Below, piece after piece: positions 1 through 64,000 of a stretch of 64,000 nucleotides of DNA. The stretch is from Syntrophales bacterium. GTDB taxonomy: Bacteria > Desulfobacterota > Syntrophia > Syntrophales > UBA2185. Every line of letters begins with the position of its first letter. Within the stretch, counting starts at the first letter, position 1. The position numbers and the translations under genes were made by a program. The notes beneath the pieces were generated by a model. It was not told the DNA's origin and did not search any database. It saw only the letters and a program-made list of their open reading frames with translations. The stretch covers positions 11,639 to 75,638 of the forward strand of contig JBEKXK010000002.1 in assembly GCA_049512055.1 (NCBI GenBank). The letters run 5' to 3'.

Positions 1-1978
1 CAAAATGTTCCACGGCTTCATCCAATGCTCCCTTATATGTTAAAGCCACGCCAAGACTATTGTGGGTTTCTGCAATATCAGGTTTAATCTTGAGCGCCTT
101 GCGAAAATGTTCGATGGCTTTATCGAGGTTACGCTTCTGCGCCATAATCAAACCAAGCGAGACATGCGCCGCCACGAGCTTCGGGTCTAACCTAAGCGCC
201 TCTTCAAACTTGGGGATCGCCTCATCAGCCTTGCCCTGCTGATAAAGAGACAGGCCCATACGCAGCTGACCTTCGGCGCTATTCGGGTCCGCCGGTTGAA
301 TAGCCACTTTTTCGGGAACTGGCTTTCTCGCTCTTGCCTGCCCCATGAGCGCCTTTTCCAGGTTCGATCCTGCATCCTGAAATGCGGGCTTTATGCGGAT
401 CGCTTCGCGGAAGTGGACAATGGCCTCATCGGTTCTCCCCAATTGAGACAACGCTATTCCCATATTGTTGTGGACTGCCGCAGAATCAGGCTGTGCCTGC
501 AGGACCCCGGCATAGTGAGAGACCGCCTCTTCCGTTTTGCCCTGTCTCGCCAGGGCATTGGCCAGATTGTAACGGGCATCAACATCATCCGGCTTGATTC
601 TCAAAGCCTCCTGATAATGGGGAATGGCCTCCTCGAACTTGCCCTGCTCCGCAAGTGACGCGCCCATATTGGTGAGTATAATATGATTATTTTTTGTGAC
701 AGATAACGTATGGCTGAAGAGAGACATGCTGTTCTTCCAGTAAGTGACTTGATGCCATGTAATAATCATGAGTGCGCCGGTTACCATTACGGTTGCAGCA
801 GTTAGTATGTATTCCCTATATTTGACACCTTTCGCAAAATCGAATATCAACCATACTACCGCGATAAAAATGCCAATCAGCGGAATATAGGTGTAGCGGT
901 CAGCCATCGACTGAGCACCTACTTGAACAAGGCCAATTACTGGAATGAGTGTCCCAAGATACCAGAGCCAGCCCACAATAAAATAAGGATATCTTCGTGC
1001 GGTCCAGACGGCAAGACCGCATAATGAAACCAGAATCACAAAACTCCCAAACACCTGCCATGCCGGGATGAACTCAGGGTGCGGGTAAAGCACCGCAAGT
1101 GAAAACGGCCAGATTGCCTTCGCAATGTAGCAACAGTAAGCAACGAGTGCGTTTTCTATGCGGAGTAATAGCGAGAGATGCTTCATGGCTGTGATTTCAT
1201 GTCTTTGAGCCACAAGTGTGAACGAGATCGAGACGGCAGTCAGTACAAAAAGAGGGATCTTCTCGTACACAAGCTTGCCCAAAAGCTTGAAATCAAAATA
1301 TTCATGACCTATTCTTTTCTTATCCGCAGTCGAAGCAGTGTCAGCAACAAACCTTCTTAACGGCCAGTAGTCAAGAAGAAGAAAAACGCAGGGGAGTGTT
1401 ACTATCATGGGTTTTGACATCAGTCCGAGGGCGAAAAGTAGCAGTATGGGCAAGTATGTCTTTAAGCTGGGCTGGCCAGCGTATTTTGCATATGCCCACA
1501 GAGCAAGCATCATGAAGAACGTGCTTAGAACGTCTTTTCGTTCAGTCACCCATGCGACTGATTCGACATGGAGAGGGTGAATGGCAAACAATGATGCAAC
1601 TATGGCGCTTCTCCAAAGGGACCCCGTCATTCTGTGAAAGACTATGCATATAAGAAGGGTATTGATTATATGGAACAACAGATTGACGATATGATAACCA
1701 GAGGCATTCAGCCCGAAAAGCTGGGCATCCACCATGAGCGAGATCCATGTGAGGGGTTCCCAGTAGTCTACTTTCATCGACCTAAAACTGAAAGCCCACA
1801 TGATGTTATCAGATTTCAGACCGGTGTTGACATGAACGTTCTCTGTCACGTACCTATCATCGTCATATTTGATAAAGTCGTGATTATATATCTGCCAGTA
1901 TGGCGCCAGCGATATAAAGACCAGGACAAGATAAACAGCGATTCTGCGCGGCACGTTGATTCCGGTATTCTTTCTCAT
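1..1978 (-). CDS. TPR-repeat membrane protein with N-terminal PMT/ArnT-like (GT-C type) polytopic domain; 3' end runs off the window
   Basis: Absent from the ORF track because there is no stop inside the window. Manual minus-strand translation from ATG at 1978 gives MRKNTGINVPRRIAVYLVLVFISLAPYWQIYNHDFIKYDDDRYVTENVHVNTGL..., followed by many hydrophobic segments. The frame stays open to nt 1. The C-terminal part has TPR-like 34-residue units (GKFEEAIPHYQEALRIKPDDVDARYNLANALARQGKTEEAVSHY; GKADEAIPKFEEALRLDPKLVAAHVSLGLIM). The + ORFs 60..242, 296..658 and 382..597 are antisense shadows. Confidence 0.8.
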   Translation of the reverse strand, partial: MRKNTGINVPRRIAVYLVLVFISLAPYWQIYNHDFIKYDDDRYVTENVHVNTGLKSDNIMWAFSFRSMKVDYWEPLTWISLMVDAQLFGLNASGYHIVNLLFHIINTLLICIVFHRMTGSLWRSAIVASLFAIHPLHVESVAWVTERKDVLSTFFMMLALWAYAKYAGQPSLKTYLPILLLFALGLMSKPMIVTLPCVFLLLDYWPLRRFVADTASTADKKRIGHEYFDFKLLGKLVYEKIPLFVLTAVSISFTLVAQRHEITAMKHLSLLLRIENALVAYCCYIAKAIWPFSLAVLYPHPEFIPAWQVFGSFVILVSLCGLAVWTARRYPYFIVGWLWYLGTLIPVIGLVQVGAQSMADRYTYIPLIGIFIAVVWLIFDFAKGVKYREYILTAATVMVTGALMIITWHQVTYWKNSMSLFSHTLSVTKNNHIILTNMGASLAEQGKFEEAIPHYQEALRIKPDDVDARYNLANALARQGKTEEAVSHYAGVLQAQPDSAAVHNNMGIALSQLGRTDEAIVHFREAIRIKPAFQDAGSNLEKALMGQARARKPVPEKVAIQPADPNSAEGQLRMGLSLYQQGKADEAIPKFEEALRLDPKLVAAHVSLGLIMAQKRNLDKAIEHFRKALKIKPDIAETHNSLGVALTYKGALDEAVEHF

Positions 1979-2239
1979 GATTTTTATTTATGCACTGCTC
2001 ATTGAGATAGCCGTATATAAAGTATCAAAGTTGTTTTGTCAATTCGTGACAACGGCCCCTAAAAGAAAATTACTCATGCATGCACCCGTGCCAAGTCTTC
2101 AGTATGCATCGTGATGGAAAGTATGATTAGCGTGGGCGATTATGGTCTAAATAGATGTGATCGTCACAATACGTAAACTTTATTAGTATTACCGAGAATT
2201 CGCAGTTCGTGCGCCGAGGGCATCAAAAAATCATAAGCC

Positions 2240-3409
2240 TTACTTCGGCAGCAGCGTCTCCACGAGAGTCGCCCAGTAGCTTGCGCCTATGGGCAGGATA
2301 CGGTCGTTGAAATCATACAGGGCTTGGTGCAGTCTGCCAGTTGCCTTGGGATTTCCTCCGCCGATCCCCATGTATGCCCCCGGCTTCTCCTTGAGAAAAA
2401 AGGCAAAGTCCTCCGAGGTCATGACAGGTGTGATGTCGGCAAAGACCCGGCCCTCTCCCGTGACCAGGGTCGCGGCCCGGACGGCCTCTTCAGTCTCCTG
2501 ATCGGTATTGACGAGAGATGGATAGCGTCTCTCATAGACCATGTCAACGGCAACGCCGAAAGAGGCGGACACGCCGCCGCATATCTCGCGCATGCGCGTT
2601 TCCACCATGTCCTGCACCACAGGGAGAAAATGGCGCGTCGTCCCCCGGAGCCTGACTGTATCGGGGATTATGTTGTAGGAGGTGCCGCCATGAATTTCTG
2701 TAACACTGATGACCGCCGCCTGTACCGGATTGACATCGCGGCTTACGATGCTCTGGAGAAGGCTCACCAGATAGGCTGAAGCGAGGATAGGATCCTTCAC
2801 ATTCTGCGGGGTGGCGGCATGACCGCCCTTTCCTTTTATTTCTATATCGAAGACATCATAGGCCGCCATCATGGGTCCCTTGCATATGGCAAACGTCCCT
2901 TCCGGTAAAACGGGAAAGTTGTGCAGGCCGAAGACGGATCGGACGGGAAACCGCTCGAAGAGCCCTTCCCTGACCATCCTTCCCCCTCCCCCTTCGTTTT
3001 CTTCGGCGGGCTGGAAGATGAAGTGCACGGTGCCGCGAAAAGTATCGTTCCCGGCGAGATACTTCGCCGCCCCGAGAAGCATGCTCATGTGTCCGTCATG
3101 GCCGCAGGCGTGCATCTTCCCCTCGTTTCGGGAGGCGTAGGAAAGACCGGTTGCTTCCGCAATATCAAGAGCGTCTATATCGGAACGGAGTCCTATGGCC
3201 GGCGAACTTGCCGAGCCCCTCTGAATGGTTGCCACAATGCCCGTACCGGCAATGCCCCGATGAATATCGAGGCCGAAGGAAATCAATCTTTCGGCCACAT
3301 AATCGGACGTCTCCTTTTCTTGAAAGGCCGTTTCCGGGCAGGTATGGAGCTCACGACGCCACTTTGTCATTTCCTCCGCCATCGCCCCGATCTTGTCATG
3401 CACCGCCAT
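2240..3409 (-). CDS. M20D-family amidohydrolase (hippurate hydrolase / N-acyl-L-amino-acid amidohydrolase type)
   Basis: 389-aa ORF with metal-ligand contexts MHACGHDGH and FIFQPAEENEGG. Overall layout is typical of peptidase M20D. Confidence 0.9.
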   Translation of the reverse strand: MAVHDKIGAMAEEMTKWRRELHTCPETAFQEKETSDYVAERLISFGLDIHRGIAGTGIVATIQRGSASSPAIGLRSDIDALDIAEATGLSYASRNEGKMHACGHDGHMSMLLGAAKYLAGNDTFRGTVHFIFQPAEENEGGGGRMVREGLFERFPVRSVFGLHNFPVLPEGTFAICKGPMMAAYDVFDIEIKGKGGHAATPQNVKDPILASAYLVSLLQSIVSRDVNPVQAAVISVTEIHGGTSYNIIPDTVRLRGTTRHFLPVVQDMVETRMREICGGVSASFGVAVDMVYERRYPSLVNTDQETEEAVRAATLVTGEGRVFADITPVMTSEDFAFFLKEKPGAYMGIGGGNPKATGRLHQALYDFNDRILPIGASYWATLVETLLPK

Positions 3410-3435
3410 CGTTTGTCTCCTTTTCTTCCCTTAAC

Positions 3436-4407
3436 TCAATCGCTGCATCGCTCTTTGAGCGCGGCAATGTCATCCGGAGCGAGGCTGAGGGAATCCGATT
3501 GCATCAGCCTGTACATTATGGCCGTGGGATTATCGTTGTGCTTCAATCCCAATGCATGGCCGAATTCGTGGGCGAGCACCCGTACCAGTCTATTCTCATC
3601 GTCAAACTGGTAGATTGTAATTGTCTGTTTGCCGTCCTTGCTGACGTAATCTCCCCCACAATACTCGCTGCCCAGTCTACTGCTTGCATCATAGGACTTG
3701 ACTACGTCGAGGTTATGGTTGGCGGCAATATCATTTATGACAACGGTCATGCTGTTGAGGATGTCCGCAATCTTCTTGAGTTCCTCCTGGCGGGCTTGCA
3801 GATTTTGACGCATGCTGTTCAACTCGCCCGCCTCCGCCCTGAGCCGCCTGTAGAAGTCCTCCGTTACGACGCCTCGCTGACGCCCTCCTGCAACCTCGGC
3901 ATTGTAGACGCCGAGACGTCTGCTATAGGCGTCAGAGTCACTCGCCAGGGCTGAATTTTTAGTTTCGTATTCCGCCTTCAGGTTTTCAAAACGAACCTTC
4001 ATGTCATCATATGTCCCTTTAGTGGTCCCGATTGCGTAGTGGAGTTTCTTCAGTTTGTCCACAGCTTCCTGCCGGTAGTCATAGATGATATTGATCTCTA
4101 TCTTGCCGCCAGGCTCCTCCCGGAAAAGCGGGCGGGCGTATGGTTTTCCCCAGATAGATGCAGCCTTCCCGGCCGCACCTGCAAAATCCGGGCGGCTCAA
4201 TCCGAACCTCGCATCTACTGTGCCTATGCGGTAGGTCAGCGGCTCCTGGCACGGGCGGGGCATGCGATAGTATATTACGGCAAGGGCAATCAGGGTAATA
4301 AGAAGGAGATAGACCCTCAGATTGCTTCTCCCTGAGGAGTCCGGCATTCCAGGATAGTTGATTACAGGTTTCATAGAGTATGCATTTGGCGCCGGTGAAG
4401 GCGGCAA
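3436..4407 (-). CDS. membrane-anchored matrixin-like (M10 metzincin) zinc metalloprotease
   Basis: 323-aa ORF. N-terminal TM segment (LRVYLLLITLIALAVIYY), a coiled-coil-like middle, and a C-terminal HEFGHALGLKH zinc motif followed by a Met-turn (TAIMY). Confidence 0.8.
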   Translation of the reverse strand: MPPSPAPNAYSMKPVINYPGMPDSSGRSNLRVYLLLITLIALAVIYYRMPRPCQEPLTYRIGTVDARFGLSRPDFAGAAGKAASIWGKPYARPLFREEPGGKIEINIIYDYRQEAVDKLKKLHYAIGTTKGTYDDMKVRFENLKAEYETKNSALASDSDAYSRRLGVYNAEVAGGRQRGVVTEDFYRRLRAEAGELNSMRQNLQARQEELKKIADILNSMTVVINDIAANHNLDVVKSYDASSRLGSEYCGGDYVSKDGKQTITIYQFDDENRLVRVLAHEFGHALGLKHNDNPTAIMYRLMQSDSLSLAPDDIAALKERCSD

Positions 4408-4656
4408 TCCAATAATATTTCTTGGGTTCCCACCGGAGCCTGAGTCGACTGCGATTGATGTGCGTTACGTTGCTCACGGAGTATAATGGTAAAGATATTT
4501 AGTGTCAATTGCAAATGCCTTGCGCCAGGCAGCGGCTCTGCAGGCTTTTCCGGCTGTGCCCTGAATGATGACACGTTGACCGAATCATTAAGGAAATAAA
4601 AAAAATGCCGTCCCTAAAATGCTGCATTCGTCAAAAAAGCCCCGTGAGACTGATGC

Positions 4657-4685
4657 TTGACATAATCGACGGGGCATCATATAGT
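4657..4685 (+). promoter_or_regulatory. sigma-70-like promoter (TTGACA-17 nt-TATAGT)
   Basis: TTGACA at 4657..4662, an exact 17-nt spacer, and TATAGT at 4680..4685. It points toward the small ORF at 4819. Confidence 0.35.
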
Positions 4686-4818
4686 AAATTAACTTTTAGA
4701 GCTGGTTTCAGTACGAGTCCCCTACCCCAGAGCTTAAGAAGGGCGCGGGGTTTTTTTAAGGCTGAAAGTAATTTCCTCACAAGCGGCATAGACCACGCCG
4801 TACGAAGGCAGGTGGAAT

Positions 4819-4977
4819 ATGGCAAGGCAAAGTCAGAACAAGTTCATTAAGAGACAAAAGGAACTTGAGCGCATGCGAAAAGCAAAAGAAAAGATGCTGA
4901 GGCGCCAGAGCAAAAAAGACAAGATGATGGAGTCTGATGAGGCGCCGGCGTCAGGCGAGCCAACGGATCAGCCCTGA
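4819..4977 (+). CDS. small basic Lys/Arg-rich protein (52 aa), hypothetical
   Basis: Below the ORF-track size cutoff. Manual translation: MARQSQNKFIKRQKELERMRKAKEKMLRRQSKKDKMMESDEAPASGEPTDQP. GGTGGA lies just upstream of the ATG. No family recognised. Confidence 0.35.
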   Translation: MARQSQNKFIKRQKELERMRKAKEKMLRRQSKKDKMMESDEAPASGEPTDQP

Positions 4978-5247
4978 AAACCCCATGCGATTGAATGTCG
5001 ACAGTTTGGCAAGTACCCTTAAACAGTTTCCGATGCGGCAGATATTTGATTCCTGCACCGGTGATAGAGCCTGCTTCAAGTCTTCTCCGCGGTCTTCGGT
5101 ATCCATAGAGAAAAGTACCTATCTTCAATGATTCCCGTTTTATATAGCGAAAACAAGGCAGTATCTGTTAATTATAAGAGTAAAAATTTAAATATACAAA
5201 AGAAGAATAAACTAATATAATGCCCTAAATTAAATGAAGGAGATGTT

Positions 5248-5556
5248 ATGAATATTTATGTAGGGAACTTGGCTTACACCGTTACGGAAGAGGATTTACG
5301 TCAGGCTTTTGGAGAATTCGGGCAGGTAGCGTCCGCGTCCATCATCAAGGACCAGTCCAGCGGCCATTCCAAGGGATTCGGATTTGTTGAGATGCCGTCT
5401 ACCGAGGAAGCGCAAGCGGCCATCAGCGGTCTCAATGGCAGAGAAGTGAAGGGACGGAAGCTGAACGTGAATGAGGCGCGTCCCCGCACCGAGGATCGCC
5501 GTGGTGGCGCCGGCGGCGGCGGCGGAAGACGTCCCGGCGGCAGACCGCGCTATTAG
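5248..5556 (+). CDS. RRM-type RNA-binding protein with Gly/Arg-rich tail
   Basis: RNP-2 (IYVGNL) and RNP-1 (KGFGFVEM) motifs, with a GGAGGGGGRRPGGRPRY tail. AAGGAG lies 5 nt upstream of the ATG. Confidence 0.9.
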   Translation: MNIYVGNLAYTVTEEDLRQAFGEFGQVASASIIKDQSSGHSKGFGFVEMPSTEEAQAAISGLNGREVKGRKLNVNEARPRTEDRRGGAGGGGGRRPGGRPRY

Positions 5557-5845
5557 TAGAATTTCCATACCGCTATAAGAGCTTTGAAAATTTCCCATCT
5601 TGTCATTTCGACCCCTTCGGTTTACTCAGGGTAAACTCCGGGAGAAATCTTATTGACCGTTCATCAATCATTAAGATTGACACGTCGCTGCCCGTTCGCG
5701 TTCTCCGTTGCTGCGACTCGCCATGGCGATGACATCAGGCGCAGATTTTTAAAGTTCTCATATGCAAGAAAAAATATTGGGACTATGCAAATTGCAGAAC
5801 TGATTGGCGAAAGCGTCCCCTTTATCCCCTCAATTATCTTATGCC

Positions 5846-6286
5846 ATGAATAAGCGCCAAACTTTACTTATCTTTCTTCTGCCGGTCATTGTCTTCACAG
5901 GTTTGCTTTTTACTTCCTGCAAGGAAGAGGGAGAAGTCATTTCCAAGCCGGACGAATTCGCGCACGTCTATGAGGCCAGCGAAAATAAGCTGCTTCAGGC
6001 TATCGCACAGGTATTCAAAGACAAGGGATTCGGAACCGCCGCGATAAACCAAGAGAAGAACCAGGTCGAATCGGGTTACCTGATTCAGGATGACTGGAGA
6101 ACGAAGGGCACAGCCAACGTTAAAAAGCTCAACTGGAAAGAATGTGAGGTTGTCCTCTCCGTCGTTACCGAGAAGAAGATCTCAAACGGGTGGGAGATGC
6201 GCAGGCTCCTCGGGAAAAAACAGTACGACACCTTTTTTGACGCCATAGAGCTTCAGCTTTATCAAGAGATGTATAAGGTCAAATAG
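5846..6286 (+). CDS. hypothetical lipoprotein
   Basis: The ORF-track frame 5804..6286 contains an in-frame ATG at 5846. From there the protein starts MNKRQTLLIFLLPVIVFTGLLFTSC, a signal peptide plus lipobox LFTSC. Confidence 0.6.
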   Translation: MNKRQTLLIFLLPVIVFTGLLFTSCKEEGEVISKPDEFAHVYEASENKLLQAIAQVFKDKGFGTAAINQEKNQVESGYLIQDDWRTKGTANVKKLNWKECEVVLSVVTEKKISNGWEMRRLLGKKQYDTFFDAIELQLYQEMYKVK

Positions 6287-6308
6287 GAGGGCGGCAGGCA
6301 CTGATGGA

Positions 6309-7109
6309 TCACCGGCGCCAATACTTCCTGTTGTGCGTGTGAAATTGCTCGACGATACGCTCCATTTCCTGGGGAGTGATAATCCTGCGATCGACGAAGA
6401 AGCTGCCGATAAGGGGCTGCAGCATTCTCTGTCTCGCGAGCAGGATGGTTCGCTGATAGCTGCTGATGTACCCGCAGCGAAGAGCGCATTCGCAGAATTT
6501 CTCACCTCTCCGCCGCATTGAGACAATTGACCGGATATCGTTCTGATCCAGCCAGTCCCATCGTACCGCAATGTTCCCGACCATGGGCCGCTTGCTTCTT
6601 TGCCACACGATAGCCTCGATCAGGTTCTTCATCGAAATGATGCCGCTATAGTAGAGAAACCGACCAAGAAGAAGCTGTTTTCTCGGAAGCCCTCCCTGCC
6701 AGAGATGTTCACTCATGCCGTGATACGTGCTTCGATGAGCGCAGCTTCCCGCCCTTTTTTGATCATGCGTCTCGTGTGTTCTCTGTCTTTTTCTTGCTGA
6801 GTCATGTTCATGGGGTCGGTGGGCGGCATAACCGCTATGCGAATATCTCCAGGGATATTCGAGAAACGTGTTCAATTGATTGTAGGCAAGGGTCACTTCT
6901 CTGAAGCGTTCCGTCAGGCTTGATGGCGATTCGGCAAGCGCTGTAGCGCGATCAGGGTGGGTCTCGAAAGCCCTCTTCCGATAAGCCCTCTTCAGCCGGG
7001 AAACCTTGAGGCATTTGAGGAAATCTCCAGAAAGGTTTGCATCTGTTCCAAACAGGACAGTGCAGGCCCTGTGAAGGTCTGATGATGTGGACGCCTTTTT
7101 GTCCTGCAT
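6309..7109 (-). CDS. J-domain (DnaJ-like) protein
   Basis: 266-aa ORF with a J-domain helix II-III segment LKRAYRKRAFETHPDRA (HPD motif). GGGGAG SD upstream. The C-terminal domain is not recognised. Confidence 0.8.
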   Translation of the reverse strand: MQDKKASTSSDLHRACTVLFGTDANLSGDFLKCLKVSRLKRAYRKRAFETHPDRATALAESPSSLTERFREVTLAYNQLNTFLEYPWRYSHSGYAAHRPHEHDSARKRQRTHETHDQKRAGSCAHRSTYHGMSEHLWQGGLPRKQLLLGRFLYYSGIISMKNLIEAIVWQRSKRPMVGNIAVRWDWLDQNDIRSIVSMRRRGEKFCECALRCGYISSYQRTILLARQRMLQPLIGSFFVDRRIITPQEMERIVEQFHTHNRKYWRR

Positions 7110-7408
7110 TCTTTCTCCCCGTTTGCTTGCTGCCGATTATTTCTATGTGAGCAAGTGAAATACCGACGATTCCAACTAAGAATGTTCCGATCAATCTAGT
7201 TAATATTTATCACGAGCAACGCCAAATTCGCAAGTAGGAAAAGAGGAGCGGATACGTTGACCTGGATTCAGAAGTAGCCCCTGTTGTCGGATGATCTGTT
7301 GGCATCTTATATAATGTTGCATTGACAGATGGCCTTTTTTTCATTACAAGTGACAGTAAATTTTTAGGTATAATTAAAAAAATATTCAATGAAAAAAAGG
7401 GGGGTAAC

Positions 7409-8473
7409 ATGAAAGGAAGATGGATTGGATGTCTTGTAGTTCTCTCTTTTGTCCTTGGATTAGCCGCTACGGGCTTCTCGGCAAATTACAAACCCGAGTA
7501 TAAGATGAGCATCGTGGTTGGTCCCACGACTTCCTGGGGCATGGGCGGCGCCAAGTTCGCGGAGCTGGTGAAGGAGAAAACAAACGGCCGGATCAATATC
7601 AAGGTGTATTACAGCGGCCAGCTCTACGCAGGGAAACAGACCAACGAATTCCTCCTCCTGAAGCAGGGCGTGGCGGATTTCGCTCTCGGTTCGACGATCA
7701 ACTGGTCCCCGGCAGTCAGGGAACTAAACCTTTTTGCCCTGCCATTCTTCTTTAACGGCAGTTACAAGGCACTTGATGCAGTTGAAAACGGCGACGTCGG
7801 GAAAAGGATCTTTAAGATCCTCGAGGAAAAGGGTGTTCTTGCCCTGGGATGGGGAGAAAACGGTTTCCGCGAGATAACCAACAGTAAAAGGTCCATAAGG
7901 AAACCGGCGGATCTCAATGGACTCAAGATCCGGGTCGTCGGTTCACCCATCTTCATTGATATCTTCAAGTCCCTGGGCGCCAATCCCATATCCATGAACT
8001 GGGGTGAAGCCTTAAGCGCCTTCCAGGCGGGAACTGTGGACGGGCAAGAGAACCCTGTGACGGGCATCATCATTCCCTATAAACTCTGGCAGGTCAATAA
8101 ATACTGCACGTTCTGGAATTACGTCATCGATCCCTTGATCCTGGCTGCCAGCAAAGAAACCTGGAATACCTTTGATGCGAAGGATCAGGCGATTATCCGC
8201 AAGGCCGCTCTGGAGGCCGCCGGCTGGCAGAAAAAATCCGCCCGTGAAGGCCTTGAGGGAAGCAGCGACTCTTTAAATATTCTTAAGCAGAATGGAATGG
8301 ATGTTTACGTTCTGACGGCGGAGGACGTGAAAGACTTCAAGGGCAAGGTGAAGCCCGTTTATGACAGGTGGGTCCCCGAGATCGGCGCTGATCTTGTGAA
8401 AGCAGCCGAGAAAGCAGTCCAGAGCGCTGAAAAGAAAGCACCGGCTAAGAAAAGCTCCCAAAGAAATAAGTGA
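7409..8473 (+). CDS. dctP: TRAP transporter substrate-binding protein (DctP family)
   Basis: Same frame as ORF 7322..8473, started at MKGRWIGCLVVLSFVLGLAATGFSA (signal peptide) just after an A7G6 SD-like run. DctP-like body, followed by the DctQ and DctM genes. Confidence 0.9.
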   Translation: MKGRWIGCLVVLSFVLGLAATGFSANYKPEYKMSIVVGPTTSWGMGGAKFAELVKEKTNGRINIKVYYSGQLYAGKQTNEFLLLKQGVADFALGSTINWSPAVRELNLFALPFFFNGSYKALDAVENGDVGKRIFKILEEKGVLALGWGENGFREITNSKRSIRKPADLNGLKIRVVGSPIFIDIFKSLGANPISMNWGEALSAFQAGTVDGQENPVTGIIIPYKLWQVNKYCTFWNYVIDPLILAASKETWNTFDAKDQAIIRKAALEAAGWQKKSAREGLEGSSDSLNILKQNGMDVYVLTAEDVKDFKGKVKPVYDRWVPEIGADLVKAAEKAVQSAEKKAPAKKSSQRNK

Positions 8474-8946
8474 ACAGACTGAAGTATCTATACTCGCATT
8501 TTGAAGAAGTGGTGAGCACAGCCCTGCTGGCTGTTATGGCCGTGTTTGCCTTCCTTAATGTCCTCACCCGCTATTTCATCCATTACTCCTTTGCATTCAC
8601 GGAGGAGATCGAGGTGGCCCTCCTCGTGTGGATCACCATGCTCGGTGCGGCGGCAGGATTCCGGCGGTGTGTTCACCTGGGCTTTAATTTTCTGTCTTCA
8701 AAGGTTCCGCCTGCGGGCAGGACGGTCCTCTTGGTGATCAGTTCTCTTCTCACCATCTTTTGCTTCGGCGTCCTGCTCCGCTACAGCTTGGTCCAGATAC
8801 AGGATGAATTGATGCTCGCGGTCACGACGGAGGCCCTGGATATTCCCCAGTGGCTGTATACCCTGGCCCTTACAGTCGGATCGTTATTGGTCATCTTCCG
8901 GGTCGTGGAAATGACAGTTAATAAGCTGAGGAGGAAGGAGGACTGA
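8470..8946 (+). CDS. dctQ: TRAP transporter small permease (DctQ family)
   Basis: 158 aa with four hydrophobic helices. The GTG start overlaps the dctP stop (GTGA). It sits between the DctP and DctM genes. Confidence 0.85.
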   Translation: MNRLKYLYSHFEEVVSTALLAVMAVFAFLNVLTRYFIHYSFAFTEEIEVALLVWITMLGAAAGFRRCVHLGFNFLSSKVPPAGRTVLLVISSLLTIFCFGVLLRYSLVQIQDELMLAVTTEALDIPQWLYTLALTVGSLLVIFRVVEMTVNKLRRKED

Positions 8947-10223
8947 TGGAAGGTATTCTCCTGTTTGGCCTCTTCCTCCTGATCCTTTTCGCGGGTGTTC
9001 CTGTCGCTGTCGCTTTGGGAACTGTCTCCCTTTTTCTCATCTGGCTCTATAATTTAGGCATCTCCGGCGTATCTCCGAATTTTTATGCCGGCATCGCCAA
9101 GTTCCAGCTCCTGGCTATTCCTTTCTTTATTCTGGCTGGCCTGATCATGGACCGCTGCGGCATCTCGAAAAGGTTGGTTCATCTGATCAGCCTCATCATA
9201 GGGCCTATTCATGGGGGGCTTGCCCTGGTGACTGTCATTGTCGGTTTGATTTTTGCCGGGATATCCGGCTCCGGTCCGGCGGACACGGCGGCCCTGGGAA
9301 CCATTCTTATCACAGCCATGGCGGCGAGGGGATACGCGAAGGATTTCAGCGCCGCCCTGATCGCCGCATCGGGCTCTCTGGCAATCATCGTTCCTCCCAG
9401 CATCGCCTTCATAATCTACGGGGTCATCACAGGCACCTCGATCCCCGCCCTTTTCGCTGCCGGCGTGTTACCCGGTATCATCACCGGCCTTGTTCTTATG
9501 ATCCCCTCCTATATCATCTCAAGGAAAAGGGGCTGGAGAGGTGAGAGATGGGGAACACGCAAAGAAATCTGGGACGCCTTCAAGGAGGCCTTCTGGGGGC
9601 TCATGGCCCCATTCGTCATCCTGGGCGGCATGTACGGCGGTATCTTCACGCCGACGGAAGCAGCAGTGGTTGCCGTGTTCTATGGATTGTTCGTGGGCAT
9701 GGTCATCTATCGCGAGCTTGATTTTCACGCTCTCTATGAACTGCTCCGCGACACCGTTTTGTCTTCAGCAGTCATCATGATCATCGTGGGATTTGCCGGC
9801 CTTTATGCCTGGACCGGATCTACCATAGGAGTCATGGACAAGTTCTCCAGCTCTATTCTCTCTCTGTCCACGAATCCCGCTGTTCTTCTCGTGCTTATCA
9901 ACATCATGCTGCTCATCGCCGGCATGCTCATGGATGCGATTTCCATCTATTACATATTCCTCCCTATGCTGATTCCGCTCATCAAGATCTTTAACTGGGA
10001 CCCCATCTGGTTCGGCGTTGTCATGACAGTCAACCTGGCTATCGGCCAGTTAACTCCGCCTGTGGCGGTGAATCTTTACGTTGTCTGCAACATCGCCAAC
10101 ATATCCCTGGAAGAAGTTTCTAAAGCAGTCCTTCCCTTTATTCTTATTATGATCGTCGCGCTGGCCATCATCATCTATTTCCCCTGGCTGTCGCTGTACC
10201 TGCCTGCGCTGTTTAAGTTGTAG
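8946..10223 (+). CDS. dctM: TRAP transporter large permease (DctM family)
   Basis: 425-aa polytopic protein. The start overlaps the dctQ stop (ATGA-type coupling). The sequence is typical of DctM. Confidence 0.92.
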   Translation: MEGILLFGLFLLILFAGVPVAVALGTVSLFLIWLYNLGISGVSPNFYAGIAKFQLLAIPFFILAGLIMDRCGISKRLVHLISLIIGPIHGGLALVTVIVGLIFAGISGSGPADTAALGTILITAMAARGYAKDFSAALIAASGSLAIIVPPSIAFIIYGVITGTSIPALFAAGVLPGIITGLVLMIPSYIISRKRGWRGERWGTRKEIWDAFKEAFWGLMAPFVILGGMYGGIFTPTEAAVVAVFYGLFVGMVIYRELDFHALYELLRDTVLSSAVIMIIVGFAGLYAWTGSTIGVMDKFSSSILSLSTNPAVLLVLINIMLLIAGMLMDAISIYYIFLPMLIPLIKIFNWDPIWFGVVMTVNLAIGQLTPPVAVNLYVVCNIANISLEEVSKAVLPFILIMIVALAIIIYFPWLSLYLPALFKL

Positions 10224-10442
10224 CATGGGCACTGATTTCAATTTGAACCGTAGCCCTCTCATTTAGTACAAATTAAGGGGGGGGTCTATTGATCACGATA
10301 TGGAATGTGATAGACGGCGGCGTATTCTATGCGCGGTGGTCGTGCCATGGCTGTTCACTACTGGCTTCATGAACACTGTCAAGATTAAAAACCTGACCTA
10401 CTCTTGCAGCATGGTTGCCCGAACCTTAATGTCTTCTCTCAG

Positions 10443-10733
10443 TTAATGAACCTTCTGTTCTCCCGGATCAATTAGTTTCACGGTCCCGAATTTATCTTCA
10501 TACTGTTTCAGGTTTATCGTTAGGGCTTCGATCGCTCTCTTAACATTGCCCGGACTCAGTATTATTCTTGAAACCAAGTGAGTCCCATTGGGCGAGCTTA
10601 AGAGCCAGTCAATAATGAACTCTTCCGGGCTATGTGCGACCAGCATCAAATTGCTGTATCTGCCTCTCGATATTTCATCAACGGTATTAATCTGGACCTG
10701 CTGGGGTTGCTTGGGATCAGATTTGTCTGCCAT
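10443..10733 (-). CDS. DUF3467-family small protein
   Basis: 96 aa. The core RGRYSNLMLVAHSPEEFIIDW is recalled as the DUF3467 signature (recall only). AAGGAGAG SD upstream. Confidence 0.7.
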   Translation of the reverse strand: MADKSDPKQPQQVQINTVDEISRGRYSNLMLVAHSPEEFIIDWLLSSPNGTHLVSRIILSPGNVKRAIEALTINLKQYEDKFGTVKLIDPGEQKVH

Positions 10734-10779
10734 ATTGCTCTCCTTTATTGTGGAAAAAGGTGACGGCTCTATTTATTGC

Positions 10780-10836
10780 GGCTCTGGGGCCGCAATACCT
10801 ATTTCAAAAATCTGTATTATGTCCCCAGATTATTAA
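10780..10836. repeat. 57-bp hairpin-containing direct repeat, copy 1 (degenerate stem)
   Basis: ggctctggggccgcaatacctatttcaaaaatctgtattatgtccccagattattaa. It matches 11303..11359 at all but 2 positions (both in the left stem arm). It contains the stop codon and last codons of ORF 10817..11197. Confidence 0.85.
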
Positions 10837-11197
10837 TGTCTTCGAATTGAAGAATTGGCCACACTTCACCCGGTGAGATCGTGTCCATGCCTGACGGATT
10901 CCAACAGATACTGGCTCCTTCTATGGCTAAGTGCTTTATAAAATCAAAAGAAGTTAATACCTGTTTTTTGCCATCTATTACAAAAAAAGCCTTTTTTATT
11001 ATGGCAGGACCTACTCCCCTATTGTGAAGAACTATTGATAGAGGGCGATCTGAAACATCCCAGTATTCAAAAGCCAGAATGGGTTTAACTGCAAGGCGAT
11101 TATGTTTTCTATGAGTTAAACCTTGCCAGACAGATACAATCAGCGCCGAAATTGCTATGACAACGGCTGAAATTGATATTATAGTATTCTCATTCAT
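10817..11197 (-). CDS. hypothetical single-pass membrane protein in AT-rich island
   Basis: 126-aa ORF with an N-terminal TM (IISISAVVIAISALIVSVW). No SD, low G+C, no recognised family. Confidence 0.4.
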   Translation of the reverse strand: MNENTIISISAVVIAISALIVSVWQGLTHRKHNRLAVKPILAFEYWDVSDRPLSIVLHNRGVGPAIIKKAFFVIDGKKQVLTSFDFIKHLAIEGASICWNPSGMDTISPGEVWPILQFEDINNLGT

Positions 11198-11302
11198 ATA
11201 TTCTTAGGCACGTAATACAAATTTAGTTGATCATCAATAGACGTCTGGCAATCTCCTCAAGCATCTCCAAAATTCTGAAGATTATGATGCGAACTCTATA
11301 TG

Positions 11303-11359
11303 GGCTCTGGGGACACAATACCTATTTCAAAAATCTGTATTATGTCCCCAGATTATTAA
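11303..11359. repeat. 57-bp hairpin-containing direct repeat, copy 2 (best stem)
   Basis: ggctctggggacacaatacctatttcaaaaatctgtattatgtccccagattattaa. CTGGGGACAcAATAC pairs with GTATTaTGTCCCCAG as a 15-position stem with one mismatch and a 15-nt loop. Confidence 0.85.
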
Positions 11360-11534
11360 GTGGTTTTTGCATTTTTTCATAGTACCATTCCCCTTTGTTA
11401 TGTCAAGTTAGCAATTACTTAAAAATACACTTGATTTTTGCCCTACAATAATCACAAGAATCCTGATATATTAGTTATTACTCTCGATAAAACTGCAATA
11501 TAGCGATTATAAATAGAACCACCACCGGAAACCA

Positions 11535-12209
11535 ATGGACAATATCTTTAGCGAAAATCTCACTTTTGCAATTGGAATCATTGCGGGCCTCTTCGCTATA
11601 TTGGCTGGCCATCGCCTCTTGATATATCGAGACAAAAGAAGACGAGCCGATGATGCCGCTAATGAACTCAGGAAGGTTCTCAATCAAATGCTTGTTGATG
11701 TCCGTAGCGATAACACTGATGCCATTCTTAATGTTTTCTCCATTGATAAGAAGAGGATCAAGGGACACCATGTTGCATATCTCAACTTTCGCCATCACTT
11801 GAAAGGGGAATGCCGCAATCAGTACGATGATGCATGGAATCAATATCATGACGACTTTATATACCAATGGGATTTCGATGGTTCTCTTCGTGAGAGACTT
11901 GTAAAAGACATAGAAGATTTGCTTCGATTTACGGAATATAGGTTCTTTAAAAATATGTCCCTTATTTGGCAGAAAATATGGTGGAGAATTAGGTTTAAGA
12001 TTTTTGGGTTTATAAAGAAAGGAAGGAGCTTCTTGAAAAATGGGACACACCTCGGAGAGATGAAAAAAGTATCAAAGAAGCCGATAATTCTCTTGATAAA
12101 CTTTTTAGTAAAATCGAGGAAGATGAGGACGATGGGGATTATGATCCACTGGGTAGAAATAAGAAGTAACCACTTTTGCCTTGCCTTCTCTACCCCTGTA
12201 TCAAAGTAA
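11535..12209 (+). CDS. hypothetical membrane-anchored protein (possibly frameshifted) in AT-rich island
   Basis: The first ~135 aa look protein-like (TM FAIGIIAGLFAILAG, then a charged helical region). The tail looks like noise. The +1 frame over about 11990..12170 reads a plausible acidic C-terminus (ELLEKWDTPRRDEKSIKEADNSLDKLFSKIEEDEDDGDYDPLGRNKK). It competes with the antisense ORF 11478..12050, so strand and integrity are uncertain. Confidence 0.35.
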   Translation: MDNIFSENLTFAIGIIAGLFAILAGHRLLIYRDKRRRADDAANELRKVLNQMLVDVRSDNTDAILNVFSIDKKRIKGHHVAYLNFRHHLKGECRNQYDDAWNQYHDDFIYQWDFDGSLRERLVKDIEDLLRFTEYRFFKNMSLIWQKIWWRIRFKIFGFIKKGRSFLKNGTHLGEMKKVSKKPIILLINFLVKSRKMRTMGIMIHWVEIRSNHFCLAFSTPVSK

Positions 12210-12292
12210 CAATCACCAAAAGAATACTAGAAAAATACGGGGAAATATTAATGCAAAACAAATAACAGCAGTGTGTCCATAAATTCGAAATG

Positions 12293-13165
12293 CTATAGGG
12301 AATTTCCCATCCAGCTTGCAGTGTATTCGCAAAGGCCGGCCGGCTTTTCGATATTTGGCTCCTTAATTTCCCACTTACCTTTCAAGCCAAGTTCGCGCGC
12401 GGTGAGTTCAAAGTGGCACATGGCGATGCCCATATCCACCCGCTGCAAATCCGCTATGTTCAAGAGCCTGAAGGTAAGGCTGTTGCCGTACCCCCGGGTG
12501 CGCTGCATATAGAAGTGCCAGAAATCCCCGTCTTTGATGATTCTCCAGGGCTGCTTGTTTGAAGCGGAAGGCGCGATCCGCACCATTTCCAGCGGCGCCG
12601 CATGCGGACTGGCTTCATCAGGCGAGAGAGGAACACCGAATTTCTCCCGGAAGAAAAGATTTTCCCAAGGTTTGCGGTTGTGCCCTCCCACAAGCTGACG
12701 GATCGTGACGCCCGATTGCTCCCTCTTCAATATATATCCTACGGAAGCCACGGCAGGCACAAGCTCGAGAACTGTCGCAGAAATTTTTCTTGCAAAGCTG
12801 CTCCTGGTGAAACTGCCTCCCAGCCAGCAAGTGCCGAGCCCCATATCCGTCGCAAAGAGAATCGCTCTCTCCATCATGTAGCCAAAGTCTTCCAGGTTCT
12901 TTGCAGAAGGTCCCACAGCGCCCACGATAAATCCTGCGGCGTCCTTGATAAAGCCGTATGTGCCCAGTCCCTTCAGGGCCTTTCGGTCCTGATCCGTTGC
13001 TGCGATGAGTTTAAAACGCACCGCCGTGCCGAATGGTCCCGCGCCGGTTGCAGACAGGAAATCGGACAGACGCTCCCGGTCTTCTTCCGCGATGGGCTTA
13101 TCAATATATGTCCGGCAGGAAAAGCGTTTCCGAATAATCTCTGTTACGGGCTTGCTGTAAAGCAT
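12293..13165 (-). CDS. nitroreductase-family protein
   Basis: 290 aa with an N-terminal RKRFSCRTY motif and a PSASNKQPWR motif, both typical of the nitroreductase fold. Confidence 0.85.
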   Translation of the reverse strand: MLYSKPVTEIIRKRFSCRTYIDKPIAEEDRERLSDFLSATGAGPFGTAVRFKLIAATDQDRKALKGLGTYGFIKDAAGFIVGAVGPSAKNLEDFGYMMERAILFATDMGLGTCWLGGSFTRSSFARKISATVLELVPAVASVGYILKREQSGVTIRQLVGGHNRKPWENLFFREKFGVPLSPDEASPHAAPLEMVRIAPSASNKQPWRIIKDGDFWHFYMQRTRGYGNSLTFRLLNIADLQRVDMGIAMCHFELTARELGLKGKWEIKEPNIEKPAGLCEYTASWMGNSL

Positions 13166-13211
13166 GATTCCTCACCATTCACCCAAGTTCCCGAGGATAA
13201 AATCCCCCCAA

Positions 13212-13297
13212 CCCCCTTTATAAAAAGGGGGCGGACGGGGAATTTTCCCTTTAATAAAAGGGAGACTTGAAATCTGGATTCCCATCTTCATGGGAAT
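13212..13297 (-). terminator. cluster of three short perfect hairpins downstream of the MFS gene
   Basis: CCCCCTTT-ataa-AAAGGGGG (13212..13231), CCCTTT-aata-AAAGGG (13247..13262) and ATTCCCAT-cttc-ATGGGAAT (13278..13297). They lie between the MFS stop (13333) and the nitroreductase start (13165). Function (terminator versus REP-like element) is not established. Confidence 0.4.
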
Positions 13298-13332
13298 GAC
13301 CAGTGGAATATGTCCATCTGTAAGACGCTACA

Positions 13333-14466
13333 CTAACTGCCGGAGGCAGGAGGGCGGGCCGGCACGGTTACAAACATACCGCCCACGCATAAGGCGGCAG
13401 CGAAAAGCATAACGCCGCGATACCCCCATCCCTGGGCAATGAGACCGCCGAGGATCGGACCCACGGCATTGCATAAATTAAGGGTAGACTGGAAGATGCC
13501 CCCCGCAGTACCCTTTTCTTTTCCGGCACGCAATACGATCAGCAAGCCGCCGACATAGAGGCATGACCAGGCCACTCCCAGGATCACCTGCACTATAACC
13601 AGGGCAAACCGGCTTGTCAAAAAAGCATACGCTGTGAAGACGAAAATTGAAAGCACTTGACCCCAGAAAAAAGTCTTGAACTCCGAAAACCTCTCGAGCT
13701 GTCGCATTACCAAAAATTGCACGGCATAATTAACTCCCCATAAGATACCGATCCAAAAATGATCGAGTCCTATGGAGACCAGATACAGCGGAAAAATGAT
13801 CCAGATGGCGCTGGCCCCCAGATGACGGAGGAAAACAGCAAGGTAAACCCTATAGTCCCGTCGCATTACAAGCCACAGATTGGGAGGTTTGGAAAATTTA
13901 TGCGAAGGCATCTTTTGAAAGGCCAGAGAGATGAAAAAGGCCAGCAGGCAAAAGAGAAAACTGAGCCAGAAAAGAAGTTCGATGTCGCCAACCATTGCTG
14001 CCGCGGCAGCGCCGAAAATCCATCCGAGGGACCCGTAGGAGCTGTATTTCCCCATATTGGCGCCGCATTCAAAGGCGTAAGTGATCATTGCCGCAACGGC
14101 AATGCCGAGGGCAAAGCCTACGGCCGCCCGAACGATAATTAATGCCGGGACGCTGTGCGCGAGGAGTTGGGCGGCAAAGGCCACACTGCTCATCAGAAGC
14201 CCCCACCGCACAAAGAGAAGCCTTCCCAGGTGGTCGGATTTCCAGCCCGAAATAAGAGAAGAAAATAGGAACGCGATCCCGTAGGCTGCGCCCACAACGC
14301 CGACCTCAAAGTCGGACGCACCCAATTGTGCACCCAGGAGGGGAACAAAGATAAATGAACTCATCGTAGCGAAGCTGAGAAAAAAGTTAACGAGGCCTAT
14401 GAGCCAGCGGTAAGACCCAGCCCCTGCCTGATCTACCTTCTCTATAATAATATCTTGTTCTAACAT
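13333..14466 (-). CDS. MFS transporter
   Basis: 377 aa with about 11-12 hydrophobic helices and an MFS motif-A-like GWKSDHLGRLLF. Confidence 0.9.
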   Translation of the reverse strand: MLEQDIIIEKVDQAGAGSYRWLIGLVNFFLSFATMSSFIFVPLLGAQLGASDFEVGVVGAAYGIAFLFSSLISGWKSDHLGRLLFVRWGLLMSSVAFAAQLLAHSVPALIIVRAAVGFALGIAVAAMITYAFECGANMGKYSSYGSLGWIFGAAAAAMVGDIELLFWLSFLFCLLAFFISLAFQKMPSHKFSKPPNLWLVMRRDYRVYLAVFLRHLGASAIWIIFPLYLVSIGLDHFWIGILWGVNYAVQFLVMRQLERFSEFKTFFWGQVLSIFVFTAYAFLTSRFALVIVQVILGVAWSCLYVGGLLIVLRAGKEKGTAGGIFQSTLNLCNAVGPILGGLIAQGWGYRGVMLFAAALCVGGMFVTVPARPPASGS

Positions 14467-14511
14467 GATGGTTCATTATCGCATAAATGCATGTGTCATA
14501 TCAATTCGTAC

Positions 14512-14544
14512 AAAAACAGAAAAACCCCGAAAGTACCTCCGGGG
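14512..14544 (-). terminator. Rho-independent terminator closing the kor-hdr-pspC operon
   Basis: Minus strand reads CCCCGGAGGTACTTTCGGGG followed by TTTTTCTGTTTTT. Confidence 0.65.
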
Positions 14545-14579
14545 CTCGTTTTCTTAATTGCCGGGAACATTATTTAATC

Positions 14580-14692
14580 GAAGCTCTCCGCAGCAAGCTG
14601 CGGAGAATCTTCGATTCTTAAGGAACAGTATCGTTCGTCATTCGCTCGCTTACCCCGCAGCACGCCACGGGGAATGCACTTGCTACCGAATT
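14580..14692. repeat. 113-bp intergenic repeat, copy A
   Basis: Same length and orientation as 17420..17532, with 11 mismatches counted by eye (~90% identity). Contains the hairpin GAAG-ct-CTCCGCAGC-aa-GCTGCGGAG-aat-CTTC and a CCCCG...CGGGG stem. Confidence 0.9.
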
Positions 14693-14716
14693 CATCGCTC
14701 TTATATCTTTTGTGTC

Positions 14717-14923
14717 CTAACCCCGATCCCTAGATGTATCCGGCCTCTTCGGAATTATGAGCCACATGGCAAAGTAGGCGGGAATGGCAAACCCGAATGA
14801 TAAGAGGACAAGCATAATAAAAATAATTCTTATCAAGGTGGCATCCCGGTCAAAATACTCCCCGATGCCCCCGCAGACGCCTCCTATTTTCTTGTCAGTA
14901 GACGAAAGATATAACCTTTTCAT
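14717..14923 (-). CDS. PspC-domain membrane protein
   Basis: 68 aa. KKIGGVCGGIGEYFDRDATLIRIIF followed by a TM helix is typical of a PspC domain. Confidence 0.8.
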   Translation of the reverse strand: MKRLYLSSTDKKIGGVCGGIGEYFDRDATLIRIIFIMLVLLSFGFAIPAYFAMWLIIPKRPDTSRDRG

Positions 14924-14945
14924 TTGAACACCTCTTTGAAATCAA

Positions 14946-17402
14946 TTAACCATCTTTTGCAGCGGCCGACCCCTTGCTCTTCGAACGAGTCTTCTGCTCC
15001 TTCACTATGCGTATCGTTTCTCGGACTTCCTTGGGAGTGACGCTCTTCCTGATCTTCTCCATCTTCTCCATGACCTCTTGAAAGCGAAGTCCTTCCGCCG
15101 CGCTTATCCACTCCAGGGCCAGCCTTTCCGTGCGGAGGCCCATCTTTTCCATCTTCTTCCAGATGCGCTTGATACGCCGCTCTGTCCACTGATTGGCGTT
15201 CATGTAGTGGCAGTCGCCTATGTGACAGCCCGATACCAGCACTACGGGCGCCCCTTTGGCAAAGGCACGCCAGATGAACTTCTCGTGCACCCTGCCGGAG
15301 CACATGGTCCGGATCAGGCGGGTGTTGTGCGAGTAGTGAAGCCGCGATACACCGGCGATATCGGCTCCTGCATAGGAGCACCAGTTGCATGCGAAGACCG
15401 GTATCCTCTCGGCGGCATTCCCTTCGAGCACGGCGTCAATCTGAGCCTCAATCTGCGCGTCTGTAAAATGATTCATCATAATAGCCATGGTGGGGCATTC
15501 AGCCGCGCATGTGCCGCAGCCCGAACATGCCGCTTCGGTGACTACTGCTGCCGTCTTCGCCCTTGTGTCCACGCTGATGGCATTGTACGGGCACACCTTT
15601 GCACACAGGCCGCAGGAGTTGCATAGTTCGGGATCAACTGCCGCTGTGATCGCCTCCACAGTGAGCGATCCGGGATTCATGAGGCGCATGGCCCGGGCAG
15701 TGGCTGCAGAGGCCTGGGTGACGGAATCTTTTATGTCTTTGGGACCTTCGGCGCAGCCGGCAAAGAAGATCCCCCGTGTCGCTGAATCCACGGGCTGCAG
15801 CTTCGGGTGGGCCTCCAGGTAGAAGCCGTCCGATGTTGTCTGGAGGGCCAGCATCTCCTGAATAGTCTTCATGTCTGCCGGAGGTTCGAGGCCTACAGCG
15901 AGGACAGCCATTTCCGTGTGGTGGCTCTCCAACTCATTTGTAGCTGTGTTTTCCACTGTCAACACAAGATCCCGCGTTGCGGGGTCCTGCTTAATGTCAC
16001 CGGGAAGGCCCCGGATGTAACGGACACCCATACCCTTGCTGCGCCGGAAGAGATCCTCGAATCCCTTGCCAAAGGCCCGGATGTCAATATAGAACACCTT
16101 CACCTCCATGTCCGGATAGTGTTCTTTGAGCATGATCGTGCTCTTCACAGTGTTCATGCAGCAGATATTCGAACAGTAGGGCCTGCCCCGGCGCTGGGAT
16201 CGGGAGCCCACGCATTGTATGAAGGCGACGGACTTGGGAATCTTACCATCTGTAAGGCGGATGACCTTGCCGCTCGTAGGCCCGCCGGCATTGATCAGGC
16301 GCTCGAGCTCCATGCTCGTCAGCACGTTCTCGTAGCGGGTGTAGCCATACTCATCGAGAATAGTCGGATCATAGGCCTCCATGCCCGTGGCCACGATGAT
16401 TGTGCCGACGTCGAACTCCATCTCTTCATCGTTCATGTCGAAGTCGATGCAGCGCTTCTTGCATTTTTCTATGCACTTTCCGCAGATGATGGGATTGTGA
16501 CCCAGGCATCGGGTGATATCGACGGCAAAAGCCCCCGGCACCGCTTGAGGAAAAGGCGAATAGATGGCCCGGCGGGAGCTCAGTCCCATGTTGAACTCAT
16601 CGGGAATGATGACCGGGCAGACCTCAACGCAGTCGCCGCATGCCGTACACTCCTTCTCCTTCACGTACCTCGCCCTCTTCAGGATGCGCACATGAAAGCT
16701 GCCCACGAATCCCGTGATCTCTTTTACTTCACTCATCGTTAAGAGCGTAATGTTGGGATGCCGACCGGCATCCGTCATCTTGGGACCGAGTATTCAGATG
16801 GAACAGTCCATAGTGGGAAATGTCTTGTCCAGCCTCGCCATGATGCCGCCGATGCTCGGTTGTTTCTCGACGAGTATCACCTTGTAGCCCGAGTCCGCGA
16901 GATCAAGCGCCGCCTGGATCCCCGCCACACCTCCACCTATAACCAGAGTTGAGGGTGCGACCGGAACATCCATTTCCGTTTGTGCGGCAAGCAGGCGGAC
17001 CCTTGATACGGCGGAGCGCACCAGATCTCTCGCCTTGATAGTGGCATTCTTGGCGTCATGGCTGTGCACCCATGAACATTGCTCACGGATGTTCGCCATC
17101 TCCATAAGGTAAGGGTTCAGTCCGGCCTCACTGACGCACTGCCGGAACGTAGCCTCATGAAGCCGCGGTGAGCACGAGGCCACCACTACACGGTTGAGTC
17201 CAAATTCCTCTATGTCACTCTTGATCTGGTTCTGGCCGGGCTCGGAGCATGTGTATCCCTGGTTCCGGCATATCACAACGTCCGGCAGTTTACCTGCATA
17301 TGCAGCCACTGCATCGCAATCGACAACGCCCGCGATATTAGATCCGCACTGGCAGACATAGACGCCTATTCTGACTGCGTTATCCTGTTTTGATTCTTCC
17401 AT
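14946..17402 (-). CDS. hdrA: heterodisulfide reductase subunit A-like flavoprotein with fused C-terminal MvhD domain; selenocysteine encoded by in-frame UGA at 16794..16796
   Basis: ORFs 16794..17402 and 14946..16778 share one frame and are separated only by TGA plus 5 sense codons. The junction reads [29 protein letters not shown], which places U at the Cys/Sec position of the HdrA motif. Other supporting motifs are the FAD motif [16 protein letters not shown], several CxxCxxCxxxCP clusters, and a C-terminal [15 protein letters not shown] (MvhD/FlpD-type). The full product would be 818 aa. Confidence 0.85.
16756..16773 (-). other. SECIS-like hairpin downstream of the hdrA UGA
   Basis: The mRNA reads GGAUGCC-GGUC-GGCAUCC, a 7-bp stem with a GGUC loop. 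It starts 20 nt after the UGA. Position and a G/U-containing loop resemble bacterial SECIS apical hairpins. Confidence 0.55.
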
Positions 17403-17419
17403 TCATCATCCTCTTTATT

Positions 17420-17532
17420 GAAGCTCTCCGCACCAAGCTGCGGAGGATCTTCGATTCTTAAGGAACATTACTATTCGTCATTCGCTCGCTTACCCCGCGG
17501 CAAGCCACGGGGACTGCGCTCGCTACCGAATT
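17420..17532. repeat. 113-bp intergenic repeat, copy B
   Basis: Counterpart of 14580..14692. It fills most of the gap between the hdrCB-like stop (17545) and the hdrA SD/start (17402). Confidence 0.9.
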
Positions 17533-17544
17533 GAAACCTCTATA

Positions 17545-18699
17545 TTACGCGATCTGGTCGGCCAGAACGGACACCAGATCCCGTATTTCCATCTTTATCT
17601 TCTTCCCCTGCATCAATGGATCGCGTATAGTGCAGGTGAGATGGATCATGCATTTGGGACATGCCGTAACGAGCATGTCCGCACCGGTTGCCCGCGCCTC
17701 CTCGAGCCTCTGCACCTGAATCTGCTTTGAAGATGCATCACAGTTGATGAAGCCGCAATTCCCGCAGCACAAAGCGCCCCTGCCTGAGTGTTCCATCTCC
17801 CGGAACTCCATTTCCGGAATGAGGCCGAGCAATTCCCTCGGGCCTGCATAGCGGTTCAGCATGCGCCCAAGCCTGCATGGATCCTGAAAAGTGACGGTGC
17901 GCTTGAGCGGCCGGAAGACCGTGCTGCCAAGCTGCATCTCCCGTTGGAGGAGATCCAGGAGCAAAGTTACTCTAATGTCAAACCCCGGTATGATGCGCGG
18001 CATGTGCTCACTCAAGACCTGGAAACACTCGGGGCACGAGACGATGATCTCCTTCACGCCGGCATCCTTGAAGGATGTGTAGTTCAGCCGGCAGAGCGCC
18101 TCAAAGTTTTCAATATCCCCCGACCAGAGCAGGTCGTGTCCGCAGCATCTTTCATTCGGCAGGAGAACAGGCTTGATGTCCAGAAAATTCAACAGGCGCA
18201 CGCTGTCTTTTGCTATAGAGACCGTATCCACATCGATGCCGGCGAAGAAGACATTGAAATATGGCGCGCATCCGGTGAAAAATGCGACGTCTCCTGACGA
18301 AGCCACTTTAATGCCTGGATCCAGCCAGTCGAGGCGGTTCTGCTTGAGGCGCGGGGCAGTCATCATCCTCATCCAGGAATGGATGGCGCCGTCGTGGGCG
18401 CGATAGCCCTTCAAGCCTTTTGTTTCAGCCAGCAGCGTACGCATCTCCAGGATGAAACGATTGAAATCCACGCCCGATGGGCAGCGTTCACGGCATAAGC
18501 CGCAGGTCAGGCATTCCCAGACCGAATTTTCGATGTAGGCCTCGTCCTCGCGCTCGGAGATCACTTTGTGCGCCAATAATCTGGGGGAGTATTCCTTGCC
18601 TGAGAGCCTTCGCGGGCACGAAGCAGTGCACTTGCCGCATTCCAGACATTGGTACAGCGACATATCTACGATCATCTGATCGATCTTCGGGTCGTTCAA
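17545..18699 (-). CDS. HdrC/HdrB-fusion (HdrD-like) iron-sulfur protein with two CCG domains
   Basis: 384 aa. The N-terminus has CLECGKCTASCP and CLTCGLCRERCP (2x[4Fe-4S], HdrC-like). The C-terminal part has CCGHD and CCGNCG cysteine-rich CCG motifs (HdrB-like). Confidence 0.85.
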   Translation of the reverse strand: MNDPKIDQMIVDMSLYQCLECGKCTASCPRRLSGKEYSPRLLAHKVISEREDEAYIENSVWECLTCGLCRERCPSGVDFNRFILEMRTLLAETKGLKGYRAHDGAIHSWMRMMTAPRLKQNRLDWLDPGIKVASSGDVAFFTGCAPYFNVFFAGIDVDTVSIAKDSVRLLNFLDIKPVLLPNERCCGHDLLWSGDIENFEALCRLNYTSFKDAGVKEIIVSCPECFQVLSEHMPRIIPGFDIRVTLLLDLLQREMQLGSTVFRPLKRTVTFQDPCRLGRMLNRYAGPRELLGLIPEMEFREMEHSGRGALCCGNCGFINCDASSKQIQVQRLEEARATGADMLVTACPKCMIHLTCTIRDPLMQGKKIKMEIRDLVSVLADQIA

Positions 18700-19127
18700 C
18701 TCTTCAACTCCTCCAGTTTGCGGCCTTCTCTGGACATCAGAGTCCCCAGAGCCTTCACCTCTTCCCTAAAATTCCATAGAGTCCGAACCAGCTCTTCTTT
18801 TTCATGGGCCCCGAAGGTGCGCTCCACCAGCCGTTCCTGGCGGATTCCCAGAAGGTGGAGTATCCTGCGGACGCGGTGCACATTTTCATGGCCCACCTCA
18901 GGCCCCGGGCCGTAGCGGCAATCCTCGTCCGTGCATTCCAGAAGTATTACTCCGTCTGCGCCAAACTCAAAGGCCCTCAGGATAAGGGCCTGATTGATGC
19001 GGCCGATGCACATCACCCGTATCAGGTGAAAGTTCGCCGGCATGCTCATCCCCGTCATCCCCGCTGCGTTGTAGCAGGCGAAAGGACTCCAGTTGCAGCA
19101 TATCGCCAGGATGCGGACAGGCTCCAT
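18696..19127 (-). CDS. mvhD: MvhD/FlpD-like (methyl-viologen-reducing hydrogenase delta subunit family) protein
   Basis: 143 aa. ILAICCNWSPFACYNAAG ... GADGVILLECTDEDCRYG parallels the C-terminal domain of the hdrA product. The stop overlaps the next gene's start by 4 nt. Confidence 0.8.
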   Translation of the reverse strand: MEPVRILAICCNWSPFACYNAAGMTGMSMPANFHLIRVMCIGRINQALILRAFEFGADGVILLECTDEDCRYGPGPEVGHENVHRVRRILHLLGIRQERLVERTFGAHEKEELVRTLWNFREEVKALGTLMSREGRKLEELKS

Positions 19128-19128
19128 A

Positions 19129-22100
19129 TCACAACTCCCTGACCAGTGCGCCTGCCACGATCTCTTCGAGGAGACGGTTGGTAAAGTACGGCATGTCCAT
19201 GGCAGTCACCGGACAGCGTCCCACACAGCCGCCGCACCCGACACAATTGTAGCGCAATACCTCCGCCGTGTAAAAGCCGCGCTCATTGGCGACAAGCCTG
19301 ACGGCGTCAAAGGGACATATCTCCACGCAACGGCCGCAGCCGCGGCATCGCTTCCTGTCCACCTTGGGACTGAGCTCATGGTCTTTCAAAAAGGCCTCTG
19401 CCGCAGTAGTAGCCACGTGCGCGGCCAGGGCGGCTCCTGCCTGGAAAGCAGTCACCCTCTTGAGTGTCCTGGGCATTACCCGATAGACGCCGATCTGGGG
19501 GCTGTGGAAAAATTTAAAGTTGTAGCGATAAAATTTCTTGAGGCCGAACATCCCCGCGGGAATTGCAAGAGGAAGGACGTTCATGTCGGCAAGACACACT
19601 ACATCCGCATGGAAATTCTTGCGAACGCCATTCTCACGCACGGCCACCGTAAAATCACCCAGGTGTCCCTTGATTCCTTCAATGAGAGCTTCCTCCACAT
19701 GCGTGATAGAAGCCCCGGCGATCCTGCTGACGGGCCTTTTGCGGACATCAGCGGGTGCTTTCTGGTCATCCTTGAGACTGCAACGATGGATCAGGCGCAC
19801 CTTGAATCCCTGCATGTTCAGGTTGAGGGCGGCGCTCAGGCCTACTTCCGAACCACCCAGAATCAGTATCCGATTCCCAATCTTCGTTGTGCTCTGGCGG
19901 AGCGGCCCCATGACCCGGGCGCGAATAAAGGCCTCCCTCAGAAAATTGCGCATTCTTTCTACGAGCATCTCTTCGGATACATCCGGAGAGCCCAGGTGAT
20001 CCCTGATGTTTATTGTCTCAAACCGGCAACGGTCAAGGCCATGCCTTTCAAACAGAAGGATGCGGGCGCGGTTTCTCTGATCGTTGCAGGAAATGCACTG
20101 AAACTCCAGGGGACAGCATACGCAGGAGGCCAGGATGACTCTCCCCAGCCTGTGCTCCCGCACAGCGGCGGCAATCCTTTCGGCGCCATGGGGATGGCAG
20201 GCCGAAAAAATCAGATCACTGTGCATCACGCCAGGCATCCTCAATGCCATATCCCGGATGCGCTCAAGGGCAGCAGGTGTTGCGAGGGTTCCGTTGCACG
20301 TGCAGGTGAATACTCCGAACCGCACTTCCTCTTCAGAAGCGATTGCAACCGGCTGGCATGGGACACTATTGGTCCGGAGGGACGAGCACTCCGCCATGGC
20401 CTGGCCCGCCGAGGCGCTGCCCGCAATCAATACATTCACGAGGTCTGTAGAGCTCCGGAAGTCTCCCACGCGGTATACATGTTCCTCATCGGCCAGGTTC
20501 AGGTGCGCAATCTCTTCATCGCCGGCCACAATTACGGCAGGACTGGAAACAGTCATGAGCTCCCTGTTCTTGAAATGATTGATGGCCCCTATATCCTTGC
20601 AGACGCTTTCGCAGAGGCGGCACTCGCAGCAGGAGCTGCAGTGCAGACAGCGTGCTGCTTCAGCCACTGTCTGCTCCTCGGTCAGTCCCAGATCCACTTC
20701 TTTAAAATCCCGGCGCCTCTCTGTCGCTTGCCGGCGCTGCATTTCCGGTCGAGATTTTCGGGGAGTGTCCTCAGATATTTCCAAATGCTCTCCGGCGCCG
20801 CGAGATTCATCAGGCAGCGCGCCCCACAATGGAGATACGCCGGTAAGATATTCGACAGCTCGTGCAGCGGCCCGGCGGCCCTGAGACATGGAGCCTACCA
20901 CAGTATCCGGTCCTGTGACCGCATCCCCGGCTGCAAAAACGCCTGCCTGCGAAGCCGAGAGACGCGCGTCCACATTGATCGTCCCCGACCGGCCCGTAAT
21001 CAGCTCTTTTCCGAGCCCGGTTCCCGCCAGGGACGGCTGTTGTCCGATGCCGACAATCACTGTATCCGCCGGCCGGAAGAACTCTGAACCTTTGACCGGT
21101 TCCGGCCTTCGTCGTCCACTCTCATCGACGGCGCCCTGCTTCATGCGGATCATGTCAAGTCCGGTAACCCTTCCCCTCCGGGAAACGATCCCGACGGGCG
21201 CCACGAGGTATTCAATCTTTACCCCTTCCTCCTGCGCACTCCGTATCTCCGATTCGTGCGCCGGCATATCTTTGCGTTTACGGCGGTAGCAGATGGTGAC
21301 GGATTTGGCTCCCAGCCGGATGGCGGACCGGGCCGCATCAATGGCGGAATTGCCGCCGCCGATTACGACTACATCGCCCCGGATGTTCGGCTTGCCGCCG
21401 GTGTTGAGCTCCTTCAACATCTCGAGGGCTCCATACACGCCCTTGGCATCTTCACCGGTAATATTGAGGCGGAGGTCCCGGTGCGCCCCGGTGCATAGGA
21501 GGACAGCCTGGAAACCCTGGTCAATCAGATCCTTGATGGAGCGGATCGGTGTACCGGTACGCATCTCTACGCCGGCATCGGCTATGGCCTGTATCTCTGC
21601 ATCGAGGACCTCACGGGGAAGTCTGAAGGCGTTGATTCCCATCCGCAGTATTCCTCCCGCCTCACGATGGGCCTCAAATACCGTGACGCTGAAACCCTCC
21701 CGGTTGAGGAAATAAGCCGCCGCCAGGCCGGCGGGACCGCCGCCCACTACGGCCACTCTTTCAGGCCTCAGCGGCTTTTGGGCGCCGGGCAGCCGCGGTC
21801 TGTGCTTGGCCATTTCCCGGTCGGCAAGAAAACGTTTTACGCTGCATATCGCCACCGCCTGGTCGAGCGAACTCCGCCTGCAGGCTTCCTCGCAGGGGTG
21901 GTGACAGACGCGCCCGCATATGCCCGGCAGGGGATTGTCCTGCCTTATCATGTCAAGGGCCTCGTCAAATCGCGAGGCGGCAGTCAGCGCCATATAGGCA
22001 TGGACATTCACGCCCAGGGGACAGCTTATCCTGCATGGAGAAGGTTTGCGCTTATCCAGATCAAGGGCCCGGGAAGGGCAGTAGGCCGGCGTCCTGCGCA

Positions 22101-22503
22101 GGGGAGGATGGCTCGAATTCTGAAGGGGACAAATCTCCATGCAGCGACCGCATCCCGTGCAGAGGTCATAGTTAACATATACGGGGTCTTGTGTGATGAC
22201 GGCCCGATAGCCATCGGGACCCCGCTTGATGGCCTCGATGCGCGCATGGGTTAAGGCGGTGACCAGCGGATGACGCGTTACCTGCAGGTACAGCGGGCGG
22301 AACTGGAAATCCAGATCCTCAGGGTAATCGGTAAAGGGCGCGGCTCCCCCGGGGTGCTCCAGGAAGTGAATCGCTTTCGTGACCCAGACCAGGGGCAGGC
22401 CGGATTGCGAGAGGTCCTGCGCCACTTTAAGGGCACCGTAACCGGAGCCTACAAGGAGAACGGCTTTTTTCAGGTTGCTGGTTGAGGAACTCCGATGCAT
22501 CAC
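19129..22503 (-). CDS. HdrL-type giant flavoprotein: HdrA-like domains plus GltD/NfnB-like NAD(P)H oxidoreductase module plus ferredoxin domains
   Basis: 1124 aa. GltD-like segment: CPLGVNVHAYM..ICGRVCHHPCEEACRR, VAVVGGGPAGLAAAYFL, VVVIGGGNSAIDAARSA, FAAGDAVTGP. HdrA-like Cys-rich segment: ILASCVCCPLEFQCISCNDQ. Further dinucleotide folds are LLVGSGYGALKVAQDL and ILILGGSEVGLSAALNL. The C-terminus has 2x CxxCxxCxxxCP. Confidence 0.8.
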   Translation of the reverse strand: MMHRSSSTSNLKKAVLLVGSGYGALKVAQDLSQSGLPLVWVTKAIHFLEHPGGAAPFTDYPEDLDFQFRPLYLQVTRHPLVTALTHARIEAIKRGPDGYRAVITQDPVYVNYDLCTGCGRCMEICPLQNSSHPPLRRTPAYCPSRALDLDKRKPSPCRISCPLGVNVHAYMALTAASRFDEALDMIRQDNPLPGICGRVCHHPCEEACRRSSLDQAVAICSVKRFLADREMAKHRPRLPGAQKPLRPERVAVVGGGPAGLAAAYFLNREGFSVTVFEAHREAGGILRMGINAFRLPREVLDAEIQAIADAGVEMRTGTPIRSIKDLIDQGFQAVLLCTGAHRDLRLNITGEDAKGVYGALEMLKELNTGGKPNIRGDVVVIGGGNSAIDAARSAIRLGAKSVTICYRRKRKDMPAHESEIRSAQEEGVKIEYLVAPVGIVSRRGRVTGLDMIRMKQGAVDESGRRRPEPVKGSEFFRPADTVIVGIGQQPSLAGTGLGKELITGRSGTINVDARLSASQAGVFAAGDAVTGPDTVVGSMSQGRRAAARAVEYLTGVSPLWGALPDESRGAGEHLEISEDTPRKSRPEMQRRQATERRRDFKEVDLGLTEEQTVAEAARCLHCSSCCECRLCESVCKDIGAINHFKNRELMTVSSPAVIVAGDEEIAHLNLADEEHVYRVGDFRSSTDLVNVLIAGSASAGQAMAECSSLRTNSVPCQPVAIASEEEVRFGVFTCTCNGTLATPAALERIRDMALRMPGVMHSDLIFSACHPHGAERIAAAVREHRLGRVILASCVCCPLEFQCISCNDQRNRARILLFERHGLDRCRFETINIRDHLGSPDVSEEMLVERMRNFLREAFIRARVMGPLRQSTTKIGNRILILGGSEVGLSAALNLNMQGFKVRLIHRCSLKDDQKAPADVRKRPVSRIAGASITHVEEALIEGIKGHLGDFTVAVRENGVRKNFHADVVCLADMNVLPLAIPAGMFGLKKFYRYNFKFFHSPQIGVYRVMPRTLKRVTAFQAGAALAAHVATTAAEAFLKDHELSPKVDRKRCRGCGRCVEICPFDAVRLVANERGFYTAEVLRYNCVGCGGCVGRCPVTAMDMPYFTNRLLEEIVAGALVREL

Positions 22504-23102
22504 TAATCCCTTGGCAACCTGCCCTGTTTTGCCCGGCTCTTGAGGGTAGCCTTGCCGTATTCGCTGCCGCGCTCGAAGGCCCGTGCGTTTACTTCCCGCG
22601 TTGGCGCCGGCACAGACGTCTGCACAGCTTTGCGCAAAGCCTCAGCGCTCACTAAATTATATACGGCAGCAAGAAATCCGAGCATGACGATATTCGCCAT
22701 CATTCTGTTGCCCAACTCTTCGGCGAAGCGGGTCGCCGGTATATTGTATGTGGTTACGTCTGAAGAATTTTTTTTTGCCTGCACAAGATCCGATTCCAGG
22801 ATTAGCGTGCCGCCGTCACGCAGACTGCCGATATTCTTGGAATAGCCTTCCTGGCTCAGACAGATCAGGACATGCGGCTCCTTTATATAAGGGAAAAGGA
22901 CTTCCTCATCGCTGATAATAATCTGGGCCGAGCAGGCGCCACCCCGAGCCTCAGGGCCGTAGGCCTGCGTCATGGTGGCAAATTTTCCGTCGTAAAGAGT
23001 GGCGGCCGTTCCGAGGATGTCGCCGGCCATGATGACCCCCTGTCCGCCGAAGCCCGTTATGAGAATGTGTTTTTCCTTATTCATGATAGTATCGCTAATC
23101 AC
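22503..23102 (-). CDS. 2-oxoacid:ferredoxin oxidoreductase, gamma subunit
   Basis: 199 aa. HILITGFGGQGVIMAGDILG is typical of OFOR gamma. Its boundary shares one base with the hdrL start. Confidence 0.9.
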   Translation of the reverse strand: MISDTIMNKEKHILITGFGGQGVIMAGDILGTAATLYDGKFATMTQAYGPEARGGACSAQIIISDEEVLFPYIKEPHVLICLSQEGYSKNIGSLRDGGTLILESDLVQAKKNSSDVTTYNIPATRFAEELGNRMMANIVMLGFLAAVYNLVSAEALRKAVQTSVPAPTREVNARAFERGSEYGKATLKSRAKQGRLPRD

Positions 23103-23992
23103 CCTGCCTGATTTTCCGGCACGATCGTGCCTTCAAAATCCGGCCAGTCCCCAATCAGATTCTTGCAGCTCAACTGATAGTTATCCATAAATGTCGACCG
23201 TTCGGTGTCCACAAATTTGCCCACTACGATATTGCTGCCGAAGTCTATGGGCGCCTCTTTTGGATCGATGTCGTTGCGAATGACGGAACGCTCATGATAA
23301 AACTTCAGAGTCTCCAGGGCAGTGCCGATCTTGTTGCGGCGCCCGAAGGAGGTGGGGCAAGGAGTCAGGACCTCGACGAACCCGAACCCGCGCTTCTGCA
23401 TTGCCTCGGTAATGGAGTTTGTGAGCCTGCGTATATGCAAAGACGTCCAGCGTGCGACGTAAACCGCACCGCATGCAGAGGCCAGATAGCAGAAATTGAA
23501 CGGTTCCTCCGGACAGCCCGTGACGCTTGTGGTAGTCTTAGCCCCGAAAGGCGTACTGGGAGCGAGTTGCCCGCCGGTCATCCCATAGTTTAAGTTGTTC
23601 ACACAGATGACTGTAACGTCAATGTTCCGCCGGGCCGCATGGATGAAATGATTGCCCCCTATGGCAAGCAAGTCACCGTCACCGGAGATGACGATCACCT
23701 TCAGCTCCGGTTTCGCCAGCTTCAGGCCGGTGGCGAATGGCAGAGCGCGGCCGTGCGTTGTGTGGAAGGAATCCAGCCGGATATATCCGGCCATCCGCGC
23801 GGTGCATCCGATACCGGAAACTATGGCAGTCTTGTCCAGATCGTTGCCTGATTTCTGAATGGCGGCAATCACAGACCCGAAGACGGTGCCGATGCCGCAC
23901 CCGGCGCACCATATATGGGGAAGCCGCTCACTCCGGATCAATCCTTCCATGGGATGCTCGGGCAGGGTCTTTTCCGCTTTTTTCGTCTTCAT
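23099..23992 (-). CDS. 2-oxoacid:ferredoxin oxidoreductase, beta (TPP-binding) subunit
   Basis: 297 aa. WCAGCGIGT and ISGDGDLLAIGGNHFIHAARRN (TPP GDG motif). 4-nt overlaps on both sides. Confidence 0.92.
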   Translation of the reverse strand: MKTKKAEKTLPEHPMEGLIRSERLPHIWCAGCGIGTVFGSVIAAIQKSGNDLDKTAIVSGIGCTARMAGYIRLDSFHTTHGRALPFATGLKLAKPELKVIVISGDGDLLAIGGNHFIHAARRNIDVTVICVNNLNYGMTGGQLAPSTPFGAKTTTSVTGCPEEPFNFCYLASACGAVYVARWTSLHIRRLTNSITEAMQKRGFGFVEVLTPCPTSFGRRNKIGTALETLKFYHERSVIRNDIDPKEAPIDFGSNIVVGKFVDTERSTFMDNYQLSCKNLIGDWPDFEGTIVPENQAG

Positions 23993-25149
23993 TTCTTCCC
24001 CTTTATAGAGTCTTCAATGGCGCTTAGGATGGTTACAGGGTGGATTATGGAACCGCCCATGTGGGACACCAGATGAACGGGACACGCGCCTCCGGCGCAC
24101 CGCTGCAATTCGAGGACCATCTGGCCTGCGTTAATTTCCGGCATAATGAGGGCGCGCACCCGGCCGGCTACGTCTCTGATAAGTGTTTCGGGAAAGGGCC
24201 ATACCGTTTCCAGTTTGATAAGTCCCGCGCGTATGCCTCTGTTTCGCGCATCGCGCACGGCCTGCCTGGCGGACCGCGCACTGATCCCATAAGCAACTAC
24301 AACGACATCAGCATCGTCGAGGAAAATATTTTCCGTCCGGATGATCTTGTCCCTGTTGTTTACGATTTTCCCGATCAGACGATTGACCATCTGCGCCTGT
24401 GTCTTCTCGTCCATCCCCGGATAACCGCGCTCATCATGCGTCAGACCTGTGATATGGATCCTGTAGCCGTCACCGCAGTTGGCCATGGGCGCGACCCCGT
24501 CCGGATCCGGGTGATAGGGCAGATAATCTCTTGGAGATACCTTTGGCTTCCGCCGTCCGACAAGCTTGATTTCCTCTTTTCGGGGAATGACGACGCGCTC
24601 GTTCATGTGACCGACTACCTCGTCCGCCATGATCATGACGGGTATACGGTACTGCTCGCTGAGGTTGAATGCGCGGACGGTCAAATCAAACATCTCCTGG
24701 GGACTGGAGGGTGCAAGCGCAATGACCTCGTAATGCCCGTGTGACCCCCAGCGGGCCTGCATCATATCCCCTTGGCCGACGAGCGTCGGGAGTCCCGTAG
24801 AAGGCCCTGCCCGCTGCACATTACAGATCACACACGGTGTCTCCGTACAGATCCCGAGACCGATATTCTCCATCATCAGGGAAAAGCCCGGACCGGACGT
24901 GCTGGTCATGGCCTTCACGCCTCCCCAGCTTGCACCCAGGATAGCCGACATGGATGCGATCTCGTCTTCCATTTGAATATATATGCCGCCTAGTTCCGGC
25001 AGCCTCCGGGACATGCGCTCGCCAATCTCCGTTGCCGGGGTAATCGGATACCCCGCGAAAAAGCGGCATCCCGCAGCCAGAGCGCCCTCACAGCAGGCAT
25101 AGTCACCGTTCATGAAATAGGTCCCCGTCAATACGGCCTTATCAGCCAT
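23989..25149 (-). CDS. 2-oxoacid:ferredoxin oxidoreductase, alpha subunit
   Basis: 386 aa. FAGYPITPATEI and MTSTSGPGFSLMMENIGLG are typical of the OFOR alpha subunit. Confidence 0.92.
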   Translation of the reverse strand: MADKAVLTGTYFMNGDYACCEGALAAGCRFFAGYPITPATEIGERMSRRLPELGGIYIQMEDEIASMSAILGASWGGVKAMTSTSGPGFSLMMENIGLGICTETPCVICNVQRAGPSTGLPTLVGQGDMMQARWGSHGHYEVIALAPSSPQEMFDLTVRAFNLSEQYRIPVMIMADEVVGHMNERVVIPRKEEIKLVGRRKPKVSPRDYLPYHPDPDGVAPMANCGDGYRIHITGLTHDERGYPGMDEKTQAQMVNRLIGKIVNNRDKIIRTENIFLDDADVVVVAYGISARSARQAVRDARNRGIRAGLIKLETVWPFPETLIRDVAGRVRALIMPEINAGQMVLELQRCAGGACPVHLVSHMGGSIIHPVTILSAIEDSIKGKK

Positions 25150-25206
25150 ACACCTCTCCTCGCATAACAGATACTTTATTATACTGATATGCAGTAAGTT
25201 CTTTCT

Positions 25207-25509
25207 CTACTTGTTCTTCCTTCGAGACCGGGCGGTCTTACCCTGTGCTGTTTCTGCTGCCTCTATGGAGAATATTCCAAATTCCGGACACAGGGCCTCG
25301 CAGAAATGGCAATTGACACATTTTGACTCGTCTATGACTGCAGGCGTATGATAGCCTTTGGCATTAAATGCCTGAGACATGGCAAGCACATCGCGCGGAC
25401 AGTATGCGACGCAGAATCCGCACCCTTTGCAGCGATCCTCGACGATGATGACCTTACCCCTGCTGGCCTTGATACTCTCCAGATCGAGCGGTTTTCTCCA
25501 GTATTTCAT
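25207..25509 (-). CDS. 2-oxoacid:ferredoxin oxidoreductase, delta (2x[4Fe-4S] ferredoxin) subunit
   Basis: 100 aa with CKGCGFCVAYCP and CVNCHFCEALCP. First gene of the operon, giving the order delta-alpha-beta-gamma as in OorDABC/KorDABG-type clusters. Confidence 0.88.
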   Translation of the reverse strand: MKYWRKPLDLESIKASRGKVIIVEDRCKGCGFCVAYCPRDVLAMSQAFNAKGYHTPAVIDESKCVNCHFCEALCPEFGIFSIEAAETAQGKTARSRRKNK

Positions 25510-25567
25510 GCGGCAATGCCTCTCTTCAAACGCATGTCCTTGAAGGATTTAATGAATAAAGAGAGTC

Positions 25568-25596
25568 TATATATGAGAAATAGCTGTATATGTCAA
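25568..25596 (-). promoter_or_regulatory. sigma-70-like promoter of the kor-hdr operon (TTGACA-17 nt-TATATA)
   Basis: Minus strand: TTGACA (25596..25591), the 17-nt spacer tatacagctatttctca, and TATATA (25573..25568). This is about 55 nt upstream of the korD-like start. Confidence 0.45.
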
Positions 25597-25849
25597 TAGC
25601 GCATGCACGCTGCAACTCTATGCTGTAATATCCAGAACATACGGATACACAGGGGCAACACTTGTTAAGATATGCAGCAACACAAGGAAATGCAGGCATA
25701 ACACCGTGTTCTCTTGCTTGGCAGGAGATGCATTTTTCGTCATTTCCTGATATAATCATTGACAATGCTTACTATGAAAATCTTGAGCACAGCAGATCAC
25801 TCTGATCAATACTCTCAATGAATTAATGTGCAGCAAAGAAAGGAGGACA

Positions 25850-27274
25850 ATGATGGATATATATGAAATATGCGTTGGAGGTACATTTCGCAAAACAGAC
25901 AAGATTCTGAAAGTCGCCAACCCGTATAATAATGAGGTCTTTGCTGAGACATATTTGGGCCGCGAAACTGATCTGGAAGATGCCATCTCAAAAGCTCAGT
26001 CGACGGAAAACGTCATGAAGGAACTGAGCTCTTTCGAGCGATTTGAGATACTCAGGTACATCGCCAATACCCTTACGCAGAGGAAAGACCGTTTATCAAG
26101 GGTGCTGGCACAGGAGTCGGGAAAACCTCTGATATATGCGGGCGCCGAAATTGACCGCTCCAGCCAGACTTTTCTCATCGCGGCGGAAGAATCCAAGAGG
26201 CTCCCCAGAGAATATCTGAGCCTTGACTGGACTCCCGGCGGTAAAGACAAGGAAGGGCTCGTAAAATATTTTCCCGTGGGCCTCGTCGCAGGCATCTCTC
26301 CTTTTAACTTTCCCATGAATCTCGCCGCGCACAAGATCGCACCAGCCATAGCAGCGGGTTGTCCCATAATAGTGAAACCGGCATCGGCGACGCCGCTTTC
26401 CACACTGGAACTCGCAAAAATCATCGACGAGACGTCGTTGCCGAAAGGGGCGCTGTCCATTAATCCGATGGCTCGTGCGACGGGAATGAAGCTTGTGACC
26501 GACGAGAGGTTCAAGCTTCTCACATTCACAGGGTCTCCAGAGGTGGGATGGAGAATGAAGAAAGAGGCGGGCAAGAAAAAAGTAGTGCTCGAACTTGGTG
26601 GGAACGCCGGCGTCATTGTATGCGGAAGCGCCGATATCGACTTTGCCGTGAAAAGGTGCATTTTGGGCGGTTTTGCCTACTCGGGGCAGATCTGCATCCA
26701 TGCCCAGAGGATCTTTGTGGAGAGAAGGATTTTTGATGAGTTTCTGGAGAAATTCGTAGTGAGCGCACAGAGCTTAAGGTTCGGTGACCCTCTCAAACCA
26801 GAAACACAGATCTCTGTCATGATCGATGAACCGAATGCGAAACGAGTCGAAGAGTGGGTGAAAGAGGCAACAAGCGGCGGTGCACAGATTGTCTGCGGAG
26901 GGAACAGAGATGGTGCATTTTGTGAGCCAACAGTACTCACAAACACGAAGAGATCGATGAAGGTCAATTGTCTCGAGGTTTTCGGGCCTGTGGTTACCAT
27001 AGAACCCTATACAACCATAGAAGAGGCGGTCCAAATGGTAAACGATACGAACTTCGGACTACAGGCTGGAATCTTTACTTATAACATGAATGAAATAAAC
27101 TACGCATTTATGAATCTGGAAGTCGGAGGTGTCATTGTCAATGACGTTCCCACATTCCGTGTAGATCACATGCCCTATGGGGGTGTAAAGGATTCAGGTC
27201 TGGGAAGGGAAGGCCTAAAATATGCTATCATGGATATGATGGAGCCGAAGATACTCGTTACAGATACGCGTTAA
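25850..27274 (+). CDS. NAD(P)-dependent aldehyde dehydrogenase family protein
   Basis: Same frame as ORF 25826..27274, started at the ATG 6 nt after AGGAGG. Contains LELGGNAG and the catalytic-Cys context SGQICIHAQR. Confidence 0.9.
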   Translation: MMDIYEICVGGTFRKTDKILKVANPYNNEVFAETYLGRETDLEDAISKAQSTENVMKELSSFERFEILRYIANTLTQRKDRLSRVLAQESGKPLIYAGAEIDRSSQTFLIAAEESKRLPREYLSLDWTPGGKDKEGLVKYFPVGLVAGISPFNFPMNLAAHKIAPAIAAGCPIIVKPASATPLSTLELAKIIDETSLPKGALSINPMARATGMKLVTDERFKLLTFTGSPEVGWRMKKEAGKKKVVLELGGNAGVIVCGSADIDFAVKRCILGGFAYSGQICIHAQRIFVERRIFDEFLEKFVVSAQSLRFGDPLKPETQISVMIDEPNAKRVEEWVKEATSGGAQIVCGGNRDGAFCEPTVLTNTKRSMKVNCLEVFGPVVTIEPYTTIEEAVQMVNDTNFGLQAGIFTYNMNEINYAFMNLEVGGVIVNDVPTFRVDHMPYGGVKDSGLGREGLKYAIMDMMEPKILVTDTR

Positions 27275-27436
27275 CATAAATAAAACCCCCTCGCATTTGA
27301 GACTGAGTCGTCGCTGTCTGTTATTGTGAACGGGCAAAAGGGTATGTTAGTCTCCTCTGGCTTCCGCCGCTTCACTCACTCACATTGACATTCCGATGCA
27401 GTCCCGCGAGGGGGGATACAAATGATCTTTCCTCCC

Positions 27437-27778
27437 TTATCCTATGGCCTTGCCGCCGCGTTCGCCCGTGCGGATCCGGATAACATCGTGGAGGTCCATC
27501 ACGAATATCTTCCCGTCTCCGATCTCGCCCGTCCGCGCTCCCTTGATGATCGCCTGAATCGTCGGCTCCACAAAATCCTCGTTGCACGCTATCTCCAGCT
27601 TTATCTTCTTCAAGAGGCTTCCCACCTCCTTCGCTCCACGGTAAACCTCCGTCAGCCCCTTCTGCCTCCCCCGTCCAAGCACATTCGATACGGTTACTAA
27701 GTTCACCTCTACGTCCTCCAGCGTCTTCATCACTTCGTCCAGCTTGTGGGGCTGTATTATGGCTACTATATATTTCAT
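27437..27778 (-). CDS. glnK: P-II nitrogen regulatory protein
   Basis: 113 aa. [16 protein letters not shown] and T-loop [17 protein letters not shown]. It lies directly downstream of the ammonium transporter gene. Confidence 0.92.
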
Positions 27779-27792
27779 ATCCGTTAACCTCC

Positions 27793-29028
27793 TTATTCTA
27801 CAACCGTGTAGGCGGCTTCACTCTGCTGGGTAAGATCAAGGCCGATGATCTCATCCTTCTTTTCTACCCTGATGCCAACTAAGGCATCTACAAATTTGAA
27901 GATTATCCAGGTCATGACAGCCGCGAACACAGGGGCCACAAGAATAAGCAGCAGTTGAACGAAAAACTGATGAACGTCGCCGAAGAACAGGCCATTCCCA
28001 CCGGCTTCGTTCACGGCCTTCTCGGCAAAGAGTCCTGTTGCGATCGTTCCCCACATCCCGCCGACACCGTGAACGCCAAAAACATCGAGGGCGTCATCAT
28101 ATTTGAATAGCGCCTTTACCTTGGCAATGGCGATGTAGCAGAAAATACTGACGAGGACGCCTATGAATATAGCGTTCATGGGATTCACAAATCCGCAGGC
28201 CGGCGTAATGGCGACGAGGCCTGCAACCGCGCCCGTTGCCGCCCCCAGGATAGTCGGGGCGCCGTGCTGCTGCCATTCGATAAGAGCCCAGGTCAATCCC
28301 GCCGCAGCCGTTGCCGTATTGGTCGTAATAAAGGCATTTGCCGCCAGTTCGTTCGCCGCCAGGGCGCTTCCGGCGTTGAATCCGAACCAGCCGAACCACA
28401 GGAGGGCTGCCCCCAAAACAGTGAAGGGAAGATTGTGCGGCCGGAAGGGCTGCTCCTGATAGCCGATCCTCTTACCGATGAGCAGCGCCATCACCAGCGC
28501 CGATACTCCGGAACTGGTATGGACGACAATGCCGCCCGCGAAATCGAGGGCGCCCAGATTCTTCAACCAGCCGCCCATTCCCCAGACCCAGTGGCCTAAA
28601 GGATCGTAGACAAAGGTCGCCCAGAGAATCGTAAAAAGAAGGAAGGCGGAAAATTTAATCCGTTCCGCAAAGGCGCCCACAATCAATGCCGGTGTGATGA
28701 CGGCGAACATGCACTGGAAAATCATGAAAACGCTATGAGGAATCGTCGCGGCGTAATCAGGATTCGGCTGTCCCCCTACGCCCCTCAGTCCTACCCAGTC
28801 GAAGCCCCCGATGATCCCTGAACCGGTATCCGGACCGAATGTCAAAGAGTATCCATATAAGATCCATTGTAAGCTGATGACGCAAAGTATGATGAAACAT
28901 TGCATCAACAGGGAAAGAACATTTTTCCGCCTCACCAGGCCGCCATAGAAGAAAGCCAGTGCAGGCACCGTCATAAGCAAAACCAACGCTGTCGATGCCA
29001 ATACCCATGCTGTATCGCCTGAATTCAT
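27793..29028 (-). CDS. amtB: ammonium transporter
   Basis: Amt signatures [13 protein letters not shown] and VHGVGGMWG. Start set at MNSGDTAW (29028), 8 nt after AGGAGG. The track start at 29064 would sit at the predicted transcription start site. Confidence 0.92.
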
Positions 29029-29074
29029 GATATGTACCTCCTGATTCTTGAAATCCATTTTCAATCTCTACAGT

Positions 29075-29090
29075 AGCAATTAAGGTGCCA
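29075..29090 (-). promoter_or_regulatory. sigma-54 (-24/-12) promoter of amtB-glnK
   Basis: Minus strand reads TGGCAC-cttaa-TTGCT, an exact match to TGGCAC-N5-TTGCW spacing. It is about 45 nt upstream of the amtB start. Confidence 0.6.
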
Positions 29091-29237
29091 CGCATAAAAG
29101 TTATTGATTATATTAATTAATGTGCTATAAGAGTGGCGGCGGGCATGAATAAATGTGACAATTTTGTACTATATGAATATGAGTTTGACAAAAATGTAAT
29201 TCCCATGCGCCTCGCGGCTACGGGTCCTCTTTTTCGT

Positions 29238-29266
29238 TTGACACAGAGGCTTGAGCTCACTAATAA
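29238..29266 (+). promoter_or_regulatory. sigma-70-like promoter (TTGACA-17 nt-TAATAA) upstream of the mtnA-like gene
   Basis: TTGACA at 29238..29243, a 17-nt spacer, and TAATAA at 29261..29266. Confidence 0.35.
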
Positions 29267-29302
29267 TGACGCAAATATTTTTTCAAGAGGTGGAAGGTCA
29301 TC

Positions 29303-30331
29303 GTGAGGGCTGATGAAGGACTGCCGTTCCTCCTGCGCTATGAGAATGTGGCGGATTACAGGAATGGCGAGGTGTGGATATTAGATAGGAGAAAATACCC
29401 TGCTTCAGAAGAGTTTGTCCGCTGCGCGGACTATCAAGATGTTGCCCGGGCTATCGCCGACATGGTAACGCAGAGCGGGGGACCCTGGCTGGCAGCCGCC
29501 TACGGAATGGTTAGTGCGGCAAGGGGTGTGCGCAACCTCTCTCGCGAAAGTGCCAAAGAAGAGCTGCAGCGCGCGGCAGAAGCACTGATCTACGCACGGC
29601 CAACCACATCGGCAAATATGAAGATCCACATCATGCGAATTCTCAGGGCAGCCCAGGACGCCATCGACCGAGGAGAGGACGCAGAATCCATTACATATGC
29701 CTACGTGCAGAAAAATCTGGAAAACCGCTACCGCAATTCGCGCCAGATTGCAACGTACGCCTTAGATCTGATGCCTGATGACGTCAGCATACTCACCCAG
29801 TGTTACGCAGAAACCCTCATCGGGTTTGTTCTGCTGGTATCTCAGGAGAAGGGCAAACACGTATCTTTGATCTGCCCGGAGACGAGACCGTATCTCCAGG
29901 GGGCCAGATTGACAGCTAGTGTGGCCTGTGACATGGGCGTGCCGGTGATGGTTATTACAGACAATATGCCTGCATACATCCTCTCAAAAGGAATGGCGCA
30001 GGTGTTCATGTCTGCCGCGGACGTGATCACACTGGACGGTTACGTCGTCAACAAAATCGGCACCTTTCAGATAGCCCTTGCAGCCCATTTTTACAACGTG
30101 CCTTTTTATGCTCTGGGAACGCCCTCCGCAGCTCATCCTGACATCTCGAAGGTTGAGGTTGAAGAGAGAGACCCCGAAGAAACAGTGCACGCCATGGGCA
30201 TCCGCACGGCTAAGGATGGTGTGAAAGGATATTATCCTGCTTTTGATATCACACCTCCTAGATTGATTCGAGCAGTGGTTACGCCGAGAGGGGTCTTTTC
30301 CCCATCAGATTTGAAAGGATATTTTTCATAG
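29303..30331 (+). CDS. eIF-2B alpha/beta/delta-family sugar-phosphate isomerase (divergent MtnA-like, 5-(methylthio/deoxy)ribose-1-phosphate isomerase type)
   Basis: 342 aa with a GTG start. The C-terminal half matches the MtnA pattern (DGYVVNKIGTFQIALAAHFYNVPFYALG..., YPAFDITPPRLIRAVVTPRGVF). The N-terminal region (MVTQSGGPWLAAAYGM) deviates from the canonical M.VRGAPAIG. Confidence 0.75.
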   Translation: MRADEGLPFLLRYENVADYRNGEVWILDRRKYPASEEFVRCADYQDVARAIADMVTQSGGPWLAAAYGMVSAARGVRNLSRESAKEELQRAAEALIYARPTTSANMKIHIMRILRAAQDAIDRGEDAESITYAYVQKNLENRYRNSRQIATYALDLMPDDVSILTQCYAETLIGFVLLVSQEKGKHVSLICPETRPYLQGARLTASVACDMGVPVMVITDNMPAYILSKGMAQVFMSAADVITLDGYVVNKIGTFQIALAAHFYNVPFYALGTPSAAHPDISKVEVEERDPEETVHAMGIRTAKDGVKGYYPAFDITPPRLIRAVVTPRGVFSPSDLKGYFS

Positions 30332-30353
30332 ATACACTCTGTAAGGGGTTCGC

Positions 30354-30992
30354 ATGTTATACGAGGAAGCGCGGAAGGCATTGCTTAAATGCGTCTTAAG
30401 GCTTTACCAAAAAGGTCTTGTACAGTTAAATTCGGGGAACGTGAGCGTTCGTGTCTCTGACGAGCATCTCGTGATTACACCGACGGGGAGATCCTACGAA
30501 GATATGTCGGAAGATGACCTGGTTGTCATTGACCTCAAGGGCAGTGCCGTCGAGGGTAAACACAAACCCTCTTCCGAAACACCCATGCATACAACTGTCT
30601 ACAAGAATATACCTGACGTGAAGGCCATCGCACACACACACTCACCTTTCGCAATGGCCTTTGCTGCAGTGGGGAGAAGCATTCCTATCATCAGCACCGA
30701 AGGACTGGCTGTACGCGGGCCGATACCGGTTGCCGATTATGCATGTCCCGGTACGGAGGCACAGGGCTGGGCTGCAATTAAGGCCATGAAGGGACCGCCG
30801 TATGTAATGGGAACACTGCTTAGGAACCACGGCGTGCTCGTCACAGGAGCAAACCTGTCCCATGCATATTCAATAGCCTGCCGGATCGAAATGGCGGCAA
30901 AGGTTTATTTCCTGGCTCTGCAGATAGGCGAACCTGATGTCCTTACAGACGACCAGATTAAGGAGATCAGAAGCGTATATTTAAGAAAATAG
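30354..30992 (+). CDS. class II aldolase/adducin-family protein
   Basis: 212 aa. SGNVSVR, PSSETPMH and AIAHTHSPFA (zinc His cluster) are typical of FucA/MtnB/Ald2-type enzymes. Confidence 0.85.
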   Translation: MLYEEARKALLKCVLRLYQKGLVQLNSGNVSVRVSDEHLVITPTGRSYEDMSEDDLVVIDLKGSAVEGKHKPSSETPMHTTVYKNIPDVKAIAHTHSPFAMAFAAVGRSIPIISTEGLAVRGPIPVADYACPGTEAQGWAAIKAMKGPPYVMGTLLRNHGVLVTGANLSHAYSIACRIEMAAKVYFLALQIGEPDVLTDDQIKEIRSVYLRK

Positions 30993-31028
30993 GGAACGCT
31001 GTCCCTATTGATCACGAGGTTGGCACCC

Positions 31029-31859
31029 ATGATAAATTTCTTTAAAATGAGCGGCAGCGGAAATGATTTTATCCTGATCGATAACAGGGATCAGTCCCTG
31101 GCCCTCGAAAACATCGCAGAATTTGTAAGAACAATATGCGAACGTAAGGTATCGGTGGGCGCAGACGGCTTGATCATTATCGAAGATTCCCGGCGCGCTG
31201 ATTTCCGGTGGCGTTTTTTCAACGCCGACGGGAGCGAAGTGGATATGTGCGGAAACGGAGCCAGGTGTGCTGCTCGTTTCGCCTGTATCAGAGGGATCGC
31301 AAAAGAAGAAATGTCCTTCGAGACCGGAGCAGGCATCATCTATGCCGAGGTCCGAGGGGATACGGTAAAAGTAAGATTAACAGACCCACACGCCATGAAG
31401 GCCAATATTTCAGTTATGATCGACGGGAAACCGATTGAGGTCAACTTCGTCAATACAGGGGTCCCTCATGCCGTTCTCTTCGTTCATGATCTGGATAGGT
31501 ACGATGTATTTAATATAGGCCGTCAGATTCGCTACCACAAGGAATTTCAGCCCGAGGGCACGAATGCGAACTTCATGGAAGTCATCGACAGACACACTAT
31601 CAGGATCAGGACGTATGAGAGAGGCGTAGAAGACGAAACCCTTGCCTGTGGAACCGGTGCTGTCGCATCTGCCCTAATGTCATCTTCGCGGGGATTGGTG
31701 GAATCGCCGGTCGATGTAAAGGTGAAAAGCGGAGAGACGTTGAAGATATATTTCGACAAGAAGGATCAGAGTTTTGAGGATATTTATCTTGAAGGAAAAG
31801 CCAATGTGGTTTATGAAGGGCGCATCTGGGACGAGGCTTACAAGCGCTGGGAGGCTTAG
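31029..31859 (+). CDS. dapF: diaminopimelate epimerase
   Basis: MSGSGNDFILIDNR and the active-site context NADGSEVDMCGNGARC, plus a second Cys in LACGTGAVA. Start taken at the ATG after GAGG; the track TTG start at 31008 is in frame. Confidence 0.9.
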   Translation: MINFFKMSGSGNDFILIDNRDQSLALENIAEFVRTICERKVSVGADGLIIIEDSRRADFRWRFFNADGSEVDMCGNGARCAARFACIRGIAKEEMSFETGAGIIYAEVRGDTVKVRLTDPHAMKANISVMIDGKPIEVNFVNTGVPHAVLFVHDLDRYDVFNIGRQIRYHKEFQPEGTNANFMEVIDRHTIRIRTYERGVEDETLACGTGAVASALMSSSRGLVESPVDVKVKSGETLKIYFDKKDQSFEDIYLEGKANVVYEGRIWDEAYKRWEA

Positions 31860-31886
31860 ACTAATAATAACCGGAGGTGTTTTGTC

Positions 31887-33053
31887 TTGCAGATTGCCGA
31901 CCGCCTGAAAAAGATTCCACCTTACCTGTTTGTGGAGCTGAGAAAAAAGATTAACAAGGCGAAAGCCGAGGGCATTGACGTCATCAGTCTCGCCATCGGA
32001 GATCCCGTGGAACCAACACCGGACTCGATCATCGATGAGCTCTGCAGGAAAGCGTGGGATCCGGAAAATCACCGATACCCGACGGATGAGGAAAAAGGCA
32101 TGTTCGCTTTCCGTCAGGAGATTGCCCGGTGGTACAACACGAGATATGGTGTGGCTCTCGATCCGGGATCTGAAATCCTCGGCCTCATAGGCTCCAAAGA
32201 AGGCTGCCATCACTTCGTCCTGGGCTGCATAAATCCCGGCGATACTGTGCTGATGACGGATCCCGGATATCCGGCCTACCGTGCAAGCATCCTGATGGGC
32301 GGCGGTGTTCCTTACAACGTGCCGATTCTCGCGGAGAACAGATATCTGCCTGTGTTCGAAGATATCCCGACAGAAATCGCAAGAAAGGCGCGGGGGATAT
32401 TCCTCAACTATCCCAATAATCCCACAGGCGCCTGCGCGACAAAGGAGTTCTTCCATCGCCTGGTGGAATTTGCCAGGCAGTTTGACATTGCCGTCTGCTA
32501 TGATAACCCCTATGGTGAAATCCTCTTTGACGGACAGGAGCGCCTAAGTTATCTCATGGCCGGCGGGGCCAAGGACGTAGGCATTGAGTTAAATTCCCTT
32601 TCCAAACTCTTCAATATGACAGGCTGGCGGATCGGGATGGCGGTGGGTAACGTCGACATCATTTCCGCCATGAGCAAGGTAAAAGAAAATACCGATTCCG
32701 GCATCTTCAATCCTATCCAGTACGCGGGGGTCCATGCACTGAAATACGAAGCAAAGAACATCGACTACATGCTCAAGATCTACGGACGGCGGCGGGAAAT
32801 GGTGCTCGAAACACTCAGGCGCATCGGGATAGTCTTTGATGCTCCCAAGGGGACATTCTATTTATGGGTGCCCGTGCCACGGGGCATTAAATCACTCGAA
32901 TTTACAAACCTCCTCTTTGATAAGGCAGCCATTGTCGTAGCGGCGGGCACGGCATACGGCCAGTATGGTGAAGGGTATATCAGAATAGCTCTTACGGTGC
33001 CGGATGCAAGGCTCAAGGAGGCGATGGAGCGGATCGAGAAGGCATTGTCCTGA
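31887..33053 (+). CDS. dapL: LL-diaminopimelate aminotransferase-type class I/II aminotransferase
   Basis: 388 aa. N-terminus LKKIPPYLFVEL and PLP-Lys context NSLSKLFNMTGWRIG. It is adjacent to dapF. The TTG start follows GGAGG. Confidence 0.75.
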   Translation: MQIADRLKKIPPYLFVELRKKINKAKAEGIDVISLAIGDPVEPTPDSIIDELCRKAWDPENHRYPTDEEKGMFAFRQEIARWYNTRYGVALDPGSEILGLIGSKEGCHHFVLGCINPGDTVLMTDPGYPAYRASILMGGGVPYNVPILAENRYLPVFEDIPTEIARKARGIFLNYPNNPTGACATKEFFHRLVEFARQFDIAVCYDNPYGEILFDGQERLSYLMAGGAKDVGIELNSLSKLFNMTGWRIGMAVGNVDIISAMSKVKENTDSGIFNPIQYAGVHALKYEAKNIDYMLKIYGRRREMVLETLRRIGIVFDAPKGTFYLWVPVPRGIKSLEFTNLLFDKAAIVVAAGTAYGQYGEGYIRIALTVPDARLKEAMERIEKALS

Positions 33054-33163
33054 TATGATCTAAATTTTTTTCCGACCATTTTCTCGAGTTGTTATTAGTT
33101 GACTACCTATAGCGTCCTATATCTCTTTCTCCGGGCAGCCAAGTATTCATTTGACTATTGCCA

Positions 33164-34318
33164 TCAAAAATGTCTGGCAACGAATTTCCTTATAATCCTT
33201 CCGGGAAATGTCTCCCTTGCGTGGAGAGCGCCATAGGGACAAACCTCAAGGCAACAGAAGCAGCGGATACAGCGGTCATAATCAAAAGAGAGCTTCTTTT
33301 CACGCAAAGAAATTGCCCCTGCAGGACAGATTTTCCAGCACTCGCCGCACATCTGGCAGGTTAGATCATGAGGGACAGGCCTCTGGAGAAGGTGTCTTCT
33401 GATAAACCCGTAAAGTTTTCGCGGCCCATACATAAGTGGACTGATACGGGGGAGCCTGAAATCGTGAATTATCGGAAGATCGCCATCAATCTCGATATCC
33501 GTTTCCATGATGCCCATATCTCTTGCCGCTTTCAGTGTCGGCAGCCTGTCTGCGTCCAACCCCAGCATCCTGCAGACAGTGCTGTCTACGGCAAAGGCAT
33601 CACTGCTGCCCATCAAAATACCGAGCTCTCTCGGTCTACCGCTTTTCCCCGGACCTTCGCCTTCCATAGCCAGGATCCCATCGAGAATTGTAAATGATGG
33701 CCTGATTCTCTGATAAATCATAACTAGTAGTTTCGCAAACATGGTGCGGTCGATGCCTGTCCGCATGTGCCACTCCGCTTTTCTGTAACCGACAACGCAG
33801 CCGAACATGTTCTTCACTCCGAGGGTCAGGAGCATCTGACTGTGCGTCTTGAGTTTGGGAAGGTTGATAATTACATCTGCATGCATTACATCCGCGGCTA
33901 TCTCAATTGCATTAAACGGTTCGCCGATATCGGTTTTCAGCGAGTTCTCAAATGCCCTGCAGTCGACGTTGAGCCCGGCAAGTGCATCCCCTATGCCGCT
34001 GTCCTTCATGATTTTCTCAAAAGAACCTATGGCGGGACTATCCGAAACCTGCGGGCGGGCGCCCTTTTGCAGAACATATTCCACTGCCGCCTTGACAATC
34101 ATGGGATGTGTCAGTACGGCCTCCTCTGGCGCAGCCGCTGATAGCATGTTCGGCTTGATAAGAACACGGTCTCCCCTTCCGATCAGATCGCCTCCAATTG
34201 TCTCCATGTTCTCGAAGAATGCAGCTTTGACCATGTTATAATCATACGTGGATTTTTTCAGTATTACTTTAGTCATGGGCATGATGGTTTTTTCATTCCC
34301 TTCTTTTTCATGTTGCAT
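33164..34318 (-). CDS. DUF362-domain protein with C-terminal 2x[4Fe-4S] ferredoxin domain
   Basis: 384 aa. The DUF362-like core is GDRVLIKPNMLSAAAPEEAVLTHP. The C-terminus has CQMCGECWKICP and CIRCFCCLEVCP. The true start may be MPMTKV (34282) or MTKV (34276). Confidence 0.8.
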   Translation of the reverse strand: MQHEKEGNEKTIMPMTKVILKKSTYDYNMVKAAFFENMETIGGDLIGRGDRVLIKPNMLSAAAPEEAVLTHPMIVKAAVEYVLQKGARPQVSDSPAIGSFEKIMKDSGIGDALAGLNVDCRAFENSLKTDIGEPFNAIEIAADVMHADVIINLPKLKTHSQMLLTLGVKNMFGCVVGYRKAEWHMRTGIDRTMFAKLLVMIYQRIRPSFTILDGILAMEGEGPGKSGRPRELGILMGSSDAFAVDSTVCRMLGLDADRLPTLKAARDMGIMETDIEIDGDLPIIHDFRLPRISPLMYGPRKLYGFIRRHLLQRPVPHDLTCQMCGECWKICPAGAISLREKKLSFDYDRCIRCFCCLEVCPYGALHARETFPGRIIRKFVARHF

Positions 34319-34449
34319 TCATTTCTTGACAAAAATAAATTTTCAAGTAAAAGCTTCATGCCACTAAGGAAGGATTGAAATCAAAATTATGTTGTGGTTA
34401 ATCTGCATGTCGGATATAATCAGCAACATAATTTTTGACCAATTGATAT

Positions 34450-35670
34450 ATGAAAAATTTCAGCATTAATAGATATTCATCAGGATCTGTTTATTTAAAA
34501 ATCGGTGTCGCCGCAATCATACTCTTACTTCTTTCAAACCTGCTTTTATTATACCTCTTTGTCAAAGAAAGAAATAACAATAAGAATCTCATCGGTCTTA
34601 TCGACAGAGCAGGCAAGGACTTCAATCAAATCCATGAATCATTGAAGCAGAAGGATATGCAAAAGGCCTTCCGGTATCTGACGGAAGCGCAAAAACAGGT
34701 GGTCGCGATGCTGCCGGCCGCGCCCGTGCCGGCAGAAAAGACGGCAGCGGCAACAAAAGAACAGCAGCCTGCACCGCCCGCGCAGGCTAAAGCATCAGCC
34801 ACGACGGTTGCGAGTGCGCCCGCTTCCCTACAGGATGCGCCCTACACATTTGTCTTTGCCGATGCGGGCGAATACCTCCTCATCTGTGAAAAGGACTCGA
34901 AAATTCTGTACGTCTTCCGCTTTTCAGACGGCAAATTCTCCCTTGTAAAGCAGTACCCGTGTGTCATCGGGGCGAATAATCATGGCAAGATGCGAGAAGG
35001 GGACTTTGCAACTCCCGAAGGGGTTTACTTCTTCTTAAGATTTGCCCCAGGCAAAACACTCGCGGAAAACTATGGGTATGGAGCTTTCGTTCTAAATTAT
35101 CCAAATTTCCTGGATCGGAAAGAAAGAAAAGATGGGGGAGGCATCTGGTTGCACGGCCATAGCTCGGGCAAAGTATTGGGAGCGGATGTACCGGATACAA
35201 AAGGCTGTATCGTGGTGAGCAATGATGCATTGAGAGAAATGAGCGGTTACCTGAAGTCGAACGGCACTCCTATTGCAATTGTCAACAAGCTCCAGTTTAC
35301 AAATCTCGAAAGTCAGAAGGAATTAGCGAGAGAACTGAGAAACTTCATCAATTCCTGGAGACTCTCATGGGAGAGCATCAACACGAAAAAATATATGAGC
35401 TTCTATTCCCCGACATTTGTTAACAGCGAGGGGATGAGCTTCAATGCCTTCAAGCATCACAAGGAAAAGACCAACAAGAGCAAAAAATTCATTCGCGTAA
35501 AAGTTGAAAATCTCGCGATCCTTATGCCGCCGGAATATGGCGGCAATGTTGCCGTGGCCAGATTTCAACAAAGATATGCTTCCAACAATTTCAAGAGCGA
35601 CAGCAAGAAAATATTTTACCTGAAAAAAGGGCAAGCCGGATGGCAAATCATAGGCGAATCTTCATATTAG
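34450..35670 (+). CDS. YkuD-fold L,D-transpeptidase/carboxypeptidase with C-terminal NTF2-like domain (Csd6/Pgp2-like architecture)
   Basis: 406 aa. N-terminal TM anchor and an Ala/Pro-rich linker. The catalytic motif is GGGIWLHGH...TKGCIVV (His/Cys). The C-terminal ~110 aa (FINSWRLSWESINTKKYMSFYSP...) resembles an NTF2/SnoaL-like fold. Confidence 0.8.
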   Translation: MKNFSINRYSSGSVYLKIGVAAIILLLLSNLLLLYLFVKERNNNKNLIGLIDRAGKDFNQIHESLKQKDMQKAFRYLTEAQKQVVAMLPAAPVPAEKTAAATKEQQPAPPAQAKASATTVASAPASLQDAPYTFVFADAGEYLLICEKDSKILYVFRFSDGKFSLVKQYPCVIGANNHGKMREGDFATPEGVYFFLRFAPGKTLAENYGYGAFVLNYPNFLDRKERKDGGGIWLHGHSSGKVLGADVPDTKGCIVVSNDALREMSGYLKSNGTPIAIVNKLQFTNLESQKELARELRNFINSWRLSWESINTKKYMSFYSPTFVNSEGMSFNAFKHHKEKTNKSKKFIRVKVENLAILMPPEYGGNVAVARFQQRYASNNFKSDSKKIFYLKKGQAGWQIIGESSY

Positions 35671-36563
35671 TATGCACTACAGTTGTCTGTCTTTTTATTG
35701 CAACCAATTCTCTTACAATTAAGCAGGATGTTTCAGCGAAGCCGAAGAAACCCTCTTTCCAGGTTCAAAGGTTTTTTGCCGGCACAAGCCAGGAAGTGTC
35801 CGTATTCTTTGTTTCCGGAGAGGAGAAAGGTCCTACCCTGCTTATCATCGCCGGAATCCATGGTGATGAATCCGGCGGTTATCTAACGGCAGAAAGATAT
35901 GCGGACATCAAAGTAAAAAAGGGAACCTTGATTGTAGTGCCGCGTCTGAATTTGCCAGCCATAGCAAAGGGGAAACGCCAGGGCCTGAGCGGTGACATGA
36001 ATCGCCTTTTTCATCTGCCTGAAGACGTCTACTCCACTCCTGACACCAAAGTTGTGAACCTTGCCAAATCTCTTATTAAACGCGCCGACTATGTCCTTAA
36101 TCTCCATCAAGGTGAGGGCTTCTATTCCCCCAAGTGGATATCCCACAGGAGAAATCCTTTCAGATGGGGACAGTGCAATGTCATTGACGCTCCCATTTTC
36201 GATCTGCCTAACGGAGATAAACTTGAACTCGCGAGCTTTGCAAAGAAGATAGCATCCAGTTCAAATTCCAAAATCAAAGATAAGAAATATCATTTTCAGG
36301 TTAACAACACCAATACGGCAAGCAGTAAGTCCGGTCACAAGGAGCAGAGAAGATCACTCACTTATTACGCCCTTTGCCAACAACACAAAACGTCTTTGGC
36401 TCTGGAATCAACGAAGAACTGCACAGTGCCCCAGGCCGTCGGATTTTTAACAATCGCCATCAATTCAGTTATAGACGCGGTGGGAATTCAAGCAGAGAAT
36501 CTTCCTTCCGCGGATCCCGTCACGATCAGGAAAGAGTTTGCTGACAAGAAACTTAAAATGTAA
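35640..36563 (+). CDS. secreted M14/AstE-AspA-type zinc carboxypeptidase (Csd4/Pgp1-like candidate)
   Basis: 307 aa. Signal anchor MANHRRIFILVCTTVVCLFIA, zinc motif IIAGIHGDESGG, and a second ligand context LNLHQGEG. It overlaps the upstream gene by 31 nt. Confidence 0.7.
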   Translation: MANHRRIFILVCTTVVCLFIATNSLTIKQDVSAKPKKPSFQVQRFFAGTSQEVSVFFVSGEEKGPTLLIIAGIHGDESGGYLTAERYADIKVKKGTLIVVPRLNLPAIAKGKRQGLSGDMNRLFHLPEDVYSTPDTKVVNLAKSLIKRADYVLNLHQGEGFYSPKWISHRRNPFRWGQCNVIDAPIFDLPNGDKLELASFAKKIASSSNSKIKDKKYHFQVNNTNTASSKSGHKEQRRSLTYYALCQQHKTSLALESTKNCTVPQAVGFLTIAINSVIDAVGIQAENLPSADPVTIRKEFADKKLKM

Positions 36564-36670
36564 AGTTTTTTTGCCGCTCCTTGCCATCTCCCGAAAGGAT
36601 TATTAACTCCATGTAATCCGTGGCTGCAAGGACTTCTTCTCGAAAGTTTCCTAAAGGTTTCCTTTTGTCA

Positions 36671-36699
36671 TTGACATGCCAATCTCTTTATCCTATATT
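36671..36699 (+). promoter_or_regulatory. sigma-70-like promoter (TTGACA-17 nt-TATATT) with ~150-nt leader before the GGDEF gene
   Basis: TTGACA at 36671..36676, a 17-nt spacer, and TATATT at 36694..36699. Confidence 0.45.
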
Positions 36700-36851
36700 T
36701 GGTTGCCATTAAAGAAACGAGAGATCATCAGGCAGCTAAGTAACCGTCTATACGTATGAAAATACGCTGTCAGCTGTTTGAACCCGTATCGCCAGAACGA
36801 ATAGTGATAAATCCTAAAGAATTAGAGAAGGCGCGATAAGAGGAACCCTTC

Positions 36852-38207
36852 ATGAAGAACAAACTGTCTAACGATGAGTTGCTGCTTAAGCTCAAGGAAC
36901 TCGAAAAAATAACCTCCGACCAGAGGCGGTTGGAAGAAGTTTATCGCTCGGTAGTGGAGTCTACGAGCGATTCTATATATATGGTGGATAGAGAATGCCG
37001 ATATCTCTTCATGAACAATCAGCACTTGTCCAGGCTCGGCTTGCCGGCTGAACAGATCATAGGCAAACGCTACAGCGAGTTTCACTCTCCGGAGCAGGAC
37101 AAGGTATTTGCAGAGGCGGTTAACAAGGTATTTTCAACTGACGAGTCCATCCAGCACGAGCACAGGAGTCAGAGGGACAAGAGATATTTCCTCCGGACAT
37201 TCAGCCCGGTAAGAGATCGCGGCCCGAATGGAGAGATAGCATGCGTGGTCATCATTTCCACAGACATAACGGAGCACAAGCTGGCTGAAGAGGCAATCAG
37301 GGAAAGCGAGCAGAAATACAGGACTATTATTGAAAACATTGAAGACGGCTATCATGAGCTTGATTTTTCCGGTAATATCGTTTTTTTTAATGACGCCATA
37401 TTAAAGATGCTGGGATATTCCCGGGATGAATTTGCCAGAATGAATTACCGCAATCTCACTGATGAGGAAACGGCCCAGCAGATGTTACAGATCTGCGACG
37501 AAGTTTACAAAACGGGAAAACCGTCCAGAGGCATTGAGATAGAGGTAATGAAGAAAGACGGCACCATGAGGGTGGTTGAGTTGTCCGTATCGCTGATCCT
37601 GGATGCAAAAGGTCAGGAAGTGGGGTTCCGAAATCTCATTCGGGATGTAACTGAACGCAAGAAGTCAGAAGAAACCATCAGACGATTAGCTTATCATGAC
37701 CCCCTTACAGGCTTACCCAATCGTCTCTTGTTCACAGACCGTCTCAACATGGCAATAACCAGGGCCAAACGCAATAAGCAATACCTCGCCGTGATGATGC
37801 TTGACCTTGATTACTTTAAGGACATCAATGACACACTGGGCCATCACATGGGAGACAGGCTGTTACAGGCCGTGGGCTCCCGTCTGACGGAACTCTTGCG
37901 TAAAGGTGACACCATCGCCCGCATGGGTGGTGATGAGTTTTTGATTCTACTGCCGGAAATCATTAATGTGGGAGTTACCACAACTATAGCGCAGAAAATC
38001 GTCGAATCCTTTCAGAGCCCTTTTATAATTGATGACCGTAAACTTTGTATTACGACAAGCATCGGAATTGCAATTTACCCGGACGTTTCGGATGACGTAG
38101 AGACCCTGATCAAGCACGCGGATATTGCAATGTATCGCGCTAAAGCATCGGGCCGGAACAACTATCAATTGTTTGTACCGGAAATGACCGTTAAGACCTC
38201 GTCATAG
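36852..38207 (+). CDS. PAS-PAS-GGDEF diguanylate cyclase
   Basis: 451 aa. Two PAS-like segments (each ending in ...DITEHK / ...DVTERK) and a GGDEF domain with the active site RMGGDEF. Confidence 0.9.
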   Translation: MKNKLSNDELLLKLKELEKITSDQRRLEEVYRSVVESTSDSIYMVDRECRYLFMNNQHLSRLGLPAEQIIGKRYSEFHSPEQDKVFAEAVNKVFSTDESIQHEHRSQRDKRYFLRTFSPVRDRGPNGEIACVVIISTDITEHKLAEEAIRESEQKYRTIIENIEDGYHELDFSGNIVFFNDAILKMLGYSRDEFARMNYRNLTDEETAQQMLQICDEVYKTGKPSRGIEIEVMKKDGTMRVVELSVSLILDAKGQEVGFRNLIRDVTERKKSEETIRRLAYHDPLTGLPNRLLFTDRLNMAITRAKRNKQYLAVMMLDLDYFKDINDTLGHHMGDRLLQAVGSRLTELLRKGDTIARMGGDEFLILLPEIINVGVTTTIAQKIVESFQSPFIIDDRKLCITTSIGIAIYPDVSDDVETLIKHADIAMYRAKASGRNNYQLFVPEMTVKTSS

Positions 38208-38357
38208 CTCTTAGTTATTTTCCGACCATCCTGTAAGAACATCCTTCCGCAGGAAGAAAGATTCTTTAGTTGACTCCTAAAAGTAATTCTTCCCTTAAGC
38301 GAAAGGCCTGGTTTTTCGGGTGAGTCTCTCGCCGCCGTCGATGCGAAAGAGTAAGAA

Positions 38358-38966
38358 ATGAAATCACTCCGTAACAAAACCGACAAGGTCATACATCTTC
38401 CGGAACCTGCATCTGACGGAGGAATATCAGTAGAGGCAGCCCTGGCAAAGCGTGAGTCGGTACGTCATTTCGCATCTGTACCACTGACGCTTTCTCAAAT
38501 TTCTCAGATTTTTTGGGCGGCACAGGGAATCACCCGCGATTGGGGGGGAAGGACTGCCCCTTCTGCCGGGGCGCTTTATCCTCTGGAATTATATTTGGCT
38601 TTACGCGACGGCTTCTTTCACTATATCCCCCGCGGCCACCAGTTAGTGCATGTTTCCGACCATGATTTTATCGGCGATCTGGCATCAGTTGCCCTCGGTC
38701 AGCAGTGCATAGGGGAATCATCTGCCGTTGTCGTGATTGCAGCTGTCTACGAGAGAATAGAACAAAGATATGGAAGACGGGGCGAGCGCTACGTAAAAGT
38801 TGAGGCAGGACACGCGGCACAGAATATCCTCCTCCAAGCAGTGTCGCAGGGGATTGGGGCTGTGCCCGTCGGCGCCTTTCATGATGACGATGTGAGAAAG
38901 GTCCTGAGCCTCCCTGCGGATCATGAACCGCTGTATCTGATCCCTCTGGGGCACATAAGGAAATGA
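38358..38966 (+). CDS. SagB/ThcOx-type nitroreductase-fold dehydrogenase
   Basis: 202 aa. RESVRHF, RTAPSAGALYPLELY and a GHAAQNILLQA pattern are typical of the SagB-type subfamily. Confidence 0.8.
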   Translation: MKSLRNKTDKVIHLPEPASDGGISVEAALAKRESVRHFASVPLTLSQISQIFWAAQGITRDWGGRTAPSAGALYPLELYLALRDGFFHYIPRGHQLVHVSDHDFIGDLASVALGQQCIGESSAVVVIAAVYERIEQRYGRRGERYVKVEAGHAAQNILLQAVSQGIGAVPVGAFHDDDVRKVLSLPADHEPLYLIPLGHIRK

Positions 38967-39007
38967 CAGGGCACAGGAGAAGGAACAACTTTTAAGGAGC
39001 ACGGGAA

Positions 39008-39877
39008 ATGCCACTGAAGGTGGATGCAATAGGCAAGAAGATTGGACCTCTCACAAAAGATTATACCTGGAAAGATGTAATTCTATATGCCTTGGGTATT
39101 GGGTCCGGTTTTCATGAGATTGACTACACGTACGAAAAAAGACTCAAGGTAATTCCCACCTTTTCTATTGCCATGATATTCGATTTCTTCCGGGAAGTGG
39201 CGGCTGCCTCAGATATTAATATTGCCGGCGTCCTCCACGTCGGGCAGGATATTATTTTTCACAAACCTATCCCGTCTTCAGGAACCATGACGACGGAAGG
39301 GATGATCACCAATTACTATGACAAGGGGACAAAAGGGGCACTTGTCGTAGCCCAAAGCGAGACCTATCATGCCGCCGGGGAAAAACTTTTCACGAGCATC
39401 ATTACGCTGTTTGGCAGACTCGATGGAGGCTTCGGCGGCAAGAATGCACCGCATGAGATCCTGGATCTTCCGGACAGAGAGCCGGACTTCATTGTAGATG
39501 ATACGTCGTCGCCGGATCAGCCGCTCTTATATAGACTCTCCGGTGACATATTCGGGCTTCACGTAGACGCTGAATTCGCGAAAATGGTCGGTTTCGAAAA
39601 ACCGATTATGCACGGCCTCTGCACATACGGTTTCGCTTGTCGCGCCCTGATGGCAAGCCTCACGCCAGGCAAACCGGAAAATGTCCGTCGTCTTGCCTGC
39701 CGTTTCTTGCAAGCTCTCTATCCCGGTGAGCCCATCAAGACTTTGGTCTGGAGAACTAAAGAAGGCATGGCAGTCTGGCGGACGATAAATGCCATGACCG
39801 GAGATGTCGTAATCGACAGGGGCGTATTTGAATATGGTGAAATCCCCTCGGCAGGAGAGAGGGCGCGGGAACACTAG
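39008..39877 (+). CDS. double hot-dog MaoC-like (R)-specific enoyl-CoA hydratase/dehydratase
   Basis: 289 aa. The N-terminal pseudo-MaoC half and the C-terminal MaoC half (LYRLSGDIFGLHVDAEFAKMVGFEKPIMHGL) resemble the hydratase 2 domain of multifunctional enzyme 2. Confidence 0.85.
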   Translation: MPLKVDAIGKKIGPLTKDYTWKDVILYALGIGSGFHEIDYTYEKRLKVIPTFSIAMIFDFFREVAAASDINIAGVLHVGQDIIFHKPIPSSGTMTTEGMITNYYDKGTKGALVVAQSETYHAAGEKLFTSIITLFGRLDGGFGGKNAPHEILDLPDREPDFIVDDTSSPDQPLLYRLSGDIFGLHVDAEFAKMVGFEKPIMHGLCTYGFACRALMASLTPGKPENVRRLACRFLQALYPGEPIKTLVWRTKEGMAVWRTINAMTGDVVIDRGVFEYGEIPSAGERAREH

Positions 39878-39880
39878 CAT

Positions 39881-40282
39881 ATGACTTATTTAACAGGGGA
39901 TAATACCCCGACCTCCGGGACAAAGGAGGAAAGGCCGGCCGTGGAGGCCGAGACAGGAGGACTTTCGATGGTAAAAGCTATTTTTGAAAAAATGCCCAGT
40001 GTCTTCGATGCCGATGCAGCACAAGGTGTGGATGTTGTATTCCAGTTCAGCATATCGGGGGAGGGAGGAGGTGACTGGTACGCAGAGGTTAAAGGGGGGG
40101 CGTGCAAGGTGGAGGCCGGTGTACATCCAAGTCCAACCTCCACCATAAAGATGGATGCGGCAGATTTTGTCGATATGATAAACGGGAAATTACCCGCTAT
40201 GCAGGCCTTCACATCCGGCAAGCTCAAAATCGGCGGAGACATTATGAAGTCACAGCTCATTATGAGGCTGTTCAAGTTTTGA
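39881..40282 (+). CDS. SCP2 (sterol-carrier-protein-2-like) domain protein
   Basis: The C-terminal pattern ...MDAADFVDMINGKLPAMQAFTSGKLKIGGDIMKSQLIMRLF is the classic SCP2 signature. The start may be the internal MVKAIF (39968). Confidence 0.8.
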   Translation: MTYLTGDNTPTSGTKEERPAVEAETGGLSMVKAIFEKMPSVFDADAAQGVDVVFQFSISGEGGGDWYAEVKGGACKVEAGVHPSPTSTIKMDAADFVDMINGKLPAMQAFTSGKLKIGGDIMKSQLIMRLFKF

Positions 40283-40513
40283 GATGATTAGCAGCAGTTT
40301 GCGGGGGATTAGTTCATTCCCCGGAAGGTTCATGGCGGCAGATGATGCACGCAAGAGATTAGAGATCGCCAATACCTGGAGGTATCCCTGCAAGAGCAAA
40401 TTTTTTCTCTTGCCGTTGTCGGAAGATATGACCACTGATACGTGGTAGGATGTCAAGGCCTGATCTGCTGATGGGTTACAACACAAAGACTAAATCCCGT
40501 GAGGTGAAAAAAG

Positions 40514-41695
40514 ATGCCTGGTCCCCTTTCTAATTTGAAAATTCTCGATTTTACAACCCTTCTCCCCGGTCCTTACGCTACAATGGTTCTGGCAGATATG
40601 GGAGCCGACGTCCTAAAAGTTGTCTCCGGGTCACGGCCTGATGTCGTCGCCTACATTCCGCCATTTGTTCCCGGTACAAAAATGTCCGCTGCCTTTGCCT
40701 ATCTTGGAAGGGGCAAACGCTGCATGACCCTCAATCTGAAGGACAGCCGGGCCACAAAAATCGTACACCAGTTGATTGCGGACTACGACATCCTGATTGA
40801 GCAATTTCGTCCCGGGGTTATGGCAAAGTTCTCTCTGGATTACCAGAGCTTGAAGAAAGTAAAACCCTCCCTCATCTATTGTTCGTTGACCGGCTATGGG
40901 CAGACTGGCCCTCTTCGCGACAGAGCGGGCCACGACATCAACTATCTGTCCCGCTCAGGTCTCATGTCCTATTCAGGGAAAGAGGAGACGGGACCGAGTC
41001 TGACAGGTATGCAGATCGCCGATGTTGCATCGGGTTCCAACAATGCAGTTATCGGAATCCTTGCCGCAGTCGTTCACCGCGACAGAACGGGCAATGGTCA
41101 GCACATCGATATTTCGATGACGGATGGCATGATAGCCTTCAATGCCATGTTCGGAGCCGGTTTTCTAGTGGATGGCCAGGACCTTGCACGCGAAAATACG
41201 CTTCTCAACGGCGGCTCTCTCTATGACTTCTATGAGACCAAGGACGGCCAATATATCAGTTTTGGCGGTCTCGAACCTCAATTCTTCGCTGCATTTTGTG
41301 AAACCATCAATATGCCGGAATTGATTCCCGGAGGCGTCCAACCGAAGGACGGCGTAAACATTAAAAAGCGGGTCAGGGAAATATTCAAGACCAAGACAAG
41401 GGACGAGTGGACGGAGCTGTTCAAAAAAGTTGACGCCTGTTGCGAACCAGTTCTCTCCCTCACGGAAGCCTTAAACGATCCTTATGCAATAGAACGGGGC
41501 ATGGTCGTCGAAGTTAATCTTCCTGACGGAAAAAAGGTGAGGCAACTCGCAAGTCCCATCAAGTTCTCCGAGACGATCCCGGAATACAACAACGCGGGCA
41601 CACCTCCCGGCATTCACACGAAGAAAGTTCTTCTTGAGCTGGGCTATAGAGAAGAAGAAATAGGAGCTTTCGAAAAAACAGGTCTATTTAGTTGA
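40514..41695 (+). CDS. family III CoA-transferase (CaiB/BaiF / alpha-methylacyl-CoA racemase family)
   Basis: 393 aa. LKILDFTTLLPGPYATMVLADMGADVLKV and GHDINY are typical family III motifs. Confidence 0.9.
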   Translation: MPGPLSNLKILDFTTLLPGPYATMVLADMGADVLKVVSGSRPDVVAYIPPFVPGTKMSAAFAYLGRGKRCMTLNLKDSRATKIVHQLIADYDILIEQFRPGVMAKFSLDYQSLKKVKPSLIYCSLTGYGQTGPLRDRAGHDINYLSRSGLMSYSGKEETGPSLTGMQIADVASGSNNAVIGILAAVVHRDRTGNGQHIDISMTDGMIAFNAMFGAGFLVDGQDLARENTLLNGGSLYDFYETKDGQYISFGGLEPQFFAAFCETINMPELIPGGVQPKDGVNIKKRVREIFKTKTRDEWTELFKKVDACCEPVLSLTEALNDPYAIERGMVVEVNLPDGKKVRQLASPIKFSETIPEYNNAGTPPGIHTKKVLLELGYREEEIGAFEKTGLFS

Positions 41696-42121
41696 CATCT
41701 GTCATTGCTATGTAGTGACTATCTGAGCCTCCGGATATGCATTGTCATTTCAGGTTTTGCTTGATGATAAAAGCAGGCCAGAACGATTCTGCCTTACCAC
41801 AGCGATACGGACAAAGTGCATGGAACACAAAAATATTCCCGGCACGGGCAATTATATCCGGTATCATCGCGCGGGACATATTTTGGGAAGAAAGGCGCCG
41901 GTTGGTTGTCTTGATCGCGTCCATTTCAAGTTGGTCTGAACGCCGTAAATCGCGCGCAGCTCAACCCAAAATATTTGACAGAATCGATAATCTGCTCATA
42001 TAGACTCCTTATGCCAGGCCTAACTGCTATTTTGCCCGGTTTTACCACAAGGGAGCTGTTCTCGACCCTCATTCTGAATGATTATCAAATAATACCATAT
42101 CTTAAGTACATGCCGACTTTC

Positions 42122-42165
42122 TGTCAATTTTTTTATTGACATAGAACGCTCTTTATGCTTATAGT
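42122..42165 (+). promoter_or_regulatory. hydrogenase promoter (TTGACA-18 nt-TATAGT) overlapped by a perfect palindrome TGTCAAT-N6-ATTGACA
   Basis: Palindrome at 42122..42141. The -35 TTGACA at 42136..42141 is the right arm of the palindrome. The -10 TATAGT is at 42160..42165. The site is about 105 nt upstream of the first hydrogenase gene. Confidence 0.45.
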
Positions 42166-42272
42166 CCCGCCATCTCAAAAAGCCCCCCATGTAACAAAGG
42201 GGCCATGTCAGATAGAAAGTTTCTTAAGCTCCAAAAAAATTTGATTTATTTGGAAAGGAGGCGTGGCAAACG

Positions 42273-44054
42273 ATGACGATGGTCAATATTAACATAAATG
42301 GCCAGAAAGTCAGTGCACCAGCAGGCAGTACCATTCTTAAGGCCGCAAAGCAGGCAGGCATTGACATCCCTACGCTCTGTGACCATCCTGCTTTGATTCC
42401 AGTCGGTGCTTGCCGAATATGCGTTGTGGAGGTTAAAGGACAGCGCACCCTGATCACGGCATGTACTTTCCCTATCTCTGAGGGAATGGAAATACAAACA
42501 GAATCACCAGAGGTAATTAAAGCGCGAAAATTAGTCCTTGATCTGCTATTTTCAGAAAGAAACCATGTTTGTCCGATCTGTGAGGCATCCGGAAACTGTG
42601 AATTACAGGATATGGGGTACCGCTACGGTCTTAATCACTGGACTTACCCGACATTCACAAAGCCCTTCCCCATAGACGCCACACATAAGTTCCTGTTCAT
42701 GGAACACAACCGCTGTATACTGTGTGGAAGATGTGAACGCGGATGCAGTGAAGTGGTGGCCAACCACACCCTCGGCCTGCGAAATCGCGGCAATCAATCC
42801 ATGATCCACTGCGACGCAAATATGCCTTGGGGTGAATCTACGTGCATCTCTTGCGGTACTTGCCTGCAGCTATGTCCAACCGGCGCCATATCCGATAAGC
42901 GAAGCGCCTTCATGGGCCGTGACATCCAGACGGAACAGACAAAAAGCACTTGCAGCCAGTGCAGTATCGGGTGCGGGATGGAAATCGTCACCCGCGGCGG
43001 CAATGTCCTTAAAATCAAGAGCGACTGGGACGCAGAAGTCAGCGGTGGGCGGCTGTGCGAATACGGCCGTTTCGATCCTCTTTACGATGTACGTAAGCGG
43101 ATAACCAGCCCCATGCTCCGGCACCGGGGCAAGCTCGAGCCGGTGAGCTGGGATGAAGCCCTGCAAGCTGTTACTGAGCGTGTCGGCAAGGCGAGTGCGA
43201 AGGATTTAGGGGTGCTTGCATCGACATACTCGACGAATGAGGCGCTTTATCTGCTTGCCAAGTTATTCCGCCAGGAACTGAAAGCAACCAATGTTGGCGT
43301 CCTCAACGACGTTGCCCCGAAACTGTCCGAAAAACCAGGCTCGCTTGCTGACATCACCATAGGCGACGTCATTCTGGTGGTCGGTTGTGATCCGCTTAAG
43401 GATCAGCCGGTTTCCTCTTTCTTTGTCAAGCGTTCCGTTGACAAGGGCGCGCGGCTCATAGTGGTGGACGGTAAAGACAACGGACTGGCGCCATTCGCCT
43501 ATATGAATCTCGGGATGGCTGACGTAGGCAAGGCTATTGAAATCGCGGAGCGTGCCTCACATCCTGTCGTGCTGTTTGGATCGGGCGTCACGGACAAGGC
43601 TGCCACAGCTCTGAAGAAACTACAGGGGAAGGCTTCCTTCGTGGCAATAGAGAATGGCGTCAATACGCGTGCAGCGGCGGCTTTAGGTCTGAATAACGGG
43701 TTTAAGCCGTCCGGCGTCAAGGTGCTCTTCACCTTAGTCGGTGAGCAAAAGATGGGTGAGGAGGATGTATCCAAGAATGTTGACAAGAAGGCGTTTGTCA
43801 TAGCGCAAGCCAGCTTCGTATCTCCTCTGACCGAGCGGGCCGATGTGGTTCTGCCTATGGCCGTATGGTCAGAAAGGTCTGGAAGCCTGACGAATACCGA
43901 GGGCCGCGTGCTGAAAGTCAATAAAGCAACAGAACCTAAGGGAGAAGCCAAACCTGACTGGGAGGTTCTCTCTTTGCTGGCAAACAAACTGGGAAAGAAG
44001 CTTGGCACTTCGTTGAGTGAGATTTCAGCTCGGGCAACCCAGGAAATCAAGTGA
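42273..44054 (+). CDS. HoxU/NuoG-like iron-sulfur subunit with FdhA-like (cofactor-less?) molybdopterin-oxidoreductase-fold extension
   Basis: 593 aa. N-terminal [2Fe-2S] ferredoxin fold (CDHPALIPVGACRICVV), NuoG-type His/Cys cluster (HVCPICEASGNCELQ), and 2x[4Fe-4S] (CILCGRCERGC, CISCGTCLQLCP). These are followed by a 4Fe-4S Mo/W-bis-PGD-type entry motif (CSQCSIGCGM) and ~350 aa of molybdopterin-fold sequence that stops well short of a full FdhA. Confidence 0.8.
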   Translation: MTMVNININGQKVSAPAGSTILKAAKQAGIDIPTLCDHPALIPVGACRICVVEVKGQRTLITACTFPISEGMEIQTESPEVIKARKLVLDLLFSERNHVCPICEASGNCELQDMGYRYGLNHWTYPTFTKPFPIDATHKFLFMEHNRCILCGRCERGCSEVVANHTLGLRNRGNQSMIHCDANMPWGESTCISCGTCLQLCPTGAISDKRSAFMGRDIQTEQTKSTCSQCSIGCGMEIVTRGGNVLKIKSDWDAEVSGGRLCEYGRFDPLYDVRKRITSPMLRHRGKLEPVSWDEALQAVTERVGKASAKDLGVLASTYSTNEALYLLAKLFRQELKATNVGVLNDVAPKLSEKPGSLADITIGDVILVVGCDPLKDQPVSSFFVKRSVDKGARLIVVDGKDNGLAPFAYMNLGMADVGKAIEIAERASHPVVLFGSGVTDKAATALKKLQGKASFVAIENGVNTRAAAALGLNNGFKPSGVKVLFTLVGEQKMGEEDVSKNVDKKAFVIAQASFVSPLTERADVVLPMAVWSERSGSLTNTEGRVLKVNKATEPKGEAKPDWEVLSLLANKLGKKLGTSLSEISARATQEIK

Positions 44055-44068
44055 AAGGAGAATCGACA

Positions 44069-44614
44069 ATGGCAAAAGTTAAGATTGCCACTGACTGGCT
44101 GGCTGGCTGTGCAGGATGTCACATGTCGGTATTGGACATTGATGAACGCATTGTGAAGCTGTTAGAAGCGGTGGAAATTACATCCAGTCCTGTGACGGAC
44201 CTGAAACATCCGCCGAAAGAAGGTGTGACTGTTGGAATACTTGAAGGAGCAATCTGCAATACGCATAATGTGGAAGTAGCGAAGGTCATGCGCGAACGCT
44301 GCCAGATTCTGATAGCCCTCGGGGATTGTGCTACTTTTGGAAATGTCCCCGCTATGCGCAATTTGTGCGGCACGGACGAGGCCTTGAAACGCGCGTATCT
44401 GGATACGGAAAGCGTCGTGGACGGACTCATTCCTGACTCCCCGGAGCTGGGGAAGCCGCTTGACATGGTTACAGGCATTGATAAGGTGGTGAAGGTCGAT
44501 CTCTTTATACCTGGTTGCCCTCCGAGCGCGGATGCTATCTTCCATGCATTATCGGAACTGCTCGCCGGACACGTGCCAGTAAGTTTCCCACCCCCATTAT
44601 TCAAATATGATTAG
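44069..44614 (+). CDS. hoxY: [NiFe]-hydrogenase small subunit, HoxY-like (NuoB/20 kDa fold, proximal cluster only)
   Basis: Start at MAKVKIATDWLAGCAGCH, 8 nt after AAGGAG; the track start at 44051 is in frame. GDCATFG and IPGCPP complete the proximal cluster ligands. About 181 aa, so it lacks medial and distal cluster domains. Confidence 0.88.
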   Translation: MAKVKIATDWLAGCAGCHMSVLDIDERIVKLLEAVEITSSPVTDLKHPPKEGVTVGILEGAICNTHNVEVAKVMRERCQILIALGDCATFGNVPAMRNLCGTDEALKRAYLDTESVVDGLIPDSPELGKPLDMVTGIDKVVKVDLFIPGCPPSADAIFHALSELLAGHVPVSFPPPLFKYD

Positions 44615-44626
44615 AGGAGAGTAGCT

Positions 44627-46057
44627 ATGGGTGCTAGAAAGATAACTATTGAACCTATAACACGTATCGAAGGTCATGGGCGGATAACTATCCACCTGAA
44701 TGAAAAGGGCGAGGTGGACCAGACCTTCTTCCACGTTGATGAATTCCGCGGTTTGGAAAAATTCACCGAAGGTCGCCCATACTTTGAGATGCCGGCGATT
44801 ACCCAGCGCATCTGTGGTATCTGCCCGGTAAGCCACCACCTGGCCGCAGCCAAGGCCTGTGACGGCGTAGCCCGTGTAGAACTGCCGAGACCGGCCAAGT
44901 TGCTCCGCGAATTGATGCATATGGGCCAATATATACAGTCCCACGGCATGCACTTTTTCCACCTGGCGGCGCCTGATTTGGTTTTGGGTTTCGACGCTGA
45001 TCCGGCCATAAGGAATGTTGTCGGAATTATCCAGGCGAACCCGGAACTGGCGCTGAAGGCGGTGAACCTGCGTCGTTACGGACAGCAGGTCATCGAGAGA
45101 TTGGGTGGAAAGCGCATCCATCCGACTTTTGCCGTCCCAGGTGGGGTTAATGCGCCGCTATCGCCGAAAGACCGCGACGCTATCCTTGCTGAATTTGATA
45201 CCATGGTGGAGATTGCCAAGGTTGCCGTCAGCATCGGCAAGGGGTGGATAGGGGCCAACAAAGAATTGGTTGACGCCTTCGCGTCCTTCCCTTCCAACTA
45301 CATGGGTCTCGTGGATATGGAAGGCGGCCTGCAACTTTACGATGGAGAGATCCGGGTAAAGGATGCGCAGGGTAACTTTGTAGCACAGTTCAAGCCGGCC
45401 AATTACCTGTCACATGTGGGAGAGCATGTGGAGTCATGGTCATTCCTCAAGTTCCCCTTCTACCGCAAATTAGGCTGGCCGGATGGAACCTATCGAGTGG
45501 GCCCGCTGGGTAGAATGAACGTGGTGGACAAAATAGGAACGCCTCTTGCCAACGAAGAGCTCAAACTCTTCAAGCAGATAAACGGCGGCAAACCTGTTGA
45601 AGGTTCTCTCTATTACCACTATGCGAGATTGATCGAACTGGTATACGCGCTGGAGCGTCTGGCTCAGTTGCTGGATGATCCGGATATCATGTCCAACGAT
45701 ATCTGTGCCTATCCGTCTGGAGCCCAGATCCCCGGCCAGGGAGTTGGTGTCATCGAAGCCCCGCGAGGAACCCTCTTCCATGATTACAGTACAGATGAGA
45801 ACGGCAAATTGACCCGGGTAAACCTTATTGTAGCCACAGGTAACAATAACTGGGCCATGCATACAGCCTCGGGGCTCGTTGCAAGGGCTTTCGTAGATGG
45901 CAATAAGCTGACCGAGGGGATGTTGAACAGGGTAGAAGCAGCTATCCGCTGCTACGATCCCTGCCTGTCGTGTGCGACACATGCATTTGGGAAGATGCCG
46001 CTGGAAGTCACGCTCATAGCGGCGGACGGCACAGTCCTGGATCGCGTGTCCCGGTAA
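44627..46057 (+). CDS. hoxH: [NiFe]-hydrogenase large subunit, cytoplasmic group 3 (HoxH-like)
   Basis: 476 aa. ITRIEGHG, N-terminal Ni-Fe ligands RICGICPVSH, and C-terminal DPCLSCATH followed by a 24-aa extension that a maturation protease would remove. Confidence 0.92.
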   Translation: MGARKITIEPITRIEGHGRITIHLNEKGEVDQTFFHVDEFRGLEKFTEGRPYFEMPAITQRICGICPVSHHLAAAKACDGVARVELPRPAKLLRELMHMGQYIQSHGMHFFHLAAPDLVLGFDADPAIRNVVGIIQANPELALKAVNLRRYGQQVIERLGGKRIHPTFAVPGGVNAPLSPKDRDAILAEFDTMVEIAKVAVSIGKGWIGANKELVDAFASFPSNYMGLVDMEGGLQLYDGEIRVKDAQGNFVAQFKPANYLSHVGEHVESWSFLKFPFYRKLGWPDGTYRVGPLGRMNVVDKIGTPLANEELKLFKQINGGKPVEGSLYYHYARLIELVYALERLAQLLDDPDIMSNDICAYPSGAQIPGQGVGVIEAPRGTLFHDYSTDENGKLTRVNLIVATGNNNWAMHTASGLVARAFVDGNKLTEGMLNRVEAAIRCYDPCLSCATHAFGKMPLEVTLIAADGTVLDRVSR

Positions 46058-46090
46058 TACAGAAATCTGATTCTCCACGAGTTTAACGCA

Positions 46091-46129
46091 AGCGGGTAAA
46101 CGCAGGTAGTTTACCCGCTTTAACTTTTT
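46091..46129 (+). terminator. strong hairpin plus T-rich tail between hoxH and the maturation protease gene
   Basis: AGCGGGTAAAC-gcaggta-GTTTACCCGCT (11-bp perfect stem, 46091..46119) followed by ttaacttttt. It could be a partial terminator, an attenuator or a processing site. Confidence 0.5.
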
Positions 46130-46147
46130 GGGCTTGCTGGGGACCTG

Positions 46148-46651
46148 ATGCCTCGTACTCTGGTTATTGGTATTGGCAATATAGACCGCGCCGATGATGG
46201 CATTGCATATTATGTGGTAAATGCCCTGCGGCGGCGCCTCGGCCAAGGGATGCTGCACGAAGACGAAACCGGGTTGGAGAGCCTGGGCGCACAGATAGAT
46301 TCCGTATTTTTGGTGCAGCTCGCACCGGAGTTGATGGATGTAATAATCCCTTACGATAAGATCATCTTTGTAGATGCACACGTTTATGAGAACGTGGATA
46401 GTCTCTATTGCGCCCCTGTATTTCCGGAGTTCACTCCCGCCACATTCACCCACCATCTGACGCCTGCGATGCTTCTTGCACTGCTCAAGTCACTTCACCA
46501 TCGAGAACCTGCGGGGCATATAGTTTCTATCCGCGGCTATGACTTTGATTTCCATCGCAGCCTCTCTACCGATACCGAGGCCCTCGTGGAGAAGGCAGTG
46601 GATCATATTCTGCAAGCGCATGGACCCTTGCATGATGAATCTTGCGCTTAA
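46148..46651 (+). CDS. hoxW: hydrogenase maturation endopeptidase (HoxW/HycI family)
   Basis: 167 aa. TLVIGIGNIDRADDGIAYYV is the typical N-terminal motif. It lies directly after the large subunit gene. Confidence 0.85.
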   Translation: MPRTLVIGIGNIDRADDGIAYYVVNALRRRLGQGMLHEDETGLESLGAQIDSVFLVQLAPELMDVIIPYDKIIFVDAHVYENVDSLYCAPVFPEFTPATFTHHLTPAMLLALLKSLHHREPAGHIVSIRGYDFDFHRSLSTDTEALVEKAVDHILQAHGPLHDESCA

Positions 46652-46852
46652 TTAAATTTATAATTACTCAGCACGGACATATTCTCCAAGGTTTGAAACG
46701 CCTGCAAAGCTCCCGCCCTTCCGGAACCCAACTTTGATGGATTTTCTTGAATTAATATGTTACCGTGAAAAACAAGTTCTGGGAAACATCTCACGCAGAG
46801 AAAGCTCATGCGGGAATTCATCCACAAGCAAATCTTTTTAGGACCGCATTTA

Positions 46853-47719
46853 ATGAATATGAGAAAATTCGCTGCATACCTGTGTCTGCTTTTTGTCGCG
46901 TCTTCTTTCTTTTTTGTGAGCGAAATCTCGGCTGCGCCCCGTATCAAACTGACAGCTAAGTCTGCTATTCTGATTAACGACAGCAACGGCAAGGTCCTCT
47001 ATACAAAAAATCCGGACCGGCCCATGCAACCCGCCTCGCTAACCAAAATCCTTTCCCTGTACCTTGTACACGAGGAAATCTCTCAGGGGAAAATTCATCT
47101 CACAGACAGGGTGAAAATAAGCACGGATGCCCAGATTACCGGTGGATCGAGCATGTACCTTGTCGATGAAACGGAGGTTGTGCTTGACGACCTCATAAAG
47201 GGTATGGCCGTTGTCTCTGCTAACGATGCCAGCGTTGCCGTGGCTGAACATCTTGGCGGCAGCATCGATAATTTTGTGAGGATGATGAATGCCAAGGCAA
47301 AGGCCCTGGATATGAAACGCAGTCATTTCGTGAATCCTAATGGACTTCCGGCCGGCGGGCAGGTCACTACCGCCAGGGATATTCTCAAACTCTCCCGCGC
47401 TTATATAAGAGATTTCCCGGAGGCTTTACAAATCCATTCCATGCAGGAATATACATTCGCCAATATTACCCAGCGCAACAGCAACACTCTGCTCGGGCAG
47501 TGTGAGGATGTGGACGGCTTGAAAACGGGTTTTGTCCGGGCTGCAGGATTTCACTTGGTTGCTACGGCAAAGAGGGGAGATACTAGACTCATTGCCGTTG
47601 TGATGGGCGAGAAAAATCCCAGAATCAGAACGCGGGACACGACAAGACTCTTGGAACAGGGTTTCCGCATGATTGCCGGGAAAGAAAAGGCTTCCGTATC
47701 GATAAGAAGTCGCTCGTAG
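46853..47719 (+). CDS. D-alanyl-D-alanine carboxypeptidase (PBP5/6-type, peptidase S11)
   Basis: Motifs SLTK (SxxK), SANDA (SxN) and KTGF (KTG). Signal peptide MNMRKFAAYLCLLFVASSFFFVSEISA. The track start at 46808 is in frame, so the exact start is uncertain. Confidence 0.88.
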   Translation: MNMRKFAAYLCLLFVASSFFFVSEISAAPRIKLTAKSAILINDSNGKVLYTKNPDRPMQPASLTKILSLYLVHEEISQGKIHLTDRVKISTDAQITGGSSMYLVDETEVVLDDLIKGMAVVSANDASVAVAEHLGGSIDNFVRMMNAKAKALDMKRSHFVNPNGLPAGGQVTTARDILKLSRAYIRDFPEALQIHSMQEYTFANITQRNSNTLLGQCEDVDGLKTGFVRAAGFHLVATAKRGDTRLIAVVMGEKNPRIRTRDTTRLLEQGFRMIAGKEKASVSIRSRS

Positions 47720-47908
47720 CGTCATCAGCGCTCAGTCAGCAAGTCCATTTTAGGGAAAACGCCGGCAGTCGAGCTTCAATCGGTCCATTGATTTAATTTG
47801 ACGAACTCCCTTCAATAAGGTTAGATTTACTGAATAAATCCATTATGGAAATTTTGTGACTTGAGAAATCATCACCAGGTATTTTCTACAATATAAGGAG
47901 GTAGAAAT

Positions 47909-48472
47909 ATGAAAAAAAAGGAGACGGACTATTTCTCCGCCTTGTACGAAGTGGCCAAGGTTATCAATGCTTCTTTGGACCCGTCCATTGTTCTGGAAAA
48001 GATTGTTCAGTGCGTGACTCGTGCTATGAACGTCAAGGCATGCAGCATCAGACTCTTGGATTCACGGAAGAAACAGCTTGTCCTTGGCGCTGCCCACGGA
48101 CTCTCCAAAGATTACCTTCATAAAGGGTCTATTCTCGTAAAGGAAAGCGGATTGGACCAGAAGGTTCTTGCAGGCGAGACGGTGTGGTTGAAGAATGTCC
48201 AAACCGATAAAAATTTCCAGTACGGAGCAAAGGCAAAAGCGGAAGGCATTAAATCGGTGTTTGCCATTCCACTGTTGCTCCGAAAAAATGCCATCGGTGT
48301 CCTCAGGGTATACTCGGAAAGCATCTACAAATTTGATGATCAGGAGATTAAGTGTCTGGAGGCAGTTGCCAATCTAAGCGCTATCGCCCTGGACAATGCC
48401 CGACATCACAAGACATTGCAATTACAATGTGATCTGATGGCTGCACACAAGTATCGCATTGACGACAATTGA
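47909..48472 (+). CDS. stand-alone GAF-domain protein
   Basis: 187 aa. GAF-like pattern (ALYEVAKVINASLD..., ...AIPLLLRKNAIGVLRVYS...). AAGGAGG SD upstream. Confidence 0.8.
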   Translation: MKKKETDYFSALYEVAKVINASLDPSIVLEKIVQCVTRAMNVKACSIRLLDSRKKQLVLGAAHGLSKDYLHKGSILVKESGLDQKVLAGETVWLKNVQTDKNFQYGAKAKAEGIKSVFAIPLLLRKNAIGVLRVYSESIYKFDDQEIKCLEAVANLSAIALDNARHHKTLQLQCDLMAAHKYRIDDN

Positions 48473-48484
48473 AAGGAGCACCCA

Positions 48485-49495
48485 ATGATTCGCCTCGGCA
48501 TAAACGGATTTGGACGAATAGGCCGGCAGGTGCTGAAAGCCGTGATGGAAAGGCATCCCCGGGCCCTCTCCGTTGTTGCAATCAACGACCTCTTTGACGT
48601 GGAAACCAACGCCCATCTCTTCAAATATGATACAAATTACGGACGCTATCCGGGAGAGGTCAAGGCTAAAAAGGATAGCTTTGTTATTGATGGTCGTCCG
48701 ATCAAGAGTTTAGCATTTCGCGACCCATCATCCATCCCGTGGGATGATCTGGACATCGATATAGTTATCGAGAGCACAGGCTTGTTTCTGACCGGTCCCA
48801 AAGCATCGGCCCACATCGACGCTGGGGCAAAGAAGGTCATCATCACTGCACCCGCAAAGGAAGAAGACATTACAGTGGTCATGGGCGTCAACCATAAAAA
48901 CTACAGACCCGGGAAGCATCATATAATATCCAATGCGTCATGCACGACCAACTGCCTTGCCCCGCCCGTCCTTGCTGTCCATGATACTTTCGGTATCAAG
49001 AAAGGTATGATGACGACCGTTCACTCATATACAAATGACCAGCGTATCCTCGATCTTGCTCACAGAGATCTGCGGCGGGCCCGTGCGGCAGGGCAGAATA
49101 TCATACCTACAACTACGGGTGCGGCAAGGGCGCTGTCACTGGTGATTCCCGACCTCGCCGGTCTCTTCGACGGATACTCACTTCGCGTACCCACGCCAAC
49201 CGTATCGGTCGTCGATTTCGTTGCAGAACTCAAGAGCAAGACAACGACGGAACAGCTGAGAACAGTCCTCGAAACCTCTTGCAGGAAACGGTTCAAGGGT
49301 ATCATGACATGCGAAAAATCAGGTTTAGTCTCCACAGACTTCAAGGGAAACCCCCACTCCTCCATAATAGATATGGAGTTCACACAGGTTCTTCAGGGCA
49401 ACATGGCCAAAGTCGTTGCATGGTACGACAATGAATGGGGTTATTCCTGCCGCGTGGCTGACCTCGCTAATTACATCGCGCAAAAAGGGCTGTGA
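48485..49495 (+). CDS. gap: type I glyceraldehyde-3-phosphate dehydrogenase
   Basis: 336 aa. INGFGRIGR, the active site [12 protein letters not shown], and WYDNEWGYS. Confidence 0.95.
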
Positions 49496-49501
49496 GCAAA
49501 T

Positions 49502-50830
49502 ATGAAACATGGCCGTATTCTGGTAATAGACGATGATGCCGTTGCCTGTGAATTCTTACAGGAGGCGCTTTCACGTGAAGGCTACAAGGTAGATACCTTT
49601 ACATCCGGGAAAGAGGCCCTGAAGAAAGAGCTGTCTCACTACGATCTCCTCATGTCAGATATCAGAATGCCTGAAATCGACGGGCTTCAGTTTCTCCGAC
49701 ATGTGCGTGAGAAATGGCCGGACCTGCCCGTTATCCTGATGACCGCCTACGGATCACTGGAAACCACCATGGAGGCGCTCAGACTGGGTGCATGGGATTA
49801 TATCAGCAAACCCTTTTCTCCTGAAGCCATTCGTGCCATGGTGCATAAAGTTCTCGAAGTGCGGGAACTGCGACAGCGCCGCATGCAAGGGCAGCCGAAG
49901 ATATCAGGTGAACCGCAATTTATCGGTTCTTCCGCTACCATGGTTGAATTTTATAAGCAGATCGTTCGCATAGCGGATGCGGATGCAAGTGTATTAATTG
50001 AAGGCGAAAGCGGCACAGGAAAAGAACTCGCAACGAGGGCCCTCCATCAGCTGAGCTCGCGGCGGGAAAAGCCTTTTGTCGTGGTTCATTGCGGCGCTAT
50101 TCCCGACACCCTTCTGGATTCAGAATTGTTCGGCTACGAAAAAGGGGCATATACGGGAGCGGACCACAAACACGAAGGACTTCTTGCATCCGCTCATAGT
50201 GGAACAATCTTCCTCGATGAAATTACGGAAATGTCGCCCTCTCTCCAGGGAAAACTCTTGCGCTTCATGCAGAGTGGAGAAGTCCGCAGGCTGGGCGCTC
50301 ACGAAGTAGGGCACTTCAGCGTCCGGGTAGTGGCCGCAACAAACCGTAATATAGATGATGATTTAAAAAAGGGAACCTTCAGATCGGACCTATTATATCG
50401 ATTCGTCGTGCGTCTGCATATGCCCCCTCTGCGGGAACATAAGGAAGATCTGCCGCAATTAATCGAATCCCTCCTGAAAAAAATCGGATACCCATCCGTC
50501 CGCATTTCCGATGAGGCCATGGAGCTTCTCATAGCCTATGACTGGCCGGGCAATGTCCGTGAGCTGCAAAATGTCTTGGAGCAGACACTGCTCCTGTCGC
50601 CCTTTATGGTGCTCCTCCCCGAGCACCTCCCGGAAAGATTCCGTCCAAAACGTGATGAGACGCTTCCTCTCTTGCCGCCTCTCGAAGAAGCGGAAAGAAA
50701 GCAGATCATCCAGGCGCTGCAAACCACGTCATGGAACCAGAGCCAGGCGGCTCAACTTTTAGGAATTGACAGAAAGACGCTGAGGACAAAAATTCAGCGC
50801 TATGGTTTATTGAGAGATGGCGCATCGTGA
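49502..50830 (+). CDS. sigma-54-dependent response regulator (NtrC-family enhancer-binding protein)
   Basis: 442 aa. Receiver domain (LMSDIRMPEIDG), AAA+ Walker A GESGTGKE, sigma-54 contact loop GAYTGA (a GAFTGA variant), and a C-terminal HTH (QSQAAQLLGIDRKTLRTKI). Confidence 0.92.
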   Translation: MKHGRILVIDDDAVACEFLQEALSREGYKVDTFTSGKEALKKELSHYDLLMSDIRMPEIDGLQFLRHVREKWPDLPVILMTAYGSLETTMEALRLGAWDYISKPFSPEAIRAMVHKVLEVRELRQRRMQGQPKISGEPQFIGSSATMVEFYKQIVRIADADASVLIEGESGTGKELATRALHQLSSRREKPFVVVHCGAIPDTLLDSELFGYEKGAYTGADHKHEGLLASAHSGTIFLDEITEMSPSLQGKLLRFMQSGEVRRLGAHEVGHFSVRVVAATNRNIDDDLKKGTFRSDLLYRFVVRLHMPPLREHKEDLPQLIESLLKKIGYPSVRISDEAMELLIAYDWPGNVRELQNVLEQTLLLSPFMVLLPEHLPERFRPKRDETLPLLPPLEEAERKQIIQALQTTSWNQSQAAQLLGIDRKTLRTKIQRYGLLRDGAS

Positions 50831-52386
50831 GGCTGTTCTACAGACGTCACATTCTCGACAATAGGGAAGTACAGAATAATTTGCGTGCCCTCAGAAGGAC
50901 CGCTCTTCATCTCAATCTTGCCGCCGTGGACCTTAACGATATCCTGCACAATAGCAAGACCCAGACCGCGCAGACCTTCATCCATATGGGTGCTGAAGAA
51001 AGGCTCGCAGACCCTTGCCAATAATTCAGGCGGAATACCTGGACCGTTGTCCCGGACAGTAATAGCCACAGCGTTATTTTGCGGCACTGCTCTGGCTGTA
51101 ACGGAAATCTTCCCCCCTCCGGACATTGCCTCCAAGGCATTCTGAATGAGATTAAATAGGGCTGTCTGAACGCGATATCTGTCAACAAAGAGAGTGGGGA
51201 TTTTTTCATCCACATCCACTATGAGTTGAATGCCTGATTTCTGCATCAGCGGTTCGACGAGGGGGAGCGTTTCGTTCAAAAGTTCAGGTACGCTTACTGC
51301 CTCAAAATGCGGCTCCGGAAGACGCGTGGCATGACGGACATTCTGAATGACGGTATTGAGCCTTTGCGTCTGCTGAACTATGAGTTCCAGTTTTCTGCCC
51401 ACGTCGGGCGGCCATGCGTCATGCTCCAGGAGCAGTTTCGCCAAGCCCGCAATCGAGTGCAGGGGAGTGCCCAGATCATGCGCCAAGGTCGCCGTCAAAT
51501 GACCCAGGGCTGTGAGCTGTTGTAGCTGGTTCACCTGCTGCTGAAGTTGAACCACATTGTGTGTCGCTTCCTGCACCCTCTCCTCCAGGTTCCTTTGGAG
51601 CTCCTGATTCCGCGCCAGCACCCGTTCAATCTCCTCGGCCATTACATTAAAATGATCTGCCAAGTGACCCCATTCATCCAGCCTGGCAATGGGAATCCTT
51701 TTGATGTATTTGCCTGCACGGAAGTCATCAATGGTGTCAATGATAACACCCAGCGGCCTGCCGATTAGCCATCTGTAACTTAAGGCCAGGACAAACAGGA
51801 TGGCGAATAAAAGGCCCATCGTGCTGAACAGCAGCAGGCGTTTCGCACGGGCCAGGATTTCAAATCTGGTCTGCGAAAAAACAATCACACCGACAAAAAC
51901 CTGCGTATCTCTTTCTGACAGAAACGGGTACAGCAGGCCCAGGGCAGGCCCGCCATCAGTATTCAATTCAACACGCTGTGTTCTTGATTTTTCCATAGCC
52001 GCCCCTATGACATTTTCAGGCCATTCATAGGGAACCCGCCCGGCACCCACAATATATTCCACTTCACCATTTACGATGGAAAAAAGATCAATGCGGGCCA
52101 GTCTGTCATCTGATTTTACGTGGTCTTCCAATGCATCATCGAGGGCGGATAAACCTTTACCGGTTGGAAAGTGCTGGTAGTACGTACTGACCGTTTCCGC
52201 AAGGTCATAAAGCCGTTTGACTTGCTGTTCAATGAGAATTACATTCAGCACCCTTAACTGGATCCAGCCCCAGATGGTCATGGTCACAGCCAGGCCCAAA
52301 ACGGTCAAGACAATGAGGCGCGTCCGGACGGTCATATTGGACACCCTGTATTTCGCCTTCTTGATAAAATCCTTCAGTGTTGACAA
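50800..52386 (-). CDS. sensor histidine kinase (2 TM, periplasmic domain, HAMP, HisKA, HATPase)
   Basis: 528 aa. H-box TLAHDLGTPLHSI, N-box QNALEAM, and G-boxes DNGPGI / GLGLAIV. Confidence 0.9.
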   Translation of the reverse strand: MSTLKDFIKKAKYRVSNMTVRTRLIVLTVLGLAVTMTIWGWIQLRVLNVILIEQQVKRLYDLAETVSTYYQHFPTGKGLSALDDALEDHVKSDDRLARIDLFSIVNGEVEYIVGAGRVPYEWPENVIGAAMEKSRTQRVELNTDGGPALGLLYPFLSERDTQVFVGVIVFSQTRFEILARAKRLLLFSTMGLLFAILFVLALSYRWLIGRPLGVIIDTIDDFRAGKYIKRIPIARLDEWGHLADHFNVMAEEIERVLARNQELQRNLEERVQEATHNVVQLQQQVNQLQQLTALGHLTATLAHDLGTPLHSIAGLAKLLLEHDAWPPDVGRKLELIVQQTQRLNTVIQNVRHATRLPEPHFEAVSVPELLNETLPLVEPLMQKSGIQLIVDVDEKIPTLFVDRYRVQTALFNLIQNALEAMSGGGKISVTARAVPQNNAVAITVRDNGPGIPPELLARVCEPFFSTHMDEGLRGLGLAIVQDIVKVHGGKIEMKSGPSEGTQIILYFPIVENVTSVEQPHDAPSLNKP

Positions 52387-52468
52387 AATACTTACCCTGC
52401 AAGATGGATTATGAACTCTTGGTCCTCATATCAGAAAAAAATGGAAAACTCAATTGTTCCATTAACGC

Positions 52469-52499
52469 AAAAAAGGCACAGAGATTATATCTCCATGCC
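52469..52499 (-). terminator. Rho-independent terminator after the small secreted-protein gene
   Basis: Minus strand reads GGCAtgGAGATataATCTCtgTGCC followed by TTTTTT. Confidence 0.55.
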
Positions 52500-52536
52500 G
52501 TTTAGCTGCAGACAACATACTATATTATTATGGATC

Positions 52537-52959
52537 TTATTTCCGGGGAGAAGGGGCCTCAGCGGGCAACGGTTTTGTTTCCTTCAAGGGAGAAGTCTTT
52601 CTTATTATCTTTCTTACAACCACCGGACTTACCCTCGTGGCGATATTCTTTCCGTCCTTCTTCAGGTAGTTCACCTTTACTTTATCGCCGGCATTGATTT
52701 TTTCAACGGGTTTATCCAGCGCAAATTCCATTGTCTCCGTTTTTCCCCTGACGGTGCGCTCAACCGATATCATTGTATCGGAGATATCCTTGACTACTCC
52801 TATGATACTCACCTTTGTTTCCTTAGGCGGTTTCACAGTAACTGCCTTAGACGGATCTGCCTTGGCAGGGGCCTGGGCCTGGGAAGGTCCGTCAACAGCG
52901 AAGACGGCAGCACTGAAAACAAAAACAATACCTGCTGCTAATACCATCAGACGTTTCAT
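52537..52959 (-). CDS. small secreted protein, hypothetical (sigma-54-driven)
   Basis: Same frame as ORF 52537..52989. Start set at MKRLMVLAAGIVFVFSAAVFA (signal peptide), 9 nt after AGGAGG. No family recognised. Confidence 0.6.
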   Translation of the reverse strand: MKRLMVLAAGIVFVFSAAVFAVDGPSQAQAPAKADPSKAVTVKPPKETKVSIIGVVKDISDTMISVERTVRGKTETMEFALDKPVEKINAGDKVKVNYLKKDGKNIATRVSPVVVRKIIRKTSPLKETKPLPAEAPSPRK

Positions 52960-53043
52960 TCCAGGCGACCTCCTTCTTATATTCTTCAAAGCACAGATCT
53001 ATCGCTGTCTTTAATAGATTCTTGTATTAAATGAATTTATTAG

Positions 53044-53059
53044 TGCAATCTGCATACCA
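53044..53059 (-). promoter_or_regulatory. sigma-54-type promoter (TGGTAT-N5-TTGCA)
   Basis: Minus strand reads TGGTATgcagaTTGCA with correct GG/GC spacing. It is about 85 nt upstream of the small secreted-protein gene and next to a sigma-54 EBP/kinase pair. Confidence 0.5.
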
Positions 53060-53230
53060 TATGGTTGTCTATTCCGGGATAATAAACTAACTATCTACAA
53101 TTACGTGAGATTAAATTAATGCCTCCGGTCCTGATAGGAAGTACATGATAGAAGATTGGAGAATTAAACCCCAGTTGTTGAGTAATTTTTCATCAATTGC
53201 TCTACAAATATCCCCTCGAGAAACATAAAA

Positions 53231-54166
53231 TTATGATTTTCTTATAATCATTCTCAATGCGGCAGGCATGATGTCAGCAACTATCGGTAAGCAGCACGGC
53301 TGTTCTCCATCGCAATCTACAAGGACGCGTTCCTCAGAGAATGCGCTGATCGTTTTCCCTGTCAGAATCGATACGCCTTTGATATCTTCGATTCTACCAT
53401 TATACAGTTTAGGGAAATGCCTGAAGACCTCGGCGAGACTCAAATTTCCGATCACAGTTATATGGAACAGGCCGTCATCAATGATCGCGTCCGGAGCCAC
53501 ACGCATGCCCCCGCCGTGATACTGACCGTTAGCCACGGCGATGTTCCAGGCAATGACGTTTCTGTCATACGAGTTGTCTATCTGAATGCGTATATTTTTC
53601 TTGCCATAGAGGAAGATAGAAACCAGGGTTGCCCAGATAAAGGAAATGAAGGGGCCGAATGCCTTGCTGCTCTTGTTGATCCGCTCATCAACTTCGCCTC
53701 CCAGGCCAAAACTGACGATATTATGGAAATAACGGGTTACTGGAAGTCTGTGGTCATTCCGGTGCCGAAGCCGCCCCACGTCAATGACCTTCATATATCC
53801 TTCTTTAATCGTGTCGAGTGATTGTTCGATCACTGCGGGAATAGGCACAGTCTTAATGAAATCACAGCCCGTTCCATTTGGCACAAAACCCAGCAGAGCG
53901 TCCTTCCTGATCGGTCCACTTTCATCCATGAATCCATTCACTACCTCATTAAGGGTGCCATCTCCGCCAACACAGATGATCAATTCGGTCCCTTCAATAA
54001 GCCTCATTCTGGCGATCCTCGCGGCATCCCCCGGTTTTGCGGTCAGATACGATGTAAAATAACCCAGGCGATCATGCGCCATAGCCTGAATGCGGGGCCA
54101 CTGCCTGCCTGTCAAGCCATTACCTGCATGGGGATTAACAATGAAGACAATTCTCTGGGAAGCCAC
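53231..54166 (-). CDS. diacylglycerol-kinase-family lipid kinase (YegS/BmrU type)
   Basis: 311 aa. IVFIVNPHAGNG and ICVGGDGTLNEVVNG (DAGK catalytic motif). Confidence 0.88.
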   Translation of the reverse strand: MASQRIVFIVNPHAGNGLTGRQWPRIQAMAHDRLGYFTSYLTAKPGDAARIARMRLIEGTELIICVGGDGTLNEVVNGFMDESGPIRKDALLGFVPNGTGCDFIKTVPIPAVIEQSLDTIKEGYMKVIDVGRLRHRNDHRLPVTRYFHNIVSFGLGGEVDERINKSSKAFGPFISFIWATLVSIFLYGKKNIRIQIDNSYDRNVIAWNIAVANGQYHGGGMRVAPDAIIDDGLFHITVIGNLSLAEVFRHFPKLYNGRIEDIKGVSILTGKTISAFSEERVLVDCDGEQPCCLPIVADIMPAALRMIIRKS

Positions 54167-54250
54167 AACTGTAACCTACTGTTTCGGATAAAACTATCAG
54201 CGCCGCAACGGAGAGGAAAATCTATAAAACATCTTTCTGCAATTTTTTCA

Positions 54251-55327
54251 CTACTTTCTTATGCGTCTATACACCCAACAGTGCAAGAAGAAAAAAAGGG
54301 TAACCAGTCCGCCCTGACGTATCATCTTTTTTGCAATTTTTCTCACGTCTTTCTGCCGATCCACCTTCTTATCGGCGAGATACATGCCGAGTAAACCGCG
54401 ATTAATCATGTGGTGGAAGCGTGCGTTGGGCAGGCGGGAGATGCTTTGGTCTGCCTGTTTATAAAAATGCATTAGCCTCGCCGTCATTTCATTGCTGTCG
54501 GGATAGTATGAACAGAAATTCAAATCCCCGCCGGCGCGGTCCTCCTCCTGATCGATCAGATAATCAAGCAGTATATGTAATCCCTGCACCCACGGGAAAT
54601 ATGCATCTTTGATACGCCCCGCCAGTTCCGCAGAACAATCTTCACGAAAAGCATGGGCAACTATGCAGAAGATGCCGAGTGTGGAGCCGGCGCACGCCGC
54701 AAATTCATACCAGCTCATCTCGGGCAAATGGCCCTTGTACCTGTCAAACCATGCCGCCAGACGGGGCACACGCTCTTCGATCCTCACATGCTTGTGGATT
54801 TGCAGTTCACAATAATAGCCGGCAAGTTCGTGAAGGGCCGGTGCGATTACATGATACGTCGGTAACTTCTTGAGAATTTCCTGACAGGTCGTAACAAGAG
54901 AGAGCAGGTAGCCGCCATCATCCTGTTCATTACGGAGACGGTAATAATTGTCACCGGATACGTCGGGGGTCAGGGCATGAGGCATTGATTCGTGAAGGGC
55001 GCGAAAATCCTCCGGATCAAGGGACGTGCTGCGATCACATAAATTGTCAAGATAGTCGCTGATGGTCTGATAAGCGACAATGAATCGTACCGCTTCGGGG
55101 TAGCGATCCCCCGCTAATAATGCGTAAATCGACCCTCCTTCACAATGGAATGTCTTTGTCTCGATACTCATGAGGGCTTGTTTGCGGAGCTCCGGATCAG
55201 GAATCTCTGTGGCCCTTCTTTTCCACTCCCCCAGATGACGATGGACATCAGGACGCACCCGGAGAATAATTTTTGTTGTCATCGTCCACAGGAAGGGAAA
55301 ATTGTTGACCAAATGACGCTCCTCCAT
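54251..55327 (-). CDS. tetraprenyl-beta-curcumene synthase family protein (YtpB/DUF2600)
   Basis: 358 aa. Long stretches match my recollection of Bacillus YtpB: KTFHCEGGSI, FIVAYQTISDYLDNLCDRSTSLDP, GLHILLDYLIDQEED..GDLNFCSYY, and NRGLLGMYL. Confidence 0.8.
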   Translation of the reverse strand: MEERHLVNNFPFLWTMTTKIILRVRPDVHRHLGEWKRRATEIPDPELRKQALMSIETKTFHCEGGSIYALLAGDRYPEAVRFIVAYQTISDYLDNLCDRSTSLDPEDFRALHESMPHALTPDVSGDNYYRLRNEQDDGGYLLSLVTTCQEILKKLPTYHVIAPALHELAGYYCELQIHKHVRIEERVPRLAAWFDRYKGHLPEMSWYEFAACAGSTLGIFCIVAHAFREDCSAELAGRIKDAYFPWVQGLHILLDYLIDQEEDRAGGDLNFCSYYPDSNEMTARLMHFYKQADQSISRLPNARFHHMINRGLLGMYLADKKVDRQKDVRKIAKKMIRQGGLVTLFFFLHCWVYRRIRK

Positions 55328-55598
55328 TTTTACCGCTTGCCCTTATGGAAACACCTTCGCAAAGAGTCTTTCCATTGCTCGAAAGCCCGAAGCAAGCTTC
55401 GCAAAAACACACATGCTTGCGCTTCATAACACAAGGTATTTTTTTACACAAGGGCGAGGTGCGCAAGTTTTAGGATTTGCCTTGACCCCTTATTTCTTTT
55501 CATGTTACCGCTCGCAAAGGATACTTAAATACTATACCCACCCGAGAGAGATGGGACATCAGGACAGGCGCTAATCGATAAGATATAACAGGCAGTCA

Positions 55599-56978
55599 TT
55601 GGAAACACAAAAATTTATACATCAGGAAAGATCTGTAATAGTCATTGGCGGCGGAGCAAGCGGCATGATGGCCGCAGGCAGGGCCGCGGAAATGGGTGCA
55701 CATGTCACCCTCCTCGAAAGATCCGGAAAACTTGGCCAGAAGATACTCGTGAGCGGGAAGACGCGCTGCAACCTGACAAATGCCAAGGATCTGGATCATT
55801 TTATTTCTATGTATGGGCAAAACGGCCGTTTTCTCTACAGGGCCTTTCATCACTTTTTTCGTGAAGATCTGATCGCCTTCTTGCGTCGCTATCGTGTGGA
55901 AACGAAGATTGAGAGAGGCGGGAGGGTCTTCCCGGTTTCTGACAGGGCCCAAGATGTTGTCCGCGCCTTCGAGAAATATCTGATTGATTACAGTGTGGAG
56001 ATATGCAGGCACACGCGGGTCACAGGCATTCAAACCCGTAACAAACAGGTAACAGGTGTGATGACGGTAGACGGCAAATTCCGGGCAGGTGCCGTCATCC
56101 TGGCTGCGGGCGGTTCGACCTATCCTGCAACGGGTTCTACGGGGGATGGCTATACGATGGCTGCCGGCCTCGGCCACACCATAGCTAAACTCCGCCCTGC
56201 ATTAGTGCCCCTTGTTGTCGAGGAGATACCTCTCGCAAAATCCTTGCAGGGGGTGAGCCTCAGGAATGTCCGTCTCACGGCGTTTCAGTGCCGGGCCGAT
56301 GATATTGATCCGTCTCTTGTGCCAAGCCTTGACACGGGCCGCGGCTCAGGAAACAGACGACCGCGCCCGCCCGTTATCGAAAGCCGCATGGGAGAGATGA
56401 TGATCACCCATTTCGGCATCGGGGGGCCAATTACACTGCTCATGAGCCTGGCCATTGTCGAAGCACTGGAGCGGGGACCGGTAAGTATTTCCATAGATCT
56501 CAAGGCGGCCCTTGACAGGAGGGAGCTCCAAAAGCGTCTCCAGCGGGATTTCGACCGATTCAGCAAAAAAGCATTCCGCAATATCATGTCAGGACTCGTT
56601 CCTGCCAAAATGGTCGATCCCCTTGTTTCAATGACAGGCATCGCGCCGGATAAGCCCGGTTGTCAGCTCAACGCTCAAGAACGTGAAAGACTCCTCGATC
56701 AGCTGAAGTCACTTCGCTTTAATATCAAACAGCCTCTACCCATGTCATCTGCCATAGTGACTGCCGGAGGCATATCCCTGAAAGAAATTGATCCGCGAAC
56801 AATGGTGTCGCGCAAGCTAAAGGGCCTTTACTTCTGCGGAGAAGTAATAGACATTGACGCCGATACCGGAGGCTATAATCTCCAGGCCGCCTTTTCAACG
56901 GGCTACCTCGCCGGTGAACAGGCCGCAGCCTATGTTAATTCCAGGTTGCCCTCCAATGCTCGCCATATGGATCTTTAG
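55599..56978 (+). CDS. HI0933/BaiN-family NAD(P)/FAD-dependent flavoprotein
   Basis: 459 aa. VIVIGGGASGMMAAGRAAEMG, SGKTRCNLTN and a C-terminal CGEVIDIDADTGGYNLQ are typical of the family. The TTG start is uncertain. Confidence 0.88.
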   Translation: METQKFIHQERSVIVIGGGASGMMAAGRAAEMGAHVTLLERSGKLGQKILVSGKTRCNLTNAKDLDHFISMYGQNGRFLYRAFHHFFREDLIAFLRRYRVETKIERGGRVFPVSDRAQDVVRAFEKYLIDYSVEICRHTRVTGIQTRNKQVTGVMTVDGKFRAGAVILAAGGSTYPATGSTGDGYTMAAGLGHTIAKLRPALVPLVVEEIPLAKSLQGVSLRNVRLTAFQCRADDIDPSLVPSLDTGRGSGNRRPRPPVIESRMGEMMITHFGIGGPITLLMSLAIVEALERGPVSISIDLKAALDRRELQKRLQRDFDRFSKKAFRNIMSGLVPAKMVDPLVSMTGIAPDKPGCQLNAQERERLLDQLKSLRFNIKQPLPMSSAIVTAGGISLKEIDPRTMVSRKLKGLYFCGEVIDIDADTGGYNLQAAFSTGYLAGEQAAAYVNSRLPSNARHMDL

Positions 56979-56983
56979 AATTA

Positions 56984-57445
56984 TCATTCCTCCTTCTCTT
57001 TTGCTTTCTCCTGCGCCTTCTCTTTCACTTTCTTTTTCTCCGGCTTCTGTTCCTTTTCCTGCTTCGGCTCCTTTTCCTGCTCCTGCTCCTGCTTCGGCTC
57101 CTTTTCCTTCTTTTTCTTCTTTTCCTTCCCCTCTGGAGGGGCTTCCTTCGATGACTTCCCTTTCTTTTCTGCCTTATCTTTCGGCACGGCCTTGGAAGCC
57201 GCCTTTTCAGCCTCTTTTTCCTCCTTTATCTTTGCCAGCTCTTCCGTCCTTCTTTCATTCCCTGCGATCGCTTTTAGTCTGTCATTTATAGCCCTAATAT
57301 TCGCCCGCAGTCTCTTAACGAGCGTATCTTTATCGATCCCAGGAGATTCAATCCCCTTCTTAGCAAGGAAAGATAGGCGTTCCTCCAGCCCTCGTTCGAA
57401 ATACGCCTTTTGTCGCTCTTGCGTCTCCTTCTTTCTCGATCCCAT
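56984..57445 (-). CDS. hypothetical protein with helical N-terminus and extreme Lys/Glu-rich low-complexity tail
   Basis: 153 aa with a GGGAGGAG SD. The tail is KEKKKKKEKEPKQEQEQEKEPKQEKEQKPEKKKVKEKAQEKAKEKEE. The + ORF 56854..57291 is its antisense shadow. Confidence 0.6.
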   Translation of the reverse strand: MGSRKKETQERQKAYFERGLEERLSFLAKKGIESPGIDKDTLVKRLRANIRAINDRLKAIAGNERRTEELAKIKEEKEAEKAASKAVPKDKAEKKGKSSKEAPPEGKEKKKKKEKEPKQEQEQEKEPKQEKEQKPEKKKVKEKAQEKAKEKEE

Positions 57446-57786
57446 GTCTTCTCCTCCCTTTCCGATTCACTTGTTTGTCGCCGGCAGCCAACAGACCGCA
57501 CAGTATTCTCTTTTTTCTGCCGTCAGATGATTGTTACGAATATATGTATCAGGAAACAAGACTAAAAACCATCATATTTCTCAAGAGGGCAACTGTAATG
57601 GAGGATGTCTGCTTTGGGATTCGCCGCGAATTGATCAGTGATGGGCATGGAAAAGGAGGCATTGATAAAGTCACATATTTTGTGCGGGCAGAGAAGGAAG
57701 GCAGCCGTGACTTGCACAAATTTATCGGATTATGATTCACACAAGATTATATTATCGGATATTGTCGTTAACAGGAATTCCATCTA

Positions 57787-58047
57787 TTACAATTTCTTGT
57801 ATTCAGAGTGTTTTTGAATAATCAACCTTTCCAGTTCATCGAAAAAGGTCGATTGCTGGTCATTTCTTTCGGACGAATTCTCTTCGGTGATTGTTGACGA
57901 TTCATATTTTGACCAATCTAATTCAGTTTGCATATGTTTATCGCTATCGGCGGCTGGCAATAATTGATAGACAAAACATTTTTCTCTTATCCAGCCCATG
58001 CAATCTTCGCCATAACACCTTCTATTGACAAAAATGCACCATTTCAT
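57787..58047 (-). CDS. hypothetical small Cys-containing protein
   Basis: 86-aa ORF in an AT-rich spacer with a weak SD (AAGGGA). No family recognised. Confidence 0.3.
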   Translation of the reverse strand: MKWCIFVNRRCYGEDCMGWIREKCFVYQLLPAADSDKHMQTELDWSKYESSTITEENSSERNDQQSTFFDELERLIIQKHSEYKKL

Positions 58048-58188
58048 GCCGATTCCCTTTCATATCCTTTTAATCGCTGCCAATTCCTCACGGGTCTTGC
58101 ATCCGCACGTATTATTCACACTTGTTTTTGCGTGGTTTCCGGATCAAGCGGATCACATCTTCGAAATATCGGTACTGACAGATAAGTC

Positions 58189-59541
58189 TTAGAGCACATG
58201 CAATATTTCACTGAGACTCGGGTGGGGGATAATCCATTTCTTCAGTTCCTTCTTCCCCATGCGGTTTGCCACGGCCAGGCTCATGGATGCGATCAGTTCA
58301 CCCGCGTCGTCTCCGACGATCGTCACCCCCATCAGGCCATCGCCGCAGAAGACAGCCTTCAGGAACCCGTTCCCCTTGAGTTCTGTCCTGGCCATGATAT
58401 TTGCCCCATATTCGACCCTCTTTATTTCCACCTCTAAACCCAGCTCTCCTGCCTGCTTTTCCGTGAGTCCGATGCGGGCCACGTTCGGGTGCGTATATAC
58501 CACGGAAGGTACTGCGTCATCCCTGTATGTAATAGAGCGATCCCCATAGAGGTAACTTGCAACCGATCTGCCCTGCTGCATAGCCCTGTGCGCAAGCATG
58601 ATACCTCCGGTCACATCGCCGACGGCATAGATGCCCTGCACGTTGGTCATCTGGCGGTCATCGACAGATATACCCTTCTGATCATACATAATACCGCATC
58701 GTCTCAATTCTTCCGTATGCAGAAGCGGTTTCCTGCCTGTACACATAAGGACGCAATTGGCGGTCAATTCAAGTTGCTTTGCATTTTTATTCGCTTTCAA
58801 CAAAACGCCGTTTGATGTCTCCTCGATTGCCTCCATCAGCGCTGACGTGTGAATGGCGACGCCCAAGCGGACGAGATCATGCCTTATCAAATCGTCGGCT
58901 TCCCTATCCTCATGGGGGAGGAGCCCATCCAAGAGTTCAACGATGGTCACATTGACTCCTAGCTCAGCCAGGAATGTGGCAATTTCAATCCCAATGAAGC
59001 CACCCCCGACAATGATGATAGCTTCCGGCAGAGTCTCAAGTGCAAGAAAGCCGTCGGATGTCAAAATTCTCTGAGACGTCTGGAAACCATGCGGCATGAG
59101 CGGTTCTGAACCCCAGGCGATAATGATATTATCGGCAGTCAGGTGATGCCTCTGCCCCTGGAGCGAAATCCATTCCACCTCCCCGGAAGAAATAACATGC
59201 CCCTCTCCAGCCATCAGTCCCACACCTGCATCCTCAAGAGATTGCTGGGCACCCTTGGCGGAAAGGGTGACCATCTGCCGCTTATGGCGTTTGATCGCAG
59301 CGAAATCCACCCTAGCCTCACCTACGAAAATACCGAGACGCTTCAATTTCTTGAGGTTCATGTACTGCCTGCTGCAAGCCAGGAGGGCCTTTGTCGGGAT
59401 GCAGCCCCGATGGGTGCATGTGCCGCCCCATTGATTTTTCTCTATGACGGCGACCTTGGCTCCCCATCTGGCAGCGTGTTCAGCCGCCGCATGGCCTCCG
59501 GGACCCGCTCCGATAATGATAAGATCATATGTCTGAGACAC
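58189..59541 (-). CDS. lpdA: dihydrolipoyl dehydrogenase (E3 / L-protein)
   Basis: 450 aa. IIIGAGPGGHAAA, redox disulfide GGTCTHRGCIPTK, and the C-terminal HPSLSE interface motif. Confidence 0.92.
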   Translation of the reverse strand: MSQTYDLIIIGAGPGGHAAAEHAARWGAKVAVIEKNQWGGTCTHRGCIPTKALLACSRQYMNLKKLKRLGIFVGEARVDFAAIKRHKRQMVTLSAKGAQQSLEDAGVGLMAGEGHVISSGEVEWISLQGQRHHLTADNIIIAWGSEPLMPHGFQTSQRILTSDGFLALETLPEAIIIVGGGFIGIEIATFLAELGVNVTIVELLDGLLPHEDREADDLIRHDLVRLGVAIHTSALMEAIEETSNGVLLKANKNAKQLELTANCVLMCTGRKPLLHTEELRRCGIMYDQKGISVDDRQMTNVQGIYAVGDVTGGIMLAHRAMQQGRSVASYLYGDRSITYRDDAVPSVVYTHPNVARIGLTEKQAGELGLEVEIKRVEYGANIMARTELKGNGFLKAVFCGDGLMGVTIVGDDAGELIASMSLAVANRMGKKELKKWIIPHPSLSEILHVL

Positions 59542-59564
59542 GATGATACCTTTCCCGATTCAGT

Positions 59565-60416
59565 TTAAGAGATCATTGCTGCATGGAAGGAACTGCGCAC
59601 GAGGGGGCCTGCTTCCACCCGCTTTACTCCCAGCTCCTGCGCTATCCCTTTCATGACTTCAAATTCATCCGGATGGTAGTACTTCATGACAGGCCAGTGA
59701 TTGCGTGAAGGCTGCTGGTACTGGCCGATAGTCACCGTTTCACAGTGAACTCGAGCCAAGTCATGAAGCAGAATCATAATGTCGCTCCAGCTCTCTCCGA
59801 AGCCCACCATGAATCCCGACTTGACGACTATTTCTTTCTCACCGTATTCGCTTATCCGATGGAGCAATTCAAGAGAAAGATGATAATTCCCCTGCGGTCT
59901 GATGTGGCTGAAAAGAGCGGGGACGCATTCCATATTGTGGTTTATCACAGAGGGTCTGCTCTTGACTATGCATTCCAGGGCATCCCAATTGCCACAGAGG
60001 TCCGGAATAAGCACTTCCACCCTGCATCCCGGCACTTCCTGATATAGCCTTTCCACGCAGCGGGCAAATATCCCTGCCCCTCCGTCGGAGAGGTCATCCC
60101 TCGTGACAGATGTAATAACGACATACCGGAGTCCCAGCTCTTTCACCGCCTGGGTAAGACGTTCCGGTTCCATCTCATCCAATCCTTCTGGCGTCCCGTA
60201 CCGGACATTGCAGTAGAGGCAGTTTCTCGTGCAGATATTCCCGAGAATTAAAAAAGTGGCTGTCCCGGAATGAAAACATTCGGTTACATTGGGGCAAAGC
60301 GCCTCCTGACAGATGGAGTGGAGATTAAATTGCGACAGAATCCCCTTCACATGCTGGAATTCATGCGTAGCAGGGAGTTTCACCTTTAGCCATTCAGGCT
60401 TCCTTTTTATCTGCAT
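59565..60416 (-). CDS. lipA: lipoyl synthase
   Basis: 283 aa. Auxiliary cluster CQEALCPNVTEC and radical-SAM CTRNCLYC motif. Confidence 0.93.
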   Translation of the reverse strand: MQIKRKPEWLKVKLPATHEFQHVKGILSQFNLHSICQEALCPNVTECFHSGTATFLILGNICTRNCLYCNVRYGTPEGLDEMEPERLTQAVKELGLRYVVITSVTRDDLSDGGAGIFARCVERLYQEVPGCRVEVLIPDLCGNWDALECIVKSRPSVINHNMECVPALFSHIRPQGNYHLSLELLHRISEYGEKEIVVKSGFMVGFGESWSDIMILLHDLARVHCETVTIGQYQQPSRNHWPVMKYYHPDEFEVMKGIAQELGVKRVEAGPLVRSSFHAAMIS

Positions 60417-60804
60417 TCACACCCTGAACCCTTTTCTTGGCCTTGGCGATACTGAAGAAACCGAAGATGAAGAACATGATCCCCAGGATGAGCTGTGGAA
60501 GGGCAGCTTCAATCAGACCCGTTTCGATAAAACGCCCTATTCCCTGCACCAGATTCACAAGACCAAAGAAGATGAAAATGGCAGGAGCGAGATAGTTGAC
60601 CAGTTTGCGCGCGTCTATGGGAAGTTTGGGTAGTCCCGGCATCTGCTCCCGGACAGGAGCCGAATTAGTCTTGCCCGGCTGTGCCTGCGCCGGCGTTTCT
60701 TCCAAGGCATCCTTTTCCTTCCCTGCAAGAGCCCAGATGATCCTGTCTCTTTCTCTGGGATTCTTGACTGTCTTAAGTTTTCTGATGAGTTTATCCCTTT
60801 CCAT
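60394..60804 (-). CDS. hypothetical membrane protein
   Basis: 136 aa with two C-terminal hydrophobic helices. Its 3' end overlaps the lipA start by 23 nt, and it is embedded in the gcv-lipA cluster. Confidence 0.55.
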   Translation of the reverse strand: MERDKLIRKLKTVKNPRERDRIIWALAGKEKDALEETPAQAQPGKTNSAPVREQMPGLPKLPIDARKLVNYLAPAIFIFFGLVNLVQGIGRFIETGLIEAALPQLILGIMFFIFGFFSIAKAKKRVQGVNADKKEA

Positions 60805-60851
60805 TGCTTTCTTCCTTCCTTTATTATATCAACGTGTGTCTCGTCCCTCGC

Positions 60852-62294
60852 TTAAGCTTTTCTCCAGCATACATCAGGCTCCCTGGCCGCCTTGACATCA
60901 TCGAGGCGCCTCACGGCAGTTGTAAGGGGCGCTGATTTTACCAGCTCGGGATTTTCTTTCGCTTCTTTCGCAATGGCAATCATGGCATCGCAGAAGGCAT
61001 CAAGGGTCTCCTTGCTCTCCGTCTCGTTAGGTTCGATCATAATGGCTTCGGGCACGACGAGAGGGAAGTATATCGTCGGCGGATGATAGCCGTAATCGAG
61101 GAGACGCTTGGCAATATCCGAGGTGTGGACACCGCTCTCCTTGACCTGCCGCTTTCCGGAGAAGACGCACTCGTGCATGCATATCCGGTCATAGGGAAGA
61201 TCATAAGAGGCTCTCAATCGCTCCTTGACGTAATTGGCATTGAGCACAGCGATTTCACTTGTCTTCTTCAAGCCATCAGGCCCGAGAGATCTGATATACG
61301 TGTAGGCCTTCACCATCACATTAAAATTTCCATAAAACGCCTTTACCCGACCGATACTGTCCGGAAAGTCATACCGCCAGTCATACCTTTTCCCTTTCTT
61401 TATGACACGAGGCACGGGAAGATACCGAACCAGATTTTTTCTGACTCCCACGGGCCCGCTCCCGGGGCCGCCGCAGCCGTGGGGAGTTGAAAACGTCTTG
61501 TGGAGATTGAGCTGAATGACGTCAATGCCCAGGTCGCCCGGTTTTGTGACTCCCATAAAGGCATTGGCATTGGCGCCGTCGCAGTACAATATCCCTCCTC
61601 TTCTGTGAACAATCTCCGAAACCTTTTCAATATTTCTCTCAAAGAGGCCGAGGGTGTTGGGGTTCGTAATCATCAGCCCGGCCACATCGTTCGTCATCAG
61701 TTCCCGAAGATGGTCGATATCGACGCCTCCCTCGGCATTTGACCGCACGGTAACGACATGGTAGCCGCACAATGCGCTCGAAGCAGGGTTTGTTCCGTGG
61801 GCCGTATCGGGTATCAGCATTTTTGAGCGCTTCTGTCCTTTTCTCTCGAAATATTTCTTTATGACCATGACGCCGGTGAGTTCGCCCTGCGCCCCTGCGG
61901 CAGGTTGGAGGGCAAAATCGGCCATGCCAAATATCTCGCTCAAATACTGTCTGAGTTCATACATGATCTGTAATGATCCCTGGGAAAATTTAACCGGAGA
62001 ATAGGGATGGAGGTTTGTAAATCCTGGCAGACGAGAGACCTCCTCATTGATCTTGGGATTGTACTTCATGGTGCACGAGCCGAGAGGATAGAAGCCCACA
62101 TCGACACCGAAATTTCGTTTCGATAATTGTGTATAATGGCGGATGAGATCCACCTCCGCCACCTCTGGCAGGTCCACATCATCTCTGAGCAGGCTCTTGT
62201 TGATAATATCCGTAACCGCCACGTCGGGCACATCCGATTTGGGAATGCTTGTGGCTATTCTTCCCGGCCTGCTCTTTTCAAATATGAGTTCCAT
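60852..62294 (-). CDS. gcvPB: glycine dehydrogenase (decarboxylating) subunit 2
   Basis: 480 aa. The PLP Lys context [16 protein letters not shown] is typical of GcvPB. Confidence 0.95.
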
Positions 62295-62318
62295 GAATTA
62301 CCTCCGGCTTATATATTA

Positions 62319-63644
62319 TTAAGCAACAAAGGAAACCACTCTGTCGATGTCGTCTCTCGTGAGCATCTCTGTAGCGCAGAAGAGAAGGGCGTTTCCAAGT
62401 TCAGGATAATCTTCTTCGAGGTCATATGTGCCTATGATACCTGCAGCCTCGAGTTTCCGATTGACCATCTTTGGATCAGGACAGTGAATGACGAATTCAT
62501 TGTAAACAGGGGCAGTGAAGACGGCCTCCCAGCCTGCGAGTTCTGAGAGCCTCCGTTTCAGATAATGAGCTTTCCAAATGTTGAGCTCCGCTAATTTTCT
62601 GAGGTTTTTCCCGAGACTGACGAGATAGACGGCAGCAGCCAGGGCGCAGAGGGCTTCATTGGAACAGATATTCGACGTGGCCTTTTCCCGCCTGATGTGC
62701 TGTTCCCGTGTCTGCAGTGTCAGGACAAAACCTCTCTTACCCTCTTTGTCCACCGTGGCTCCGGCAAGCCGACCGGGGATTTTTCTTAAGAATTTGTCAG
62801 TGCTCGCAAAGATCCCAAGATAGGGACCTCCATAGTTCATGGGGTTTCCGAAGCTCTGCCCTTCTCCCACGACGAAGTCTGCCCCCATTTCACCCGCGGG
62901 CTTAAGAATACCCAAAGACGTCGCTTCCGTGAATGCTGAGACAAGAAGCGCTCCCTTTGCATGCACCGTGGGCTCGATTGCGGCAATATCTTCGATGACG
63001 CCAAAAAAGTTGGGGCTCTGAACCAGGACCGCTGCCGTTCTGTCATCTACAGCCTGTGACAGGGCATCCCTGTCAAGCTGGCCGGATTTGCCGTAAGGAA
63101 TTTCCACGACCTCGTATCCATTCGCCCAGGCATATGTACCGACGACCTGCCGGTACTCAGGATGGACGGAACGAACAATGATGATTCTATCCCTGTTTAA
63201 GGTCTTGGCAGCGAGCACCGCCGCCTCGGCCATGGCCGAGGCGCCGTCATACATGGAAGCATTAGCGACCTGCATGCCCGTGACCTTTGCTATCATGGTC
63301 TGGTATTCATAGATGGCCTGAAGTATTCCCTGGCTGATCTCCGCCTGGTAAGGGGTATAGGCCGTGTAGAACTCGGAGCGCGAAATGACATGGCCCACGA
63401 CGGCCGGGATATAATGGTTGTAAGCCCCCGCCCCCATGAGGGTAATCGGGGGAACTGCGTTTCGGGAACTAATGCCCTTCATCAGCGCCGCAACCTCTTG
63501 TTCGGAGCGCGCAGGAGGCAGGTCAAGGAGCCCCTTTAATTTATATTTTTCGGGAATGTCGGCAAACAGTTCATCCACCGTTTTGATGCCGATAATCTCC
63601 GTCATCTGTCTTTGATCTTCCGGGGTGTGTGGAACATAGTCCAT
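62319..63644 (-). CDS. gcvPA: glycine dehydrogenase (decarboxylating) subunit 1
   Basis: 441 aa. MDYVPHTPEDQRQM and TAYTPYQAEISQG are typical of GcvPA. Confidence 0.95.
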   Translation of the reverse strand: MDYVPHTPEDQRQMTEIIGIKTVDELFADIPEKYKLKGLLDLPPARSEQEVAALMKGISSRNAVPPITLMGAGAYNHYIPAVVGHVISRSEFYTAYTPYQAEISQGILQAIYEYQTMIAKVTGMQVANASMYDGASAMAEAAVLAAKTLNRDRIIIVRSVHPEYRQVVGTYAWANGYEVVEIPYGKSGQLDRDALSQAVDDRTAAVLVQSPNFFGVIEDIAAIEPTVHAKGALLVSAFTEATSLGILKPAGEMGADFVVGEGQSFGNPMNYGGPYLGIFASTDKFLRKIPGRLAGATVDKEGKRGFVLTLQTREQHIRREKATSNICSNEALCALAAAVYLVSLGKNLRKLAELNIWKAHYLKRRLSELAGWEAVFTAPVYNEFVIHCPDPKMVNRKLEAAGIIGTYDLEEDYPELGNALLFCATEMLTRDDIDRVVSFVA

Positions 63645-63751
63645 GTCATGATCCTTTCTCTGGTCTTCTTCGAGTACTCTGATCTCGCGGGGCTTGATGA
63701 AACAATCCTTAAGATGGGATTGCCGCGCCTGGGCCGCAATTAAATGGAATA

Positions 63752-64000
63752 TTAGTGCTTCGCCTCTTTGATCATTTCCGTGTAGATGGCTGCATCCATG
63801 AGGTTATTCAATTCAGCCGGGGCATCCATCTTAAGTTTAGCAATCCAGCCTTTTCCAAAGGCATCCTGATTTACAAGTTCTGGGTGCTCCTCCAGCTCTT
63901 TATTGACTTCTATGACTTCTCCGCTCACAGGCGAGTAGACGTCAGAAACAGACTTTACGGATTCCACCACAGCCACCGGTTCCATTTGCTTGACTTTCTT
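63752..64000 (-). CDS. gcvH: glycine cleavage system H protein, 5' end outside the window
   Basis: The frame stays open to nt 64000 (..[29 protein letters not shown]..). The lipoyl-Lys motif is VESVKS. The track entry starts at an internal Met. Confidence 0.9.

Follow-up and report, generated by a model that had tools for sequence, protein, structure and literature searches.

A tight eight-gene operon found in anaerobes from several phyla, with a 2-oxoacid:ferredoxin oxidoreductase and Hdr-type modules, points to an energy-coupling enzyme complex

The window analysed here, a 64,000-nucleotide stretch of DNA from a Syntrophales bacterium, contains between positions 14717 and 25509 nine ORFs, all on the minus strand. 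They encode the four subunits of a 2-oxoacid:ferredoxin oxidoreductase (OFOR), an HdrL-type protein, Hdr- and MvhD-type proteins and a PspC-domain protein. The features, in the direction of transcription, are as follows.

25568..25596, minus strand: promoter-like site TTGACA-17-TATATA, upstream of the delta gene
25207..25509, minus strand: OFOR delta, 100 aa, 2x[4Fe-4S] ferredoxin-like (Pfam Fer4_7/Fer4)
23989..25149, minus strand: OFOR alpha, 386 aa (Pfam POR_N and PFOR_II)
23099..23992, minus strand: OFOR beta, 297 aa, TPP and [4Fe-4S] (Pfam TPP_enzyme_C)
22503..23102, minus strand: OFOR gamma, 199 aa (Pfam POR)
19129..22503, minus strand: HdrL, 1124 aa, Fer4_20 and Pyr_redox_2, with a C-terminal 2x[4Fe-4S]
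18696..19127, minus strand: stand-alone MvhD, 143 aa, [2Fe-2S] electron-transfer protein (Pfam FlpD)
17545..18699, minus strand: HdrC/HdrB fusion, HdrD-like, 384 aa, Fer4_8 and two CCG domains
17414..17532, minus strand: interspersed repeat copy 1, about 119 nt, in the HdrCB-HdrA gap
14946..17402, minus strand: HdrA-MvhD fusion of HdrA2 type, 818 aa, probable selenocysteine at codon 203
16794..16796, minus strand: in-frame TGA within HdrA-MvhD, probably selenocysteine
16756..16773, minus strand: SECIS-like hairpin, GGAUGCC-GGUC-GGCAUCC
14717..14923, minus strand: PspC-domain small membrane protein, 68 aa (Pfam PspC)
14574..14692, minus strand: interspersed repeat copy 2, downstream of pspC
14512..14547, minus strand: intrinsic-terminator-like hairpin, stem and T run

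ORF calls and Pfam thus bear out the nine-ORF array and the domains given in an earlier note on this DNA. The short junctions listed there are likewise confirmed: alpha/beta, beta/gamma and MvhD/HdrCB overlap by 4 nt, gamma overlaps HdrL by 1 nt, and HdrL and MvhD lie 1 nt apart; the larger gaps are those between delta and alpha (57 nt) and between HdrCB and HdrA (142 nt). As the note had also said, no hydrogenase or formate dehydrogenase gene lies within the operon (14717..25509), and the terminator that it claimed is returned by the terminator scan as an 11-pair hairpin at 14547..14522 with 5 G-C pairs and the T-run tail TTCTGTTTTT. Its sigma-70-like promoter stands in part: TTGACA-17-TATATA is read at 25596..25568, and the -35 block with the ATTTCTCATA that follows it (CTATTGACATA...ATTTCTCATA) is shared by 9 of 10 close relatives, whose flanking sequence varies, but the site is absent from the promoter-scan list since position 6 of its -10 hexamer is not T. 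The HdrCB-HdrA gap is filled by repeat copy 1, which is 88% identical to copy 2, shares with it an exact 23-nt core (0 expected by chance) and folds as two hairpins (z = -2.9); it has no Rfam match. In the closest relatives without the repeat, the same gap measures about 33-36 nt.

The OFOR subunits carry the motifs of their family. Alpha matches NF006412, '2-oxoacid:acceptor oxidoreductase subunit alpha', with 573 bits (cutoff 411), contains a YPITP motif and has as closest solved chains 1yd7 (P. furiosus 2-keto acid:ferredoxin oxidoreductase alpha) and 8ys5 (2-oxoglutarate synthase alpha). Beta contains the GDGD...NN TPP motif, with Cys29, 32, 63 and 212 kept in 58/58 orthologs, and all 8 cysteines of delta are kept in 61/61 unique orthologs. 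The best NCBIfam matches of delta, OGOR_delta and OorD, are both under cutoff; as no OFOR subunit reaches the curated cutoff of a model specific for 2-oxoglutarate, that 2-oxoacid is no more than our best guess for the substrate.

HdrL consists of HdrA-like parts fused with an inserted NfnB/GltD-like NAD(P)H-FAD module, which is its best-conserved and top-scoring part. Pfam places Fer4_20 and Pyr_redox_2 at residues 155-542; residues 155-632 match the NfnB-like modules in 9bov, 8oh5, 9n5u, 4ylf and 5jca, and residues 724-907 the HdrA N-terminal domain in 8rvu and 5odc. The metal-binding cysteines are kept in 60-61 orthologs. Within the HdrA-like part the second Rossmann motif is degenerate (GGSEVG) and CxxC/U is missing, so the count of functional flavins is uncertain; the AlphaFold model (pLDDT 61.8) is too poor to help. 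Both MvhD modules announced by the earlier note are found by Pfam, one a free-standing FlpD (117.7 bits; Cys11, 18, 40, 65 and 70 conserved) and the other an FlpD fused to HdrA (residues 668-784). The HdrC/B fusion has TfrB, thiol:fumarate reductase subunit B, as its best NCBIfam match, and the cysteines of both C...CC...CxxC motifs are kept in 66-68 of 68 orthologs. Throughout the subunits, the Fe-S, CCG and [2Fe-2S] cysteines are all kept (48-68 unique orthologs per subunit).

The HdrA-MvhD fusion scores 1211.6 bits with the HdrA2 model NF040770 (cutoff 1100), and its FAD Rossmann motif and all cluster cysteines are conserved. It is called as two ORFs (16794..17402 and 14946..16778) that share a frame and are divided only by the TGA at 16794..16796. 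This TGA has the same position in 63/63 HdrA orthologs, in the motif DCSI-U-ILGPKM, which would place selenocysteine second in a CxxU pair, as is the case for Sec197 of M. maripaludis HdrA (PMC13518236). The hairpin begins 23 nt past the U of the UGA and is predicted in nearly every ortholog. Across 56 unique sequences its codons GAT GCC GGT CGG CAT have a third-position entropy of 0-0.13 bit, compared with 0.7-1.65 bit in flanking degenerate codons, and with its synonymous sites thus frozen we regard it as SECIS-like. The reading of the TGA as selenocysteine, already made in the earlier note, is therefore well supported by the alignments.

In all, 78 genome loci were gathered using HdrL as the sole anchor. 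The earlier note had named lack of conservation of the linkage in relatives as a refutation, and its hypothesis comes through this test strongly: OFOR alpha, beta and gamma lie immediately upstream of HdrL in 58 of the 58 loci with upstream room, and MvhD, the HdrC/B fusion and HdrA-MvhD are present in 54 of the 55 with downstream room. The loci cover at least six phylum-level groups, with HdrL identities of 52-95%, and among the groups bearing the cassette are Syntrophales, Desulfarculales, Actinobacteria, Spirochaetota, Poribacteria and Abyssobacteria. At the junction from gamma to HdrL the median distance is -4 nt; 61/62 loci stay within 20 nt and 47/62 show an overlap, a tightness equal to that of the junctions within the OFOR. 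Subunit divergences co-vary across the cassette (rho 0.62-0.92). No further conserved neighbour was found among the HdrL-anchored loci, and the cassette is for this reason considered self-contained. PspC, counted earlier as the ninth member of the operon, is confined to a small number of close relatives within the Syntrophales (loci L003, L004, L005 and L019), and the other neighbours too are limited to close relatives of that order; PspC is a co-oriented, lineage-specific passenger, and the unit therefore comprises eight genes and not nine. About 17 kb from the cassette, at 42273..46057 on the opposite strand, there are three genes resembling a Hox-type [NiFe] hydrogenase; its linkage to the cassette was not found in other genomes.

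We consider it somewhat better than an even chance that the eight conserved genes encode one soluble multi-enzyme complex acting by flavin-based bifurcation or confurcation. Such a complex would couple three redox pairs: 2-oxoacid/acyl-CoA + CO2, NAD(P)H and thiol/disulfide. Its OFOR part would be a four-subunit, Kor/Oor/For-like enzyme with TPP and three [4Fe-4S] clusters, working on a couple near -500 mV and joined electrically through iron-sulfur clusters to HdrL, whose HdrA-like scaffold would harbour an inserted NfnB-like FAD/NAD(P)H site at about -320 mV. The free and the HdrA-fused MvhD, both [2Fe-2S] connectors, would lead on to an HdrA2-type flavoprotein contributing a Cys-x-x-Sec pair, and to the two CCG domains of HdrC/B, which should hold noncubane clusters for disulfide reduction or dithiol oxidation. 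The putative reaction, reversible by flavin-based electron bifurcation, would read 2 NAD(P)H + R-S-S-R' + acyl-CoA + CO2 <-> 2 NAD(P)+ + RSH + R'SH + 2-oxoacid + CoA. In the forward direction exergonic disulfide reduction would pay for lowering NAD(P)H electrons to the potential of reductive carboxylation, with no free ferredoxin involved; in the opposite direction the complex would confurcate onto NAD(P)+ the low-potential electrons of 2-oxoacid oxidation and the high-potential electrons of thiols. The gene content, the conserved cofactor motifs, the selenocysteine coding and the tight synteny are read from the sequences and speak for such a complex, as do the precedents of HdrA2B2C2, of NfnB insertions in HdrA and of methanogen Hdr super-assemblies described below; physical association and bifurcation are inferred, as are the flavin responsible, the choice between NADPH and NADH, the 2-oxoacid, the disulfide and the direction. 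Against the complex count the hosts, which include non-sulfate-reducers with no obvious heterodisulfide, and the thiol carrier, for which no candidate gene lies in or adjoining the cassette. The uncertain flavin count of HdrL also weighs against it, as does the absence from proteomes of the possibly orthologous HdrAL/POR of Syntrophobacter fumaroxidans (PMC5947623).

It is possible, if rather unlikely, that the OFOR and HdrL/MvhD/HdrCB/HdrA are separate co-regulated enzymes sharing free ferredoxin and a pathway, with the Hdr complex acting on NAD(P)H, a disulfide and the ferredoxin of the OFOR. The synteny by itself fits this as well as a supercomplex, the OFOR owns a complete delta ferredoxin subunit like stand-alone OFORs, and HdrA2B2C2 functions with free ferredoxin (PMC5296606). 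However, this HdrL subfamily is never seen without an OFOR (58/58), its junction with gamma is as tight as those within the OFOR, and the neighbourhood holds no conserved ferredoxin gene. It is improbable that the cassette is an NAD(P)+-linked 2-oxoacid dehydrogenase with no bifurcation, comparable to PadEFGHI or to the 2-oxoglutarate:NADP+ oxidoreductase of Azoarcus, in which OFOR electrons would run downhill through the NfnB-like flavin of HdrL, leaving to the Hdr subunits a role in redox regulation or a side reaction. That the NfnB/GltD-like module is the strongest part of HdrL suits such an enzyme, and the PadE/G/I models of NCBIfam (NADH-dependent OFOR) show that enzymes made of an OFOR and an NAD(P) flavoprotein exist, but these models match the OFOR subunits weakly, far under their cutoffs; moreover strong purifying selection has preserved MvhD, HdrCB with intact CCG motifs and the Sec-type HdrA2 in 54/55 loci, so that they are hard to call dispensable. 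More doubtful still is a 2-oxoacid-driven heterodisulfide reductase working through HdrA2/HdrCB, likened to the CODH/ACS-ferredoxin route in M. acetivorans, with HdrL as a mere valve to NAD(P)+: HdrA2B2C2 does carry out ferredoxin-dependent heterodisulfide reduction (PMC5296606), but about 350 mV per electron would be wasted, and the invariant large NAD(P)H module and the two MvhD would go unexplained. Lastly, a locus that is not functional is scarcely credible, with nothing more than a bare in-frame stop in its favour: chance adjacency is ruled out by the 58/58 and 54/55 synteny across independent loci, and a true stop with a split HdrA pseudogene by the TGA in 63/63 orthologs, the conserved protein downstream and the frozen-site hairpin.

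The proposed complex has several relatives among known systems. Bacterial Hdr-type modules with MvhD and no hydrogenase occur in FlxABCD-HdrABC (Desulfovibrio), MetFV-HdrABC-MvhD (Moorella) and the class II benzoyl-CoA reductase BamBCDEFGHI, which have NAD(P)H-level donors and an attached partner redox enzyme (NADH dehydrogenase, methylene-THF reductase and a W-dependent ring reductase, respectively). To our knowledge, none of them contains an OFOR. An OFOR encoded and assembled with an NAD(P)-binding flavoprotein is found in the NADH-dependent phenylglyoxylate:NAD+ oxidoreductase PadEFGHI and the 2-oxoglutarate:NADP+ oxidoreductase KorABC of Azoarcus; we know of no HdrA, MvhD or CCG subunits in these enzymes and of no report that they bifurcate. 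Methanogen Hdr-Vhu/Fdh-Fwd super-assemblies were reportedly described by Watanabe et al. in 2021.

In such super-assemblies a CO2-converting enzyme working at the ferredoxin level is physically attached to the Hdr bifurcation core; bifurcated electrons pass straight into this enzyme, and low-potential electrons can stay inside the complex (PMC13518236), a design that is proposed here for the cassette too. Their HdrA has the same Cys-x-x-Sec pair (PMC13518236), but they are archaeal, the input is a hydrogenase or formate dehydrogenase instead of NAD(P)H, and the CO2 enzyme is formylmethanofuran dehydrogenase, reached via polyferredoxin, instead of a TPP-dependent OFOR. HdrA2B2C2 of Methanosarcina acetivorans (Yan et al. 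2017, PMC5296606) shares the HdrA-MvhD fusion and the HdrB/C-type CCG and [4Fe-4S] modules. It is a bifurcating enzyme, fed at the ferredoxin level by ferredoxin or else by a hydride carrier; in the bacterial homologs, its authors proposed, NADH and disulfides of DsrC-like type would be used (PMC5296606). In contrast to the cassette, its donor is F420H2 and its substrate CoM-S-S-CoB, and an NfnB-like NAD(P)H subunit, an extra MvhD and an OFOR are all missing from it, whereas in the cassette HdrB is fused with HdrC and HdrA would carry selenocysteine.

Large HdrA-like proteins with a GltD/NfnB-like NAD(P)H module are found in Desulfobacterium autotrophicum HdrL (Strittmatter et al. 2009, PMC2702500) and Syntrophobacter fumaroxidans HdrABC/HdrL (Sfum_0819-0824), both followed by mvhD, and in the HdrA-NfnB fusions of ANME-1, where the NfnB insertions are read as two bifurcation sites with NADPH as carrier (PMC9012536). 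These loci adjoin dsrABC, fdh or hdrABC and not an OFOR, and some of these HdrL carry selenocysteine themselves, while in the cassette it would sit in the separate HdrA2. NfnAB, NfnABC and StnABC share with HdrL the FAD-NADPH-2x[4Fe-4S] module (4ylf, 5jca, 9n5u, 8oh5, 9bov); unlike them, the cassette has no NfnA or HydBC-like partner and the module sits in an HdrA scaffold. In agreement with the earlier note, we found in the literature searched no characterised enzyme of the composition reported here. The nearest by description is HdrAL/POR (Sfum_0012-0018) of S. fumaroxidans, a syntrophic deltaproteobacterium, an Hdr-like enzyme with HdrA/HdrL associated with pyruvate:ferredoxin oxidoreductase, which is listed without characterisation and was undetected in proteomes at any tested growth condition (Sedano-Nunez et al. 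2018, PMC5947623). It gave no match in the HdrL-motif scan and thus may be a cousin, not an ortholog; given this listing, the Hdr-OFOR arrangement is not wholly unnoticed.

Nine consecutive ORFs lie on the minus strand at 14717..25509, and each gene label proposed for them in an earlier note, made from the sequence alone, was upheld by Pfam and NCBIfam:

25207..25509, minus strand: delta subunit of a 2-oxoacid:ferredoxin oxidoreductase (OFOR), 100 aa, a ferredoxin-like subunit with 2x[4Fe-4S]
23989..25149, minus strand: OFOR alpha, 386 aa, with POR_N (230.7 bits) and PFOR_II (73.3 bits), scoring 573 with NF006412 (cutoff 411)
23099..23992, minus strand: OFOR beta, 297 aa, with TPP_enzyme_C (125 bits)
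22503..23102, minus strand: OFOR gamma, 199 aa, Pfam POR
19129..22503, minus strand: HdrL, 1124 aa, HdrA-like parts and an NfnB/GltD-like module
18696..19127, minus strand: MvhD, 143 aa, Pfam FlpD (117.7 bits)
17545..18699, minus strand: HdrC/B fusion (HdrCB), 384 aa, Fer4_8 and two CCG (HdrB-type cysteine-rich) domains
14946..17402, minus strand: HdrA-MvhD fusion, 818 aa, HdrA2 model NF040770, FlpD at residues 668-784
14717..14923, minus strand: PspC-domain protein, 68 aa, Pfam PspC

The junctions are as tight as had been described: alpha/beta, beta/gamma and MvhD/HdrCB overlap by 4 nt, gamma/HdrL overlap by 1 nt and HdrL/MvhD are separated by 1 nt, with larger gaps of 57 nt between delta and alpha and of 142 nt between HdrCB and HdrA. 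Pfam domains of the hydrogenase or formate dehydrogenase type are absent from all nine ORFs, as the earlier note had stated for the operon. The terminator called at the downstream end corresponds to a strong terminator-like hairpin at 14547..14522. The putative promoter (TTGACA-17-TATATA, 25596..25568) is found in the sequence but was rejected by a promoter scan; nine out of ten close relatives retain its -35 block and the ATTTCTCATA that follows, amid DNA that is otherwise variable, which gives the call modest backing. The promoter and terminator counts in the region show no excess over shuffle expectation; we place weight only on the terminal hairpin and on the phylogenetically conserved -35 block.

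Conservation of the OFOR-Hdr linkage in relatives had been named as a check, and it was run by aligning 13 diverse HdrL homologs, scanning two HdrL peptide motifs against one genome per GTDB species and mapping the window proteins by tblastn onto the 78 loci retrieved, the selection being made without any OFOR sequence. Wherever 3.3 kb or more of sequence precedes HdrL (58 loci), the genes for OFOR alpha, beta and gamma stand immediately 5' of it, without exception. MvhD, HdrCB and HdrA-MvhD follow downstream in the same order in 54 of the 55 loci with enough downstream sequence; at the one exception (L018, 15419..21043) HdrCB is followed by genes of glycogen metabolism (two for GH57 enzymes and one for a nucleotidyl transferase) in place of HdrA-MvhD, possibly through a rearrangement or an assembly or binning artefact. 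Carriers belong to Syntrophales/Syntrophaceae, Desulfarculales, other Thermodesulfobacteriota, Adiutricales, Poribacteria, Spirochaetota and Abyssobacteria, and among the actinobacteria to Gaiellales and Thermoleophilia; the Desulfarculales include the isolate Desulfocarbo indianensis SCBM and strain Dcd-1 (loci L036 and L053). The nearest relatives in the scan are MAGs of the Stordalen 'fen' and SPRUCE sets.

The gamma-HdrL junction has a median overlap of 4 nt, measures 20 nt or less in 61 of 62 loci and is overlapping in 47 of them, so that it equals alpha-beta in tightness; HdrCB and HdrA are the only pair set apart throughout (median 62 nt). Identities of the subunits to the window proteins co-vary (rho 0.62-0.92), as expected for a cassette inherited as a unit. 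Clustering of the flanking ORFs within 7 kb on either side of the 78 loci revealed no further neighbour shared beyond the closest Syntrophales, and thiol carriers, CoA ligases, regulators and ferredoxins, sought over the same distance, were likewise not conserved beyond that group; gene context therefore gives no hint of the substrate. Only the closest Syntrophales share PspC, an MFS transporter, a nitroreductase and a divergent aldehyde dehydrogenase. The last of these, at 25826..27274 on the plus strand, is transcribed divergently from the upstream region of the operon, a pairing kept only in that group. Altogether, synteny, junctions, co-variation and the lack of conserved neighbours, all directly observed, define a self-contained, cross-phylum functional unit of eight genes; the nine ORFs of the earlier note are present, but PspC lies outside the conserved unit.

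The idea that the 142-nt gap between HdrCB and HdrA holds a conserved promoter or regulatory site inside the operon was considered and rejected, since a lineage-specific interspersed repeat occupies it. One copy of about 119 nt (17414..17532, minus strand) fills the gap and a second (14574..14692, minus strand) follows pspC; they are 88% identical, have an exact 23-nt core in common and form two hairpins each. A close relative has one more copy between the same two genes (L029, about 14780..14920). The repeat has no Rfam match (14400..17600 at E<=1) and is a candidate REP/MITE-like element, or one that stabilises or attenuates the transcript. Because the two genes never overlap in other loci, transcription may also start internally between HdrCB and HdrA.

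All four subunits display the features of a four-subunit OFOR. Alpha carries the YPITP motif (GYPITPATE) and beta the TPP-binding GDG...NN motif; Cys29/32/63/212 of beta, for one [4Fe-4S], are kept in 58/58 orthologs and the eight cysteines of delta in 61/61. Among solved structures the enzyme is closest to 1yd7 and to 8ys5, a 2-oxoglutarate synthase, and its nearest named relatives are Kor/Oor/For-type enzymes, with which the D-A-B-G gene order agrees. The 2-oxoglutarate-specific models (KorAB/OorDABC/ForDABGE equivalogs) do not reach their curated cutoffs: alpha scores 386 with NF007206 (cutoff 579), beta 249 with NF007207 (cutoff 364), the OorC model 108 (cutoff 216) and the OGOR_delta model 63 (cutoff 125). 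To propose 2-oxoglutarate as the 2-oxoacid would therefore be a guess.

Alignment of HdrL to the HdrA of the same operon and to solved structures gave the following layout:

residues 14-127: aligned with HdrA 151-264, the beginning of the thioredoxin-reductase-like domain plus the inserted ferredoxin domain's first half, without the CxxC/U pair
residues 155-632: NfnB/GltD-like FAD-NAD(P)H-2x[4Fe-4S] module, closest to 9bov, 8oh5, 9n5u, 4ylf and 5jca
residues 724 to about 1000: N-terminal cluster domain of HdrA, and a second Rossmann-like region whose motif is degenerate (GGSEVG)
residues 1011-1120: HdrA C-terminal ferredoxin domain

HdrL as first defined (PMC2702500) fits the window protein, which exceeds 1000 aa, combines HdrA-like with glutamate-synthase-small-subunit-like NAD(P)H domains and has mvhD downstream of it, and ANME-1 HdrA9-11 have a similar insertion at the place of the NfnB-like module (PMC9012536). 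The NfnAB transhydrogenase shares this module, but its NfnA-like partner ([2Fe-2S], FAD, NADH) is absent from the cassette; the cassette also differs from MvhADG-HdrABC in having neither the MvhA/MvhG [NiFe] hydrogenase nor an FdhAB partner. An AlphaFold2 model of HdrL built on a 13-sequence alignment (mean pLDDT 61.8, pTM 0.41, Fe-S domains below 50) was too poor for a fold search.

The other Hdr subunits are equally well defined. HdrA-MvhD passes the HdrA2 model NF040770 (1211.6 vs cutoff 1100, residues 11-792), and its translation contains the GGGVAG Rossmann motif and DCSIU, with the cysteines of the N-terminal, inserted and C-terminal clusters kept in 54-56 of 56 orthologs. HdrA2 has F420H2 as donor and CoM-S-S-CoB as acceptor, which are not expected in the host bacteria, so the function would differ. 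HdrCB has the make-up of HdrBC/HdrD, with an HdrC-like 2x[4Fe-4S] domain and two CCG motifs (C...CC...CxxC) whose cysteines (144/185/186/222/225 and 275/311/312/347/350) are kept in 66-68 of 68 orthologs, and MvhD is an FlpD domain with [2Fe-2S] cysteines. Over OFOR delta and beta, HdrL, both MvhD modules, the HdrCB CCGs and HdrA, the predicted Fe-S cysteines are all conserved (48-68 unique orthologs per protein).

Two HdrA ORFs form a single frame split by a TGA at 16794..16796 on the minus strand (codon 203, DCSI-U-ILGPKM), and TGA stands at the identical codon in all 63 orthologs covering the site. A hairpin, GGAUGCC-GGUC-GGCAUCC (16756..16773), starts 23 nt past the U of the UGA, and its GGUC loop is the same as in E. 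coli fdhF. Across 56 unique sequences the third-position entropy is 0-0.13 bit in the hairpin codons GAT GCC GGT CGG CAT and 0.7-1.65 bit in degenerate codons beside the hairpin; these frozen synonymous sites amount to an RNA-level constraint, as typical for bacterial SECIS. An in-frame UGA at a Cys/Sec position and a downstream SECIS-like hairpin together characterise a bacterial selenoprotein, and a pseudogene stop is ruled out by the conservation of the TGA and by the hairpin with its frozen sites. Rfam, in which neither this SECIS nor the repeat has a curated model, gave no match in the whole window at gathering thresholds nor in 14400..17600 at E<=1, and no tRNA gene was found within the 64-kb window. 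Sec occupies the second place in a Cys-x-x-Sec pair and is equivalent to Sec197 of Methanococcus maripaludis HdrA, in the structure of which a selenylsulfide relay has been proposed between cluster A3 and FAD (PMC13518236). About 3.4 kb 3' of the cassette in a Desulfarculaceae MAG (locus L071), a further HdrA-like gene, a paralog, also contains an in-frame TGA (FPTNDCAM-U-IISPK, about 20854..21093).

A Hox-type [NiFe] hydrogenase-like trio is encoded 17 kb from the cassette (42273..46057, plus strand); its small subunit is HoxY-like, its large subunit HoxH-like, and the third protein is NuoG/HoxU-like and includes a molybdopterin domain. Such a trio also lies 2.5 kb off the cassette in locus L079 (20229..23396). 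It was rejected as the missing electron input because none of the other 78 loci has it in its flanks.

The known attachments of Hdr-type bifurcating modules are to hydrogenase, formate dehydrogenase, F420, Flx NADH dehydrogenase, methylene-THF reductase and aromatic ring reductases. No such module is known to have been characterised with a TPP-dependent OFOR as its fixed partner; in the present family the two are strictly syntenic across several phyla. An HdrAL/POR cluster, Sfum_0012-0018, is listed in Syntrophobacter fumaroxidans by Sedano-Nunez et al. (PMC5947623), and the OFOR-Hdr association had therefore already been noticed at the annotation level; in the scan of one genome per GTDB species, the S. 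fumaroxidans genome gave no match to the HdrL motifs. A 2018 list of bifurcating enzymes has no OFOR-Hdr entry (PMC5861303). In agreement with the claim that no enzyme of this composition has been characterised, the literature searched holds no purified or assayed OFOR-Hdr enzyme, and mention in reviews is possible.

The best-supported reading, and in our view a somewhat probable one, is that the cassette encodes a reversible flavin-based bifurcating or confurcating complex. It would offer docking points for three redox couples: a TPP enzyme at about -500 mV, a flavin for NAD(P)H at about -320 mV, and a thiol/disulfide site of CCG type, for which roughly -150 to -250 mV is expected. Fe-S cluster chains and flavins of two families known to bifurcate (HdrA, NfnB) would join them. 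The reaction would be 2 NAD(P)H + RSSR' + acyl-CoA + CO2 <-> 2 NAD(P)+ + 2 thiols + 2-oxoacid + CoA. The predicted parts list is consistent with flavin-based bifurcation, and the comparative side of the earlier interpretation has been strongly borne out by the linkage in 58/58 and 54/55 loci; what we infer for the complex is that its parts associate and are coupled, in which direction it runs, which flavin bifurcates, and which nucleotide, 2-oxoacid and disulfide it uses. There are precedents. PadEFGHI and Azoarcus KorABC are OFORs that incorporate an NAD(P) flavoprotein. HdrA2B2C2 takes ferredoxin-level and hydride-level electrons, and for bacterial homologs its authors anticipate NADH and DsrC-like disulfides (PMC5296606). 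In methanogen Hdr super-assemblies, bifurcated electrons go straight to the CO2-reducing enzyme (PMC13518236).

The main rival reading, of an OFOR and an Hdr module that work as two enzymes linked via free ferredoxin, appears unlikely to us, set beside genes that adjoin in locus after locus. A plain NAD(P)-linked 2-oxoacid dehydrogenase is quite improbable here, fitting poorly with the strict retention of the MvhD, CCG and Sec-HdrA subunits. Within the bifurcating reading, we regard as doubtful a single selenium-dependent particle that would be the NAD(P)H-fed bacterial equivalent of the Hdr-Fwd super-assembly of methanogens: its NfnB-like flavin, its HdrA flavin or both would bifurcate and send low-potential electrons directly to the TPP enzyme, and succinyl-CoA (or acetyl-CoA) would be reductively carboxylated with NAD(P)H as sole reductant, without free ferredoxin, paid for by reduction of a cellular disulfide.

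If the complex works as proposed, it would show how energy-starved anaerobes such as peat and sediment syntrophs, complete-oxidising sulfate reducers and subsurface Actinobacteria tie the NAD(P)H pool to carboxylation or decarboxylation at -500 mV without free ferredoxin, Rnf or hydrogenase, and the physiological thiol/disulfide of bacterial Hdr homologs, a long-standing question, would become testable via an eight-gene unit. Were the single-particle reading true, it would represent a new route for C-C bond-forming CO2 fixation in energy-limited anaerobes and would imply a 'bacterial heterodisulfide' common to Syntrophales, Desulfarculales and anaerobic Actinobacteria. The universal Sec predicts a selenium dependence, and the cultured D. 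indianensis SCBM puts experiments within reach.

Two further observations concern the window. At 33164..34318 the minus strand encodes a putative iron-sulfur protein, a DUF362 protein whose C-terminus carries a 2x[4Fe-4S] domain. Lipoyl proteins are dithiol/disulfide carriers employed by the sHdr systems of sulfur oxidisers; at 58189..63644 on the minus strand, genes for glycine-cleavage P-protein subunits, lipoyl synthase and a dihydrolipoamide-dehydrogenase-like flavoprotein are clustered.

Follow-up and report, generated by a model that had tools for sequence, protein, structure and literature searches.

Two open reading frames listed separately on the minus strand of a Syntrophales genome form, as we can state with high confidence, one gene that encodes an HdrA-MvhD protein of 818 residues and whose UGA at 16796..16794 very probably stands for selenocysteine. 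The gene lies in a stretch of 64,000 nucleotides from a metagenome contig, hereafter the window, and all positions are counted within it (Table 1).

The reading frame and its conserved cysteine column

The minus strand from 17402 to 14946 is a single frame that consists of 202 codons, a TGA and 615 further codons. The first ORF (17402..16794) is terminated by this TGA, the only one in the whole frame; five sense codons follow (AUA CUC GGU CCC AAG, encoding ILGPK), and then comes the in-frame ATG of the second ORF (16778..14946), which ends with a TAA at 14948..14946. The earlier note, made from the sequence alone, had described two ORFs in the same frame separated by a TGA and five sense codons, and all of its coordinates were confirmed. 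It had also put the fused product at about 89 kDa and the parts at about 22 and 67 kDa; the computed masses are 89.7, 21.7 and 67.4 kDa.

The read-through product is recognized as a complete member of a known family. The NCBIfam profile NF040770 (HdrA2) matches it with 1211.6 bits over profile positions 1-775 of 777, and the curated cut-off of 1100 bits is reached by the read-through whole only. It matches HdrA in the PDB (5ODC_A) at E = 8e-237, and its MvhD/FlpD domain additionally matches PDB MvhD chains at approximately E = 1e-36. The fusion comprises the N-terminal Fe-S domain of HdrA, an FAD/thioredoxin-reductase-like domain, ferredoxin domains both inserted and C-terminal, and the fused MvhD. 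The Cys-type homologues are single chains of about 800-822 aa, and the genuine gene boundary at this place that the earlier note had named as evidence against a fusion was seen in none of the homologues.

The position of the UGA within this protein is informative. In the alignment it takes the place of the Cys that is invariant in the FPTxDCSxC-[IV]L[GA]PK motif, and among the best 120 database clusters this column holds Cys in all 67 full-length homologues, the other 53 clusters being truncated products. U203 aligns without gaps with C197 of the crystallised HdrA, 5ODC_A. The proposed check, an alignment of the Cys/Sec column, thus bears out the claim that the stop falls on the conserved Cys of the HdrA motif. 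In Methanococcus maripaludis residue 197 of HdrA is Sec197 (PMC13518236), and Cys197 has been described as a cluster ligand across protomers (PMC9012536); published structures present this residue either as a ligand of the partner protomer's N-terminal [4Fe-4S] cluster or as part of a Cys-Sec selenylsulfide relay between the cluster and the bifurcating FAD. The UGA of the Syntrophales gene very probably encodes selenocysteine at this known selenium site of HdrA.

Relatives preserve the same arrangement. The in-frame TGA is kept in 18 of 18 species-representative genomes (Syntrophales MAGs, 67-96% identical), conservation is equal in the N-terminal and the C-terminal part (66.7% and 66.9% identity, for example, in the relative L018), and there is no decay and no other stop or frameshift in either half. 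Gene callers split the gene, as had been anticipated: the JGI annotation of the same contig gives 202 + 596 aa, and the ENA/NCBI annotation of one relative gives 202 + 610 aa. Elsewhere in the window, the NiFe hydrogenase large subunit is of the Cys type (DPCLSC), and the MvhD and HdrD-like genes are uninterrupted.

Table 1. Features of the hdrA-mvhD locus, in window coordinates
Feature	Position	Strand	Basis
hdrA-mvhD (HdrA2-type) CDS, 818 codons including the probable Sec203	14946..17402	-	translation, NF040770, 5ODC_A, homologue lengths
In-frame UGA, very probably read as selenocysteine; residue 203 in the C200-S-I-U203 motif	16794..16796	-	homologue alignment, 5ODC_A, relatives
C-terminal MvhD/FlpD domain, residues 668-784, Cys type not Sec	15051..15401	-	Pfam PF02662, E = 2e-43
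AGAGGA, resembling a Shine-Dalgarno sequence, ahead of the true start codon (ATG at 17402)	17409..17414	-	read from sequence
Predicted upper stem-loop: 7-bp stem GGAUGCC/GGCAUCC, apical loop GGUC	16756..16773	-	folding, relatives, synonymous entropy
Predicted extended element: 4-bp lower stem (GAUG/CAUU) and 2x3 internal loop	16749..16779	-	folding, relatives
HdrD-like protein, HdrC-type 2x[4Fe-4S] and two CCG domains	17545..18699	-	Pfam CCG, Fer4_8; NCBIfam TfrB/HdrC-like
Stand-alone MvhD	18696..19127	-	Pfam PF02662, E = 4e-34
HdrL-like fusion, 1124 aa	19129..22503	-	GltD-type NAD(P)-binding module, HdrA N-terminal Fe-S domain, ferredoxin domain
2-oxoacid:ferredoxin oxidoreductase, four genes	22503..25509	-	Pfam/NCBIfam
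Delta subunit	25509..25207	-	part of the 2-oxoacid:ferredoxin oxidoreductase set
Alpha subunit	25149..23989	-	part of the same set
Beta subunit	23992..23099	-	part of the same set
Gamma subunit	23102..22503	-	part of the same set

A predicted SECIS-like hairpin and the selenocysteine background

A hairpin at 16773..16756 begins 20 nt past the A of the UGA and is retained in the minimum free energy (MFE) fold; the earlier note had given its coordinates exactly. The extended 32-nt element folds with an MFE of -13.2 kcal/mol (z = -2.76, 3 of 200 shuffles as good) and stands out by itself, the fold of the 60-nt context being unexceptional (z = -1.25). We compared the hairpin with the Zhang & Gladyshev consensus model for bacterial SECIS elements as given in PMC13188914 (Fig. 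2), which limits the loop to 3-9 nt and the upper stem to 4-16 bp, requires a G at loop position 1, 2 or both (G[G|U]) and sets the MFE at -7.5 kcal/mol or below. On all four published criteria the hairpin falls on the side of a bacterial SECIS: the loop has 4 nt and the stem 7 bp, a G occupies the first two loop positions (GGUC being invariant in 19 of 19 sequences), the spacing from UGA to loop is 27 nt as counted on the sequence, and the energy of the 32-nt element lies under the limit.

The hairpin codons are constrained at synonymous sites: their entropy is 0.18 bit compared with 1.05 elsewhere, the lowest of 135 six-codon windows and the strongest constraint in 140 codons. Across 18 distinct sequences 97.6% of the cells of the upper stem are paired, the corresponding figure for the lower helix among relatives is 94%, and L018 carries one compensatory change in the stem, from C-G to U-A. 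The covariation is thin, since the hairpin is almost invariant and its one compensatory pair is matched by 39 of 500 shuffles; a formal covariation test is uninformative on such an element, and we used synonymous-site analysis and Cys-type controls instead. Of seven Cys-type genes with the same or nearly the same peptide, five use other codons, form 3-5 of the 7 pairs and have a different loop. Two Cys-type genes, L022 and L026, still form 6 of the 7 pairs, and the peptide D-A-G-R-H-P by itself imposes part of the stem complementarity. Rfam gave no match in the whole window at the gathering score, and between 16600 and 16900 at E <= 10 its one hit was to AniS, at chance level and on the opposite strand. 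Bacterial SECIS hairpins are short and variable and are not expected to be caught by Rfam covariance models. The published criteria together with the synonymous constraint agree with the proposed resemblance to a bacterial SECIS and support the hairpin as a predicted SECIS-like element under RNA-level selection.

The trait of decoding UGA as Sec is inferred from the lineage, because the window and the flanks of relatives hold no Sec machinery: neither the 64-kb window nor 20 related loci (approximately 250 kb of flanks) gave a tRNA with ARAGORN, tRNA-Sec included, and among the approximately 50 window ORFs searched with Pfam and NCBIfam on this metagenome contig there was no match to selA, selB or selD. 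The lineage-level support is as follows. The HdrA family is well established among bacterial selenoproteins (PMC1794560), as had been claimed before, and Syntrophus aciditrophicus, itself of the Syntrophales, has SelD and 19 selenoproteins, four of them Sec-HdrAs (Zhang et al., 2006; PMC1794560). Seven Sec-HdrA copies are reported for Syntrophobacter fumaroxidans, and hdrA1/hdrA2 for Desulfobacterium autotrophicum (PMC1794560; Strittmatter et al., 2009, PMC2702500).

Alternative readings of the UGA

One would argue that the gene is genuinely split, that translation stops at the UGA and begins anew from AUG 16778, and that the 22- and 67-kDa fragments assemble non-covalently. Exactly these two products are called by gene callers, an in-frame ATG stands five codons past the stop, and hdrA_N/hdrA_C arrangements are known in some Deltaproteobacteria (PMC1794560). 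However, the stop occupies the position of an invariant Cys that is essential for function and that a split would delete, and ATG 16778 has no Shine-Dalgarno sequence upstream as read from the sequence; it encodes the conserved PKM-motif Met, likewise present in the Cys-type single chains. The intervening ILGPK codons are conserved as coding in 19 of 19 relatives, and a split would leave the synonymously constrained hairpin unexplained. We consider this reading very unlikely, and equally so the one in which a near-cognate or suppressor tRNA inserts Cys or Trp at the UGA and the hairpin is a read-through stimulator only. The inserted residue cannot be told from sequence alone, and the lack of Sec machinery in the window and in the relatives' flanks is in line with such read-through. 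Yet the hairpin has features specific to the SelB type (its GGUC loop is that of E. coli fdhF, and its spacing and size fit), HdrA is known to carry Sec at this site (PMC13518236) and the lineage is rich in selenoproteins (PMC1794560); additionally, TGC or TGT would be far more efficient for Cys, and TGA is nevertheless kept in all 18 species.

Two further explanations have a negligible probability. A single base separates TGA from a TGC or TGT Cys codon, and the window comes from a metagenome assembly, which would be compatible with a pseudogene or with a sequencing or assembly error. The same TGA, however, occurs in 18 independently assembled genomes and dozens of metagenome clusters, purifying selection acts equally on the two halves, which contain no further stops or frameshifts, and a shared systematic error is implausible across differing sequencing platforms and studies; the TGA in 18 of 18 relatives effectively refutes this explanation. 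A genome-wide reassignment of TGA (genetic code 4 or 25) has in its favour the in-frame TGA itself and nothing more. Contrastingly, TGA terminates 13 of 38 other family-supported genes of the window at their expected lengths, it ends the hdrA-mvhD gene itself in five relatives, and a six-frame scan of the window for TGA-joined ORF pairs gave hdrA as the sole convincing case. The stop usage and the scan refute codes 4 and 25.

Operon context, possible role and known systems

Among the redox genes of its operon hdrA-mvhD comes last, the order being korDABG, hdrL-like, mvhD, hdrD-like, hdrA(Sec)-mvhD. The gene order at the HdrD-like gene is shared by relatives of the Sec type and of the Cys type. 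The HdrL-like fusion lacks the Cys197-bearing part of HdrA, and the HdrL type has been described in D. autotrophicum (PMC2702500). The domain content suggests that the operon encodes an electron-bifurcating or confurcating flavin module which joins ferredoxin, NAD(P)H and a disulfide.

In the mechanism that we propose, SelB·GTP·Sec-tRNASec would bind the hairpin GGAUGCC-GGUC-GGCAUCC within the coding sequence, 20 nt downstream of the UGA, and the bound complex would hand Sec to the ribosome while the UGA occupies the A site. Sec203, in place of the DCSxC Cys (the equivalent of Cys197), would then act as a Se ligand of the partner's cluster or in a selenylsulfide relay. It could be, although we regard it as rather improbable, that Sec-HdrA2 is the bifurcating core of an uncharacterised Syntrophales complex made from the whole operon (korDABG, hdrL-like, mvhD, hdrD-like and hdrA(Sec)-mvhD), with Sec203 reaching across the subunit interface to the HdrL-like partner and serving its N-terminal cluster domain, which is of the HdrA type, as Se ligand or through a selenylsulfide relay. 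The same speculative proposal would take the near-palindromic coding of D-A-G-R-H-P as a "pre-SECIS" for Cys/Sec switching and the Cys-type L022, with its retained hairpin, as a recent revertant.

The re-annotation is correct but ordinary, as Sec-HdrAs are already known in this bacterial group; the family, position, mechanism and lineage were all previously known, and nothing changes conceptually. The main value is practical and lies in the correction of a widespread split-gene annotation. In public catalogues this gene, together with no fewer than 53 related protein clusters, appears as fragments of 202 aa and approximately 587-612 aa. Metabolic reconstructions consequently overlook or mis-score a complete flavoprotein of electron bifurcation in Syntrophales from peat, sediments and digesters, and the amount of selenium that these syntrophs need is set too low. 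The gene also offers a clean bacterial case, with HdrA position 197 very probably recoded independently by means of a predicted bacterial-type SECIS, for the question that the M. maripaludis structure of 2026 raised, namely whether Sec at this position is a cluster ligand or part of a selenylsulfide relay.

Compared with known systems, the Syntrophales protein shares with the archaeal Sec-HdrA of M. maripaludis the DCSxC/U motif, the N-terminal Fe-S domain and the FAD and ferredoxin domains. The archaeal hdrA, however, has an archaeal SECIS in its 3' UTR, whereas in the Syntrophales gene a hairpin of the bacterial type lies within the ORF. The archaeal enzyme has CoM-S-S-CoB as its substrate, which it reduces. 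Methanosarcina HdrA2, an HdrA-MvhD fusion of the NF040770 family, has the same domain architecture as the Syntrophales product, which scores above the curated cut-off of that profile, but is partnered by HdrB2C2, in contrast to the HdrD-like fusion of the Syntrophales operon. It carries Cys at the site equivalent to Sec203.

The deltaproteobacterial Sec-HdrAs are of the same family and lineage and likewise have the UGA at the redox Cys, the SECIS within the coding sequence and neighbours of the mvhD, hdrD and hdrL types. Their published operon is a glpC-hdrA-frhD-frhG-frhA hydrogenase operon, whereas in the Syntrophales gene HdrA is fused to MvhD and stands behind a 2-oxoacid:ferredoxin oxidoreductase and an hdrL-like cluster, and its orthologue group is not named in PMC1794560 or PMC2702500. 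With the SECIS of E. coli fdhF the hairpin shares the identical apical tetraloop GGUC, the location inside the coding sequence directly after the UGA and a G+C-rich stem. Counted from the U of the UGA, however, the loop occupies nt 31-34 in hdrA-mvhD and nt 22-25 in fdhF, and the upper stem of hdrA-mvhD is without the bulged U and unrelated in sequence to that of fdhF.

Reading frame, product and annotation of the gene

The hdrA(Sec)-mvhD gene very probably encodes a selenocysteine (Sec)-containing HdrA2-type protein. Direct reading of the sequence shows a frame opened by ATG 17402 on the minus strand, which runs for 202 codons into a TGA, continues in the same frame with ILGPK and ATG 16778, the start chosen by gene callers, and closes at a TAA after a total of 819 codons. 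The domain search of the read-through product found the HdrA N-terminal Fe-S domain, the FAD-binding fold, ferredoxin domains and a C-terminal MvhD/FlpD domain. It scores 1211.6 bits with the NCBIfam HdrA2 model (curated cut-off 1100 bits) over profile positions 1-775 of 777, while the crystallised HdrA chain 5ODC_A matches residues 11-659 (E = 8e-237) and MvhD chains match residues 666-795. The earlier note had claimed that an in-frame UGA fuses two listed ORFs into one selenocysteine HdrA-MvhD protein. On re-reading the sequence we found the TGA, the junction and the hairpin where it had placed them, with everything it described present, and the claim is supported by the HdrA2 match, the Cys column, the kept TGA and the SECIS-like hairpin. 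The masses it expected, about 89 kDa versus about 22 and 67 kDa, agree with the computed values: 89.7 kDa when the UGA is read through, and 21.7 and 67.4 kDa when the parts are taken separately.

It had also stated that gene callers split this gene, as is indeed the case in a 100%-identical entry (JGI metagenome 3300038429, contig Ga0427951_000663, 64,728 nt; 202 + 596 aa) and in a relative (96% identical, contig of 751 kb; 202 + 610 aa). The 53 closest clusters (84-100% identical; among the 120 matches listed) are all ~587-612 aa long, and nearly all start MTDAGRH… (four start at a Met further in); therefore, these are proteins cut at the same site as the window ORF. The HdrA family, the Sec position, the recoding mechanism and the lineage were already known beforehand, and the worth of the finding is in fixing a systematic split-gene annotation.

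Positions of the gene, its probable recoding signals and its neighbours in the window
Feature	Position	Strand	Remark
low-G+C region	10001..12000		G+C 0.41
ORF	11478..12050	minus	no family match
ORF	11535..12209	plus	no family match
repeat, copy 2	14574..14693	minus	downstream of pspC
pspC	14923..14717	minus	
hdrA(Sec)-mvhD	17402..14946	minus	
closing TAA	14948..14946	minus	
32-nt folded segment	16780..16749	minus	
SECIS-like hairpin	16773..16756	minus	GGAUGCC-GGUC-GGCAUCC
codons +1, +2	16793..16788	minus	AUA CUC
UGA (Sec203)	16796..16794	minus	codon 203
repeat, copy 1	17414..17533	minus	between hdrD-like and hdrA start
hdrD-like	18699..17545	minus	
mvhD	19127..18696	minus	
HdrL-like fusion	22503..19129	minus	1124 aa
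2-oxoacid:ferredoxin oxidoreductase alpha, beta, gamma	25149..22503	minus	
korD-like ferredoxin	25509..25207	minus	
[NiFe] hydrogenase cluster	42273..46651	plus	cytoplasmic, Mvh/Vhu-like

The Cys/Sec column and the hairpin behind the UGA

The 120 clusters that are the matches listed come from a database of 5.8 billion proteins. The alignment with HdrA homologues, proposed earlier as a check, places Cys in the UGA column in 67/67 full-length clusters among them (~798-822 aa, 61-76% identical), within the motif FPT[MLI]DCSIC[IV]L[GA]PK; in 5ODC_A the column is Cys197, inside an ungapped alignment block. The scan of species-representative genomes yielded 18 loci (67-96% identical), all from MAGs titled Syntrophaceae, Syntrophales, Thermodesulfobacteriota, 'delta proteobacterium' or uncultured bacterium, and all 18 carry TGA at exactly the codon 203 position. 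The upstream 202 and the downstream ~600 codons are conserved to an equal degree (upstream/downstream identity 98.5%/94.8% in L004, 74.3%/78.2% in L014 and 66.7%/66.9% in L018), and hdrA is not interrupted further in the relatives, two of whose loci end at contig ends, except for a short C-terminal ORF in L020. In this complete-chromosome MAG (OY970063.1) the downstream part is a 452-codon ORF ending in TGA, of which 304 residues align, and the interruption may be a frameshift in the assembly rather than biology.

The hairpin begins 20 nt past the UGA, and the 32-nt segment around it folds with an upper stem of 7 bp, capped by the tetraloop GGUC and separated by a 2x3 internal loop from a lower stem of 4 bp (z = -2.76; 3/200 shuffles equally stable). 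The likeness to a bacterial SECIS suggested by the earlier note holds, as the hairpin lies within all constraints of the published model (Fig. 2 of PMC13188914): an apical loop of 4 nt (required 3-9 nt), an upper stem of 7 bp (4-16 bp), GG at loop positions 1-2 (at least one G), a UGA-to-loop spacing of 27 nt (16-37 nt) and an MFE of -13.2 kcal/mol (<= -7.5). The loop sequence is the same as in the E. coli fdhF SECIS (extracted from NC_000913.3), although, counted from the U of UGA, it occupies nt 22-25 there and 31-34 here. The window gave no Rfam match.

Stem cells are paired in 96.5% of cases across 18 distinct sequences, versus 26-61% with the 3' partners slid by 1-3 columns. Covariation alone is weak because the hairpin hardly varies: the single two-sided change, C-G to U-A in L018, comes along with Ala to Val. 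Synonymous sites are more telling: their entropy averages 0.18 bit over codons +8..+13 (GAU GCC GGU CGG CAU CCC), versus 1.05 bit for the remaining 127 degenerate codons of the 140-codon stretch, and no other of the 135 six-codon windows reaches so low a value. The encoded peptide D-A-G-R-H-P is partly self-complementary, thus the bare hairpin weighs less, but the fixed synonymous sites keep their weight. The DNA of seven Cys-type homologues with an identical or almost identical peptide served as controls. Five of them use other codons (GAC, GCG/GCA/GUG, GGC/GGA, CGC/CGU, CAC), pair at only 3-5 of the 7 positions and have a different loop; in L026, 6 pairs remain and the loop is wider. The nearest one, L022 (ENA ERZ511474 NODE_7891, 76% identical), has TGT in place of UGA and retains GAUGCC-GGUC-GGCAUC at codons +8..+13, where a stem of 6 bp closes the GGUC loop and the codons are those of the Sec clade. 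It looks like what remains of a SECIS when Sec has recently given way to Cys; Zhang et al. 2006 (PMC1794560) reported remnants of this kind. At codons +1 and +2 past the UGA, too, the synonymous choice is nearly invariant (18/19 sequences), with AUC CUU or GUG CUC in Cys-type homologues, which may reflect a constraint on UGA context.

Alternative readings of the UGA and Sec decoding

Sequencing error and a decaying pseudogene are excluded by the TGA in 18/18 loci and the equal conservation of both parts without decay. Reassignment of TGA is likewise ruled out, since it is an ordinary stop that ends 13/38 family-supported genes in the window and hdrA itself in five relatives. A truly split gene, with translation starting again at AUG 16778, is unlikely: the Met of this AUG belongs to a PKM motif conserved in single-chain homologues, the AUG is without a Shine-Dalgarno sequence while the true start has AGAGGA upstream, the five codons between UGA and AUG are conserved as coding, and a split would cost the protein a conserved residue with a cluster or redox function. 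It is likewise unlikely that a standard tRNA reads through the UGA, as this would leave unexplained both the SelB-type loop and the presence of TGA rather than TGY in 18 species.

As for the decoding of Sec203, the window has no tRNA gene, the family search found no SelA, SelB or SelD among its ~50 ORFs, and the relatives' flanking DNA has no tRNA-Sec. By analogy with published genomes, the lineage of the source organism would be capable of Sec decoding: four of the 19 selenoproteins of Syntrophus aciditrophicus (Syntrophales), which also has SelD, are HdrAs (PMC1794560), and D. autotrophicum has selABCD plus Sec-containing hdrA, hdrL, hdrD and mvhD genes (PMC2702500).

Gene neighbourhood and the possible role of Sec203

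The hdrA(Sec)-mvhD gene is the last redox gene of a minus-strand cluster that also comprises the korD-like ferredoxin, the 2-oxoacid:ferredoxin oxidoreductase subunits, the HdrL-like fusion, mvhD, hdrD-like and pspC. The gene order hdrL-mvhD-hdrD-hdrA is common to Sec-type and Cys-type relatives, and the gene content of the cluster points to a putative flavin-based bifurcating or confurcating module joining ferredoxin, NAD(P)H and a disulfide. A direct repeat of ~120 nt (copies ~90% identical) lies on both sides of hdrA-pspC, copy 1 extending into the hdrA ribosome-binding site. Each copy has two G+C-rich hairpins, CCCCGTGG-CTTG-CCGCGGGG and CTCCGCA-GCTTGG-TGCGGAG. L004 carries one copy upstream of hdrA (5891..5920); L001 and L005 lack both the repeat and pspC, and their hdrD-hdrA spacer measures 30 nt. 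The repeat has no Rfam match and may represent a small mobile element of intergenic regions or a REP-like one. Elsewhere in the window, the hydrogenase cluster encodes a small subunit resembling VhuG, a large subunit resembling VhuA, a maturation protease and an Fe-S subunit of 593 aa that is NuoG/HoxU-like and has a molybdopterin-type domain; the large subunit ends in ...DPCLSCATH and is thus of the Cys type, not NiFeSe. The low-G+C region, with ~0.50-0.56 around it, holds two overlapping ORFs.

In the crystallised HdrA, the N-terminal [4Fe-4S] cluster of each protomer counts Cys197 of its partner among its ligands (see the summary in PMC9012536). In a cryo-EM study of M. maripaludis Hdr-Vhu-Fwd from 2026, a feature of Sec197 and a Cys was read as a selenylsulfide relay between the N-terminal cluster and the bifurcating FAD, the exact role being left unresolved by its authors (PMC13518236). 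Since the window protein has the motif C200-S-I-U203 and its own N-terminal cluster domain, Sec203 could act either as a cluster ligand or in a selenylsulfide relay. The neighbouring HdrL-like fusion has Fer4 at its N-terminus and a ferredoxin domain at its C-terminus, besides a flavoprotein module of the GltD type that binds NAD(P) and, at residues ~724-902, an HdrA N-terminal Fe-S domain with 26% identity to HdrA 7-175. The fusion is without the part carrying the Cys197 equivalent; it recalls the complementary HdrA pairs that were proposed as heterodimers (PMC9012536).
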